Positions 1-64,000 of a stretch of 64,000 bases of DNA are shown in pieces. Numbering within the stretch: position 1 is the first letter of the stretch; the number at the start of each line of letters is the position of its first letter. Source of the DNA: Acidobacteriota bacterium (GTDB taxonomy: Bacteria; Actinomycetota; Acidimicrobiia; Acidimicrobiales; Palsa-688); assembly GCA_028876385.1 (NCBI GenBank), contig JAGWSF010000163.1, positions 16,921 to 80,920 on the forward strand, given 5' to 3'. The notes under the pieces were generated by a model. That model searched no databases. It was not told where the DNA came from and saw only the letters and a list, made by a program, of their open reading frames with translations. The position numbers and the translations under genes were made by a program.

Positions 1-482
1 GTCACGACGTTGCGGCGGGGGTAGCTCCTCGCTTCGCGGCGGGTGATCCGGCCGGCGAGCACCATCTCCTCGGCCTCGGAGTGATCGACGGTCAGTTGAG
101 ACAGTCGGCCATCCGCCAGGCGGTAGACGCGGCAGTCCCCGACGTTGAACACCTGCCAGTGTTCGGCGCCCGCTGCGCTGATCACCACCAGGCCGGCGAT
201 GGTCGTGCCCATTCCCGCCATGTCCGGGTGGCCTTCGACCATCCGCAGGATGGCCTCGTTGGCTTCGGCGACCGCCTCGGCGGAGTCGTTGACGTTCAGC
301 GGTGCCGGGCCGGTCAGCGGCTGGAAGCGCTCCACGGCCAGCCGGCTGGCGACGTCACCGGCGGCGTGGCCACCCATACCATCGGCCACCACGAACACCG
401 GCGGTGCGGCGAAGACGCTGTCCTCGTTGACCGACCGTACCAATCCCCGGCTGCTGGCCGCGCCCCACCCGGAGATCATCAT
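1..482 (-). CDS. PP2C-family Ser/Thr protein phosphatase (3' end runs off the window)
   Basis: Reverse translation from ATG at 482 gives MMISGWGAASSRGLVRSVNEDSVF..VVADGMGGHAAGDVAS..MGTTIAGL..VGDCRVYRL..LTVDHSEAEEMV..ITRREARSYPRRNVVT. These are typical PP2C motifs. It is absent from the ORF track because there is no stop inside the window. Confidence 0.85.
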   Translation of the reverse strand, partial: MMISGWGAASSRGLVRSVNEDSVFAAPPVFVVADGMGGHAAGDVASRLAVERFQPLTGPAPLNVNDSAEAVAEANEAILRMVEGHPDMAGMGTTIAGLVVISAAGAEHWQVFNVGDCRVYRLADGRLSQLTVDHSEAEEMVLAGRITRREARSYPRRNVV

Positions 483-567
483 CGGCTCTGACCCGGCCAT
501 CCGGCGCCGAGGCGCCGGCGGGCTTCCAACGACACCGGCCGACCGGCGCCGGTCGAGCTGCGGGCGG

Positions 568-2826
568 TCATCCGCTGCATGGCAGGCGCGGATCACAGCC
601 GGCGGGCGGGCTGGTGACAGGGGGGCTGGTCACCGGCGGGGGCGGAGGTGCCGTAACCGGTGCCGCCGTCACGGGCGGCACGTACACGCTTGGCGGCACG
701 TAAACGGTGGTCGGGGCGGGGGCCGGCGCCGTGGGGGCAGTGGTGGCGGGAACGGTGGTGGGAGCAACCGTCGTCGGAGCAGCCGTCGTAGGGGGTGCCG
801 TGGTGGGCGCCACCGTCGTAGCGGCAGCGGTGGTCACGGGCGAGGTGGCGGCCGGAGCGGGCAGCGTCTGGGAGGTGTGGACCGTGGCGGAATGCCCAGA
901 CGAGCTGACGGCCAGAACGGCGCCCACGACTATCGCGAGTAGACCGACCGGACCGGCGATAACCAGCAAACGGCGCCGAGACGACGGGCCGCCGCCACGC
1001 CTCTCCTGGGTCGGGACGTAAGTGTCGGCGGCGGCGCCGGAGTCGCCGAAGACGGTTACTTTGTCCTGGTTGGGGTCGAGGACCATGGCGCCCGACCCGG
1101 CGGCAGGCGACTTGGCAGTCGCCACGTCGCGCCGGTGGAGGGTTTCGCTCATGTCACGATCGAAGCCGGCCGCCTCGATCGTCTCCCCGGGGTCCCGCGG
1201 CACCGGTCGGAACGCCGCCGGTCCATCCGCTCCACCCGGGGGGATCCCTGCCGAAGGTTCCGATAACAGCGTGGGAGGCGGCACCGGCTCCGGCTCGGCG
1301 GCCAGGTGCAGCTGCTCGACCGGCTCCGGCTCGGCGACCAGCTGCGGTTCCGGCAGTTCCCCCGCCTCGCCGCTGCCCTCTTGGCCGCCGGTCAGCTGGC
1401 TCCGCAGAAGGGTGTCTTCTTCGACCTCGATCCCGGCCTCAACCGGAGGCTCGCCGTCGGTCGACCCGACAGGCAAAGGGAGGACCATACGCCGAACGGT
1501 CGCGCCTGCCTCGGCCAGGTCGTCCGTGCCGCTGGTCGTCGGCTCCGTCGCCGGACCCGACCTGACATCGTCTTCGACCGGAGCCCCTACGGCCGTTGCC
1601 GGCTCTTCGACGCCGACCTCCTCCCCCGTTCTCTCATCAGCCGGAGGTGACCCAGTCAGAGCCTCCGCCTGGTAGAGACCGGCGGCGTAGGCGTCCCCGG
1701 GAGGGGCGGAGAAGAGCGGGACATCGGCTATCAGCTGCTCGGCTCCGACCGGGAGCTGGCCGCGCCGGATGGTCGCCGCCTCATCGACAGGGGCGCCCGA
1801 CGACGCCCCCATATCGTCAGAAGCAGGGGTTTCCGTCCCGTCGCCCCCTGATGGCACGGCCCTGAAGTGATCGACCCCGGGTGTGGCGGGCGTGGCGGGC
1901 GGGGCGCTCGAGGCGACCAGGGCGGTCGGAACGTCGATCAGCGCCGCCGCGGTCATGTTGGTGACGGGTAGGCCGACCGTACGCTGCACGCCCTGCAAGA
2001 CGACGCCGAAATGCTCGGCCGACTGCGGCCGGCGAGCTGCCTCTTTGGCCATCCCGTCCGACAACGCCCGACACAGCTCATCCGGCGCTCCGAACGGAAC
2101 GAGGTCCTGGGGATCGACGGTGAGGATGCGGTTGAGCAGGGGCAGAAGGGTCTCGTCTCCATCGCGATGGAACGGAGACCGGCCGGCGATGAGGGTCGAG
2201 ATGGTCGATGCCAGAGACCAGATGTCGGTGACCGCCGTCGCCGGGGCACCCGAGACGGCTTCGGGGGCGGCGTGGGCCAGGCTGCCGGTGATGCTCCCCG
2301 ATGCGGTGGCCGTTGCCGTGCCGCCCCCGACGCGGGCCACCCCGAAGTCGGCGAGCTGCGGCTCGCCGTATCGGGAGATCAGCACGTTCTCCGGTTTGAC
2401 GTCGCGGTGGAGAATTTCGATCGAGTGCGCCTCGGCCAGGGCCCCGCACAGCTTGATCCCGATGTCGACGGCCTCCTGCCAACCGATTCGGCCGTCCCTG
2501 GCGATCCGGTCGGCGAGGGTGCCTCCCGGGAGATAGTCCATGATCAGGTAGGGGCGACCGTCGGGAGTGATACCGGCGCTGTGCAAGGTCACGATGTTGG
2601 GGTGGGCCGACAGGGATCCGAGAGCCTGGCACTCCCGGTCGAAACGTCGGCGGGCATCCTCGTCGAGTAGGGGCTCGTTGAGCACCTTTACGGCGACGTC
2701 GCGCCGGTAGGCCGACTGCACCGCCCGGTAGACCACTCCGAACGAGCCGCGCCCCACCGCCACGGCGCCGCTGATGCCCTCGATGGGCAACTCGACTGGG
2801 CTGGAGGTGTCGGCCTGTTTGCTCAT
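568..2826 (-). CDS. Ser/Thr protein kinase with one TM helix and an extracellular Pro/Thr-rich tail
   Basis: N-terminal Hanks kinase motifs: GRGSFGVVYRA, AVKVL, HRDVKPENVL, DFG, APE. It then has an acidic/Pro linker, a TM helix (LLVIAGPVGLLAIVVGAVLAV) and a PT-rich tail. No PASTA repeats. Confidence 0.9.
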   Translation of the reverse strand: MSKQADTSSPVELPIEGISGAVAVGRGSFGVVYRAVQSAYRRDVAVKVLNEPLLDEDARRRFDRECQALGSLSAHPNIVTLHSAGITPDGRPYLIMDYLPGGTLADRIARDGRIGWQEAVDIGIKLCGALAEAHSIEILHRDVKPENVLISRYGEPQLADFGVARVGGGTATATASGSITGSLAHAAPEAVSGAPATAVTDIWSLASTISTLIAGRSPFHRDGDETLLPLLNRILTVDPQDLVPFGAPDELCRALSDGMAKEAARRPQSAEHFGVVLQGVQRTVGLPVTNMTAAALIDVPTALVASSAPPATPATPGVDHFRAVPSGGDGTETPASDDMGASSGAPVDEAATIRRGQLPVGAEQLIADVPLFSAPPGDAYAAGLYQAEALTGSPPADERTGEEVGVEEPATAVGAPVEDDVRSGPATEPTTSGTDDLAEAGATVRRMVLPLPVGSTDGEPPVEAGIEVEEDTLLRSQLTGGQEGSGEAGELPEPQLVAEPEPVEQLHLAAEPEPVPPPTLLSEPSAGIPPGGADGPAAFRPVPRDPGETIEAAGFDRDMSETLHRRDVATAKSPAAGSGAMVLDPNQDKVTVFGDSGAAADTYVPTQERRGGGPSSRRRLLVIAGPVGLLAIVVGAVLAVSSSGHSATVHTSQTLPAPAATSPVTTAAATTVAPTTAPPTTAAPTTVAPTTVPATTAPTAPAPAPTTVYVPPSVYVPPVTAAPVTAPPPPPVTSPPVTSPPAGCDPRLPCSG

Positions 2827-2885
2827 GCTCTCTGCGGGCGGACTAGTTCAAGATGACTGTGGATCGAGGAATAGGGGGGTGGGTC

Positions 2886-2912
2886 GGCCTGGCCGGCTGA
2901 TCCGGCCAGGCC
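2886..2912 (-). terminator. Perfect 11-bp stem / 5-nt loop hairpin downstream of the 2922 stop
   Basis: ggcctggccgg-ctgat-ccggccaggcc lies 10 nt after the stop of the secreted-protein gene. There is no U-tract, which is common in high-GC actinobacteria. Confidence 0.5.
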
Positions 2913-2921
2913 GATCTCGGT

Positions 2922-5900
2922 TCAGTCGCCGGCCATGTTCTCCAAGGGGGCGCTCGGCGAGACGTTTACGCTGCCCCGGAAGGTGGCGTCACCGTAGGCC
3001 TGCACGGTGCCGTCTCGGGCCAGGAGCCAGTAGCCCGCGCCGTCGAGGGTCGAGGTTATGGCCTCCCAGCTCTTGGTCCCGCCGGGGGCGTAGGCGCTGC
3101 CGTAGAACTGGGCGTCGCCGAAGGCGAACACACCCCCGTTCTGGGCGATGACCCAGTACCCGTTACCCGAAAGGTCGATCGAGATTCCGAGTACCGGCGA
3201 GGTGGCGGCGCAGATTCCGCAGAAGACGGGGAGGGAACCGTGGAACTGGGCGTCGCCGAAGGTGAACACTCCGCCGTCGGATCCGACCATGTAGTAGCCA
3301 CCGCCGTCGATAGTGGCCTCGATACCGACGATCGGGCCGACCAGCTTGATCCCGGCGAGCGACCCGAAGAACCGGGCGTCGCCGAAGGCGAACACGCCAC
3401 CGTCGCCGCTCACCAGCCAGTAGCCGTGACCGGTAGGTGTAGCGGCTATGCCCACAATCTTGGCCGAGAGACGGTACCCGTAGGCCGAGCCGTAGAACCC
3501 GGCGTCCCCGTACGAGAAGACGCCGCCGTCGGCGGTGACCAGCCAGTATCCCCGGCCCGTCGGGGTCGGCGCGATGGCCAGCACCGGGGAAGCCAGGGGC
3601 TGGTTGGCGGCCGAGCCGTGGAAGGTGGCCGTTCCTTCGGTGAACACCCCACCGTCGGTCCCGACCAGCCAGTAGCCGTCAGTGAGGTTGTCGCTGATCA
3701 CGGTGTCGGCGGTGGTGGCCGTTCCGAGCGTGCCGTGGTCGACTCCCGTGAGGGTCAGCTGGAAGTACCGCTTGGTACCGTGCGTGGTCCGGGTCAAGAA
3801 GTCGATGGTGATCGTCTCGGATGTGGGATCGAGACCCGTCGTGGCCGACGGCTCGAAGATCACACACGACGTTCCCGTCGGGCAGCTTCCCGGGTTGGCG
3901 GTGACGACCGGCGAGGCGAAGTCCACTCCGGGCACCGCACCGGTGGAGAACCCGGGCTGCCCACCGGCGGTGAAGGTCACCGTCAAGGGGACCGCGACGT
4001 CCACCGACGGGCTGCCCGGCCCCGGGCTCAGATCGACGGCGAAGTCGTGGTTGCCGGCCTGAGCCGGGACAACGACGGCGTTGTCATTGCTGGCTGGCGG
4101 CTCGACCAGGGTCACGACCGGCGCCAAAGCGGTGGTCGTTATGGTGCCCGACGCGTGGCCCGTCCCGGCCACCGATATCTGCGTCCCGTAGGCACCGACC
4201 GGTGTGGTGAGCTGCACCGTTACCGGCAGAGCCGGGAAGTAGGCGTTGTGGTCGACCGACGTCACCGTCACCGGGATGTTCACCGCTGATTGCCCGGCCG
4301 GTATGGTCACCGATCCGCTCGGGCTGCAGGTGATCACCGCCGCCGGGAGGGGGCAGCTCACCGTGTAATTCACCTGAATGGGAGCTCCTGCGACGACGGG
4401 GTTGTTCGAGCCGTCGGTCAGAGTGAGGGGGTAGTTCATGGTCCCGCCGGTGGGTAGGACGACCGAGTTCGGGCTGCCCACGGTGATGTTGAGCCCCGGC
4501 GGGGGGCTGACCTCGCTGACTATGTTCGCCACCGCTGCCGGTGCCGAGGGCAGCGCCACGTCGCCGGTGGTGGGTGAACTGAGGCTGAGCGAGACGAGGG
4601 GACCCGGGTCGAAGTACCCGTCGGTGTTCTGGACCACCTTGACCGCCAGGGTGAACGGGGAGGTACCCGACAGGGTGGTGGTCATAAGCGTGCAGGTCAG
4701 GTACGAGGGGCACGACACGTTGAACGCGCCAGCCCCGTATGTGGTGGCAGCCTGGGTGATCGTGTCGCTGGGAACGGTCAGCGGGTTACCCGATCCCGTG
4801 GCGCTGAGGGTGAAGTCAACGATGCTGCCGCCCTTGGCGATCTGTACCGGCGTTGCCGGTGGGCTGAGTGCCACGCTGGGAGCGACCAGCGTTATCGAGG
4901 CGGTCGAAGTCGTGATCGTGGCGGTGGCGGTGTCGGTGGCAGTCACGGTGGAGCCGGTCTGGTAGAGCGTGAACCCGCCCGGTGCGGTGCCGGGCGTGAA
5001 CAGGTGGATACCGGTATCGGCCGCAGTGAAGCTGTAGTTAGCCGGTAGCTGGGCCGGTGTCGACGTCGAGGTGAAGTGGACCGTACCGGTGTAGGCCGGC
5101 GTCGTGTTTCCGTAGGCGTCTACGGCGGTGACGGTCAGGGGGAAGGCGCTGCCGGCCACCTGGGTGGCGATGGGGCTCGGCGAGAAAGCGAATCCGGCCG
5201 TCGGGCCCGGGTTGACCCTGATGGAGCCCGTGTTGCCGGTGAGCGTGCTCACGATCGAGTCCGTGGCGGTTATGTTCTGGAGACCAGCCGTCTTCAAGGT
5301 GAACCCGCTGAGGGTGGCGTCGCCCCTATTGGTAGCTGTGAAGGTGTAGGAATCCGAGGGCGGGAACAAGGCGTTGTTGGTCACCGCCTGGCTGTCCGTC
5401 GAGCTGAATGTCACGGTTCCCGTGTAGTTGACGTCCACTGTGCCGTCGGCGTATTCGACCTTCAATTCCAGTGGGAAAGCTGCCCCCGCAGTGGCGGAAG
5501 TGGGAGGCAAAACGAATACCAACTGGGTCGGGCTGGTAGTGGAGACGTTCACCGCGGCGTTCCCGGTGATCGTGCTGGTGGCGGTGTCGGTGGCCGTGAG
5601 GGTCTGGCTGCCGGTGGTCTGCAGTTTGATGCCGGCGAAGCTGTACGTCCCGCTGTCGGTATTCGAGAACGTGTGCGAGCCGGGCAGCGTAGCGGAGGTG
5701 TCCGACGAAGTGAGCTGGACCGTACCGGTGTAAGCCGGGGTGAGGTTGCCGTAGGCGTCCTGTGCCGTCACGGTTGCCGCGAATGGCGTGTTCGGCGCAA
5801 TCGAGCTGGGAGCGCTGACCACCAGCGTGCTGGTGGCTCCCGGGGAAACGGTGATCGGCGTCGTCGATCCTGTGATCGAAGGGGTGGTGGTGTCGGTGAC

Positions 5901-6251
5901 GGTGACGGTCTGCGAAGCCGCGGTTGCGAGCGTCACGGCGAAGATATGGACACCGGCGTCTCCCGCCACGAAGGTGTAGTCGCCAGGTAGGACCACTTGT
6001 GTGCTGGTGTCGCTGGTAGTGAAGTGCACGGTGCCGACGTAGCCCGTGTCGACGTTCCCCAAGCCGTCCTCGGCGGTGACCGTGATATTGAAGCTCTGAC
6101 CGGCCGTGACCGGGGACGTGTATCCGCTGAGGACGAACTGGGTCGCAGCGGCCGCTGATGCTCTACCGGGCCCGGTGATCAGCCCGAAGCTGACCACCAA
6201 GAAGCCCACGATGGCGGCTACCAGCCGATGATGAGGCTGTCGTCGACGCAA
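2922..6251 (-). CDS. Large secreted surface protein: signal peptide, at least 4 Ig-like beta-sandwich repeats, central region, six C-terminal 42-aa GYWLV/DGGVF repeats
   Basis: TTG start with a GGGGAG RBS. Signal peptide MRRRQPHHRLVAAIVGFLVVSFGLITGPGRASAAAA. About 100-aa repeats of type YTGTVHFTSSD..LP..YTF...D.G.H.F...L.T.G.QT.T.TD. The C-terminal repeats are listed as a separate feature. Confidence 0.85.
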   Translation of the reverse strand: MRRRQPHHRLVAAIVGFLVVSFGLITGPGRASAAAATQFVLSGYTSPVTAGQSFNITVTAEDGLGNVDTGYVGTVHFTTSDTSTQVVLPGDYTFVAGDAGVHIFAVTLATAASQTVTVTDTTTPSITGSTTPITVSPGATSTLVVSAPSSIAPNTPFAATVTAQDAYGNLTPAYTGTVQLTSSDTSATLPGSHTFSNTDSGTYSFAGIKLQTTGSQTLTATDTATSTITGNAAVNVSTTSPTQLVFVLPPTSATAGAAFPLELKVEYADGTVDVNYTGTVTFSSTDSQAVTNNALFPPSDSYTFTATNRGDATLSGFTLKTAGLQNITATDSIVSTLTGNTGSIRVNPGPTAGFAFSPSPIATQVAGSAFPLTVTAVDAYGNTTPAYTGTVHFTSTSTPAQLPANYSFTAADTGIHLFTPGTAPGGFTLYQTGSTVTATDTATATITTSTASITLVAPSVALSPPATPVQIAKGGSIVDFTLSATGSGNPLTVPSDTITQAATTYGAGAFNVSCPSYLTCTLMTTTLSGTSPFTLAVKVVQNTDGYFDPGPLVSLSLSSPTTGDVALPSAPAAVANIVSEVSPPPGLNITVGSPNSVVLPTGGTMNYPLTLTDGSNNPVVAGAPIQVNYTVSCPLPAAVITCSPSGSVTIPAGQSAVNIPVTVTSVDHNAYFPALPVTVQLTTPVGAYGTQISVAGTGHASGTITTTALAPVVTLVEPPASNDNAVVVPAQAGNHDFAVDLSPGPGSPSVDVAVPLTVTFTAGGQPGFSTGAVPGVDFASPVVTANPGSCPTGTSCVIFEPSATTGLDPTSETITIDFLTRTTHGTKRYFQLTLTGVDHGTLGTATTADTVISDNLTDGYWLVGTDGGVFTEGTATFHGSAANQPLASPVLAIAPTPTGRGYWLVTADGGVFSYGDAGFYGSAYGYRLSAKIVGIAATPTGHGYWLVSGDGGVFAFGDARFFGSLAGIKLVGPIVGIEATIDGGGYYMVGSDGGVFTFGDAQFHGSLPVFCGICAATSPVLGISIDLSGNGYWVIAQNGGVFAFGDAQFYGSAYAPGGTKSWEAITSTLDGAGYWLLARDGTVQAYGDATFRGSVNVSPSAPLENMAGD
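2925..3680 (-). repeat. Six tandem ~42-aa coding repeats (GYWLVxxDGGVFxFGDAxFxGS), predicted beta-propeller blades
   Basis: Counted in the translation: unit lengths 43, 42, 42, 46, 42 and 37 aa. The consensus is shared with 61041..61790. Confidence 0.8.
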
Positions 6252-6471
6252 TTGTCTCCCCTTCTTCGATATCCCAGCGCGAGCATTCCCCGCTGCTCGG
6301 CGGCGGAGTATAAGGGTGCTCTCAGACGCCCTCTACCGGTCGCCCGAGCGCCGGATCCGGGCCCGAGCGACCCTTTTCAACCGGGAACTCCGGACACCTG
6401 AGAGGTCATCAGGTCCCAGATTTGCGCTTGCAAAGGGACCGCTCAGCGAGAGAAGTTGATCACCATTTACC

Positions 6472-6481
6472 TGTCCGGACA
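6472..6481. promoter_or_regulatory. Perfect 10-bp palindrome TGTCCGGACA in the long leader of the secreted-protein gene
   Basis: Seen directly in the sequence. Half-site copies TCCGGACA at 6389..6396 and TTCGGACA at 6500..6507. Related copies lie upstream of the STAND gene (10626..10747). Confidence 0.3.
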
Positions 6482-6736
6482 CCCCTGTGGCCATCGTTAT
6501 TCGGACAAACATCGGGTACGGCCTCCGAACGACCTTGTACGAGTTTCGGGAGGTCTTCCCATCTCCGTCATAAACCGAAGGCGGTCGAGAAGTTCCCCAC
6601 GCCCGGGGGGTTCCAGATTTCGGTCGCGCCGCGGTCGACCCTGCACCATATTGACGGCCGTCCGCCGAGGCATCAACGCGCCCAACGAGGACATGGCCGC
6701 GGTTGCCCGACACCTGCCCGGCACCGGCCACAAAGG

Positions 6737-6763
6737 CCCCTACCGACTCTCACCCGGTAGGAG
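6737..6763 (-). terminator. Hairpin after the STAND gene stop
   Basis: cccctaccg-actctcacc-cggtaggag forms a 9-bp stem (one G-U pair in the RNA sense) about 30 nt downstream of the stop at 6794. Confidence 0.4.
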
Positions 6764-6793
6764 AGGTACAGGGTTTGCGATTGCGGCTCAGGG

Positions 6794-9700
6794 TCAGCGG
6801 CAGGGGGCCCGGTACGGTAGACCTTGGACGTATTTGGCCCACTCGGCTCTGGTGATGGCCTGGCCTGCCGCCGAGCACAGCCGGCTCATCGCGGTCGACG
6901 GCTGGTAGTCCCACAGGTGCAGGAGGTCATCGCCTCCGCTGGAGGCGAGGACCTGGTTACCCGGGGCGAAGGTCACCACCAAAGCGGTGTCCTGGGGCGC
7001 CGTGAGGGTGTCGAGGTGTACAGGGCGGCTGACGTCGGCGATGTCCCACACCCATACCGAGTGGTCCGTGGAAGCCGCCGCCAGCGTCTTGCCGTCGGGG
7101 CTGACGGCGATGTTGAACACATAGCCGGACGGTCCTGAGAGGGGAGCCCCCAGCGGTGCGGGTCGGCTCGGGTCGGTGACGTTCCACAGGCGCACGGTCC
7201 CATCCGCGCTGCCGGCGATCAGGGTGCGCCCGTCGGGGGTGAAGGCGGTCGTGTAGGCATAATTGCTGAACCCGCCGACGGTGGACAGCAGGACCGGCTT
7301 GGCGGGATCGGAGATGTCGTAGATGCGGACCTTGGCGTCGGTCGCGGCGTCGGCCAGCAGCCTGCCGTCGGGGCTGACGGCGAAACCTAGCACCTCTCCT
7401 TTGGTGTCAGTCCGAACCGCCAGCAACCGCGCCGTAGCAGGATTGGTCACGTCCCAGAGCAGCAGTTCGCCGCCGTCGTCTCCGCCGATCATCACCCGGC
7501 TGTTGGGCGTGAACCCGAGTTGCTCTACGGTCGGCTTGGCGTCGTGCAGTGGTGGGCCGGCGGCGACCGCGACCGACGGTTTGGGCAGGGCGAACAGCTG
7601 GACCAAGGCCGATCGGTTGGCCGCGGCCAGCAGCTTGCCGTTGGGGCTGACGGCTCCGCTACCCGCCACCGGGCCGAGCCCGGCGGGCATCTCGACCGAG
7701 GCCGCCTGCGTGGGCTGCAGACTGTCGGCGGTGTCCCACACGGTGACGTCACTATGGGAGCTGTCGCTCGTCGCGTACAGATAACGGCCGCTATCGGCGT
7801 AGTCGAGGGAGTAGACGGTACCGGGCTCGCTGAGTGTCGCCTGGAGCGGCAGAGACCACAGGCGGGTGTGACCTCCCGAGTCGGCCGAGACTAGGGTCTT
7901 GCCGTCTGCGGTGTAAGCGAGGGCGGTGACCGGGTCGCTCTGGTCGAGGGTGCCGGCGGGGTCCCAGCTGCTGGTGTCGAACAGCCTGACCTGGCCGGCG
8001 GCGGTGCCGGTGGCCAGAGTCGTGCCGCTCGGGTCGAACGCCGTGCTGTCGACCTCGGACGTACCATCGTCGAGTGGGGCGTGAGCCGGTTGCAAGCTGT
8101 TCGCTCCGGTCAGGTACCACACGTGGGTGGTGTCATCGGTGGCGCCGGCGGCAAGCAGCTTGCCGTCGGCACTGACCGACACCGTCTGGTAGGTGGCTGC
8201 ACCGGTGCCCGGGATCGGGACCGGGGAGGGCTCGGCGGTGTTCCACACCACCACCGTTCCGCCCGATCCGGCGGCCACCACGGCCCCGGCCGGGGTGTAG
8301 GCGACGGCTTTGAGGGCGTCTCCCCCCGGGGAACGCCACTTGGCGGCCGCCGCAGGGTGGTGATCGGCCCCGAGGGACCAGAGTTGCAGGGTCCCGTCCG
8401 AAGACGCCTCGGCCAGGCTCCGCCCGTCGGGCGAGAACGCCAACGAGTAGACCGTCGAGCCGGGGTGGCCGACGGTGGCCACCTTGGCCGGGTGGGCGGG
8501 ATCGGCGGTGTCCCACAAGGTCACCTGCCCGGAGGTGCCCCCAGCGGCGAGTACCGTCCCGTCCGGGGAGACGGCCACGGCGAAGTCCTGATCGGTTCTC
8601 GCTCCGACGGACAGGTCCACCAGGTGGGTGGCGCCCGGAGGTTTCACGGCGTACAGGGCCACGGTGTCGTTCCCCGATTGGGCGACCGCGAGGATCCGCC
8701 CCGAAGAAGACAGCGATATGAAGAGTGGCCCGGCCGGCCCGAGCAGCCGGAACGGGACGTCCCCCGCAGTGGCGTCGAGGAGGGCGCTGCGCGCCTGCAC
8801 GGTGGGAGCGATCCGGTAGGCGGCCACCGCCAGTTGGGCGGCGAGCGACGGCGAGCGGGTCCGAAGCTGCCCGGATTCGATGGCGACTTGGCGCGACAAG
8901 GCGTCGTCACGGGCCCGGACGGCGGTTCCTCGGGAGGCCACGGCGACGCCGGCCAGGACGAAGGCGGATGCCGCCAGGATGGCTACGAGCACCAAAAGTT
9001 GCTGCGTACGATGGGTCCGCCGACGCTCGAGGCGATGCTCCTTCTCGATCTGTGTCAAAGACTCGACCACGAACGCGTTCTCGAGCCGGTTCATCTCCCG
9101 ACCCTCGCCGACGGCCTGCTCGGCCGCCTCGAGACGCGCTCCCCGCCACAGCAGCGAGGTGTCACGGCCGTGGTCGTCCCAGACCTGGGCGGCCTCCTGG
9201 ATCTGCCTGTTCAAATTGAGCCACTCGCGGTCGGACTCGATCCAGTCGGCCAGGCGGGGCCAGGCACCGAGCAGCGCCTCGTGGCTCACATGAACGGTCT
9301 CGGTGTCACCGGTCAGCAGGCGGGCGGCAATGAACCGTTCCAGGACCTGCTCGGCGATGACGTCCAGGTCGGGGTCACCAGTGTCGATCAGGTCGCTCCG
9401 GGAGGCCCGCCTGCTGGTGGGGGGGTTCTCGGAGTCGACACGGACGAGGCGGCCGAACAGCCGGCGGGCGACGTCCCGCTCGGTCGGGTCGAGCGCCTGG
9501 TAGAGCTCCTCGGCGGCGCGCAGCACTGCGCCGCGTAATCCGCCCACCGCCAGGTAGTCGCCCACCGTGAGTTGGTTGCGTCCCGCTCGCTGCCACGTGG
9601 CCAGGAGGGCGTAGGACATGAGGGGCAGGCCCCCGGGACCGTGGGCGGCCCCGGGGCGCTGCCGGGGACCGAGATCGGCGAGCACGACCTCGACCAGTCC

Positions 9701-10567
9701 GTCCTCGATAACTGCGCCGACCCTGCGGGCCGGACCGACGATGGCTTCCCGGACCTCGTCCGGGGTCATGGGACCAAGAAGTACCTGATGTTGGCGCAGC
9801 GCGGACAGGATCAACGGCTCGGCGGCCGCCGCTTCGTAGAAGTCCGACCGTAGGACCACCAGGACGGCGGTCTCCCGGCATCGTGCGGCGAGATGATCCA
9901 GGGACGCGGCACGGGCGGAATCATCGGCCGAGAGAATCTGCTCGAACTGGTCCACGATGAGGAGCGTGGCTCGGCCACCCTCGATCCGGGCCGGTTCGCC
10001 CAACTGGTCGTGACCGATGACGGTGGCCTTCCAGGACCGCGCCGCGGTGTCCAGTGAACCGGAGGCCACAGCGGGCAGTAGGGCTGCCGACACCAGCGAC
10101 GACTTGCCGGATCCGGAGGGACCGATGAGCACAGCCAACCCGCCTGGCGGATCAGAGCTGGTCAGCCTGGCGAGGCACTGGAGCAGGTCCTCGAGAGACC
10201 GTTTCCTGCCGAAGAACCGGTCTGCGTCGGCCGGCCGGTAGGGCTCGAGGCCCATGTAGGGGGAGACCTGCTTGGGGACCCGGCCGTCGGAGGACTGACG
10301 GACACGGACCAGCGCCTCCATCCACGACTCCACCTCGGCGGGGTCACTGACCCCGCACGCCTCCAGCAAGGATCGGAACAGCGGTAGCTGACGCGGACCG
10401 GGCAGATGGCGTCCGGCGAAGTAATCGCCGATGGTGGCAGTAGGAGATCCGACTTTGCGAGCGACGTCTCTAACGGTGAGCTCGGACTGCGAACGCAGCA
10501 TGCTCAACTCTTGCGCCAGGTCGTCCCGGCTATAGACCCGCGTCGGGTCGGCGTGCCTTCCTGCCAT
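6794..10567 (-). CDS. HTH(XRE)-STAND P-loop NTPase-TM-WD40 (about 14 repeats) protein
   Basis: N-terminal HTH (LTVRDVARKVGSPTATIGDYFAG). YMGLEPYRPADADRFFGRKRS lead-in, Walker A GPSGSGKSS and Walker B LLIVDQFE. TM helix LLVLVAILAASAFVLAGVAVA (about 8935..9003). Then many WD repeats (VTLWD, LQLWS, VRLWN, VWVWD, LHLWD). Confidence 0.9.
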   Translation of the reverse strand: MAGRHADPTRVYSRDDLAQELSMLRSQSELTVRDVARKVGSPTATIGDYFAGRHLPGPRQLPLFRSLLEACGVSDPAEVESWMEALVRVRQSSDGRVPKQVSPYMGLEPYRPADADRFFGRKRSLEDLLQCLARLTSSDPPGGLAVLIGPSGSGKSSLVSAALLPAVASGSLDTAARSWKATVIGHDQLGEPARIEGGRATLLIVDQFEQILSADDSARAASLDHLAARCRETAVLVVLRSDFYEAAAAEPLILSALRQHQVLLGPMTPDEVREAIVGPARRVGAVIEDGLVEVVLADLGPRQRPGAAHGPGGLPLMSYALLATWQRAGRNQLTVGDYLAVGGLRGAVLRAAEELYQALDPTERDVARRLFGRLVRVDSENPPTSRRASRSDLIDTGDPDLDVIAEQVLERFIAARLLTGDTETVHVSHEALLGAWPRLADWIESDREWLNLNRQIQEAAQVWDDHGRDTSLLWRGARLEAAEQAVGEGREMNRLENAFVVESLTQIEKEHRLERRRTHRTQQLLVLVAILAASAFVLAGVAVASRGTAVRARDDALSRQVAIESGQLRTRSPSLAAQLAVAAYRIAPTVQARSALLDATAGDVPFRLLGPAGPLFISLSSSGRILAVAQSGNDTVALYAVKPPGATHLVDLSVGARTDQDFAVAVSPDGTVLAAGGTSGQVTLWDTADPAHPAKVATVGHPGSTVYSLAFSPDGRSLAEASSDGTLQLWSLGADHHPAAAAKWRSPGGDALKAVAYTPAGAVVAAGSGGTVVVWNTAEPSPVPIPGTGAATYQTVSVSADGKLLAAGATDDTTHVWYLTGANSLQPAHAPLDDGTSEVDSTAFDPSGTTLATGTAAGQVRLFDTSSWDPAGTLDQSDPVTALAYTADGKTLVSADSGGHTRLWSLPLQATLSEPGTVYSLDYADSGRYLYATSDSSHSDVTVWDTADSLQPTQAASVEMPAGLGPVAGSGAVSPNGKLLAAANRSALVQLFALPKPSVAVAAGPPLHDAKPTVEQLGFTPNSRVMIGGDDGGELLLWDVTNPATARLLAVRTDTKGEVLGFAVSPDGRLLADAATDAKVRIYDISDPAKPVLLSTVGGFSNYAYTTAFTPDGRTLIAGSADGTVRLWNVTDPSRPAPLGAPLSGPSGYVFNIAVSPDGKTLAAASTDHSVWVWDIADVSRPVHLDTLTAPQDTALVVTFAPGNQVLASSGGDDLLHLWDYQPSTAMSRLCSAAGQAITRAEWAKYVQGLPYRAPCR

Positions 10568-10625
10568 CAGGCCCCTTGTCGATCAGTCCACCCGTCAAGG
10601 ACTGTTGCACTGTAACCAAATCCGT

Positions 10626-10678
10626 CTTGTCCGGGATAGGCCGAGAGAGTCAACTCCGCGTACGGACTTGTCCGGATA
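10626..10678 (-). promoter_or_regulatory. Two direct copies of TATCC(C)GGACAAG, 41 bp apart, upstream of the STAND gene, next to a possible -10 (TACAGT, 10609..10614)
   Basis: Plus-strand cttgtccgggata (10626..10638) and cttgtccggata (10667..10678). Further TCCGGACA at 10740..10747. Operator function is inferred only. Confidence 0.3.
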
Positions 10679-10834
10679 TGCACGGGAGTCCGGCGCAAAT
10701 CTGCGGCTAAAGGCCCCTAAATATCCCGGGAGGGAACACTCCGGACACGAACTATCGCGACCGGAACGCCGTCGACTATCGCCCTCACCCGTCCCCTACC
10801 CAGACCCCGGAGCCTATCGAATCAGCACCCCGGG

Positions 10835-11608
10835 CTAGGCCGGTTTCTGCCACACCGAGACGTGGGAGCGGCTGTCGCCGGTGAAGGGCGCGCCGGTGAA
10901 GTCGGCCCAACGGTGCCGCAGGGTCAGGCCGGCCAGCCGGGCCATGAGATCGAGCTCGGAGGGCCATACGTAGCGGTAGGGGGTGGTGGTGAGCCGCAGC
11001 GATCCACCGTCGGACTCGATGTGGTGGGAGACGGCGTACTGTGACACGAGATCGACATAGTGGTCGTAGCCGACGTGGTCGGCGCCGTGGGCGAAGACCA
11101 ATGTGTCCTGGCCGGGAGGCAGGCGGCGCAGGTCGGGCACGCCGACCTCCACCACGAACGTCCCGCCGGCCTCGAGGTGCTCGGCGGCGTTGGCGAAGCA
11201 GGCGACCTGTTCGTCCATGGTGGTGAGGTTCCCGATGGTGTTGTAGACGAGGTAGACCAGCCGGAAGGACCCCGCGACCCGGGTGGTGGCCATGTCGCCG
11301 ATGGTCACGTCGATCAGGTCCCCACCGGGTTTGGCCCGCAGCCGCTCGACCATGGCCGGCGACAGCTCCACGCCCGACACGGGCACCCCGCGGGCGGCCA
11401 GCGGCAGCGCCACCCGACCGGTCCCTACGGCCAACTCCAGGGCCGCCCCGTCGCCGGCCAGGGAGGCCAGCAGGTCCACGGTCGGTCCGAGCACGCCATC
11501 GGAGAACATGTCCTGCGCCGAGCGGTCGTAGGCCGCGGCTACTTCCTCACCGAAATGGTCCTGGGGCACGCCCCTACCCTGGCATCTCCGCCGCCGTCGG
11601 GCCAGCAC
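10835..11608 (-). CDS. Class I SAM-dependent methyltransferase
   Basis: Motif I LELAVGTGRVALPLAARG, acidic motif II VSGVELS, and post-I/III motifs. The start is uncertain (GTG 11608 or an internal GTG). Confidence 0.8.
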   Translation of the reverse strand: MLARRRRRCQGRGVPQDHFGEEVAAAYDRSAQDMFSDGVLGPTVDLLASLAGDGAALELAVGTGRVALPLAARGVPVSGVELSPAMVERLRAKPGGDLIDVTIGDMATTRVAGSFRLVYLVYNTIGNLTTMDEQVACFANAAEHLEAGGTFVVEVGVPDLRRLPPGQDTLVFAHGADHVGYDHYVDLVSQYAVSHHIESDGGSLRLTTTPYRYVWPSELDLMARLAGLTLRHRWADFTGAPFTGDSRSHVSVWQKPA

Positions 11609-11623
11609 CGGGCGCCCGGCGGC

Positions 11624-12244
11624 TCACATGCGGGTCTCGAGCACTCCCACTCCGTCGCCGGAGAGGTCGACCAGTCCGGCCCGACGTCCCGACATCACCA
11701 GGACCAGCGACTCGAGGGGTCCTTCCGCGACGGGCCCGTCGCCGGCGGTCCACTTGGCGTCCCGGGCGACGAGCCGGACCCCGGCCACCCGGCGTTTGGC
11801 CTCCAGGGGGAAGCCGACCTTGTGCAGCGCGTCCGCCACTTCCACGAGGGTCTCCTCCGGAACGGCTCTCGGCACGCCGAGCGGGCGGCGAATGTCGGCG
11901 GCGTGGCAGACCGTGTCCACCAACATGTTGACCGGCTTGGCGATAGGCGGCGCCTTGTGGACCCCGACCGTCGCCCGCAGCGCGGCGAGAAGCGATTCCG
12001 GCGGGGCCGAACCGGTCACCCGAGCGTCCTCGGCCATGTACCGGTCGAAGCTGAAGCCGCTCTTCACCAGACCGACCAGGAAACGCCCCACCCCGACGCT
12101 GTTGCTGTAGGCGAGGTGGGCGACCACGTGGCGGACCTTCCACTCGGCGCAGAGCGATTGGGTGTCCCACTGGGCGGGCTCCAGATCGGCCAGATCGTCG
12201 GCAAGGGCTTTGCGCTCGGCGTCGTACCTGCCCCACGTGTCCAT
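11624..12244 (-). CDS. DinB-superfamily / mycothiol-dependent maleylpyruvate-isomerase-like protein (TIGR03083-type)
   Basis: N-terminus MDTWGRYDAERKALADDLADLEPAQWDTQSLCAEWKVRHVVAHL matches the characteristic family signature as I recall it. Confidence 0.7.
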   Translation of the reverse strand: MDTWGRYDAERKALADDLADLEPAQWDTQSLCAEWKVRHVVAHLAYSNSVGVGRFLVGLVKSGFSFDRYMAEDARVTGSAPPESLLAALRATVGVHKAPPIAKPVNMLVDTVCHAADIRRPLGVPRAVPEETLVEVADALHKVGFPLEAKRRVAGVRLVARDAKWTAGDGPVAEGPLESLVLVMSGRRAGLVDLSGDGVGVLETRM

Positions 12245-12256
12245 GTCAGCCTCCCT

Positions 12257-14296
12257 TTATGCGAGTCTGGCACAGCGCTGCCGGCGCATCACGCACCGGC
12301 GGGGCTGGCACCGCGCCGGAGGTGAGCGGGCCGCCCCCCGCTCCCACCCGTTGGCAGGAGGTGCCGGACGGCGAAAGGTCCGACACCCGGTCAGCACCGC
12401 CGCGGTGGTTCGGGCCTGGGCCGGGGAGAGCCCGGGGGCCGAGGTGGCTCGGGTCCGGGCGGCGGCGAACCCGGGAGCCGAGGTGGTCCGGGCCTGGGCC
12501 GGGGACGGCCCGGAGGCCACGCTGAGAGGCCGGGCCGAGGGGGAGGCGGACGGCTGCGGGCCCCCCGGGGCCACTCCCAGCTCCTCGAGGGCGTCGCGCA
12601 TGATGACCGAGAAAGCCGGGGCCGCGGCCTGAGCGCCGTAGTCGGGGGTGTCATCGACGACCACGAGCACCGTCACCGCCGGGTTCTGGGCCGGGGCGTA
12701 GCCGGCGAAGCTGGATACGGTGCGGCCGGCGACGTAGCCGGTGGCGCCCCGGTACTGGGCGGTGCCGGTCTTGCCGGCCACGGCGTAGGGGGTGACCGCG
12801 GCGGCGGTCCCGGTCCCCGCCGACACGACCTGCTCGAGCATGCCGGTCATCTCGGAGGCCACCTCACTCGGAACCACCCGGTGGGCGGCCGGCAGGGCGA
12901 CGGAATGGCGGTGGCCGTGGGGTCCGATCACCGCCGACACCAGCTGGGGGGCCACGTAGACCCCGCCGTTGGCGACGGTGTTGTAGGCGGCGACCATCTG
13001 GGCGGCGGTCACCGCCATCCCCTCGCCGTAGCCCATGGTGGCCAGGGTGACCGGCCCGAGGCCGCTCTGGCTGGGGATGAGCCCGGCCGACTCGCCGGGA
13101 AAGTCGACCGGGGTCACCGACCCGATCCCGTAGGAGGCCAGGTAGCGGTAGAGGGCCGGGGCGCCGAGACGCTGAACTATCTGGATGGCCCCGATGTTGG
13201 ACGACTGGGCCAGGATCCCGGTGACCGACAGGCTCTCGGTTCCGTGGTTCTCGGCGTCGTGGAGGAACGTCCCCGCCACGTCGTAGGCGTTGGGGACGGT
13301 GAAGGTCTGCTCGGGCTGGATGGCCCCGGTGGACAGCGCCGCCGACACCGTCACCAGCTTCTCCACCGAGCCCGGCTCGTACACCTCGGTGAAGGCCGAC
13401 GCCGTGGGGGCTTGCACCGGCTGGGGCGTCTGGGCCGCCGTAGGCGACGAGACGATCTTGCCCTGGGCGGTGATGCCGACCGGCAGGGCCGGTGATTGGT
13501 GGCTCCCCGCCGTCGGCATGGCCAGGTCGGCGACGGCCAGCAGGGCGCCGGTGTGGGTGTCCATGACCAGCGCCATGCCGGACTTGGCGTGGCTGGTCAC
13601 CAGCGCCTGCCCGAGCGCCTGCTCGGCCTGATACTGCAACGGCTCGTCGATGGTCAGCTCCACGTCGTCGCCGAGCTGAGGAGCCTGGTAGGCCAGCGTC
13701 CCGCCCGGCACCGGCTGGCCGCGGGGGTCGACCTCCTGCTCGATGCGCCCGGGGCGCCCCGTGAGAGTGTGGTCGTAGGCCAACTCCAGACCGGAGACCC
13801 CCTTGCCGGCGGCGTTGACCGACCCGATGAGAGGGGCGGCCAGTTGACCGGCGGGATAGGTCCGGCTCGGGTTGGTCTCGATGGTGAGGCCGGGCAGGGA
13901 CAGCTTCCGGATTTCTGTGGCGGCGGCCGAGGTGGTCCGACCGGCGAGCACCACGTAGCCGTCGTGGAGGTGTAGCTGGCCGGCCAGTTGCGAAACCGGC
14001 AGATGCAGCAGCGGTGCCAGCACGGACGCCTCGTGACCGGGATGGGCGATCAGCAGCGGGTCGGCGATGACCGTCGGGTGCTCCTCGCTGATGGCGAGCG
14101 GCCGACCGTTGCGGTCGAGCAGCGAGCCTCGCAGTCCGGGGAGCGGGGTGATCCGGGTGTCCTGGCGACGGCTGTAGGTGTTGTAGCGGGAGGCGGCGAA
14201 CACCTGGACGTCGGCCAGGCGCAGCCCGATGACCGAGAAGGCCACGGCCACCGCCACCACGACGACGAACATCCGTCGACGACCCAGGTCGCTCAT
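12257..14296 (-). CDS. Class B penicillin-binding protein (FtsI/PBP2-like transpeptidase) with a low-complexity C-terminal tail
   Basis: TM anchor MFVVVVAVAVAFSVIGL. SxxK (GSVEK), SSN (AQSSNIG) and KTGT (GKTGTA) motifs. Start chosen at MSDLGRRR (14296) rather than the ORF-track 14389. Confidence 0.85.
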   Translation of the reverse strand: MSDLGRRRMFVVVVAVAVAFSVIGLRLADVQVFAASRYNTYSRRQDTRITPLPGLRGSLLDRNGRPLAISEEHPTVIADPLLIAHPGHEASVLAPLLHLPVSQLAGQLHLHDGYVVLAGRTTSAAATEIRKLSLPGLTIETNPSRTYPAGQLAAPLIGSVNAAGKGVSGLELAYDHTLTGRPGRIEQEVDPRGQPVPGGTLAYQAPQLGDDVELTIDEPLQYQAEQALGQALVTSHAKSGMALVMDTHTGALLAVADLAMPTAGSHQSPALPVGITAQGKIVSSPTAAQTPQPVQAPTASAFTEVYEPGSVEKLVTVSAALSTGAIQPEQTFTVPNAYDVAGTFLHDAENHGTESLSVTGILAQSSNIGAIQIVQRLGAPALYRYLASYGIGSVTPVDFPGESAGLIPSQSGLGPVTLATMGYGEGMAVTAAQMVAAYNTVANGGVYVAPQLVSAVIGPHGHRHSVALPAAHRVVPSEVASEMTGMLEQVVSAGTGTAAAVTPYAVAGKTGTAQYRGATGYVAGRTVSSFAGYAPAQNPAVTVLVVVDDTPDYGAQAAAPAFSVIMRDALEELGVAPGGPQPSASPSARPLSVASGPSPAQARTTSAPGFAAARTRATSAPGLSPAQARTTAAVLTGCRTFRRPAPPANGWERGAARSPPARCQPRRCVMRRQRCARLA
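12404..12520. repeat. 3 x 39-bp tandem repeat inside the PBP C-terminal tail
   Basis: ggtggttcgggcctgggccgggga... recurs at 12404, 12443 (diverged) and 12482. It encodes 13-aa SAPG..AQARTT units. Confidence 0.7.
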
Positions 14297-14482
14297 GCGC
14301 CGGGATCGGGCAGGTCCACCCCTACGCCGCGGTCGGGACCGCCGCCGACTCTTTGCTCCGCCCACTGCCGAACACCCACAAAGGGACAATAGGGCCGGAG
14401 GGGGCGGCTGCTGCGATCACCCCTGCCCCCGCCGCCGGGCCGCGCCCCGGGATTTGGCCGGTTCCTGCCAGACTCGTCGGTC

Positions 14483-15451
14483 ATGCCCGTACTGGTCACC
14501 GGCGGCGCCGGCTACATCGGCTCCCACACCGTCCGCCAACTGCGTCAGCGCGGTGAGGACGTGGTGGTGCTCGACACCTTGGAGTTCGGCCACCGCGACG
14601 CCGTAGCCGACACTCCCCTGGTGGTGGGTGACGTCGCCGACGCCGATCTGGTCGCCGACACCATCTCCCAGCACCACATCGACGCCGTAATCCATTTCGC
14701 CGCCTACAAGGCCGCCGGGGAGTCGTTCGAGAATCCCGGCCGCTATTTTTCCAACAACGTGGCCGGCAGCGGCCGCTTGATCGAAGCGGCCTACCGCTCG
14801 GGCGTGCGACGCTTCGTCTTCTCCTCCACCTGCGCGGTGTACGGCACGCCCGCCGCCACCCCCGTCAGCGAGGACGCCCCGGTCCATCCCGAGAGCCCCT
14901 ACGGCGAGAGCAAAGCGCTGGTGGAACGCATGCTGCACTGGTACGACGTCTGCCACCGGCTGCGCTCGGTGAGCCTGCGCTACTTCAACGCCGCGGGGGC
15001 GGCCATGGACGGCTCCCTGGGCGAGGACTGGTCGCAGACCACCAACCTGGTGCCGGTGGCCATGAAGGCCCTGCTCGGGGCGGCGCCGCCGCTGCGGGTG
15101 TTCGGCACCGACTACCCCACTCCCGACGGCACCGCCATCCGCGACTACATCCACGTCGACGACCTCGCCGACGCCCACCTCAAGGCTCTGGACTACCTGG
15201 CCGGGGGCGGCGCGACCACGGCGGTCAACCTCGGCACGGGGATCGGCTCGTCGGTCCGCGAGGTTCTGGCCGCGGCCGAGAAGGCCGCCGGGCGCCCGGT
15301 TCCCGCCGAGGACGCCGCCCGGCGCCCCGGTGACCCCGTCGCCCTGTGGGCCGACGGCACCCGGGCCCGAGAGGTCCTCGGCTGGCAGCCCCGCTACCGA
15401 CTCGACGACATCGTCACCTCGGCGTGGAACTGGCACTCCATGATGGCCTGA
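14483..15451 (+). CDS. galE: UDP-glucose 4-epimerase
   Basis: MPVLVTGGAGYIGSHTVRQL, the YGESK catalytic motif, and full-length colinearity with GalE. Confidence 0.9.
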   Translation: MPVLVTGGAGYIGSHTVRQLRQRGEDVVVLDTLEFGHRDAVADTPLVVGDVADADLVADTISQHHIDAVIHFAAYKAAGESFENPGRYFSNNVAGSGRLIEAAYRSGVRRFVFSSTCAVYGTPAATPVSEDAPVHPESPYGESKALVERMLHWYDVCHRLRSVSLRYFNAAGAAMDGSLGEDWSQTTNLVPVAMKALLGAAPPLRVFGTDYPTPDGTAIRDYIHVDDLADAHLKALDYLAGGGATTAVNLGTGIGSSVREVLAAAEKAAGRPVPAEDAARRPGDPVALWADGTRAREVLGWQPRYRLDDIVTSAWNWHSMMA

Positions 15452-15490
15452 GCCCGCCGGCCGGCCCCGCCGGGGTTGCGGGCCGGGACT

Positions 15491-15559
15491 GCCGGCCGGC
15501 CCGGGCCGGGGCTGCCGGCCGGGCCGGGCCGGGGCTGCGGGGCGGGCCGGGGCGAGGCT
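15491..15559. repeat. 3 x 23-bp GC-rich tandem repeat between convergent genes
   Basis: gccggccggcccgggccggggct / gccggccgggccgggccggggct / gcggggcgggccggggcgaggct. Confidence 0.75.
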
Positions 15560-15565
15560 CCCCTT

Positions 15566-16015
15566 TCAGGTCCGCTCGGGCAGGAGCAGCCAGACCACCG
15601 CCAGCAGTGAGGCGGCGGTGGCCACCTCGGCCGGCAGCCGGGTCGATTTCTCGTTCTGTATCTGCTTGTGGAACCGCTGCCACCAAGACGGCCACGGGTT
15701 CCAACCGAAGAAGTACTCCATCGGCTTGTCGCTGTCCACGATGGCCCCTCCCATCATCCCGGCGACGACCGCCCGGCGGGACCGGCGGGGCGAGATTCCC
15801 GCAGCGAGGGCCATAGCGCCAAGACCGGCGCAGCCGTCGCAGCGGGCCACCCGCAGGAAATCCGAGGAGTTCGCCGACTGGCCCGGCACCCCGTAGTGGG
15901 GGCAGGCGTCCATGGCGAAGTGCGACACCACCCCGGCCGCGAAAGCCCCGACCGGGTGGCGGGCCAGGACCCGCCCGATCAACGCCCCTACGAGCACATG
16001 GCTGGTGACGAGCAC
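15566..16015 (-). CDS. Small polytopic membrane protein, YdjM/DUF457-like metal-dependent hydrolase family (tentative)
   Basis: MLVTSHVLVGALIG..VVSHFAMDACPHYG..AIVDSDKP: a His/Asp pattern on TM helices. Confidence 0.5.
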   Translation of the reverse strand: MLVTSHVLVGALIGRVLARHPVGAFAAGVVSHFAMDACPHYGVPGQSANSSDFLRVARCDGCAGLGAMALAAGISPRRSRRAVVAGMMGGAIVDSDKPMEYFFGWNPWPSWWQRFHKQIQNEKSTRLPAEVATAASLLAVVWLLLPERT

Positions 16016-16173
16016 CCGCTCAGCCTGTCACTTAGCTGCGCTTGGCGGACCTCACCCCGATCCCGCCGGAGCGGGGCGCGTCGGAGCGGGCCCGTCGCCC
16101 TGCCCGGCGGGTGTGACAGGCTGGCGGGCGGAGGCCCGACCGGGCCTCGGCCACGTTCGCGAGGAGCCCCCGC

Positions 16174-16647
16174 ATGCCCGACACCGTCTTCCTCACCGAT
16201 CGCATCGAGGTGACCCGGCCCATCCCGGCCCCCGCCCCGGTCATCTTCGATCTGCTGCGCAGCCCGGCCGGGCACGTCGCTATCGACGCCTCGGGGATGC
16301 TGCAGGACTTCACCGGGGAGCCGGCCGAGAAGGTGGGGGACACCTTCGTCATACACATGGACCGCGAGTCGCTCAACGACGTCCCTCTCGGCCGCTACGA
16401 CGTCACCGTGCACATCATCGCCTTCGAGCGCGACCGGGAGATCGCCTGGAACCTCGGACCCGACATCCCTTACCCCCACTTCTACGGCTACCGGCTCGAA
16501 CCCGGAGACGACGGGGTCACCAACGTGACCTCCTACTACGACTGGTCCAAGGTGACCGGCGACATCAAAGCGCGATTTCCGATCGTCCCCGAGTCGGCGC
16601 TGCGGGCCACCCTCGGGATCCTGGAGCGCACCGTCCGCCGGGGTTAG
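16174..16647 (+). CDS. SRPBCC (START/polyketide-cyclase-like) family protein
   Basis: 157 aa. The N-terminal pattern ITDRIEVTRPIPAPAPVIFDLLRSPAGH is typical of SRPBCC proteins. Confidence 0.6.
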   Translation: MPDTVFLTDRIEVTRPIPAPAPVIFDLLRSPAGHVAIDASGMLQDFTGEPAEKVGDTFVIHMDRESLNDVPLGRYDVTVHIIAFERDREIAWNLGPDIPYPHFYGYRLEPGDDGVTNVTSYYDWSKVTGDIKARFPIVPESALRATLGILERTVRRG

Positions 16648-16682
16648 GACCTCGGGGGGTCGGCGGGTGACCCCGGAGGGCG

Positions 16683-17288
16683 TCAGCCGGAGGGAGCCGG
16701 CGGCTCTTTGGCCGCGCTGCGGACGAGCAGGCCGGCCAGGAACACGTCGCTGATCCGCTCGGCGATGGTCGATGCCGATATGGCGCCCTCCACATGCCAC
16801 CAGCGGGTCAACCAGTTGAGGGCCCCGATGAGGGCCATGGCCGACACGAGCACGTCGGTGTCGGGTGCGAACAGGCCTTCGGCCACTCCCGAGGCGATGA
16901 CGTCCTCGATGAGGCAGACGTACTCGTGGTCCTTGGCCGCCCATTCCTCGCCGAGGCCCCGGCCGGCCACCTCGTGCAGGTAGACGGCGGCGAAGTCGTA
17001 GGTCCGTTCGAGCACCGACACGTGGATCCTGGTCACCCGGCGGACCTTCTCGCTGGCCGGCAGGTCCATCGCCGCCAGCACCCGGAGGGTGCCCAGGAGC
17101 TCCTCAGCGGGAGGGCCCACCACCGCTTCTAGGAGCTCCTCCTTGGACGAGACGTAGTTGTAGAGGCTCCCCTTGGACATCCCCAGGTTGCCGGCGATCT
17201 CGTCGAGGGATGCGGCGGCGAACCCCCTCGCCCGGAACACCTTGGCCGCGGCGGCCACGACGTCGTCCCACCGACTTGGACGTGGCAC
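16683..17288 (-). CDS. TetR-family transcriptional regulator
   Basis: N-terminal HTH: AAAKVFRARGFAAASLDEIAGNLGMSKGSLYNYVSSKEELL. Confidence 0.85.
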   Translation of the reverse strand: MPRPSRWDDVVAAAAKVFRARGFAAASLDEIAGNLGMSKGSLYNYVSSKEELLEAVVGPPAEELLGTLRVLAAMDLPASEKVRRVTRIHVSVLERTYDFAAVYLHEVAGRGLGEEWAAKDHEYVCLIEDVIASGVAEGLFAPDTDVLVSAMALIGALNWLTRWWHVEGAISASTIAERISDVFLAGLLVRSAAKEPPAPSG

Positions 17289-17326
17289 CTTCGTATCCTC
17301 CCGGCGGTCGCCGCCGTAGGCGACCT

Positions 17327-17395
17327 CCGGTTGACTATAGGGCCCGCTCCGGGCGGGAGCGGCGCTGAACAGGCCCTGGGTAGCCGACCTATAGT
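17327..17395. promoter_or_regulatory. Inverted ACTATAGG / CCTATAGT arms in the TetR-thiolase divergent region (candidate operator)
   Basis: ccggttgACTATAGG (17327..17341) and CCTATAGTtcgg (17388..17399) flank an internal ccgctcc..ggagcgg hairpin. Confidence 0.3.
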
Positions 17396-17401
17396 TCGGT
17401 T

Positions 17402-18976
17402 ATGGCCCAGCGCGCCGACCCCCGGCCGGTCGTGGAGGAGGGCTTGGTCGCCGGACTGCGCTGTCGGGCCTGCCGTTACCCGGCGCTGTCGGGCACCGCC
17501 CGCTGCGCCCGCTGCGGCGGTCCCACCGACCCCGAGCGGTTCGGTCCCCACGGGCGGGTGTGGTCCTCCACGGTGGTCCGGATCGGGGTCTCCGACCGGG
17601 TGCCCCCCTACGGCCTGGCCGTGGTCGACCTGCTCGACGGGCCGCGGCTGCTGGCCCACCTGATCGACCCGGAGCCGGTCCCTCCCGAGTCGTGGGTGGA
17701 AGTCGTCGGCACCACCGACCACGGCGACGTGCTGGTGGCCCCGGTCGACCGGGGCCGGGACTGGCCGGGCGGTCCGGCCGGGGACCGGCGCGAGAGGCCC
17801 GGCGAGGGGCGGCCCGGGGGCCGGGCACTGGCGCTGCCCACGGCGGATATCGGCGCCGGGGTCTTCGTGCAGGGAGTGGGCACGTCCATGTTCGGCCGCT
17901 TCCCGGGCCAGCCCCTGGAGGAACTGGCCTGGCAGGCCGTCACCGAGGCCCTCGAAGCGGCCTCGCTGGCCCCGGCCGAGATCGAGGCGGTGTGGGTCGG
18001 CTCGGTGTTCGCGCCCGGCGCCGTGACGCCCCGCATCCTGCGCGGCCTCGGCATAGGAGCGGTGCCGGTCATCCGGGTGGAGAACGCCTGCGCCAGCGGC
18101 ACCACCGCCTACCACGAGGCGGTGCACGCCGTCGGCTCCGGCCGCTACCGCCGGGTCCTGGCCCTCGGGGTGGAGCAGCTGTCCACCGCCTTCGACGGTC
18201 CCATCGTGCCTGATCTCACCGACCCCGAGGGGGCCGCCGGGCTGGCCCTGCCGGCGCTCTACGCCCTGCAGGCCAACCGCTACCTGTGGGCCCATCCGTC
18301 GGTGAGCATGGCCGAGGTGGCCCAGGTCGCGGTCAAGAACAAGGCCCACGGGGCGCAGAACCCCCGGGCCCAGCTGCACCAGGCGCCGAGCCTCGAGGAG
18401 GTCCTGGGGTCGCGGCCCATCGCCGACCCGCTCACCTTCCTGCAGTGCTGCCCGCTCGGCGACGGGGCCGCCGCCGCGGTGGTCTCCCTCGAAGGGGACG
18501 TGGCCGTGCGCTCCTCGGCGCTCACCTCGGGCGTGGCGTGGGACCACGATTGCGACGAGCTGTGGGGCGAGAGCTGCGTGGGGCGGGCGGCCGCCGCGGC
18601 GTTCGACGCCGCCGGGCTGGCCCCCTCCGACATGGACGTGCTGGAGGTCCACGACGCCTTCACCATCGGCGAGGTGTCCACCCTCGAGGCTCTCGGGGTG
18701 GCCGCCCCCGGCCAGGGGGCCCAGCTGGCTGCCTCCGGGCGGTCGGCGATCGAAGGCGCCCAACCGGTCAACACCAGCGGCGGCCTGTTGTCGCGGGGGC
18801 ACCCACTGGGCGCCACCGGCCTGGCCCAGATCGCCGAGATCGTGTGGCAGTTGCAGGGTCGCAGCGGACCCCGCCAGGTCCGCGGGGCCCGGCGGGGCCT
18901 GGTGGAGACCATGGGCGGCGGGGCCGCCGGGGTGGACGGCAACGCCTCGGTGGTCACCGTCCTCGAACGGGCCTGA
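17402..18976 (+). CDS. Fusion of a DUF35 OB-fold/Zn-ribbon domain with an SCP-x-type thiolase
   Basis: N-terminal CRACRYPALSGTARCARCGG zinc ribbon plus OB-fold. C-terminal thiolase with VENACASGTTAYHEA and GHPLGATG. Confidence 0.8.
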   Translation: MAQRADPRPVVEEGLVAGLRCRACRYPALSGTARCARCGGPTDPERFGPHGRVWSSTVVRIGVSDRVPPYGLAVVDLLDGPRLLAHLIDPEPVPPESWVEVVGTTDHGDVLVAPVDRGRDWPGGPAGDRRERPGEGRPGGRALALPTADIGAGVFVQGVGTSMFGRFPGQPLEELAWQAVTEALEAASLAPAEIEAVWVGSVFAPGAVTPRILRGLGIGAVPVIRVENACASGTTAYHEAVHAVGSGRYRRVLALGVEQLSTAFDGPIVPDLTDPEGAAGLALPALYALQANRYLWAHPSVSMAEVAQVAVKNKAHGAQNPRAQLHQAPSLEEVLGSRPIADPLTFLQCCPLGDGAAAAVVSLEGDVAVRSSALTSGVAWDHDCDELWGESCVGRAAAAAFDAAGLAPSDMDVLEVHDAFTIGEVSTLEALGVAAPGQGAQLAASGRSAIEGAQPVNTSGGLLSRGHPLGATGLAQIAEIVWQLQGRSGPRQVRGARRGLVETMGGGAAGVDGNASVVTVLERA

Positions 18977-19078
18977 CCCCGCGGCAGGGCGCCCGGCGAC
19001 CGGGCGGCGACGGCAGGGGCCCCCGGCGAGAGGGCGGCCCCGGCGAGAGGGCGGCCCCCCGGGGCCGGGAGCCGACGG

Positions 19079-20617
19079 TCAGTTGCCGGCGACCCGCCGG
19101 TCGCTACCCGCCCAGTAGGGCTCGCGCAGGACCTTACGCTGCAGTTTGCCGACGGGGCTCTTGGGCAGCGGCTCGGTGCGGAACTCCACCCGACCCGGCT
19201 TCTTGTAGGACCCGAGCCGAACCCGGCACTGCTCGACGACGGCCTCGGCGGTCACCTCGGCGCCCTGGTCGAGCACGCACACCGCCAGGGGGGTCTCACC
19301 CCAGCGACTGTCGGGCACCCCGAACACGGCCACCTCGATCACTCCCGGCAGGTCGAGGATCACGTTCTCGAGCTCCGCCGGCCAGATGTTGAAACCCCCG
19401 GAGATGATCATGTCGTCCTTGCGGTCGAGGACGTAGACGAAGCCGTTGCCGTCGACCTTCCCGATGTCGCCGGTCAGGACCCACCCGTCCACCAGCCGGG
19501 ACGAGGTCAGGGCCGGGTCGTCCCAGAAGCCGGCCATCTGCCCCTCGCAGCGGACGGCGATCTCACCCTCCTCCCCGACTCCGACGGCCCGGTTCTCGGC
19601 GTCGCGGATCTCGAGGTCGGCGAAGGGGAGGGGCCGCCCGGCCGACAGCAGCGGGTCCGAGCCGGGGACCGTGGAGAACCACTCGGACGGCCCCATCATG
19701 CAGATGGGCAGGGCCTCGGTCTGCCCGTAGCCCTGGTAGAGGACGTCACCGAAGACGTCGCGGGCGAGCAGCACCGTGTCGCGGGCGACGGGCGCCCCGC
19801 CCAGCTGGATGACCTTGAGGCTGGACCAGTCCCGCCCGGCCGCCCCCGGCCGGCGGACCAGGAGGTTGAGCATGGTGGGGACCATGAACACGTAGGCCGC
19901 CCGCTGCTGCTCCATCACCTCGAGGGCCCGGTCGGCGTCGAACTCCTCGAGCAGCACGTTGCGCCCCCCCGACAGCCACATCGGGGTGTAGAGGTAGCCC
20001 GAGCCGTGGGAGATGGGCCCGAGGTGGACGCAGGCGTCGCCGGGCGCGACCGGCGGGAAGTTGTAGAACCAGTCCCGGCCGGCGGCCAGCCAGGCCCGGT
20101 GGGTGTAGGCGACGCCCTTGGGCCGGCCGGTGGTGCCCCCCGAGTGGCGGATTATGAAGTAGTCGTCGGGATCCACGGCGGGGTCGGGGTCGTCGTCGGG
20201 GAACGAGGCCAACCACTTCTCGTAGCTCGCGTCCCTGACGATCACCCGCTCCAGGGCGGCCACCTCGTTCTCGATGCCCTGCACGGCGGCGAAGTGGGCC
20301 TCGCTCACCACCAGCGCCCGGCACCCGGTGTGCTCGAGCATGTGGCGGTGGGCTTCGGGCGAGTTGCGGGCGTAGAGAGGCACCCGCACCAGGCCGGCCG
20401 CGGCGGCGCCGGCGAAGACGTCCTGGGCGCCGACGCAATTGTCCTCGAGCACCCCGACCCGCTCGCCGGGGGACAGGCCCGACTCCAATAGGGCGTTGGC
20501 CAGGCGCAGACCCCGGCTCCACGCCTCGGCGTAGGTCAGGCTGCGCCCCTCGGAACAGACCGCTTCGGTGTCGCGGTAGAAGCCGGCGGCCCGGCGCATC
20601 AGGCTTCTCACGTCCAT
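19079..20617 (-). CDS. AMP-dependent acyl-CoA synthetase/ligase (FadD-like)
   Basis: IIRHSGGTTGRPKGV (AMP motif), YGQTE, GDIGKVDGNGFVYVLDRKDDMIISGGFNIWP. Confidence 0.9.
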   Translation of the reverse strand: MDVRSLMRRAAGFYRDTEAVCSEGRSLTYAEAWSRGLRLANALLESGLSPGERVGVLEDNCVGAQDVFAGAAAAGLVRVPLYARNSPEAHRHMLEHTGCRALVVSEAHFAAVQGIENEVAALERVIVRDASYEKWLASFPDDDPDPAVDPDDYFIIRHSGGTTGRPKGVAYTHRAWLAAGRDWFYNFPPVAPGDACVHLGPISHGSGYLYTPMWLSGGRNVLLEEFDADRALEVMEQQRAAYVFMVPTMLNLLVRRPGAAGRDWSSLKVIQLGGAPVARDTVLLARDVFGDVLYQGYGQTEALPICMMGPSEWFSTVPGSDPLLSAGRPLPFADLEIRDAENRAVGVGEEGEIAVRCEGQMAGFWDDPALTSSRLVDGWVLTGDIGKVDGNGFVYVLDRKDDMIISGGFNIWPAELENVILDLPGVIEVAVFGVPDSRWGETPLAVCVLDQGAEVTAEAVVEQCRVRLGSYKKPGRVEFRTEPLPKSPVGKLQRKVLREPYWAGSDRRVAGN

Positions 20618-21918
20618 CGGTCGGCGCCTCCCGCTTGGGGCCCGACGGCCCGATGCCGATCGGGGCCGGGTGACCCGAGGATGACCGGCAACTCGAGGAG
20701 GCTGCGGCTGATGAGGGCCGGCCGCCAGGGCAGGCTCCCATAGGGCTGGGCCAGGGAAATCTCCGGGTAGCGGCGGAGCAGGCCGCGAAGGGCGATGCGG
20801 GTCTCCACCCGGGCGAGGGTGGCTCCCAGACAGAAGTGGGCGCCGAAACCGAACCCCAGGTGGGGGTTGGGGTCGCGCCGCAGGTCAAGGACGTCGGGGG
20901 ACTCGAACTGCTCGGGGTCGCGGTTGGCGGCGATGACGGCCAGGAAGACCCGCTGGCCCGCTTCGATGCGCCGGCCCCGCCACTCCACCGGTGCGGCGGC
21001 GTGACGGACCTCCACTTTGGCCGGGCCCTCGAAGCGCAGCATCTCCTCCACCGCCGTGGCCGCCCCGGGCCCGGTCATCACCTCGGCCAGATCCCACGAG
21101 GCGGCCAGGGCGGCGGCCACACCGTTGGCGATCAGCGTCCGGGTGGTCTCGTGGCCACCGAAGAGCAGCAGCGTGCAGGTGGAGATCAGCTCCTCGGTGC
21201 TCAGCCGGTCGCCCTCGTCGTGGGCTTGGACCAGCGAGCCGAGGACGTTGTCGGCGGGGTGGCGGCGGGCCGACTCGATCAGGCCCCGGCAGTAGTCGGC
21301 CAGGGCCCGCAGGGCCTTCTGGCCCCGCTCCCGGCGGTCCGCCACCTCGGTGGCCCCGAACACCAGGTCGGTGAGCTCGTCGGACCAGTGCCGGAACTGT
21401 TCCTGGTCGCCTTCGGGGACGCCGAGCATGTGGGCGATGACGATGGCCGGCAACGGCCCGGCGAAAGTGGAGGTGAGATCCACCGCCTGGCCGGACCGGG
21501 CGTGGGCGCCGAGGTCGTCGAGGAGCCCTTCGACGGTGGCCTCGATGACCGGTTCGAGCCGGGCGATGGCCCGGGGGCGGAACGCGGTGGACACCAGCCG
21601 ACGCAGCCGGGGGTGGTCGGGCGGGTCCTTGAAGACCATCCAGTTGGCCAGCACCTCGGCCACGGGGTCCACCGGGCCGTCGCCGTCGTCGTCGGGATGG
21701 GCCCTCGCCGGCGTGACCCGCTCGGCGGACATCCGGGGGTCCTTGAAGCCGGCCAGGACGTCGTCGTAGCGGGTGAGCAGCCACGCCCGGTGCCGTTCAC
21801 TCCAGTGGACCGGGTCGTCGCGCCGCAGCCGGGCCAGCAGCGGGTGGGGGTCGGCGACGACCTCGGGAGCGAACAGGTCCGTCGCCGCTGGGGTGGATAC
21901 CGCCGGGCGGGCCGTCAA
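20608..21918 (-). CDS. Cytochrome P450
   Basis: FGFGAHFCLGATLAR heme-Cys loop, EMLRFE (ExxR) and LLLFGGHETT I-helix. Start set at TTG 21918, a TTGA overlap with the crotonase stop. The ORF-track N-terminal extension to 22677 overlaps the crotonase gene. Confidence 0.85.
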   Translation of the reverse strand: MTARPAVSTPAATDLFAPEVVADPHPLLARLRRDDPVHWSERHRAWLLTRYDDVLAGFKDPRMSAERVTPARAHPDDDGDGPVDPVAEVLANWMVFKDPPDHPRLRRLVSTAFRPRAIARLEPVIEATVEGLLDDLGAHARSGQAVDLTSTFAGPLPAIVIAHMLGVPEGDQEQFRHWSDELTDLVFGATEVADRRERGQKALRALADYCRGLIESARRHPADNVLGSLVQAHDEGDRLSTEELISTCTLLLFGGHETTRTLIANGVAAALAASWDLAEVMTGPGAATAVEEMLRFEGPAKVEVRHAAAPVEWRGRRIEAGQRVFLAVIAANRDPEQFESPDVLDLRRDPNPHLGFGFGAHFCLGATLARVETRIALRGLLRRYPEISLAQPYGSLPWRPALISRSLLELPVILGSPGPDRHRAVGPQAGGADRWT

Positions 21919-22721
21919 GGCAGCGGGCTCGGGTCCTTGGCGGGTGGGTCTCCCTCGGCCTGGCGGGCCAGCCAGCGGCGCATGGTGTCGGCCGTGGTGG
22001 GCAGAGCCACCGCGGCGAGGAAGTTGCGGCCCTCGACCCGGAAGCCCTCGGAGGTGGTGCGCCGGGCGGCGAGGAGGGCCTGTTTGGCCGCGGCCAGGAC
22101 CGCCGGGCCGCGCCCGGCGAGCCGCTCGGCGAGGTCCAGCGCGCTCTGCTGCGGGTCGTCGGAGAGCAGCTGGGCCAGGCCTATGCGGTGGGCCTCCACG
22201 CCGGAGATGGTCTCCCCCGAGAAGCACAGAAGGCTGGCCCAACCGTGTCCGACCAGGGCGGGCAGCCGTTGGGTCCCACCCGCTCCCGGTATGAGACCCA
22301 TCTGCGCCTCCATGACCCCGAGCCGGGCGTGGGGGGCGACGATCCGGATGTCGGCGGCCAGGGTCAGCTCGAGGCCGCCGCACGACGCCTGGTCGTCGAT
22401 GGCGACGATGGTCGCCGAGGGGTAGGACTCCAGGCCGCTGATGGCGGCCAGCCAGGGGGCCCAGTCGGCGATGGGCCGCCCGGCGGCCATCTCGAGCACC
22501 TCGCTCAGCTCGGCGTGCAGGATCGACACGTCGAGGACCAGCACCGGCGGGTCGGGCCGCGCCGCGCGGGCCTCGAGGAGCGACGCCAGCTGCGCCGCGC
22601 CGGAGATACCCATGGTCCGCCGCCGTCCTCCCTCGAAGCGGATCACCGTCACCGCGTCGTCGCGGGTCACCACCCACGGTTGGTCGACGGCGCCGGCCTC
22701 CACCTCGGAGGTGGCGGACAT
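21915..22721 (-). CDS. Enoyl-CoA hydratase/isomerase (crotonase) family protein
   Basis: CGGLELTLAADIRIV..MEAQMGLIPGAGGTQRLP. Confidence 0.85.
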   Translation of the reverse strand: MSATSEVEAGAVDQPWVVTRDDAVTVIRFEGGRRRTMGISGAAQLASLLEARAARPDPPVLVLDVSILHAELSEVLEMAAGRPIADWAPWLAAISGLESYPSATIVAIDDQASCGGLELTLAADIRIVAPHARLGVMEAQMGLIPGAGGTQRLPALVGHGWASLLCFSGETISGVEAHRIGLAQLLSDDPQQSALDLAERLAGRGPAVLAAAKQALLAARRTTSEGFRVEGRNFLAAVALPTTADTMRRWLARQAEGDPPAKDPSPLP

Positions 22722-22740
22722 GTGCCGCTCCTCGCGCCGG

Positions 22741-23283
22741 CTAGCCGACCCGCGACTTGAACAGGTCGGCGGCGAGCGAACCCGAGAAGTCGTATTTGAA
22801 GGAGTCCCCGCTGACGGTGCCGTCGGCGTGGACGATGTGGGTCAGGGGACCGGCGATTTCGATGAAGTCCTGGACGGTCAGCTGGGAGATGACGTCGCTG
22901 GCCGGGTCGGGGCCCTCGTGGTTCTCGAGCAGGACGTTGCTGTCGCTCTCGAAGATCCCTCTCGACTGGAAGCCGGACACGCTGTAGGGGGTGTGGAAGC
23001 TTCCCGCCGCCTCATAGGAGAACATGCCCTGCTCCACCATGTTCTCCCCCTCCCGGTAGCCGAACTCGCCCTCCACGGTGAACGACATGGCCCGGCAGAT
23101 GTGGAAATGCGAGGGGAAGTCCGGAGCGCCCTTGTCCATCTTGAAGGCGTAGGCCACGGTGTTGGTCGGAACGTGGATGGTGAGCGCCTTGAAGTAGGAG
23201 CCGGGCGCCACCTCCACCCATTCCATTTCCTGCTCCTGGATGTCGGCGGTCACAGACTCCATGTTGGACAGCCCGAGCGGCAT
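22741..23283 (-). CDS. Cupin-domain protein
   Basis: The spacing of PSHFHICRAMSFTVEGEF...GSFHTP resembles cupin metal motifs. It is the first gene of the cupin-crotonase-P450-ligase operon (19-bp gap to the next gene). Confidence 0.55.
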   Translation of the reverse strand: MPLGLSNMESVTADIQEQEMEWVEVAPGSYFKALTIHVPTNTVAYAFKMDKGAPDFPSHFHICRAMSFTVEGEFGYREGENMVEQGMFSYEAAGSFHTPYSVSGFQSRGIFESDSNVLLENHEGPDPASDVISQLTVQDFIEIAGPLTHIVHADGTVSGDSFKYDFSGSLAADLFKSRVG

Positions 23284-23658
23284 GCGATCTTCCCCCTGTT
23301 GACCCTCAGCAGTGTTCCCACTGCCTCGCCGACATCAGTGCCGACGATGGAAGAACCGTAACAGTAGATTCGGTCGGGCTCAAGGGGCCAAGAGGCGGTC
23401 GTCGCCCGGCCAAAGGCCCTTGGGTTTCCGAACGAGCAGTTTCCTACCTCGGTCGCCGCCGGGCTCACGGGGAGTCGGCCGGGGGCCGCGTCGTGCTCGA
23501 CGGCGCCGTCGACCGGCGCCGTCTACCGGCGCCGTCGGACCCCCACCGCGCCCGGCGCGACCAGTTAGCGTGGGCGGCGCCGATGGCGTGCATGGCCACT
23601 CGGGGAGGTCGGCTCGTCAGCTGGCCCTCGAACCACTGACACCGGGGACGAAGAGCTA

Positions 23659-24432
23659 GTGACGCAAGATCTGGATCCTTTGTCGTCGTTCCGACTCGAC
23701 GGGCGGGTCGCACTCGTGACCGGCGCGTCGAGCGGACTCGGCGCCCGCTTCGCCGCCGTCCTCACCGCCGCCGGGGCGAGGGTGGCGCTGGTCGCCCGGC
23801 GGGCTGACCGCCTGAAGAAACTGGCCGCGGAGCTGCCCGGATCGGTGGCGGTGGTCGCCGACATCTCGGTCCCTGCGGATGTGATCCGCATGGTGGACGA
23901 GACCCTCGACCAGCTCGGCCGGGTCGACGTGCTGGTGAACAACGCCGGCACCGGAGATGTCAGCCCGGCCGAGACCCAACCTCTCGAGGACTTCGTGCGC
24001 ACCATCGAGGTCAACCTGATCGGCGCCTACCACGCCTCGCAAGTGGTGGGCCGGCACATGCTCGAGCGGGGTTCGGGCTCCATCATCAACGTGGCGTCGG
24101 TGTTGGGGTTCGTCAGCGGCAGTCCCATTCCCCAGCCGGGATACGCGGCCAGCAAGAGCGCCCTGGTGAACCTGTCGCGTGAGCTGGCCGCCCAGTGGGG
24201 CCGGAGGGGGGTGCGGGTAAACGCGCTGTGCCCGGGCTGGTTCCGGACCGAGATGACCGACCAGATGTTCGCCACCGAGGAGGGGTTGCGGTGGATCGAC
24301 CGGCGCACGGCGCTGGGCCGCGGCGGCGCCGACGGGGAGCTCGACGGCGCCCTGCTGTGGCTGGCCAGTGACGCCAGCTCCTACGTGACGGGCAGTTCGA
24401 TCGTCGTCGACGGTGGCTACCTGGCGCTGTGA
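23659..24432 (+). CDS. Short-chain dehydrogenase/reductase (SDR)
   Basis: GTG start. VALVTGASSGLG, NNAG, YAASK. Confidence 0.9.
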   Translation: MTQDLDPLSSFRLDGRVALVTGASSGLGARFAAVLTAAGARVALVARRADRLKKLAAELPGSVAVVADISVPADVIRMVDETLDQLGRVDVLVNNAGTGDVSPAETQPLEDFVRTIEVNLIGAYHASQVVGRHMLERGSGSIINVASVLGFVSGSPIPQPGYAASKSALVNLSRELAAQWGRRGVRVNALCPGWFRTEMTDQMFATEEGLRWIDRRTALGRGGADGELDGALLWLASDASSYVTGSSIVVDGGYLAL

Positions 24433-24617
24433 GCAGGGACAGGTCCGTCGGGTCCGACGCCCCGGGACGAACGCCCACTCACGGCTCTGTCTTCGCCGCT
24501 CGTTCATCCCCGCGACACCCGGGGGTCACCACCCGCCCGCCAGGACGATGAGGGCTGTGACGCAAGGCTCCCGGGGCGCCTCCGAACAGTCCGTGTAGGG
24601 CCCCTAGGCTGGCCGCC

Positions 24618-25436
24618 GTGAGCGAGCAGAAGGGCCACTCGGACGGGGACGAGCCGGGCGATGACGACGCCGAGGCAGGCGACGACTACGGCGACGCAGG
24701 CGACGACAGCGACGACAGCGGCGACTACGAGACAGACGACGACTACGACGGATCGGGGGGACGGTCGCGCCGCAAGATGGCCGCTCTCGTCGCGGCCGTG
24801 GTGGTGCTCGTCGGCCTCGGCGTGGGGCTGGGTCTCGGTCTGAGCGGAGGTTCAGCGGCCGCCGCCAGCGGTCCCGAGGGGGTCCCCGTCCAGAACGTGC
24901 CCGACCTGGCCTCGGCCGACACCACCCTGGCAGGGACCCCGGTGGACGGCATGACCTGCCGGCGGAACATGGCGGCCACCGACCCCTACCACGTCCACGT
25001 GCACGTCAGCATCTTCGTCAACGGCCAGCAGGAGCGGCTTCCCGCCGGAGCCGGCATCGTCCCCCCGCGGGCGTCGGTCCAGGTCCCCGGCGGCACCTTC
25101 GTCGACGCCGGCAGCAGCGACTGCCTCTACTGGCTGCACGTCCACGCCGACGACGGCATCATCCACGTCGAAGCCCCCCAGCAGGAGAATTTCGTCCTCG
25201 GCCAGTTCTTCGACATCTGGGGACAGCCGCTCGGGCCCGATCAGGTCGGCCCCGCCCGCGGGCCGGTGGTGGCCTTCGATAACGGCAAGCAGTTCACCGG
25301 CAACCCCCGCGACATTCCCCTCACCTCGCAGTCGGTCATCCAACTCGACGTCGGGACCCCGGTCGTGGCCTTCCGACCCATGACTTTCAAAGTGATCGGT
25401 CTGTGCTCGACCAGCTGTTCGGCCCTGCCCGGCTGA
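24618..25436 (+). CDS. Membrane-anchored protein: poly-acidic N-terminus, one TM helix, His-motif extracytoplasmic domain (function unknown)
   Basis: D/E/G-rich first 45 aa, TM MAALVAAVVVLVGLGVGLGLGL, then YHVHVHVSIFVNGQQ...CLYWLHVHADDGIIHVE...GQFFDIWGQPL. High GC3 in this frame. Confidence 0.6.
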   Translation: MSEQKGHSDGDEPGDDDAEAGDDYGDAGDDSDDSGDYETDDDYDGSGGRSRRKMAALVAAVVVLVGLGVGLGLGLSGGSAAAASGPEGVPVQNVPDLASADTTLAGTPVDGMTCRRNMAATDPYHVHVHVSIFVNGQQERLPAGAGIVPPRASVQVPGGTFVDAGSSDCLYWLHVHADDGIIHVEAPQQENFVLGQFFDIWGQPLGPDQVGPARGPVVAFDNGKQFTGNPRDIPLTSQSVIQLDVGTPVVAFRPMTFKVIGLCSTSCSALPG

Positions 25437-25493
25437 CCGCCCGCACCAATCCGGACGGGCCCACAGCGACCCCTACCGGCCCGCGTCGCCCAC

Positions 25494-25516
25494 ATCAATC
25501 GGACCGGTCGATTGAT
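25494..25516. promoter_or_regulatory. 8-bp-arm inverted repeat ATCAATCG-N7-CGATTGAT, 54 bp upstream of the ART gene
   Basis: atcaatcg gaccggt cgattgat seen directly. The spacer itself contains the palindrome ACCGGT. Confidence 0.3.
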
Positions 25517-25569
25517 TGGTATGGTCTGGTCGACACTTCCGAGTAGCTGGAGTGAAAGGGGTCGGTCAT

Positions 25570-34100: not shown

Positions 34101-34246
34101 CCGTCGTGGGTCCAGGCGTTCGCGTCCCGGCAGATGTCCTGCACGCAACCGGCCCGAGACTCGGTTGACCGGTTCATATCCCAGCTAAGCGCTCGGCCCC
34201 CCGAGCTATCCGTCATCACCAGCATCATTCAGAAGGGACGTCACCC

Positions 34247-35875
34247 GTGGTTCATCTCACCTCGCCGGCAGCGGCAGATTCGACCGGCCCCAAGCGGCGG
34301 GGGCACAAAGCTCAGCTCGTAGCCGCCTCGATGGCCGTCCTCGTCGCGGCCGGCTGCAGCTCGTCGGGCTCCGGTTCCAAGGGGGCGACGGCGACGACCG
34401 CGGCGGCGGGCGCGTCGAGCTCCCCGACCAGCGCCGCGGCGGCGCCCGGCCCGGCCACCTTGACGGTGGACCAGGCCAACTCCCCGGCCACCCTCGACCC
34501 GGGTCTGCAGTACGACACCGACAGCTATGTGGTCTACCGGAACATCTTCGATCAGCTGGTCCGCCGCGATCAGAAGACGCTGAAGATCGTTCCCTGGGTG
34601 GCGTCGTCGTGGACCAACCCGACGCCCACCACCTGGGTCTTCCAGATCCGTCCCGGCATCACCTTCACCAACGGCACCCCGCTGACCGGCAACGACGTCG
34701 CCTTCAGCATCAACCGGATCCTCGACAAGACCCTCAACAGCCCGCAGTACGCCAACTTCAGCGTCATCACCGGCGCGACGGGCACGACGAGCAGCGTCAC
34801 CATCACCACCAGCAACGCGTCGCCCACCCTCCTTTCCTACCTGACCACGCTGAGCATCGTCCCGCAGCAGTACGTGACCCAGGTCGGCAACCAGCAGTTC
34901 GACCTGCACCCCATCGGCTCGGGCCCCTACGAGCTGTCCAGCTGGGTCCAGGGAAGCCAGGTGACCCTGAAAGCCAACCCCACCTACTGGGGTGGCGCAC
35001 CGCCCTACCAGACGGTGGACTTCCGGACCGTGCCCACCGCCGCCACCCGCGTCGCCGACGTGGAGTCTGGGGCGGCCGACATCGCCCTCGAGCTGACCCC
35101 GGACAACGCCACCCAGCTCAAGGGCAACAGCAGCTCCCAGGTCATCGCCCAGCCCACAGAGCGGGTGGCCTACCTCGGCCTCAACGTCCTCGGGTCCACA
35201 CCGACCAGCTCGCTCGACGTACGCAAGGCCATCGCCTACGGCATCGACTACCAGGGTCTGATCAGCAGCCTCGAGCAGGGCTACGCCCAGCCCGTCAAGG
35301 AGGTGCTGTCCCCCAACGTGTTCGGCTACGACGCCAGCCTGTCGGGCTACACCTACGACCCGACCAAGGCCAAGCAGTTCCTGGCGCAAAGCGGCCTGGG
35401 TCACCCCACCCTGGTGTTCGCCACCTCACCCGCCTACCCGTCGTCGCTGGTCCAGGCCATCCAGGCCGAGTTGCAGGCGGTCGGCTTCACCGTGACCATC
35501 TCCACCACCGATCAGGCGACCTACCTGAAGAAGGTGCAGAGCCCGGCGCACGACTGGGGCAGCATCCGCTACGGCATCTGGTCCTGCTCTTGCCTCGACG
35601 CCGACGGTGTCATCTACCCGCTGTTCCACACCGGGTCGATCTGGAGCAGCTACTCCAACCCGGCGTTCGACACCGCCGTCCAGGCGGCCCGCACCAGTCT
35701 GGACAGCACCCAGCGTCTGTCCGACTACGCCACGGCGCTCAACATCCTGCAGCAGGACCTCCCCGGTATCGGACTGTGGCAGTACTACGCCATTGACGGG
35801 GCCAACAAGCACATCTCGTGGACGCCCGGACCTCAGGAGACCTTCTTCATCCCCCAGATCAAGTGGGTCGGGTAG
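34247..35875 (+). CDS. ABC transporter substrate-binding lipoprotein, family 5 (peptide/nickel, DppA/OppA-like)
   Basis: Lipobox LVAAGCSS. Family-5 motifs (YRNIFDQLV, FTNG.PLT..DV.FS). Confidence 0.9.
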   Translation: MVHLTSPAAADSTGPKRRGHKAQLVAASMAVLVAAGCSSSGSGSKGATATTAAAGASSSPTSAAAAPGPATLTVDQANSPATLDPGLQYDTDSYVVYRNIFDQLVRRDQKTLKIVPWVASSWTNPTPTTWVFQIRPGITFTNGTPLTGNDVAFSINRILDKTLNSPQYANFSVITGATGTTSSVTITTSNASPTLLSYLTTLSIVPQQYVTQVGNQQFDLHPIGSGPYELSSWVQGSQVTLKANPTYWGGAPPYQTVDFRTVPTAATRVADVESGAADIALELTPDNATQLKGNSSSQVIAQPTERVAYLGLNVLGSTPTSSLDVRKAIAYGIDYQGLISSLEQGYAQPVKEVLSPNVFGYDASLSGYTYDPTKAKQFLAQSGLGHPTLVFATSPAYPSSLVQAIQAELQAVGFTVTISTTDQATYLKKVQSPAHDWGSIRYGIWSCSCLDADGVIYPLFHTGSIWSSYSNPAFDTAVQAARTSLDSTQRLSDYATALNILQQDLPGIGLWQYYAIDGANKHISWTPGPQETFFIPQIKWVG

Positions 35876-35929
35876 ACACGGGCAAGCATACGGACACGCC
35901 TGACACGGACCTGAGAGGAGGCGTCTGAC

Positions 35930-36859
35930 ATGGCCCGCTACATCGCCGGGCGCCTCCTCCAGGCCGTGGTCACCCTGCTCGGGGTCGTCACGATCATTTT
36001 CTTCCTCGTGCGGCTCTCGGGTGACCCGGCCCGTTTGCTGGCGCCCCAGAACGCCACGGCCTCCGACATCGCCCGGATCCGTCACCAGCTGGGTCTCGAC
36101 ACGTCGCTGTGGAGCCAGTACGTGCATTTCCTCTCCCAGGCGTTGCACGGCAACTTCGGCTACTCGTACGTGCAGGACCAGCCGGCGATGCACATCGTGC
36201 TCAGCCGCTTCCCGAACACCGTCGAGTTGGCCGTCGGGGCGCTGGTGGTGGCCCTCGGGATCGGCATACCGGCGGGGATCCTCTCGGCGGTCTACCGGGG
36301 TCGCTGGCCCGAGCGGACCCTCATGCCTCTCATCCTGGTCGGCCAGAGCATGCCGGCCTTCTGGAGTGGGATCCTCCTGATCCTGGTGTTCAGCGTCCGG
36401 TTCCACCTGTTCCCCTCCTCGGGGCAGGGTGGGCTGCGGGCGCTGGTCCTGCCCGCCATCACCCTCGGTTCACTGTCGCTGGCCACCATCGCCCGCATGG
36501 CGAGAGGCTCGTTCCTCGAGCAACTCGACCGGGATTACGTCCGCACGGCGCGGGCCAAGGGCGCCTCCGGGATGAGGGTCATGTTCGGTCACGTGCTGCG
36601 CAACGCCCTGCTGCCGGTCCTGACCATCACCGGTCTGGAGGCCGCCAACCTGCTCGGGGGGGCCGTGCTGACCGAGGTGATCTTCGCCTGGCCGGGGGTC
36701 GGGCAGCTCACCGTGCAGTCGGTCAACGGCCGGGACTTCCCGGTGGTGCAGGCCGTGGTCCTCCTGGCGGCCATCGTCTACGTGGCGGTCAACCTGCTGG
36801 TCGACCTGCTCTACGGGGTGGTCGACCCGCGTCTGCGCCTCGCCGGGACGGCGTCGTGA
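35930..36859 (+). CDS. ABC transporter permease (DppB-like)
   Basis: MARYIAGRLLQAVVTLLGVVTIIFFLVRL, EQLDRDYVRTARAKG EAA loop. Confidence 0.9.
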   Translation: MARYIAGRLLQAVVTLLGVVTIIFFLVRLSGDPARLLAPQNATASDIARIRHQLGLDTSLWSQYVHFLSQALHGNFGYSYVQDQPAMHIVLSRFPNTVELAVGALVVALGIGIPAGILSAVYRGRWPERTLMPLILVGQSMPAFWSGILLILVFSVRFHLFPSSGQGGLRALVLPAITLGSLSLATIARMARGSFLEQLDRDYVRTARAKGASGMRVMFGHVLRNALLPVLTITGLEAANLLGGAVLTEVIFAWPGVGQLTVQSVNGRDFPVVQAVVLLAAIVYVAVNLLVDLLYGVVDPRLRLAGTAS

Positions 36860-37764
36860 TACCCGCCGAGGTCGCCGCCCCTCTCGGGCCGGCCGAGGTC
36901 CCGAGTGTGATCGGCGCCGAGCCGGGGCGGCACTCCTACCGGCGGGTTCTGCGGTGGTGGCCGCTGGCCGTGCTGGCCGTCGCCGCTTTCGCCGCGGCGT
37001 TCCCCTTCGTCCTCGCCCCCAACCTCCCCGACGCCACCGACCTGGTGGGCCGCCTCAAGGGACCGGGCACCACCGTGCACGGCACGAGCTACCTGCTCGG
37101 CACCGACTCCCTCGGGCGTGACGTGCTCAGCCGGGTCATCTGGGGTACCCGCATATCGATGACGGTGGCGGTGATCGCGGTCGTCGCCGGCGGCGTGGTC
37201 GGCAGCCTGTTGGGTATCCTCGCCGGCTCCCGCCGCAAGGTCCTCGGCGGGGTCATCATGCGTTTCGCCGACATGGTCCTGTCCATACCGTTCTTCCTCC
37301 TCGCCATCCTGGTGGTGGCCATACTCGGCCCCAGCCTGGTCAACACGGTGATCGTGCTGGCCACGGTGCGCTGGCCGAGGTACGCCCGGGTGGCTTTCGG
37401 CCAGACCCTCGAGGCCCACAGCCGCGAGTTCGTCAAAGCCTCGGTGGCCGTCGGGGTGGGCCCGTGGCGGCTGTTCCGGCGCCACATCCTGCCCGAGGTG
37501 CTCCCCTCCCTGATCGTGGTGGCCACCCTCGAGGTGGGCCTCATGATCATCTACGAGGCGGCCCTGTCGTTCATCGGTCTGGGCGCCCAGCCCCCGACCC
37601 CGAGCTGGGGCGCCATGCTGTCGGAGGGCCAGGAGTACGTGTCCACGGCCTGGTGGATCGCCACCTTCCCGGGCCTGGCCCTGTTCGTCATAGTCGTCTC
37701 GGTCAACCGCCTCGGCGACCTGCTCAGGGACCGGCTCGACCCCCGCCAGAGGAGCCCCCGTTGA
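36856..37764 (+). CDS. ABC transporter permease (DppC-like)
   Basis: GTGA overlap with the upstream stop. LGTDSLGRDVLSRVIWG, with EAA-loop-containing TM topology. Confidence 0.9.
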   Translation: MIPAEVAAPLGPAEVPSVIGAEPGRHSYRRVLRWWPLAVLAVAAFAAAFPFVLAPNLPDATDLVGRLKGPGTTVHGTSYLLGTDSLGRDVLSRVIWGTRISMTVAVIAVVAGGVVGSLLGILAGSRRKVLGGVIMRFADMVLSIPFFLLAILVVAILGPSLVNTVIVLATVRWPRYARVAFGQTLEAHSREFVKASVAVGVGPWRLFRRHILPEVLPSLIVVATLEVGLMIIYEAALSFIGLGAQPPTPSWGAMLSEGQEYVSTAWWIATFPGLALFVIVVSVNRLGDLLRDRLDPRQRSPR

Positions 37765-38555
37765 ACACCCGCAGCACCCCTTTCCCCGATCTGGGCGCCG
37801 AGTTGGCCACCAAGCGGGTGGTGGTGACCGGTGCCGTCGGGGTGATCGGGGGATGGATCGCCGACGCCTTCGCCGGCTGCGGCAGCCGGCTGCTGCTCTG
37901 CGACGCCCGCCACGACCGACTGGCGGCCCTCGTCGAGTCGGGACGCTGGGGCGACGCCTCACAGGTCGAAGTCCACGGCTGTGACCTCACCGACACGGCA
38001 TCGCTGTCGGGTCTGGTGGACCGCATCGGCGACACCTTCGGCGCCCCCGACATAGTGGTCAACAACGCCGGCATCTACCCCCACGGACCCCTCCTCGACC
38101 TGGCCACCGAGGACTGGCAGGAGGTGCTCGACGTCAATCTCACCGCCCCGTTCGTGATCACCCGCGACACCGCCCGCCTCATGATCAGCGAGGGCGCGGA
38201 GGGGTCCATCGTCAACATCGCCTCGGGGGCGGCGGTCACCGTCGCCCCCGGCGGGGTGGCCTACTCGGTCTCCAAAGCGGCTCTGGCCATGTTCACCAGG
38301 GGGGCGGCCCTGGAGCTGGCCCCCCACCGGATTCGGGTCAACGCAGTGGGGCCGGGCTTCGCCCCCGGCAGCGAGGTCAGCGAGCTCGACGACGCCTACA
38401 TCGAGCGGATGCTGAGCCGCATTCCTCTGGGCCGGACCTCGGGCCCCGGCGATGCCGCGTCCATGGTCCTCTACCTGGCCTCGAGCGCCGCCTCGTTCAT
38501 AACCGGCGCCCTGTTCCACGTCGACGGGGGCCGGGTGGCCGGGGCCGGGCTGTGA
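37761..38555 (+). CDS. SDR-family oxidoreductase embedded in the ABC operon
   Basis: TTGA overlap start. VVVTGAVGVIGGWIA, NNAG, YSVSKAAL. Confidence 0.8.
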   Translation: MNTRSTPFPDLGAELATKRVVVTGAVGVIGGWIADAFAGCGSRLLLCDARHDRLAALVESGRWGDASQVEVHGCDLTDTASLSGLVDRIGDTFGAPDIVVNNAGIYPHGPLLDLATEDWQEVLDVNLTAPFVITRDTARLMISEGAEGSIVNIASGAAVTVAPGGVAYSVSKAALAMFTRGAALELAPHRIRVNAVGPGFAPGSEVSELDDAYIERMLSRIPLGRTSGPGDAASMVLYLASSAASFITGALFHVDGGRVAGAGL

Positions 38556-39526
38556 CCTCCGAGGCCCGACCCGGCGGTCCCGGCGGTCCCGACGCCCGAC
38601 CCGGCGGTCCCGGCGGTCCCGACGCCCGACCCGGCGGTCCCGACGCCCGACCCGGCAGTCCCGACGCCCGACCCGGCGGTCCCGACGGGGTGCCCCCCGC
38701 CTACGAGTGGCCGGCGGGCAAGTCGGCGGCGGCCGTGGTGAGCGTCGACTTCGACGGGCCGACCCCCTATCTGTGGACCTCGCGCCACAGCCCGAAGCAG
38801 CTCATGGGCGAACTCGAGCAACGAAGGTTCGGTCCCCGCCAGGGGGTGTGGCGGATCCTGGCCCTGCTGGAGCGGCTCCAGATCCCCGCTACGTTCTACG
38901 TCCCCGGAGCCATCGCCGAGGCCCACCCCGCGGCGGTGCGGGCCATCCTCGCCGCCGGCCACGAGGTCGGCATGCACGGCTACCTGCACGAGCGCCTCGA
39001 CGACCTGGACCCCGACGAGGTCGGCGACATCCTGGACCGTTCGCTGCAGGCCCTGGCCGCCGCCGGCGCCGCCCCGCCGTTCGGCTACCGCTCCCCGTCG
39101 TGGGAGATGACCCGGGGGGCCTGGGACAAGCTCCGCACGGCCGGCGTCGCCTACGACAGCTCCCTGATGGGCCACGACCACCCCTACTGGCTCGACGGCC
39201 TCATCGAGGTCCCGGTCCAGTGGCAGCTCGACGACGCCATCTTCTACCGGTACGTGCACGGCTCCACCCGGGCGCCGGTACCGGCGTCGGTGGTCATGGA
39301 CGACTGGGCCCGGGAGGTCGACGCCCTCGGCCGGTTCGGAGGTCTGGCCATGCTCACCGTGCATCCGTGGCTGTCGGGACGGGCGGGCCGGCTGGTGGCC
39401 TTCGAGGAGATGCTGCGCCGGGCCGGTGAGCACGACGGAATCTGGTGGACCACGGCGGCCGAGGTGGCCGACCACCACCGGGTCCGCTACCAGGAGAGCC
39501 ACGGCTCGGGGACGACCGAACTGTGA
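38552..39526 (+). CDS. Polysaccharide-deacetylase (CE4/NodB-homology) family protein with a repeat-encoded N-terminus
   Basis: VSVDFDG (motif 1), HEVGMHGYLHE (motif 2), YRSPSWE (motif 3). GTGA overlap with the SDR stop. Confidence 0.8.
   Translation: MTSEARPGGPGGPDARPGGPGGPDARPGGPDARPGSPDARPGGPDGVPPAYEWPAGKSAAAVVSVDFDGPTPYLWTSRHSPKQLMGELEQRRFGPRQGVWRILALLERLQIPATFYVPGAIAEAHPAAVRAILAAGHEVGMHGYLHERLDDLDPDEVGDILDRSLQALAAAGAAPPFGYRSPSWEMTRGAWDKLRTAGVAYDSSLMGHDHPYWLDGLIEVPVQWQLDDAIFYRYVHGSTRAPVPASVVMDDWAREVDALGRFGGLAMLTVHPWLSGRAGRLVAFEEMLRRAGEHDGIWWTTAAEVADHHRVRYQESHGSGTTEL
38564..38686. repeat. Tandem repeat of 30+30+21+21+21 bp at the 5' end of the deacetylase CDS
   Basis: gcccgacccggcggtccc(ggcggtccc)gac units, boundaries counted base by base. 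It encodes ARPGGPGGPD / ARPGGPD. Confidence 0.9.
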
Positions 39527-40614
39527 GCCGGGCGGTGAACCGACCCGTGAGCGACGGTGTGACCGACGACCGGGTGCTGGCCGGCCAGGACCCGGTGCTG
39601 GCCGTCGAGGACCCGGTGCTGGCCGTCGAGGACCTCTCGGTGTGCTTCGACGCCGGGCGGCAACTGAAGGCGCTGTCACAGGTGTCGGTGACCGTCGGGC
39701 GGGCCGAGATCGTCGGGGTCGTGGGCGAGAGCGGCTGCGGCAAGAGCCTGACGGCCCTGTCGGTGATGGGGCTGCTCCCCCGCAACGCCACCGTGACCGG
39801 CGGCCGGGTGGTCCTCGAGGGCGTCGATCTCGGCTCGCTGAGCGAGCGCCAACGGCGCGACCTGAGGGGCCGGCGGATGTCCATGGTCTTCCAGGAGCCG
39901 ATGGTCGCCCTCAACCCGCTGATGCGGGCCGGCCGCCAGGTCACCGAGGTCCTGTCGGTGCATTCGCTGCTCAGCCGCCCGGCCCGCAAGGAGCGGACCC
40001 TGGCCCTCTTCCGGGAGGTGGGGCTGGCCGATCCCGAAGCCCGCTACCGGCAGTACCCCCACCAACTGTCGGGGGGGATGCGCCAACGGGTGATGATCGC
40101 CATGGCCCTGGCCGCCGAGCCGTCGCTGCTCATCGCCGACGAGCCGACCACCGCCCTCGACCCGACGGTGCAGAGCCAGATCCTGCAGATCTTCCTCGAC
40201 ATCAGGGAACGGCTCGGCACCTCGGTCCTGCTGGTCACCCACGACATGGGCGTCATCGCCGAGGTCGCCGACCGGGTCACGGTGATGTACGCCGGCCGGG
40301 TCGTCGAGTCGGCGCCGGTGTCGGAGCTCTTCCATCGGCCGGCCCACCCCTACACGGCGGGGCTCCTGGCCAGCATCCCGGCCCGCAATGCCGACCGGGG
40401 GCCGGCCGAGGACCTGCCGACCATTCCCGGGCGGGTACCGGCGCTGGGTGAGATCACCGCCGGCTGCCCGTTCGCCCCGCGCTGCGAGCGGGCCCAGCCG
40501 CGCTGCCGGCAGGAGGAACCAGGCCTGCTCGACGCCGGCCCGGCCCATCTGGCGGCCTGCTGGTTCCCGTTGGAGCAGGACGGCCTCCCGGCGCCGGCGG
40601 GGAGCGAGACATGA
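39523..40614 (+). CDS. ABC transporter ATP-binding protein (DppD-like)
   Basis: GESGCGKS Walker A, LSGGMRQR signature, LLIADEPTTALD. Confidence 0.9.
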   Translation: MSRAVNRPVSDGVTDDRVLAGQDPVLAVEDPVLAVEDLSVCFDAGRQLKALSQVSVTVGRAEIVGVVGESGCGKSLTALSVMGLLPRNATVTGGRVVLEGVDLGSLSERQRRDLRGRRMSMVFQEPMVALNPLMRAGRQVTEVLSVHSLLSRPARKERTLALFREVGLADPEARYRQYPHQLSGGMRQRVMIAMALAAEPSLLIADEPTTALDPTVQSQILQIFLDIRERLGTSVLLVTHDMGVIAEVADRVTVMYAGRVVESAPVSELFHRPAHPYTAGLLASIPARNADRGPAEDLPTIPGRVPALGEITAGCPFAPRCERAQPRCRQEEPGLLDAGPAHLAACWFPLEQDGLPAPAGSET

Positions 40615-41648
40615 CCTCGTCCCCTCCGCCGGAGCTGTCGCCTTCGCCGCCGGCCGGCGCCCGCGCCGAGGTCCTCGTCGAGTGCACCGACGTGGTCAAG
40701 ACCTACCAGACGTCGGCCTCGCTGCTCGGCCGGCGGTCCATGCGGGCGGTGGACGGGGTGTCGTTCACCGTCACCGCCGGATCGGTCATGGGCCTGGTCG
40801 GCGAGACCGGTTCGGGCAAGTCCACCACCGGACGCCTGGTGCTCGGGCTCGAGCGGCCCACCTCCGGACGGGTGGTCTTCGCCGGCCAGGACCTGGCCTC
40901 CATGTCGGGCGGGGACCTGCGCCGGTTGAGACGGCAGATGCAGCCCGTCGCCCAGGACCCCTACTCGGCGCTCAACGGGCGCATGCGGGTGTCAGAGATA
41001 CTCGCCGAGCCGTTCATCGTCCACCGGACCGTCCCCAAAACCCAGATCCGGCGTCACACCGAGGAACTGGTGGACCTGGTGGGCCTGCCCGCCGACAGCC
41101 TCGACCGCTACCCCCACGAGTTCTCCGGCGGCCAGCGGCAGCGGATCGTGATCGCCCGGGCCATCGCCCTGCAACCCCGCCTCATCGTCTGCGACGAGCC
41201 CCTGTCGGCTCTCGACGTGTCGGTCCAGTCGCAGATCATCAACCTGCTGCGGCGCCTGCAGGCGGAGTTCTCGCTCACCTACCTGTTCATCTCCCACGAC
41301 CTGGGCATCGTCCGGCTGCTCTGCGACACAGTGGCGGTCATGTACCTGGGGCAGCTGATGGAACTGGCCAGCCGCGACGCCCTCTTCGACGCCCCCGCCC
41401 ACCCCTACACCCGGGCCCTGCTGGCGTCGGTACCGGTGAGCGACCCGCTGGAGCGGCGCAGCCGGGAGCGGCGCCCCATCGGCGGGGAGGCCGAACGCGA
41501 CCTCACCGCCGCGCCGGGCTGCCCCTTCCAGGCCCGCTGCCCCCTGGCCGAGGAGCAGTGCCGGCAGCGGCGACCGGAGTGGCGTCAGATCGAGCCGGGC
41601 CACTTCGTGGCCTGCCACCTGGCCGGACCCGGACGCCCGGCGGCGTGA
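40611..41648 (+). CDS. ABC transporter ATP-binding protein (DppF-like)
   Basis: GETGSGKST, FSGGQRQR, LIVCDEPLSALD. ATGA overlap with the upstream stop. Confidence 0.9.
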   Translation: MTSSPPPELSPSPPAGARAEVLVECTDVVKTYQTSASLLGRRSMRAVDGVSFTVTAGSVMGLVGETGSGKSTTGRLVLGLERPTSGRVVFAGQDLASMSGGDLRRLRRQMQPVAQDPYSALNGRMRVSEILAEPFIVHRTVPKTQIRRHTEELVDLVGLPADSLDRYPHEFSGGQRQRIVIARAIALQPRLIVCDEPLSALDVSVQSQIINLLRRLQAEFSLTYLFISHDLGIVRLLCDTVAVMYLGQLMELASRDALFDAPAHPYTRALLASVPVSDPLERRSRERRPIGGEAERDLTAAPGCPFQARCPLAEEQCRQRRPEWRQIEPGHFVACHLAGPGRPAA

Positions 41649-44110
41649 CCGACCGCATCGAGGTCGACGGGCTGGAGGGTACGGCTACCATCGCCCGGGA
41701 CGGCCACGGGATCCCCCACATCCGGGCCGCCGCGACCGCCGACGCCTGGTTCGCCATGGGCTTCGCCAGCGCCCAGGACCGGCTTTTCCAGATGGACTAC
41801 GACCGGCGTCGGGCCACCGGCCGCTGGGCCGAGATCGCCGGCCAGCGGGCCCTCCCGGCCGACGTGCTGGCCCGCCGGCTGTCCCTGACGGCCGCGGCGC
41901 GCGCCGACCTCGAGGCCATGTCGGACGAGGTCCGGGCGGCTTTCGAGCACTACGCGGCCGGCGTCAACGCCGTCATCGCCTCGGGGACGGTACCGCTCGA
42001 GTGCTCGGTGCTCGGCTACCAGCCCGAACCGTGGGAGCCCTGGCACTCGGTGGCCGCGTTCAAGGTGCGCCACGTGCTCATGGGCCTGTGGCAGCACAAA
42101 CTGGCCCAGGCCATGATCCTGGCCCGCAGCGGCCGTGACGCCCTGCGGCGCCTCGACACCCGGGTGCCGCTCGGCGCCGCCCTCACGGCGCCGTCCGGGG
42201 CGCGCCTGAGGCGTCTAGTGGCCGAAGCGGCCGAGGAGATATCCGCCGTCGAGCCGTATCTGGGCTTCCTCGCCGAGACCGAGCCTGGATCCAACGCCTG
42301 GGCCGTCGCCGGGCACCGCACCGCCCACGGTGCGGCGGTGATCTGCAACGACTCCCACCGAGCCCTCGACACCCCGAACGTGTACTGGCAGTGCCACGTC
42401 ACCTGCGACGCGTTCGATGTGATCGGGGCCACCTTCCCCGGCCTCCCGGGCTTCCCCCACTTCGGTCACAACGGCCGCGTGGCGTGGGCCATCACCCACG
42501 CCACCGCCGACACCCAGGACCTCTACGTCGAATGGTTCGACCCCGCTCAACCCGGTCGCTACCGGACCCCCGACGGCTGGGAGTCGGCCGAGCACCGCTC
42601 GGAGTCGATATCGGTGCGGGAGGCGGCGCCGGTCGACATCGACGTGTGGCGGACCCGTCACGGGCCAGTCGTGCACGGCGATCCCCGGCAGGGCCTGGCC
42701 CTGGCCCTGAGGTACACGGCCACCGACGGGCCGGGACGGGGCTTCGAGGCGCTGCCGGCCATGCTCGCCGCCCGGGGGGTCTCGGAGCTGATCGAGGCCC
42801 AGCGCGACTGGGTGGACCCGGTCAACAATCTCCTGGCCGCCGACGTCGAGGGGCGGATCGCCTACCAGACCCGGGGGCGGCTGCCGGTCCGTTCGTCACC
42901 GGCCCATCGCCGTCTCCCGGTTCCGGGCTGGACGGGGACCGACGAGTGGACGGCGACGGTGCCCTTCGAGCAGATGCCGCGGGTCGTGGACCCCGACGTC
43001 GGCTACCTGCTCACGGCCAACAACGTGATCTGCGACGGCGACGAGCCCTACATCTCCTACAGCTTCGCCGACCCGTTCCGGGCCGAGCGCATCCGCCAGC
43101 GGCTGGCCCGCCCCGGCCGGCTGGACCGCCACGACCTCGCCGACCTGCAGGGGGACGTGACGTCGGTTGCCGCGACCTGGACGGCGGCCACCTTGGCCGG
43201 CCACGAGCCGTTCCCCGCCGATGATCCCGCCGAAACGGCCCGGACCATGCTGGCGGGCTGGAACGGCGAGCTGCGCCGGGAATCCCCCGAGGCGCTGCTG
43301 TACGGCTGCTTCCGGCGGGTCCTCGTCGAGCAGCTGTACCGCCCGGCGGTCGGGCCGGCCACCTGGGAGTGGATGCTCTCCGAGGCCGTCCCGGCGACGG
43401 GAGTGGTGATCCGCAGGTCGTCGGGGCGGGAGCTGTGGGAGTACCTCGGCGGCCCGACCCCGCCGGAGGGGACCGCTACGCCGGAGGGGGCGGCCCGACC
43501 CGAGGGGGCGGAGCCGGGCGGAGGCGGCGGTGACATGCCGGAGGGGGCGGCGCCGGGCGGAGGCGGGGGTGACATGCCGGAGGAGGCGGAGCCGGGCGGA
43601 GCCGGGGGCGACATCCCCGAGGTCCTACGGGCGGCCCTGCGCGAGGCGTGGGCCGACGCCTGCGCCATGGCCGGCCCCGATCCCCGGTCGTGGCGGTGGG
43701 GGGGCCACCACCGTCTCGTGCCGAGCCATCCGCTCGGCACGCTGGCAATAGCGTGGCCGGTGAAAATGGAGGCTGGTGCAGTGGAGATGGGTGGTGACGG
43801 GGACACCGTCCAGGCCGCCTCCTACGGGTGGCGGCGCCGGACGCCGTTCCAGGTCACCGGGCTGTCGGTCTACCGCCAGGTGGTCGACCTGGCCGAGCCG
43901 GCGGCCGCCGAGTGGATCATTCCCGGTGGCGCCTCGGGCGACCCCCGCAGCCCCCACTTCGCCGATCAGCTCGGACCCTGGGCCGACCACGGACGCATCG
44001 CCATGCTCTACCGGCCCGAAGACGTGAACGCCGCCACCCGCGCCACCACGGTGCTGGTCGCCCGGGGACTCCCCAGCCCCGACGATGAGGAGGGACACGG
44101 ACAAAGATGA
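41645..44110 (+). CDS. Penicillin-amidase/acylase family (Ntn hydrolase, S45) protein, no signal peptide
   Basis: GIPHIRAAATADAWFAMGFASAQDRLFQMD, a nucleophile region EPGSNAWAV, and NDSH. GTGA overlap start. The ORF-track start 40388 is an out-of-context extension. Confidence 0.85.
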   Translation: MTDRIEVDGLEGTATIARDGHGIPHIRAAATADAWFAMGFASAQDRLFQMDYDRRRATGRWAEIAGQRALPADVLARRLSLTAAARADLEAMSDEVRAAFEHYAAGVNAVIASGTVPLECSVLGYQPEPWEPWHSVAAFKVRHVLMGLWQHKLAQAMILARSGRDALRRLDTRVPLGAALTAPSGARLRRLVAEAAEEISAVEPYLGFLAETEPGSNAWAVAGHRTAHGAAVICNDSHRALDTPNVYWQCHVTCDAFDVIGATFPGLPGFPHFGHNGRVAWAITHATADTQDLYVEWFDPAQPGRYRTPDGWESAEHRSESISVREAAPVDIDVWRTRHGPVVHGDPRQGLALALRYTATDGPGRGFEALPAMLAARGVSELIEAQRDWVDPVNNLLAADVEGRIAYQTRGRLPVRSSPAHRRLPVPGWTGTDEWTATVPFEQMPRVVDPDVGYLLTANNVICDGDEPYISYSFADPFRAERIRQRLARPGRLDRHDLADLQGDVTSVAATWTAATLAGHEPFPADDPAETARTMLAGWNGELRRESPEALLYGCFRRVLVEQLYRPAVGPATWEWMLSEAVPATGVVIRRSSGRELWEYLGGPTPPEGTATPEGAARPEGAEPGGGGGDMPEGAAPGGGGGDMPEEAEPGGAGGDIPEVLRAALREAWADACAMAGPDPRSWRWGGHHRLVPSHPLGTLAIAWPVKMEAGAVEMGGDGDTVQAASYGWRRRTPFQVTGLSVYRQVVDLAEPAAAEWIIPGGASGDPRSPHFADQLGPWADHGRIAMLYRPEDVNAATRATTVLVARGLPSPDDEEGHGQR
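43502..43618. repeat. 3 x 39-bp tandem repeat inside the acylase CDS
   Basis: gagggggcggagccgggcggaggcggcggtgacatgccg x3, encoding EGAEPGGGGGDMP units. Confidence 0.85.
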
Positions 44111-44808
44111 GAGCTCTTCTGCTCAGCAACTCGACCAACGCCGGGTCGGAGACGCTCGGACACGCCCGGGAGGCGGTGGGGGCGACGCTGGGAGGCGCCG
44201 ACCGGCTGGTGTTCGTTCCCTACGCGCTGCACGACTGGGACGCCTACACCGACCACGTCGGGCGCGCCCTGGCCGACGTCTGCCAGGTGACCGGCGTGCA
44301 CCGGATGAGCCGCGACGAGTGGGAGCGGGCCCCGGCCATCTACGTCGGCGGCGGCAACACCTTTCGGCTCCTCGACCGGCTGCAGCGGGAGGGCCTGGTG
44401 GAGGTGATCCGCCGCCTGGTGGGCGAGGGGGTGCCGTACATGGGCGCCAGTGCCGGAAGCGTGATCGCCGGGCCGAGCATCCGCACCACCAACGACATGC
44501 CCATCGTCGAGCCGGCGTCCCTGCAGGCTCTAGGGTTCCTCGGTTTCCACCTGAACTGCCACTACCCGGATCCGCCCAGCGGGCCGCGGGTGTTCATGGG
44601 AGAGACCCGCGACGAGCGCCTGGCCGAGTTCCTGGAGGAGAACGACTCGGAAGTGGTGTGCCTCAGAGAGGGTGCCTGGCTGGAGGTGGACGGGGACCGG
44701 GTGGCTCTTGGCGGCCCCACCGGAGGGAAGCTGTTCCGCAGGGGTGCGCCGATCTCCGCCCTCAACGAGGGTGACACGGCGGCCAGCCGCCAGCGATGGT
44801 CGCTGTGA
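44107..44808 (+). CDS. pepE: Dipeptidase E (peptidase S51, alpha-aspartyl dipeptidase)
   Basis: MRALLLSNS..., GGGNTFRLL, YMGASAGS, TTNDMPIVEP. ATGA overlap with the acylase stop. Confidence 0.85.
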   Translation: MRALLLSNSTNAGSETLGHAREAVGATLGGADRLVFVPYALHDWDAYTDHVGRALADVCQVTGVHRMSRDEWERAPAIYVGGGNTFRLLDRLQREGLVEVIRRLVGEGVPYMGASAGSVIAGPSIRTTNDMPIVEPASLQALGFLGFHLNCHYPDPPSGPRVFMGETRDERLAEFLEENDSEVVCLREGAWLEVDGDRVALGGPTGGKLFRRGAPISALNEGDTAASRQRWSL

Positions 44809-44824
44809 CGGCGCTCCCCTGAGC

Positions 44825-46384
44825 GTGGTCCCCCCGCCGCGTCGGCGGCGCCGCTTTCTCGGCATCGGAGTGTGGCCCCCGATCTGGACCGCCGGCGGGC
44901 TCCTAGTGGTCGCCGCCTTGTTCCGATCCTCGCAGAACACCGGCCAGACGACCTTCTCGCTCCTCGCCCGCGGTCCGCTCGGGGCCGGGGCCGGCGCGGT
45001 CGGAGCTCTCGGCACCGTGGCCGGGGCGTCGACGGTCCTGGCCGCCGTCGTGCTCGCCGCCCGGCTCACCACCCGCGCCGCCATGGCCGCCGCGGCCGTC
45101 GGGTCGCTGCTGCTCGTCGCCGGACTGCTCCTCGCCGGCTCCGCCGGTTCGCTGGTTCAGCTCTACGTCGGCGTGGCCCTGATCGGCCTGTCCGGCGGCC
45201 TGACCCCCCCGAGCCTGGCCACGGCCATCGGGGCGGCTCCCGGCGAGGGCCGGGAGAGGCTGCTCGCTCTGTACGCGACGGTGCTCAGCGCCAGCCTGGC
45301 CGGCGGCCCGCTGCTCGAGACGGCCATCCTCGACCTGGCCCACCAGAACGTGCGGATGCCCTTTTTCCTTTTCGCCACCTTGCCCCTCGTGGCGGTGGGC
45401 CTGGGGATGAGACCCGGGCGGCGACCCGAGCCGGCTCCCACGGCCCCTTCGTCGCCCGCCCCGGCCGGTCCAGTTACCGCCGGGGGACCGGCGGCCGAGG
45501 GGGGGCGGGTGGCCGCCGGGGGGCCGGTGGACGTCGAGGGGCCGGTGGACGCGGAGGGGCCGGTGGCGGCAGGGGCCGGTCCAGTTACTGCCGGGGGGCC
45601 GGCGGGGGGAGCCCAGCCCCCCGAGGCGGCGTGGCCGGGGATATCCAGCCCCGAGGCCCGGCGCGCCATGACCTGGGCTCTCGATGCCGACGACGGCGCC
45701 GCCCTGGTGGCCGGACTGTCAGCCCCGACCTCTCAGGCGCGGCCGCCGGCCGGGGCCCCGCCGGAGGTGCCCCCGCAACCCCGATCGGCCCGGCGGAGAC
45801 ACCCGAGTCCCGGACCGGCGGTGCTGATCGGCACGCCGGGGGGCCGAGTGGCGCTGATCATTCAGCTGCTCTACAGCGTCCCTTTCGCCACCGTCACGGT
45901 CTTCGGCGCTCTCCTGGCCCGCAGCGAGTTCGGCCTCGACCCGGCGCACAGCCAGCTGGGTTTCACCAGCTTCTTCGTCATGTCCTTCGCCAGCCGGGTG
46001 GTCCTGGTGAGGCGCTCACCCATAGCGTCCAAGCTGGCCGTCTTCGCCGGCTGCATAGTCCTCACCGCCACCGGGCTGGCTCTGCTGGCCTCGGGGGGGC
46101 CGACCGCCGCCTTCTTCATAGCCATGGCCCTGCTCGGCCTGCCCCACGGGGCCATCTTTCCCCTGGCGCTGTCGCTCGTCGCGTCCTCCGCCCAACCGGA
46201 GCAGCTCGCCGCCGCCAACGCCGGCCTGTTCGCCGTGACCAGTCTGGCCGCCGCCGTCACCCCCGCCGTCCTGGGGGTAATGGCCTCGGCGTTCGGCTAC
46301 CGGGCCATGGCCGCCTCCGCTCTGGTGCCCGTCGCCGTGTTCAGCATTCTCCTCGCCACCCAGCGCCGGGGGGTCGTGGGCTGA
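44825..46384 (+). CDS. MFS-like polytopic transporter with a long repeat-containing central loop (start uncertain)
   Basis: About 11-12 hydrophobic helices in two halves separated by a roughly 150-aa Pro/Gly/Ala loop. Start candidates are GTG 44825 and GTG near 44870. Confidence 0.5.
   Translation: MVPPPRRRRRFLGIGVWPPIWTAGGLLVVAALFRSSQNTGQTTFSLLARGPLGAGAGAVGALGTVAGASTVLAAVVLAARLTTRAAMAAAAVGSLLLVAGLLLAGSAGSLVQLYVGVALIGLSGGLTPPSLATAIGAAPGEGRERLLALYATVLSASLAGGPLLETAILDLAHQNVRMPFFLFATLPLVAVGLGMRPGRRPEPAPTAPSSPAPAGPVTAGGPAAEGGRVAAGGPVDVEGPVDAEGPVAAGAGPVTAGGPAGGAQPPEAAWPGISSPEARRAMTWALDADDGAALVAGLSAPTSQARPPAGAPPEVPPQPRSARRRHPSPGPAVLIGTPGGRVALIIQLLYSVPFATVTVFGALLARSEFGLDPAHSQLGFTSFFVMSFASRVVLVRRSPIASKLAVFAGCIVLTATGLALLASGGPTAAFFIAMALLGLPHGAIFPLALSLVASSAQPEQLAAANAGLFAVTSLAAAVTPAVLGVMASAFGYRAMAASALVPVAVFSILLATQRRGVVG
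45462..45608. repeat. Nested repeats in the MFS central-loop coding region
   Basis: ggccggtccagttac(c/t)gccggggg copies about 110 bp apart flank 3 x 18 bp ggggccggtggac... units. Confidence 0.6.
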
Positions 46385-46491
46385 CCGACCGTCAGCGCCG
46401 GGGCATCGGGGGATAACCGACCGGTCGGCGCCGGGGCGTCAGGGGCTGACCGATTCGGTCGGCGCCGGGCTCGTCGAACTAGCCTGAGGGG

Positions 46492-47085
46492 ATGACCGGA
46501 GCCGACCGCGGCCGTCGACGGCTGCCGCCCCTCCGCCCCGGCGAGCTCGACGCCGATCAGCGGGTCGTGTACGACGCCATCACTTCGGGAGCCAGAGCGT
46601 CAGGCCCGCGGTATTTTCCGCTCATCGACGACGAAGGGCGCCTCCACGGTCCCTTCGACGCCATGCTGCGCTCACCGCGGGTGGGAGGCTCCCTGCAGGA
46701 TCTCGGCGCCGCGCTGCGCTACGGCACCGGTCTACCGGCCCGACTGCGCGAGCTGCTCATCCTGGCCGTTGCGGCGGCCGAGGACAGCCCCTTCGAACGC
46801 TTCGCCCACGAGGCGGTGGGGCGAGGCGTGGGGCTCAGCGAGGAAGAGCTGGCCGCCGTGCGCGCCGGCACCATCCCGACTTCAGTCGATGCGGTGGAGG
46901 ACGTGGCCCTGAGGGCCGCCCGGGCCCTCCTCCACACCGGTGACATCGAGGATGACATTTACGGGGAGGCGGTGGAGGCTCTCGGCCCGAAGGGGGTGTT
47001 CGAGATCACCACCCTCGTCGGCTACTACCGGACGCTGGCCCTGCAGCTACGGGTCTTCCGGGTGCCGGTACCCGACTCCGACTGA
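46492..47085 (+). CDS. Carboxymuconolactone-decarboxylase (AhpD-like) family protein
   Basis: LRELLILAVAAAEDSPFERFAHEAVG is typical of the CMD-family helix pair. Confidence 0.75.
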   Translation: MTGADRGRRRLPPLRPGELDADQRVVYDAITSGARASGPRYFPLIDDEGRLHGPFDAMLRSPRVGGSLQDLGAALRYGTGLPARLRELLILAVAAAEDSPFERFAHEAVGRGVGLSEEELAAVRAGTIPTSVDAVEDVALRAARALLHTGDIEDDIYGEAVEALGPKGVFEITTLVGYYRTLALQLRVFRVPVPDSD

Positions 47086-47146
47086 AACTGAGCGGGGGCC
47101 CCGGTCAGGCGCCCGACTCCGACTGAGCGGGGGCCCCTGTTAGGCG
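47071..47146. repeat. Imperfect tandem duplication (41 + 35 bp) of the whole inter-stop segment between convergent genes
   Basis: cccgactccgactga..gagcgggggcccc.gt.aggcg appears twice. Each copy carries the plus-gene stop context (PDSD*) and the minus-gene stop context. Confidence 0.75.
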
Positions 47147-48000
47147 CCCGGCGGGGGCCCGACGATCTCGGTGACCAGCTCGCCGACGCCGCCCACCCGG
47201 CTGAGCAGGCGGTCGCCGGGCTGCAGGTACACCGGCGGGTCCCGGCGGTTGCCGACCCCGGCCGGGGTGCCGGTGAACACCAGATCGCCGGGTAGGAGCG
47301 GGCACACCGCCGACAGGCGGGCTACGAGCTGGGGCACCGACCAGATGAGCTGCGAGGTGCGGGCCTGCTGCATCACCTCGCCGTTGACCGAGCACTCGAT
47401 GGGCAGGTCGTCGCGGTCGTCGAGGTCCTCGGGGTCGACCAGCCACGGGCCGGTGGGGCCGAAACCGGGGAAGGACTTGCCCAGGCTCCACTGCGGTGAG
47501 GCCCCGGCGAGCTGCACGTCTCGCGCCGAGAGGTCCTGGCCGACCATCACCCCGGCGACGTGATCCCATCCCCGTTCCTCCTCGACACGCTCGGCGCGAC
47601 GGCCGACGGCCACGACCAGCTCCACCTCCCAGTCCAGGCGGGGGCTGACGGCGGCCACCCGGCTCACCGGGCCGGCCAGGCAGCTCGGGAACTTGGTGAA
47701 CACCTGCGGCAGGCCCGACGTGTCGTAGCCCGCCTCGGCGGCGTGGGCCCGGTAGTTGAGACCGATGGCGAAGACCTGGCGGGGCTCGGGAACCGGCGCC
47801 CCGAGGCGGTCGGGGGAGGGGGCGCCGTCGCCGTTCGGGGCCAGACCGCGGGCCCACTCCCGGAAGCGGTCCCAGTCGTCGAACAGCGTTCGGGGGTCGG
47901 GCCCCCATCGGCCGGCGCTGCTGCGAGCCACGTCGGCGTGGCCCGACTCCCACATCACGATGGCCCGGCCCTCGAGAGTGGCGAGGCGGGGCCCGCTCAT
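47140..48000 (-). CDS. Fumarylacetoacetate hydrolase (FAH) family protein
   Basis: AIGLNYRAHAAE, WEVELVVAVG, GKSFPGFGPTGPW, LLPGDLVFTGTPAGVG. Start ATG 48000 (ATGA overlap). Confidence 0.85.
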   Translation of the reverse strand: MSGPRLATLEGRAIVMWESGHADVARSSAGRWGPDPRTLFDDWDRFREWARGLAPNGDGAPSPDRLGAPVPEPRQVFAIGLNYRAHAAEAGYDTSGLPQVFTKFPSCLAGPVSRVAAVSPRLDWEVELVVAVGRRAERVEEERGWDHVAGVMVGQDLSARDVQLAGASPQWSLGKSFPGFGPTGPWLVDPEDLDDRDDLPIECSVNGEVMQQARTSQLIWSVPQLVARLSAVCPLLPGDLVFTGTPAGVGNRRDPPVYLQPGDRLLSRVGGVGELVTEIVGPPPGA

Positions 48001-48893
48001 ACCAGCGTCCTTCCGCCGTCCACGTACAGGACATGGCCGGTGACGAAACGGGCCTGCGAGGAGGAGAGGAACAGGACCGGGCCGGTCACCTCCTCGGGGC
48101 TGCCGAGCCGCCCGGCCGGCACCATGCTCTCGAGACGCCCCCGGTTGCCGTCGCGCTCGAGGTAGGCGCGCGTCAGGTCGGTCTCGACGTACCCGGGGGC
48201 CACGGCGTTGACGGTGACCCCCCGGCCGGCCCACTCGGCGGCCATCACCCGCATCATCTGGTTGATGGCGCCTTTGCTGGCGGCGTACGGGGCGTGGTCC
48301 TTGTGGGCCAGCAGGCCCGACACCGACGAGAAGTACACGATCCGCCCACTGCCCTGCTCGACCATCCTCCGACCGGCTTCCTGGCCGAGCAGCCAGCCGG
48401 TGGTGAGGTTGATCTCGATGGTTCGCGCCCATTCGGAGGTGTCGGTGTCGAGCACCGGCTTGCGGGTGTTGATCCCCACGGCGTGGACGCAGACATCGAT
48501 GCCGCCCCAGCGTTCGACCATGGCGTCGATGGTGGAGCGCACCGCCTCGGGGCGGCTCAGATCGGCGACGGTGGCCACCGCCCGATCTGCGGCGGGCCGG
48601 TCGGGGTCCGGCCGGTCGGGGTCGGGCCTGGCGGGGTCGGGACGATCCGGGACGCCAGTGCCGACCGCGGCCCCGGCCCGGGCCGAGCCGGGCCGATCCG
48701 GGACGCCAGTGCCGACCGCCGCGGCCGCCCGGTCGGCGTCGGCGTCGACCACCTCCACCAGGGCTCCGGCCCGCAGGAAGGCCGCGGCGCACGCCGCGCC
48801 GAGTCCTCCGGCGCCGGCCACGAGCACCCGGGCCCCCCGCAGGCCGAGCCAGTCTTCGGGGTCGGTGAGGGAATCGGTCGTGGACTGCATCAT
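47997..48893 (-). CDS. SDR-family oxidoreductase carrying a repeat-encoded insertion
   Basis: VLVAGAGGLGAACA, YAASKGA, PGYVETD. Start at MMQSTTD (48893). Confidence 0.85.
   Translation of the reverse strand: MMQSTTDSLTDPEDWLGLRGARVLVAGAGGLGAACAAAFLRAGALVEVVDADADRAAAAVGTGVPDRPGSARAGAAVGTGVPDRPDPARPDPDRPDPDRPAADRAVATVADLSRPEAVRSTIDAMVERWGGIDVCVHAVGINTRKPVLDTDTSEWARTIEINLTTGWLLGQEAGRRMVEQGSGRIVYFSSVSGLLAHKDHAPYAASKGAINQMMRVMAAEWAGRGVTVNAVAPGYVETDLTRAYLERDGNRGRLESMVPAGRLGSPEEVTGPVLFLSSSQARFVTGHVLYVDGGRTLV
48596..48720. repeat. 15-bp and 51-bp tandem repeats inside the SDR CDS
   Basis: ccggtcggggtccgg x3 (degenerate), and gatccgggacgccagtgccgaccgc at 48644 and 48695. They encode VGTGVPDRP and PDRPD units. 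Confidence 0.8.
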
Positions 48894-48913
48894 CTCGCTT
48901 TCGGTGAGTCGGT

Positions 48914-49762
48914 TCAGAGGGCGGGGCCGCCCATGCGCCGGGAGATCTCCCGGCTGGCGGCCAACAACGGAGGCAGGAGGCGGTCCACGAGCTGACGGCT
49001 GCCGTACTCGGCGCTCGGGACGGCCACGTTCAACGCGGCGGCCACGCTGCCGCCGGCCTGGCGGATGGGTGCGGCTATGGAGCTGAGCCCGGGTATCGCC
49101 TCGTCGCGCTGCACCAGGTAGCCGTCCCGCCGGGCCGCCGCGAGCTGGGCCCGGAGGTCGTCGAGGGTCCGCACGGCGCGCGGCCCCCACGTCCCCTCGA
49201 AGCTGCGGTCGTCGATGCGGGCGGTCAACTCGGCGTCGCTCATGTGGGCCAGGATCACCTTGCCGATGGAGCTGAACACCGCCGGCACGGTCGAACCGAC
49301 CCGGATGTCGGCGGCGAGGATGGTGTTGGTGCGGGGGAGCCGGGCGACGAAGAGCACCTGGTCGTGGTAGAGCACCCCCAGATTGACCGTCTCGCCGGTG
49401 GTGGCCGCCAGCTCGCGCATGATGGCGGCCGAGGTCTGGACCACGTCGAGGCCCTGCAGGGCGGCGAAGCCCAGGGCCAGGACACCGGTACCGGGCCGGA
49501 CCTTCCCGTCGACGGTGCGCTCCAGGTAACGCTCCTCCTCCAGGGTCGCCACCAGCCGGAACACCGTCGGCATGGGGATGCCGCTGATGTCCACCAGCTC
49601 CTTGACCGCCAGCGCCGGCCTTTCGGCGCTGAAGTAGGACAACAAGCGCAGCCCTTTGGCCAGGGCCTCGACCCGATAGGAGCGCCCGGTGCGGGCCCCG
49701 TCGGTCGAAGCCGCCTCGTCGGCCATTGCGGGCATGCTAGCGGCGGCCCGGTCGGCGACCAC
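48914..49762 (-). CDS. IclR-family transcriptional regulator
   Basis: LAKGLRLLSYF...LAVKELVDISGIPMPTVFRLVATLEE plus an IclR effector domain. Alternative starts at 49735 and 49726. Confidence 0.85.
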   Translation of the reverse strand: MVADRAAASMPAMADEAASTDGARTGRSYRVEALAKGLRLLSYFSAERPALAVKELVDISGIPMPTVFRLVATLEEERYLERTVDGKVRPGTGVLALGFAALQGLDVVQTSAAIMRELAATTGETVNLGVLYHDQVLFVARLPRTNTILAADIRVGSTVPAVFSSIGKVILAHMSDAELTARIDDRSFEGTWGPRAVRTLDDLRAQLAAARRDGYLVQRDEAIPGLSSIAAPIRQAGGSVAAALNVAVPSAEYGSRQLVDRLLPPLLAASREISRRMGGPAL

Positions 49763-49768
49763 GGGCGG

Positions 49769-50587
49769 CTAGGCCCCGATCATGCTGTAGCCGCCGTCGC
49801 ACATGATGAAGTTGCCGGTCATGTGGGACGCGTCGTCGGTGGCCAGCCACAGCGCCGCCGCGGCCAACTCCTCGGGGGGCGGGACCCGCTGCATCGGGGT
49901 CTGGGACAGGACCCTCTCGCGCCGCCCGTTGTTCCAGTCCTCGCGCGTCACCGTCGACTCGGTCTCCATGAACCCCGGGCCGAAAGCGTTGACCCTCACG
50001 GTCGGGGCGAAAGCGGCGGCGTAGGACTTGGTCAGACCCAGCATCCCGTACTTGCCGGCGGCGTACTGGGGGGCCCGGGGGCTGCCCCGCACCACGACGG
50101 TGGAGCCGATGTTGACGATGCAGCCCCGGCCCCGGTCGAGCATGCGCAGGCCGTGCTCGTGGATCATCAGCATCGTGCCTTTGATGTCCACGGCCAGGAC
50201 CCGGTCCACGACGGCCTCGTCGATGTCCCGCCACGACATCTGGTCGGTGGCGATGTCACCGACATTGTTGATGAGCACGTCGAGGCCGCCGGTGAGGTCC
50301 CAGACCTGCTCGGCCATGGCCCGGATCTCGGCCCAGCTCTTTATGTCGGCCTGCACCACGGCGGCCTGGCGGCCGAGGGCCTCGACCCCCGCCGCCGTCC
50401 GGCGGGCTCCCTGCTCCGACGAGTTGTAGTGCACCACCACGTTGGCCCCCTCGGCCGCGGCGCGCAGCGCCAGGGTGGCGCCGAAACCGGTCCCGGCCCC
50501 GGTGACCAGCACCCACTTGCCTTCGAAGCGGGGGAACACCTTCTGGGGGAACGACGCCTGGCGGGGCGACTCCTCGATGGTCGTCAT
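49769..50587 (-). CDS. SDR-family oxidoreductase
   Basis: VLVTGAGTGFGA, NNVG, YAAGKYG. Start at MTTIEE (50587) with a GAGAGGA RBS. Confidence 0.85.
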   Translation of the reverse strand: MTTIEESPRQASFPQKVFPRFEGKWVLVTGAGTGFGATLALRAAAEGANVVVHYNSSEQGARRTAAGVEALGRQAAVVQADIKSWAEIRAMAEQVWDLTGGLDVLINNVGDIATDQMSWRDIDEAVVDRVLAVDIKGTMLMIHEHGLRMLDRGRGCIVNIGSTVVVRGSPRAPQYAAGKYGMLGLTKSYAAAFAPTVRVNAFGPGFMETESTVTREDWNNGRRERVLSQTPMQRVPPPEELAAAALWLATDDASHMTGNFIMCDGGYSMIGA

Positions 50588-50636
50588 CTGCTCCAAATCC
50601 TCTCTGATGTCCGTTGGTTGGTCCGGTGCGGGATGG

Positions 50637-51509
50637 TCACAGCCACTCGTCACCGGTCGGGGCCGGCGTGTCGTGGGCGTCCTCCCAGGCGATCACCGGG
50701 TTGCGCAGCACGCCGAGCTTCTCGATCTGCGCCTCGACCACGTCACCGGGCTTCAGGTAGTTGGCGAAGGGATCGGGGGTGCTGGCCGCCACCCCGGCGA
50801 TGGTCCCGGTGGTGAGCAGGTCGCCGGCCGAGTAGACCTGCGGCGAGTGGTAGGCGACCAGCTGGGGGATCGACACCGACATCCGGCTGGTGTTGGACTT
50901 CTGGCGTACCTGGCCGTTGACCCGCAGCTCCATGTCCAGGTCGTGGGGGTCACCGACCTCGTCGGCGGTGACCACATAGGGGCCGAGCGGGCAGAAGGTA
51001 TCGATGGCCTTGGAGAAGGAGAAGACGCCCGATTCCATCTCCCGGCGCTGGATGTCGCGGGCCGTGACGTCGTTGAAGATGAGGTACCCGCCGATGTGCT
51101 CGACGGCCTGCTCGGCCGAGAAGAACTTGCCGGCCTTGCCGATCACGATGGCCATCTCGAGCTCGTAGTCGAGTTCCTCGGTGAGCTTGCCGGGGTAGAC
51201 GATGGGATCGTCGGGGCCGATGATGGCGTCGACGTTCTGGAAGAAGACGATGCCTTTGTTGACCGGGTGGGACCAGTTGACCCGGGCCAGGTCCTCGTGG
51301 TGTTCCCGGAAGTTGCCGGCGGTGTGGAAGAACTTCTTCGGGACGATGGGGGCCCGCAGTCGGGCCTGCGCCAGGGGCACCACCTCGCCGGTCTCACCGA
51401 CCCGTCCCTCGAGTTCGAACCAGGCCCGCACCGACGGGCAGTCCAGCTCGACGATCTCGCCGTCCTCGAGGCGGCCGACCCGCCCGGCGTCAAAAGTGAC
51501 CAGTTTCAT
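50637..51509 (-). CDS. FAH-family hydrolase/hydratase
   Basis: LDYELEMAIVIGK, FSFSKAIDTFCPLGP, GDLLTTGTIAGV. Confidence 0.85.
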   Translation of the reverse strand: MKLVTFDAGRVGRLEDGEIVELDCPSVRAWFELEGRVGETGEVVPLAQARLRAPIVPKKFFHTAGNFREHHEDLARVNWSHPVNKGIVFFQNVDAIIGPDDPIVYPGKLTEELDYELEMAIVIGKAGKFFSAEQAVEHIGGYLIFNDVTARDIQRREMESGVFSFSKAIDTFCPLGPYVVTADEVGDPHDLDMELRVNGQVRQKSNTSRMSVSIPQLVAYHSPQVYSAGDLLTTGTIAGVAASTPDPFANYLKPGDVVEAQIEKLGVLRNPVIAWEDAHDTPAPTGDEWL

Positions 51510-51537
51510 GACAGTGAAGTTCCTTTCATGGCGGCTG

Positions 51538-53262
51538 TCAGGGATTGAAGTAGTCCTCGTCGGTCGTGGTGACCTCGAGGAGCAGGGGCGCGGTGGCGTG
51601 GCGGAGGGCCGGCACGACGGCGTCGAGGGCCGCGGTCAGTTCGGCCGGCGAGCAAATCTGCTGCGCCGGGCAGCCCAGCCCCCGCGCCAGGTCGGCCACC
51701 GCCACTTCGGGGAAGGCGGGCCACGGTCCGCGATGGCCGCGGCCTTCGGCGAGTCGGTCCATGACGGCGTAGCGCCCGTTGGCCAGTACCACGAACAGCA
51801 CCCCCACGCCGTAGTGGGCGGCGGTCCACAGGGCCTGGATGGCATACAGGGAGGAGCCGTCCCCCACCACCGCCACCACCGGCCGGTCGGGACGGGCCAG
51901 GCGCAGCCCCACCGCGGCGGGCAGGGCGAAGCCGAGTCCCCCCATGGCCGCGCTGAGGAAGCCGAGGGGGCGGCGGGCCGGCAGCAGGCGGTGCAGGTCC
52001 GGGCGACTCGAAGGGGTCTCCTCGACCACGATGGTGTCGGGATCGATGCGGGCGGCCAGGGCGGCGAACACCTGCCGGGGCCGCAGCCCCCCGCCGGGCC
52101 CTACCCCATCGAGGGCGTCGGTGGCGTCGGTGGCGTCGAGGGCGGGCGCGGCGGGCGCCGAGAGCGGAGCGGGAGGCCGGGCCGGGCCCGTTGAGTTCGG
52201 GGCGGGGGCCGACAGCGGAGCGGGGGCCGGATCAGGGCGAGGCGGGGCGGAGACCGGCGGGCCGGCGGGGGGCGGGGCGGGGCGGGCCCCGACCGTCTGG
52301 GCCAGAGCGGAGCAGATGGCGGCGATAGGGCCGACCAGAGCCAGGTCGACGGGGCTGTGGTGGGCCAGGTCGGGGTCGTCTACGACCATGGCCAGGCGCG
52401 TCGCCGGCTCCACCAGCGGTCCGTCCTCGTAGGGGTACTGACGGAAGGCCGGGGCGCCGATGACCACCACCAGGTCGTGGGGAGCGAGGACCCGCCGCAG
52501 CCGGTCCCGGCCGGCCGGCAGGTGCCCGGCGAAGAGGGGATGGTCCTGGGGGAAGCCGGCCCTGGCCCCGAAGGCCTCCTGCCACACCGGGGCCCCGAGA
52601 CGCTCGGCCAGGGCCACCGTGGCCGCCCAGGCGGCCTCGCTGTCGGCATCGGCGCCCACCACCACCGCCGGAGCCGAGGACCCGTCGATCATTTCGGCTA
52701 GGCGGCCGACCCCGCCCGGGTCGGCGGCGGCGACGGCGAGGCTGGTACGGGCCGACACCAACGGCCCGGCGGGGGCGTCCCAGTCGTCCATCGGCACGAT
52801 GACCACGGCCGGACCCCGCCGGCGGCGGGCCTCGTGCCAGGCCCGGTCGACCGCCCCCGGCACATCGCCCGGGCGGACCGGCTGGGTCGACCAGACGGGG
52901 TAGTCACCGGCCAGCCCGTCGAGATCCCCGGCGAGGAACGGGCGCTGGGCCAGATGGCGGCGGTCCTGCTGGCCGACGAGCACGACCAGCGGCGCCCGGT
53001 TGACGCGGGCGGTGGCGATGGCCCCGACGGCGTTGCCGAAGCCGGCGGTGGTGTGCAGCAGAGCCAGGGCCGGGCGCTCGCTGGCCAGGGCGTAGCCGGT
53101 GGCGGTCCCGATGACCGACGCCTCGTGAAGGCCGAGCACGAAGCGGATCGGTGCCGCCGGACGGCACAGGAGAGGTATCTCCGTGGAGCCCGGATTGGCG
53201 AACATGGTGTCCATGCCCCGGCGGTCACACACCGCCAAAGTGGCCTCGGCGACGGTGGTCAA
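51538..53262 (-). CDS. mdlC: Benzoylformate-decarboxylase-like thiamine-diphosphate enzyme
   Basis: GMDTMFANPGSTEIPLL..RFVLGLHEASVIGTATGYALAS..LLHTTAGFGNAVGAI..LVVLVGQQ parallels P. putida BFD as I recall it. GDGS ThDP motif in the C-terminal domain. TTG start at 53262 (TTGA overlap). Confidence 0.8.
   Translation of the reverse strand: MTTVAEATLAVCDRRGMDTMFANPGSTEIPLLCRPAAPIRFVLGLHEASVIGTATGYALASERPALALLHTTAGFGNAVGAIATARVNRAPLVVLVGQQDRRHLAQRPFLAGDLDGLAGDYPVWSTQPVRPGDVPGAVDRAWHEARRRRGPAVVIVPMDDWDAPAGPLVSARTSLAVAAADPGGVGRLAEMIDGSSAPAVVVGADADSEAAWAATVALAERLGAPVWQEAFGARAGFPQDHPLFAGHLPAGRDRLRRVLAPHDLVVVIGAPAFRQYPYEDGPLVEPATRLAMVVDDPDLAHHSPVDLALVGPIAAICSALAQTVGARPAPPPAGPPVSAPPRPDPAPAPLSAPAPNSTGPARPPAPLSAPAAPALDATDATDALDGVGPGGGLRPRQVFAALAARIDPDTIVVEETPSSRPDLHRLLPARRPLGFLSAAMGGLGFALPAAVGLRLARPDRPVVAVVGDGSSLYAIQALWTAAHYGVGVLFVVLANGRYAVMDRLAEGRGHRGPWPAFPEVAVADLARGLGCPAQQICSPAELTAALDAVVPALRHATAPLLLEVTTTDEDYFNP
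52114..52232. repeat. 3 x 9-bp and 2 x 51-bp tandem repeats inside the ThDP-enzyme CDS
   Basis: ggcgtcggt x3 (52114..52140). gcggg.gccga.agcggagcggg.ggccgg at 52151 and 52202. They encode DATDATDA and PAPLSAPA units in the linker between the middle and PP domains. Confidence 0.8.

Positions 53263-64000: not shown

Follow-up and report, generated by a model that had tools for sequence, protein, structure and literature searches.

An HTH–nSTAND1–WD40 protein with a predicted membrane helix and a candidate tandem-repeat operator upstream of its gene

The 64-kb stretch of DNA analysed here (hereafter the window) carries a gene for a 1257-aa protein which, in our judgement, is probably a membrane-tethered regulator, switched by ATP, that acts on its own gene and on neighbouring surface-protein genes. 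Its modules run in the order HTH_31, nSTAND1, TM (transmembrane) helix, stalk, double WD40 propeller and Cys-pair tail, and upstream of the gene lies a tandem 10-bp direct repeat, a new element and the candidate operator of the HTH–nSTAND1 gene. The architecture itself has already been catalogued and so is not new: as an earlier note on this DNA had stated, HTH–STAND–WD40 proteins are known from comparative genomics. The supplement of Kaur, Burroughs, Iyer and Aravind (eLife 2021, PMC8195603, Figure 2-source data 1) contains the string 'HTH+nSTAND1+TM+BetaPropeller' 42 times and 'nSTAND1+TM+BetaPropeller' 278 times, and the four modules of the former occur in identical order in the 1257-aa protein. 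Kaur et al. discuss nSTAND1 as a conflict-system NTPase and only tabulate the HTH form, for which they propose no topology, operator, regulon or function (PMC8195603).

Domain architecture

The gene is an intact ORF, as first read, with a GC3 of 0.84 similar to that of the adjoining real genes, and is present as one copy in the genome. Its parts are the following.

6794–10567, minus strand: whole gene, 1257 aa, with HTH_31, nSTAND1 and WD40 profile matches
10325–10522, minus strand: XRE-type HTH (HTH_31), residues 16–81
9158–10261, minus strand: nSTAND1 NTPase module, residues 103–470
10097–10123, minus strand: Walker A GPSGSGKSS, residues 149–157 (translation and alignment)
9941–9964, minus strand: Walker B LLIVDQFE, residues 202–209 (translation and alignment)
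8936–8998, minus strand: predicted transmembrane helix LLVLVAILAASAFVLAGVAVA, residues 524–544, preceded by an Arg-rich stretch (hydrophobicity and conservation)
8765–8935, minus strand: helical stalk, residues 545–601
6893–8764, minus strand: two tandem WD40 propellers, ~14 blades, residues 602–1225, predicted to be extracytoplasmic
6797–6892, minus strand: C-terminal tail LC..AG..IT..EW..YVQG.PY..PC with the Cys pair C1231/C1256 (homologue conservation)

The XRE-type HTH was recovered by profile search as HTH_31 (PF13560; 43.7 bits, cut-off 27; E 3.5e-11), with weak HipB matches in NCBIfam and the PDB. The AF2 model contained the five-helix bundle expected of this type (residues 14–27, 32–39, 43–51, 58–70 and 76–93; pLDDT ~90), and the mean pairwise identity of 58% among 109 orthologues places the HTH among the best conserved parts of the protein. 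The STAND-like NTPase of the earlier note proved to be a full-length nSTAND1 (PF20703), scoring 323.6 bits (cut-off 27.1; E 3.4e-96) with profile positions 1–378 of 379 covered. All of the nSTAND1 motifs were found, namely PYxGL, FFGR, Walker A GxSGxGKS, Walker B hhhhDQFE, LRxDF, G-LPLLS and SHEALL-WP. In a 13-sequence alignment with identity down to 33%, the Walker residues G149, S151, G152, G154, K155, S157, D206 and E209 were invariant, as were P103, Y104, G106, L107, G120, R121, R240, D242, G312, L314, P315, L316, S318, H429, W436 and P437; the mean pairwise identity of the NTPase among homologues was 50%. The AF2 model covering the NTPase (pLDDT 85.9) showed P-loop strands and helices at residues 143–263, helices at 269–357 and a winged helix at 361–427, which is the tripartite STAND core of P-loop, helical and winged-helix domains, and the overall layout is also that of a STAND protein, with HTH_31 as the N-terminal effector and ~14 WD40 blades as the C-terminal repeats. 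In Foldseek, the nearest structures to the NTPase were Orc1/Cdc6-type AAA+ proteins with a winged helix, at low TM-scores (0.38/0.53), rather than a solved STAND, and no sequence match between the 1257-aa protein and solved STANDs was found.

The stalk, modelled by AF2 as three helices, was the best conserved of all regions (65% mean pairwise identity). The region following it gave WD40 and propeller Pfam matches and was modelled with ~53 strands in roughly 14 blades (pLDDT 89.9, pTM 0.85), and its best Foldseek matches were tandem double propellers (2ymu, the Apaf-1 propellers and Aip1), consistent with the original estimate of enough WD40 sequence for two seven-bladed propellers. The terminal Cys pair C1231/C1256 was kept in 103 of 112 homologues, the predicted ectodomain otherwise containing 0–2 Cys. 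The orthologue group consists mostly of Acidimicrobiales and Solirubrobacteraceae MAGs. The Cys-pair tail was found too in homologues from Micromonospora, Nocardia and Streptosporangiaceae.

Neighbouring genes

Two features adjoining the gene bear on its likely target.

2922–6251, minus strand: likely target gene, encoding a secreted 1109-aa protein with a signal peptide, Ig-like repeats and, at its C-terminus, a GYWLV/DGGVF repeat module
6252–6793, minus strand: 542-bp non-coding gap containing a second operator-like site (GC3, alignment with the orthologue locus L005)

The ORFs inside the 542-bp gap lacked GC3 bias (0.62–0.63 versus 0.84–0.90), and a search for Rfam families in it gave no match; its last 110 bp form a block conserved in L005 with a TATACT, a stem-loop and an RBS. 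The 1109-aa gene is the first of a co-directional Esr-like array of kinase, PP2C, FHA, MoxR and transglutaminase genes, and its GYWLV/DGGVF module was also present beside the orthologues in L005, L008 and L042, i.e. at four loci in all. The parts of the Esr epibiont-sensing system, reported as essentially confined to the class Actinomycetes, are a filament/propeller protein, MoxR, vWA, transglutaminase, kinase, phosphatase and an FHA protein (Wang et al., bioRxiv 2026, PMC13622651), and the genes downstream resemble it in encoding a secreted Ig-repeat filament protein, Ser/Thr kinases, PP2C, an FHA protein, MoxR, a DUF58/vWA-like protein and transglutaminase. However, the described Esr pathway (EsrA–G) includes no STAND or HTH–WD40 protein, and the HTH–nSTAND1 gene is a neighbour of the array rather than a component of it. 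Such a cluster adjoins the gene in the window, in L005 and in L007, representing two independent lineages among the 11 orthologue loci. Across these 11 loci the gene context was conserved in part only; large secreted proteins were adjacent or divergent in most of them, and toxin–antitoxin modules (PIN/RHH, MazE/PIN and HipA) lay beside several orthologues.

This neighbourhood could also suit an immune-type (conflict) nSTAND1 receptor, which would detect invaders such as phages or epibiotic bacteria at the cell surface and start a defence programme through its HTH effector. Such a receptor would have the topology and the DNA-binding steps in common with a regulator of surface-protein genes and would differ in what kind of ligand it binds and what biological role it plays. 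The definition of nSTAND1 in counter-invader systems (PMC8195603), the adjoining clusters of a type for which epibiont sensing was shown experimentally (PMC13622651) and the toxin–antitoxin modules speak for it, but the propellers were not hypervariable (44–50% pairwise identity compared with 50% for the NTPase), there is one gene copy per genome, and an enzymatic or pore effector is absent. Furthermore, the PADLOC-DB defence models gave only local matches of 30 residues confined to the P-loop (mad3, E 6e-5; mad8, E 7e-3), so that the protein was not assignable to Avs or the other known anti-phage STANDs in that database. We consider the immune role unlikely.

The predicted membrane helix and topology

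The protein contains a single strongly hydrophobic segment, residues 524–544. All 21 positions are uncharged, with aliphatic or small side chains; the Kyte–Doolittle 19-mer mean is 2.79 (runner-up 1.36) and the summed Hessa value −2.87 kcal/mol (runner-up +6.5). The Arg-rich RLERRRTHRTQQ directly precedes it, and a helix with a K+R-rich N-flank was present at the equivalent position in 120/120 homologues (K+R averaging 6.2 on its N side and 2.4 on its C side), so neither the helix nor the architecture is a product of chance, and the helix with a positive N-flank of the earlier note is found throughout the group. Among distant nSTAND1 proteins, the helix was found at ~31 of 38 loci, and at 6 of 7 distant genome loci.

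We compared the amino acid composition on the two sides of the helix with that of the predicted ORFs of the source genome (791 cytoplasmic and 88 secreted), in which R+K+E amounted to 17.1±3.5% and 8.8±4.9% respectively. Residues 1–520 of the protein contained 19.4% R+K+E and residues 560–1257 only 7.2%, the latter value lying at the 1.1 percentile among the cytoplasmic ORFs, although, with this being the sole WD40 protein of the genome, it could partly reflect the WD40 repeats and not location. The split before and after the helix was similar in 112 homologues (19.3% versus 9.0%). Since the composition after the helix matches that of the exported proteins of the genome, these results support a predicted N-in/C-out orientation, and together with the conserved terminal Cys pair they support in silico the extracytoplasmic propellers proposed at the outset.

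The opposite possibility is that the helix does not span the membrane and serves for oligomerization or peripheral anchoring, the protein being a soluble or peripheral cytoplasmic STAND regulator (MalT/AfsR-like) with intracellular WD40 sensors. This would agree with the framing of characterized STAND proteins as all sensing inside the cell (PMC13581612), and with the AF2 model, in which residues 524–544 lie within one continuous helix (494–569) like part of a coiled-coil stalk. However, a long uncharged stretch of such favourable Hessa energy, an Arg cluster kept on one side in 120 homologues, a sharp change in composition exactly at the segment and a conserved Cys pair solely beyond it all argue for insertion, and the segment was low in sequence identity (48%) with its hydrophobicity maintained, as in a membrane anchor. 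A non-spanning helix appears improbable.

With a membrane-spanning helix, the predicted topology fits that of ToxR and CadC, which join in one polypeptide a DNA-binding domain at the cytoplasmic N-terminus, a single membrane helix and a sensor beyond it outside the cytoplasm, and the 1257-aa protein may work like these regulators. ToxR and CadC have an OmpR-type winged HTH, small periplasmic sensors and no NTPase, whereas the DNA-binding domain here is an XRE-type HTH_31, which sets the protein outside that family, and this HTH is separated from the membrane by ~430 residues of a putative ATP-driven switch.

The tandem repeat and the proposed mechanism

Sites of the repeat and its half-sites in the window are the following.

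10659–10676, minus strand: candidate operator, tandem repeat TCCGGACAAG-TCCGTACG, 92–109 bp upstream of the ATG (leave-one-out PWM)
10626–10638, minus strand: proximal half-site-like copy TATCCCGGACAAG, read from the sequence and conserved in L005
6526–6543, minus strand: second operator-like site CTCGTACAAGGTCGTTCG, in front of the gene for the secreted 1109-aa protein (PWM)
6389–6481, strand not assigned: further TCCGGACA-type half-sites, a TGTCCGGACA palindrome at 6472–6481 and TGTCCGGA at 6389–6396

In 10 of the 11 orthologue loci, the repeat TYCGKACAAvnTCGKACR was found 43–170 bp upstream of the gene. The TCCGGACA sites flagged in the earlier note are half of it, and all parts of the note's reading open to testing in silico were supported. 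A leave-one-out PWM analysis put the top match immediately upstream of the gene at all eight of eight loci, and the site at 10659–10676, with 23.3 bits, was the top match in the window and the best in the 4.86-Mb genome. Loci independent of the PWM gave 26.8 bits (L111) and, at two sites flanking the gene beside surface-protein genes, 25.2 bits each (L113), while the PWM scan found no motif at the L112 orthologue locus. Three distant HTH-bearing homologues also had the repeat (L048, 25.3 bits; L085, 21.5 bits; L022, 24.9 bits). In the 4.86-Mb genome only two sites reached at least 18 bits, both flanking the HTH–nSTAND1 gene, and in a complete 4.8-Mb relative the pattern occurred once, upstream of its HTH–nSTAND1 gene. 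At the same cut-off, nSTAND1 loci without an HTH lacked the repeat in ~608 kb of nSTAND1 control loci, the sole match there being L022, which proved to carry an HTH.

The repeat marks the beginning of a block conserved in L005, and TATCCCGGACAAG lies just upstream of a TACAGT −10-like hexamer (~10609–10614) that may have a promoter role; a consensus promoter scan found no sigma-70-like promoter. The second site, CTCGTACAAGGTCGTTCG, was outside the training set and the second-best of the genome (18.6–19.0 bits), with an equivalent of 21.5 bits at 11921–11938 of L005. It lies ~215–290 bp from the likely promoter and start of the target gene, which is far for a simple activator. The half-site at 6389–6396 was partly conserved in L005. 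The Esr-like array is preceded by a candidate operator both in the source genome and in L007, where the site faces a PP2C–FHA–kinase–Big_9 operon. That the repeat instead belongs to the promoter or is bound by another factor, with the HTH binding elsewhere or making protein contacts, is improbable: the repeat does lie near the expected position of promoter elements, and the 8-mer TCCGGACA by itself was not over-represented in the window (6 versus 3.4 expected, a count reached in 15 of 100 shuffles), but the HTH–nSTAND1 gene is the only gene common to all repeat-bearing loci, the repeat is missing from the HTH-less loci and unique or nearly so in two genomes, and the HTH is one of the most conserved regions.

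MalT of E. coli and AfsR and large SARPs of Streptomyces act as ATP-dependent oligomers on tandem direct repeats, and the candidate operator is likewise made of direct repeats in tandem, with a period of 10 bp. Both MalT and AfsR lie entirely in the cytoplasm, with LuxR-type or OmpR/SARP-type DNA-binding domains and SUPR or TPR sensors, whereas the 1257-aa protein has an XRE-type HTH, nSTAND1 and a predicted membrane helix between switch and WD40 sensor; no Pfam matches to LuxR-type, SARP/OmpR-type, NB-ARC or MalT-type domains were found in it, and it is thus not of the MalT/AfsR type. MalT and AfsR have been cited as non-immune STANDs (PMC13581612).

In the mechanism that we favour, the N-terminal 520 residues (HTH and nSTAND1) would be cytoplasmic, helix 524–544 would cross the membrane, and the stalk, the two seven-bladed propellers and the Cys-pair tail would lie outside the cell. 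Ligand binding to the outer propellers, or their clustering, would be signalled via the stalk and TM helix, upon which the cytoplasmic nSTAND1 modules would exchange nucleotide and oligomerize, thereby aligning the HTH domains on the tandem 10-bp direct repeats (TYCGKACAAS, two to three copies). The sites of action would be the promoter of the gene itself and the promoter region of neighbouring large secreted or surface-protein genes, the neighbour in the source genome being the 1109-aa gene heading the Esr-like kinase/PP2C/FHA/MoxR/transglutaminase array. We infer both the HTH as the binder of the repeat and the sign of the regulation, and ligand-driven oligomerization is proposed by analogy with MalT and AfsR. 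The conserved DNA site makes the output of the proposed regulator testable. More tentatively, nSTAND1 proteins may form a large and so far unrecognised group of NLR-like receptors that span the membrane and sense the outside, of which the HTH form would be the simplest, a one-protein pathway from extracellular double propeller through ATP-driven oligomerization to tandem-repeat operator, in some lineages controlling Esr-like surface threat-sensing clusters and filamentous surface proteins.

Domain architecture of the STAND protein

The STAND gene lies in a window with a G+C content of 64–76%, and its product has the following domains by profile search.

Features of the STAND gene and its product
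6794-10567, minus strand: STAND gene, open for 1257 codons; GC3 0.84, like the real neighbouring genes
residues 16-81: HTH_31, E 3.5e-11
residues 103-470: nSTAND1 (PF20703), 378 of 379 profile positions, E 3.4e-96
residues 600-1245: many matches to WD40 and propeller families

The XRE-type HTH that the earlier note had placed at the N-terminus corresponds to the HTH_31 match, and the STAND-like NTPase to the near end-to-end match to nSTAND1. The key residues of both motifs that had been read from the sequence, GPSGSGKSS (residues 149-157) and LLIVDQFE (residues 202-209), are invariant in 13 sequences with identities down to 33%, and PYxGL, FFGR, LRxDF, G-LPLLS and SHEALL-WP are likewise invariant. 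The protein has more than 5000 homologues in databases. Among 109 orthologues, the HTH belongs to the best-conserved parts (58% pairwise identity; 30% of its columns show conservation of 90% or more), and conservation peaks in the helical stalk that directly follows the predicted membrane helix (65% identity); this helix itself has kept its hydrophobicity and less of its sequence (48% identity). The earlier observation on this gene was thus confirmed as written, and the reading built on it is supported in silico by the analyses that follow. An NCBIfam search with the protein gave nothing specific, and the PADLOC defence models gave only P-loop noise, with no defence-model match.

Predicted membrane topology and fold

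Residues 524-544 form the sole strongly hydrophobic helix of the protein, as proposed, with a Kyte–Doolittle 19-mer mean of 2.79 against 1.36 for the next-best segment and a summed value on the Hessa scale of −2.87 kcal/mol against +6.5. A hydrophobic segment (Kyte–Doolittle at least 1.8) was found at the same place in all 120 homologues of 43–82% identity, in six of seven distant homologues from Micromonospora, Nocardia and Streptosporangiaceae irrespective of their N-terminal domains, and in approximately 31 of 38 metagenomic nSTAND1 loci (22–40% identity); the feature is thus general in most of the family. The positively charged flank from which an N-in orientation had been predicted is general as well, as the 15 residues before the helix contain on average 6.2 K+R and the 15 after it 2.4 in the 120 homologues.

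Orientation was analysed further by composition, using ORFs called in the protein's own 4.86-Mb genome.

Amino acid composition on the two sides of the helix
cytoplasmic ORFs without a hydrophobic segment (n=791): R+K+E 17.1±3.5%, S+T+N+G 22.0%
ORFs with a signal-peptide-like start (n=88): R+K+E 8.8±4.9%, S+T+N+G 29.8%
STAND protein, residues 1-520: R+K+E 19.4%, S+T+N+G 20.0%
STAND protein, residues 560-1257: R+K+E 7.2%, S+T+N+G 29.4%

Among the cytoplasmic ORFs the R+K+E content of residues 560-1257 would rank at the 1.1 percentile, and it is close to the median for the ORFs with a signal-peptide-like start. The protein is the only WD40 protein of this genome, in which 'WD40 composition' and 'exported composition' are therefore inseparable. 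The same split, 19.3% versus 9.0%, was obtained for 112 homologues. The region beyond the helix contains two to four cysteine residues. Two of them, Cys1231 and Cys1256, are spaced by 25 residues within the tail at the C-terminus, LC..AG..IT..EW..YVQG.PY..PC, and the pair is kept in 103 of the 112; judged from the sequence, such a pair would fit a disulfide in an exported domain. The P-loop NTPase and the HTH depend on ATP and DNA, and for a bitopic protein N-in/C-out is therefore the only arrangement that makes sense; it is probably the topology of the protein.

The WD40 region ends in an unannotated tail motif (window 6797-6892, minus strand), C-x(24-26)-C, in which W and P-Y/F are conserved. 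It is also present at five distant loci (L012, L013, L014, L016 and L018), in homologues of 25–35% identity from Micromonospora, Nocardia and Streptosporangiaceae. On the other side of the helix, an arginine-rich juxtamembrane stretch (residues 510-523; window 8999-9040, minus strand) keeps one or two threonine residues and reads RRRTRRTQQ in most homologues; the kinase, PP2C and FHA genes nearby invite the purely speculative idea that these threonines might be phosphorylated.

AlphaFold2 models were built from alignments of 13 sequences, all taken from fetched loci. The N-terminal 575 residues were modelled with a mean pLDDT of 85.9 and a pTM of 0.72 as follows.

Elements of the N-terminal AlphaFold2 model
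residues 14-93: five-helix HTH
residues 143-263: P-loop domain
residues 269-357: helical domain
residues 361-427: winged helix, with further helices after it
residues 494-569: one unbroken helix that includes the hydrophobic segment

The juxtamembrane region, membrane helix and stalk are thus drawn as a single continuous helix. The nearest Foldseek matches of this model were Orc1/Cdc6 and other AAA+ proteins with a lid and winged helix (TM-scores 0.38/0.53), with no solved STAND among the top 50; searches of the PDB with the single sequence and with a profile returned only P-loops and HipB-like HTHs, and likewise no relative among the solved STANDs, and we know of no nSTAND1 structure. Residues 546-1257 (pLDDT 89.9, pTM 0.85) were modelled as three helices, approximately 53 strands making up approximately 14 blades, and a two-helix tail, with the tandem double propellers of 2ymu, the Apaf-1 propellers and Aip1 as best Foldseek matches, in agreement with the WD40 propellers that had been described beyond the helix.

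A candidate operator upstream of the STAND gene

The 8-mer TCCGGACA, flagged earlier as a site at which to look for HTH binding, is not enriched across the window (six copies against 3.4 expected, a number reached in 15 of 100 shuffles), but five of the six copies lie within the two gaps flanking the STAND gene, and only this clustering and a longer repeat are significant. A comparison of the regions upstream of eight orthologues revealed the real unit, TYCGKACAAvnTCGKACR, a tandem direct repeat whose period is 10 bp and which at times has a weaker third copy upstream. The 8-mer is half of this conserved repeat.

Sites were called with leave-one-out weight matrices on eight orthologue loci. 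The repeat was the best match in each 17–64-kb locus, 57–109 bp before the start codon, except at L007 (an orthologue locus from Acidiferrimicrobium, 50% identity), where it lies 151–168 bp before the start codon on the other strand and points toward a PP2C–FHA–kinase operon. Three further orthologue loci were outside the training set: L111 had a single match in 19.9 kb (26.8 bits, 43–60 bp upstream), L112 had no site, and L113 had two identical sites of 25.2 bits each, one preceding a divergent 1661-aa FG-GAP/TIG/He_PIG gene and the other directly following the STAND gene and in front of an 871-aa He_PIG gene. Across the protein's own genome, both strands included, only two sites reached at least 18 bits, both flanking the STAND gene.

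Candidate operator sites and the downstream gap in the window
10659-10676: candidate operator site, part of the training set
6526-6543: second operator-like site, outside the training set, in the gap before the 1109-aa gene
6252-6793: gap before the 1109-aa gene, 542 bp, non-coding

L005, the locus of an 82% orthologue, has an equivalent second site (21.5 bits), and conservation between its promoter region and that of the window starts at the repeat and extends to the start codon. A complete genome of 4.8 Mb from the same order has a single copy of the 16-nt pattern, which directly precedes its HTH–nSTAND1 gene. A search with the STAND protein alone as query gave only eight related loci; distant homologues were collected by an alignment-based metagenome scan and, being mostly HTH-less, served as the negative control. 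Those that have kept the HTH (34–41% identity) carry the repeat upstream (25.3 bits at L048, 21.5 at L085 and 24.9 at L022), and the sole match of at least 18 bits in approximately 608 kb of control nSTAND1 loci was L022, which proved to be HTH-bearing. The HTH–nSTAND1 gene is the only gene common to all repeat-bearing loci and its HTH is well conserved, and we therefore take the repeat, on this linkage, as the likely operator of the HTH. A scan for consensus promoters and terminators found nothing.

Neighbouring genes, known systems and proposed mechanism

The 542-bp gap contains two ORFs (132 and 112 aa) that we do not regard as genes, given their GC3 of 0.62–0.63 and the lack of any Pfam match. 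The last ~110 bp before the 1109-aa gene (window 6252-6360, minus strand; L005 12120-12232) are nearly identical in the window and L005 and contain TATACT, a GAGCAGC...GCTCG stem-loop and the GAAGAAGGGGAGA ribosome-binding region, with no Rfam family; the remainder of the gap has diverged. Rfam gave no match in either intergenic region or in the STAND gene. Upstream of the STAND gene, tightly spaced genes for a class B penicillin-binding protein, an MDMPI/DinB-like protein and a SAM methyltransferase (window 10835-14389, minus strand) are shared with L005, but there two opposite-strand genes (276 and 164 aa, no Pfam match) intervene before the STAND gene. The gene arrangement of L005 is otherwise that of the window. 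At L041 15066-15560, a 164-aa gene consisting of VVVVLGT repeats was called, probably falsely, on DNA that is itself a tandem repeat.

The recurring neighbour of the STAND gene is a large secreted or surface protein. A gene for a secreted protein of 472–1431 aa lies divergently to the STAND gene at L008, L040, L041, L042 and L043, and at L007 the divergent neighbour is a PP2C–FHA–kinase–234 aa–2078 aa operon. In the window, the 1109-aa protein is secreted and contains Ig-like repeats, and six GYWLV/DGGVF units form its C-terminus (2925-3701, minus strand). This module, found also at L008 3463-7758 and L042 5629-9792, is 55–58% identical over 91–137 residues among the proteins encoded next to the STAND gene in the window and at L005, L008 and L042, and it ends otherwise different secreted Ig-repeat proteins whose passenger regions differ between loci. 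Pfam has no family for it, with a weak RCC1_2 hint only, and it is probably an undescribed propeller-like surface module.

The 1109-aa gene heads a co-directional array of ~22 kb.

Esr-like array, continued at L010 past the window edge
window 2922-6251 and L010 (G000:C110) 1277-19746, minus strand: 1109-aa gene; then, on the same strand past the window edge, Ser/Thr kinase (752 aa), PP2C, FHA protein (648 aa), second kinase, 274-aa protein, a 2141-aa Big_9/fn3/cadherin protein (N-terminal 440 residues unrecognised by Pfam), MoxR, DUF58 and transglutaminase

In its components the array matches the Esr epibiont-sensing pathway, which was characterized by experiment in Schaalia in 2026 and is reported as essentially confined to class Actinomycetes (PMC13622651). 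As the nearest named relatives of the STAND protein are Acidimicrobiales MAGs, the array may widen the known range of Esr. The candidate regulon in this genome is the filamentous surface protein gene at the head of the cluster, and the signalling-to-transcription step of Esr is, according to its authors, still unknown (PMC13622651).

Toxin–antitoxin modules (RHH/PIN, MazE/PIN, HTH/HipA) adjoin five of the 11 orthologue loci; at L113 a PIN gene lies between the candidate operator and the STAND gene.

Toxin–antitoxin modules at orthologue loci
L007 17587-18218
L008 2018-3272
L043 13881-14491
L112 14150-15728
L113 7478-7891

With Esr-like and toxin–antitoxin genes as neighbours, an immune role for the STAND protein is possible, although its propellers, with 44–50% identity compared with 50% in the NTPase, are not hypervariable, and its genome has a single copy of the gene. 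Esr-like genes adjoin it in only two independent lineages.

Reading the protein as a membrane-tethered regulator, we take the domain order, the helix conservation, the compositional asymmetry and the linkage of the motif to HTH-bearing genes as established; how the protein would be activated is suggested by family knowledge. In STAND NTPases the repeat sensor holds the off state, and ligand binding leads to nucleotide exchange and oligomerization; the STAND regulators MalT and AfsR bind tandem direct repeats as oligomers. Both are cited as STANDs in a recent survey in Nature, in which STANDs are treated as sensors inside the cell, with no mention of membrane-spanning forms (PMC13581612). In the present protein, sensor and switch would lie on opposite sides of the membrane, and ligand binding or propeller clustering would be transmitted through the continuous juxtamembrane–TM–stalk helix, bringing the cytoplasmic modules together, whereupon the HTHs, spaced by the oligomer, could occupy one 10-bp repeat after the next along the same face of the DNA. 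Release of the regulator by proteolysis is conceivable. The tethered protein would work like the ToxR/CadC-type regulators and like MalT/AfsR, yet it belongs to neither group, being set apart by its DNA-binding domain, its NTPase family and its membrane span.

As the earlier note stated, the architecture is known from comparative genomics: the source-data tables of Kaur et al. 2021 list 'HTH+nSTAND1+TM+BetaPropeller' 42 times and 'nSTAND1+TM+BetaPropeller' 278 times, and the main text is silent on topology and function. The kind is thus catalogued but unstudied; the quantitative support for topology, the candidate operator and the candidate regulon are new here. The literature treats STAND/NLR proteins as intracellular sensors, whereas this branch of more than 5000 database members appears to place its sensor outside the membrane. 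To our knowledge, no member of the nSTAND1–TM–propeller branch has been studied, and the HTH form is the easiest entry point, as its output is directly readable: the predicted operator, an 18-bp tandem repeat unique to the locus in two genomes, offers a handle for DNA-binding or reporter assays and for ligand screening.
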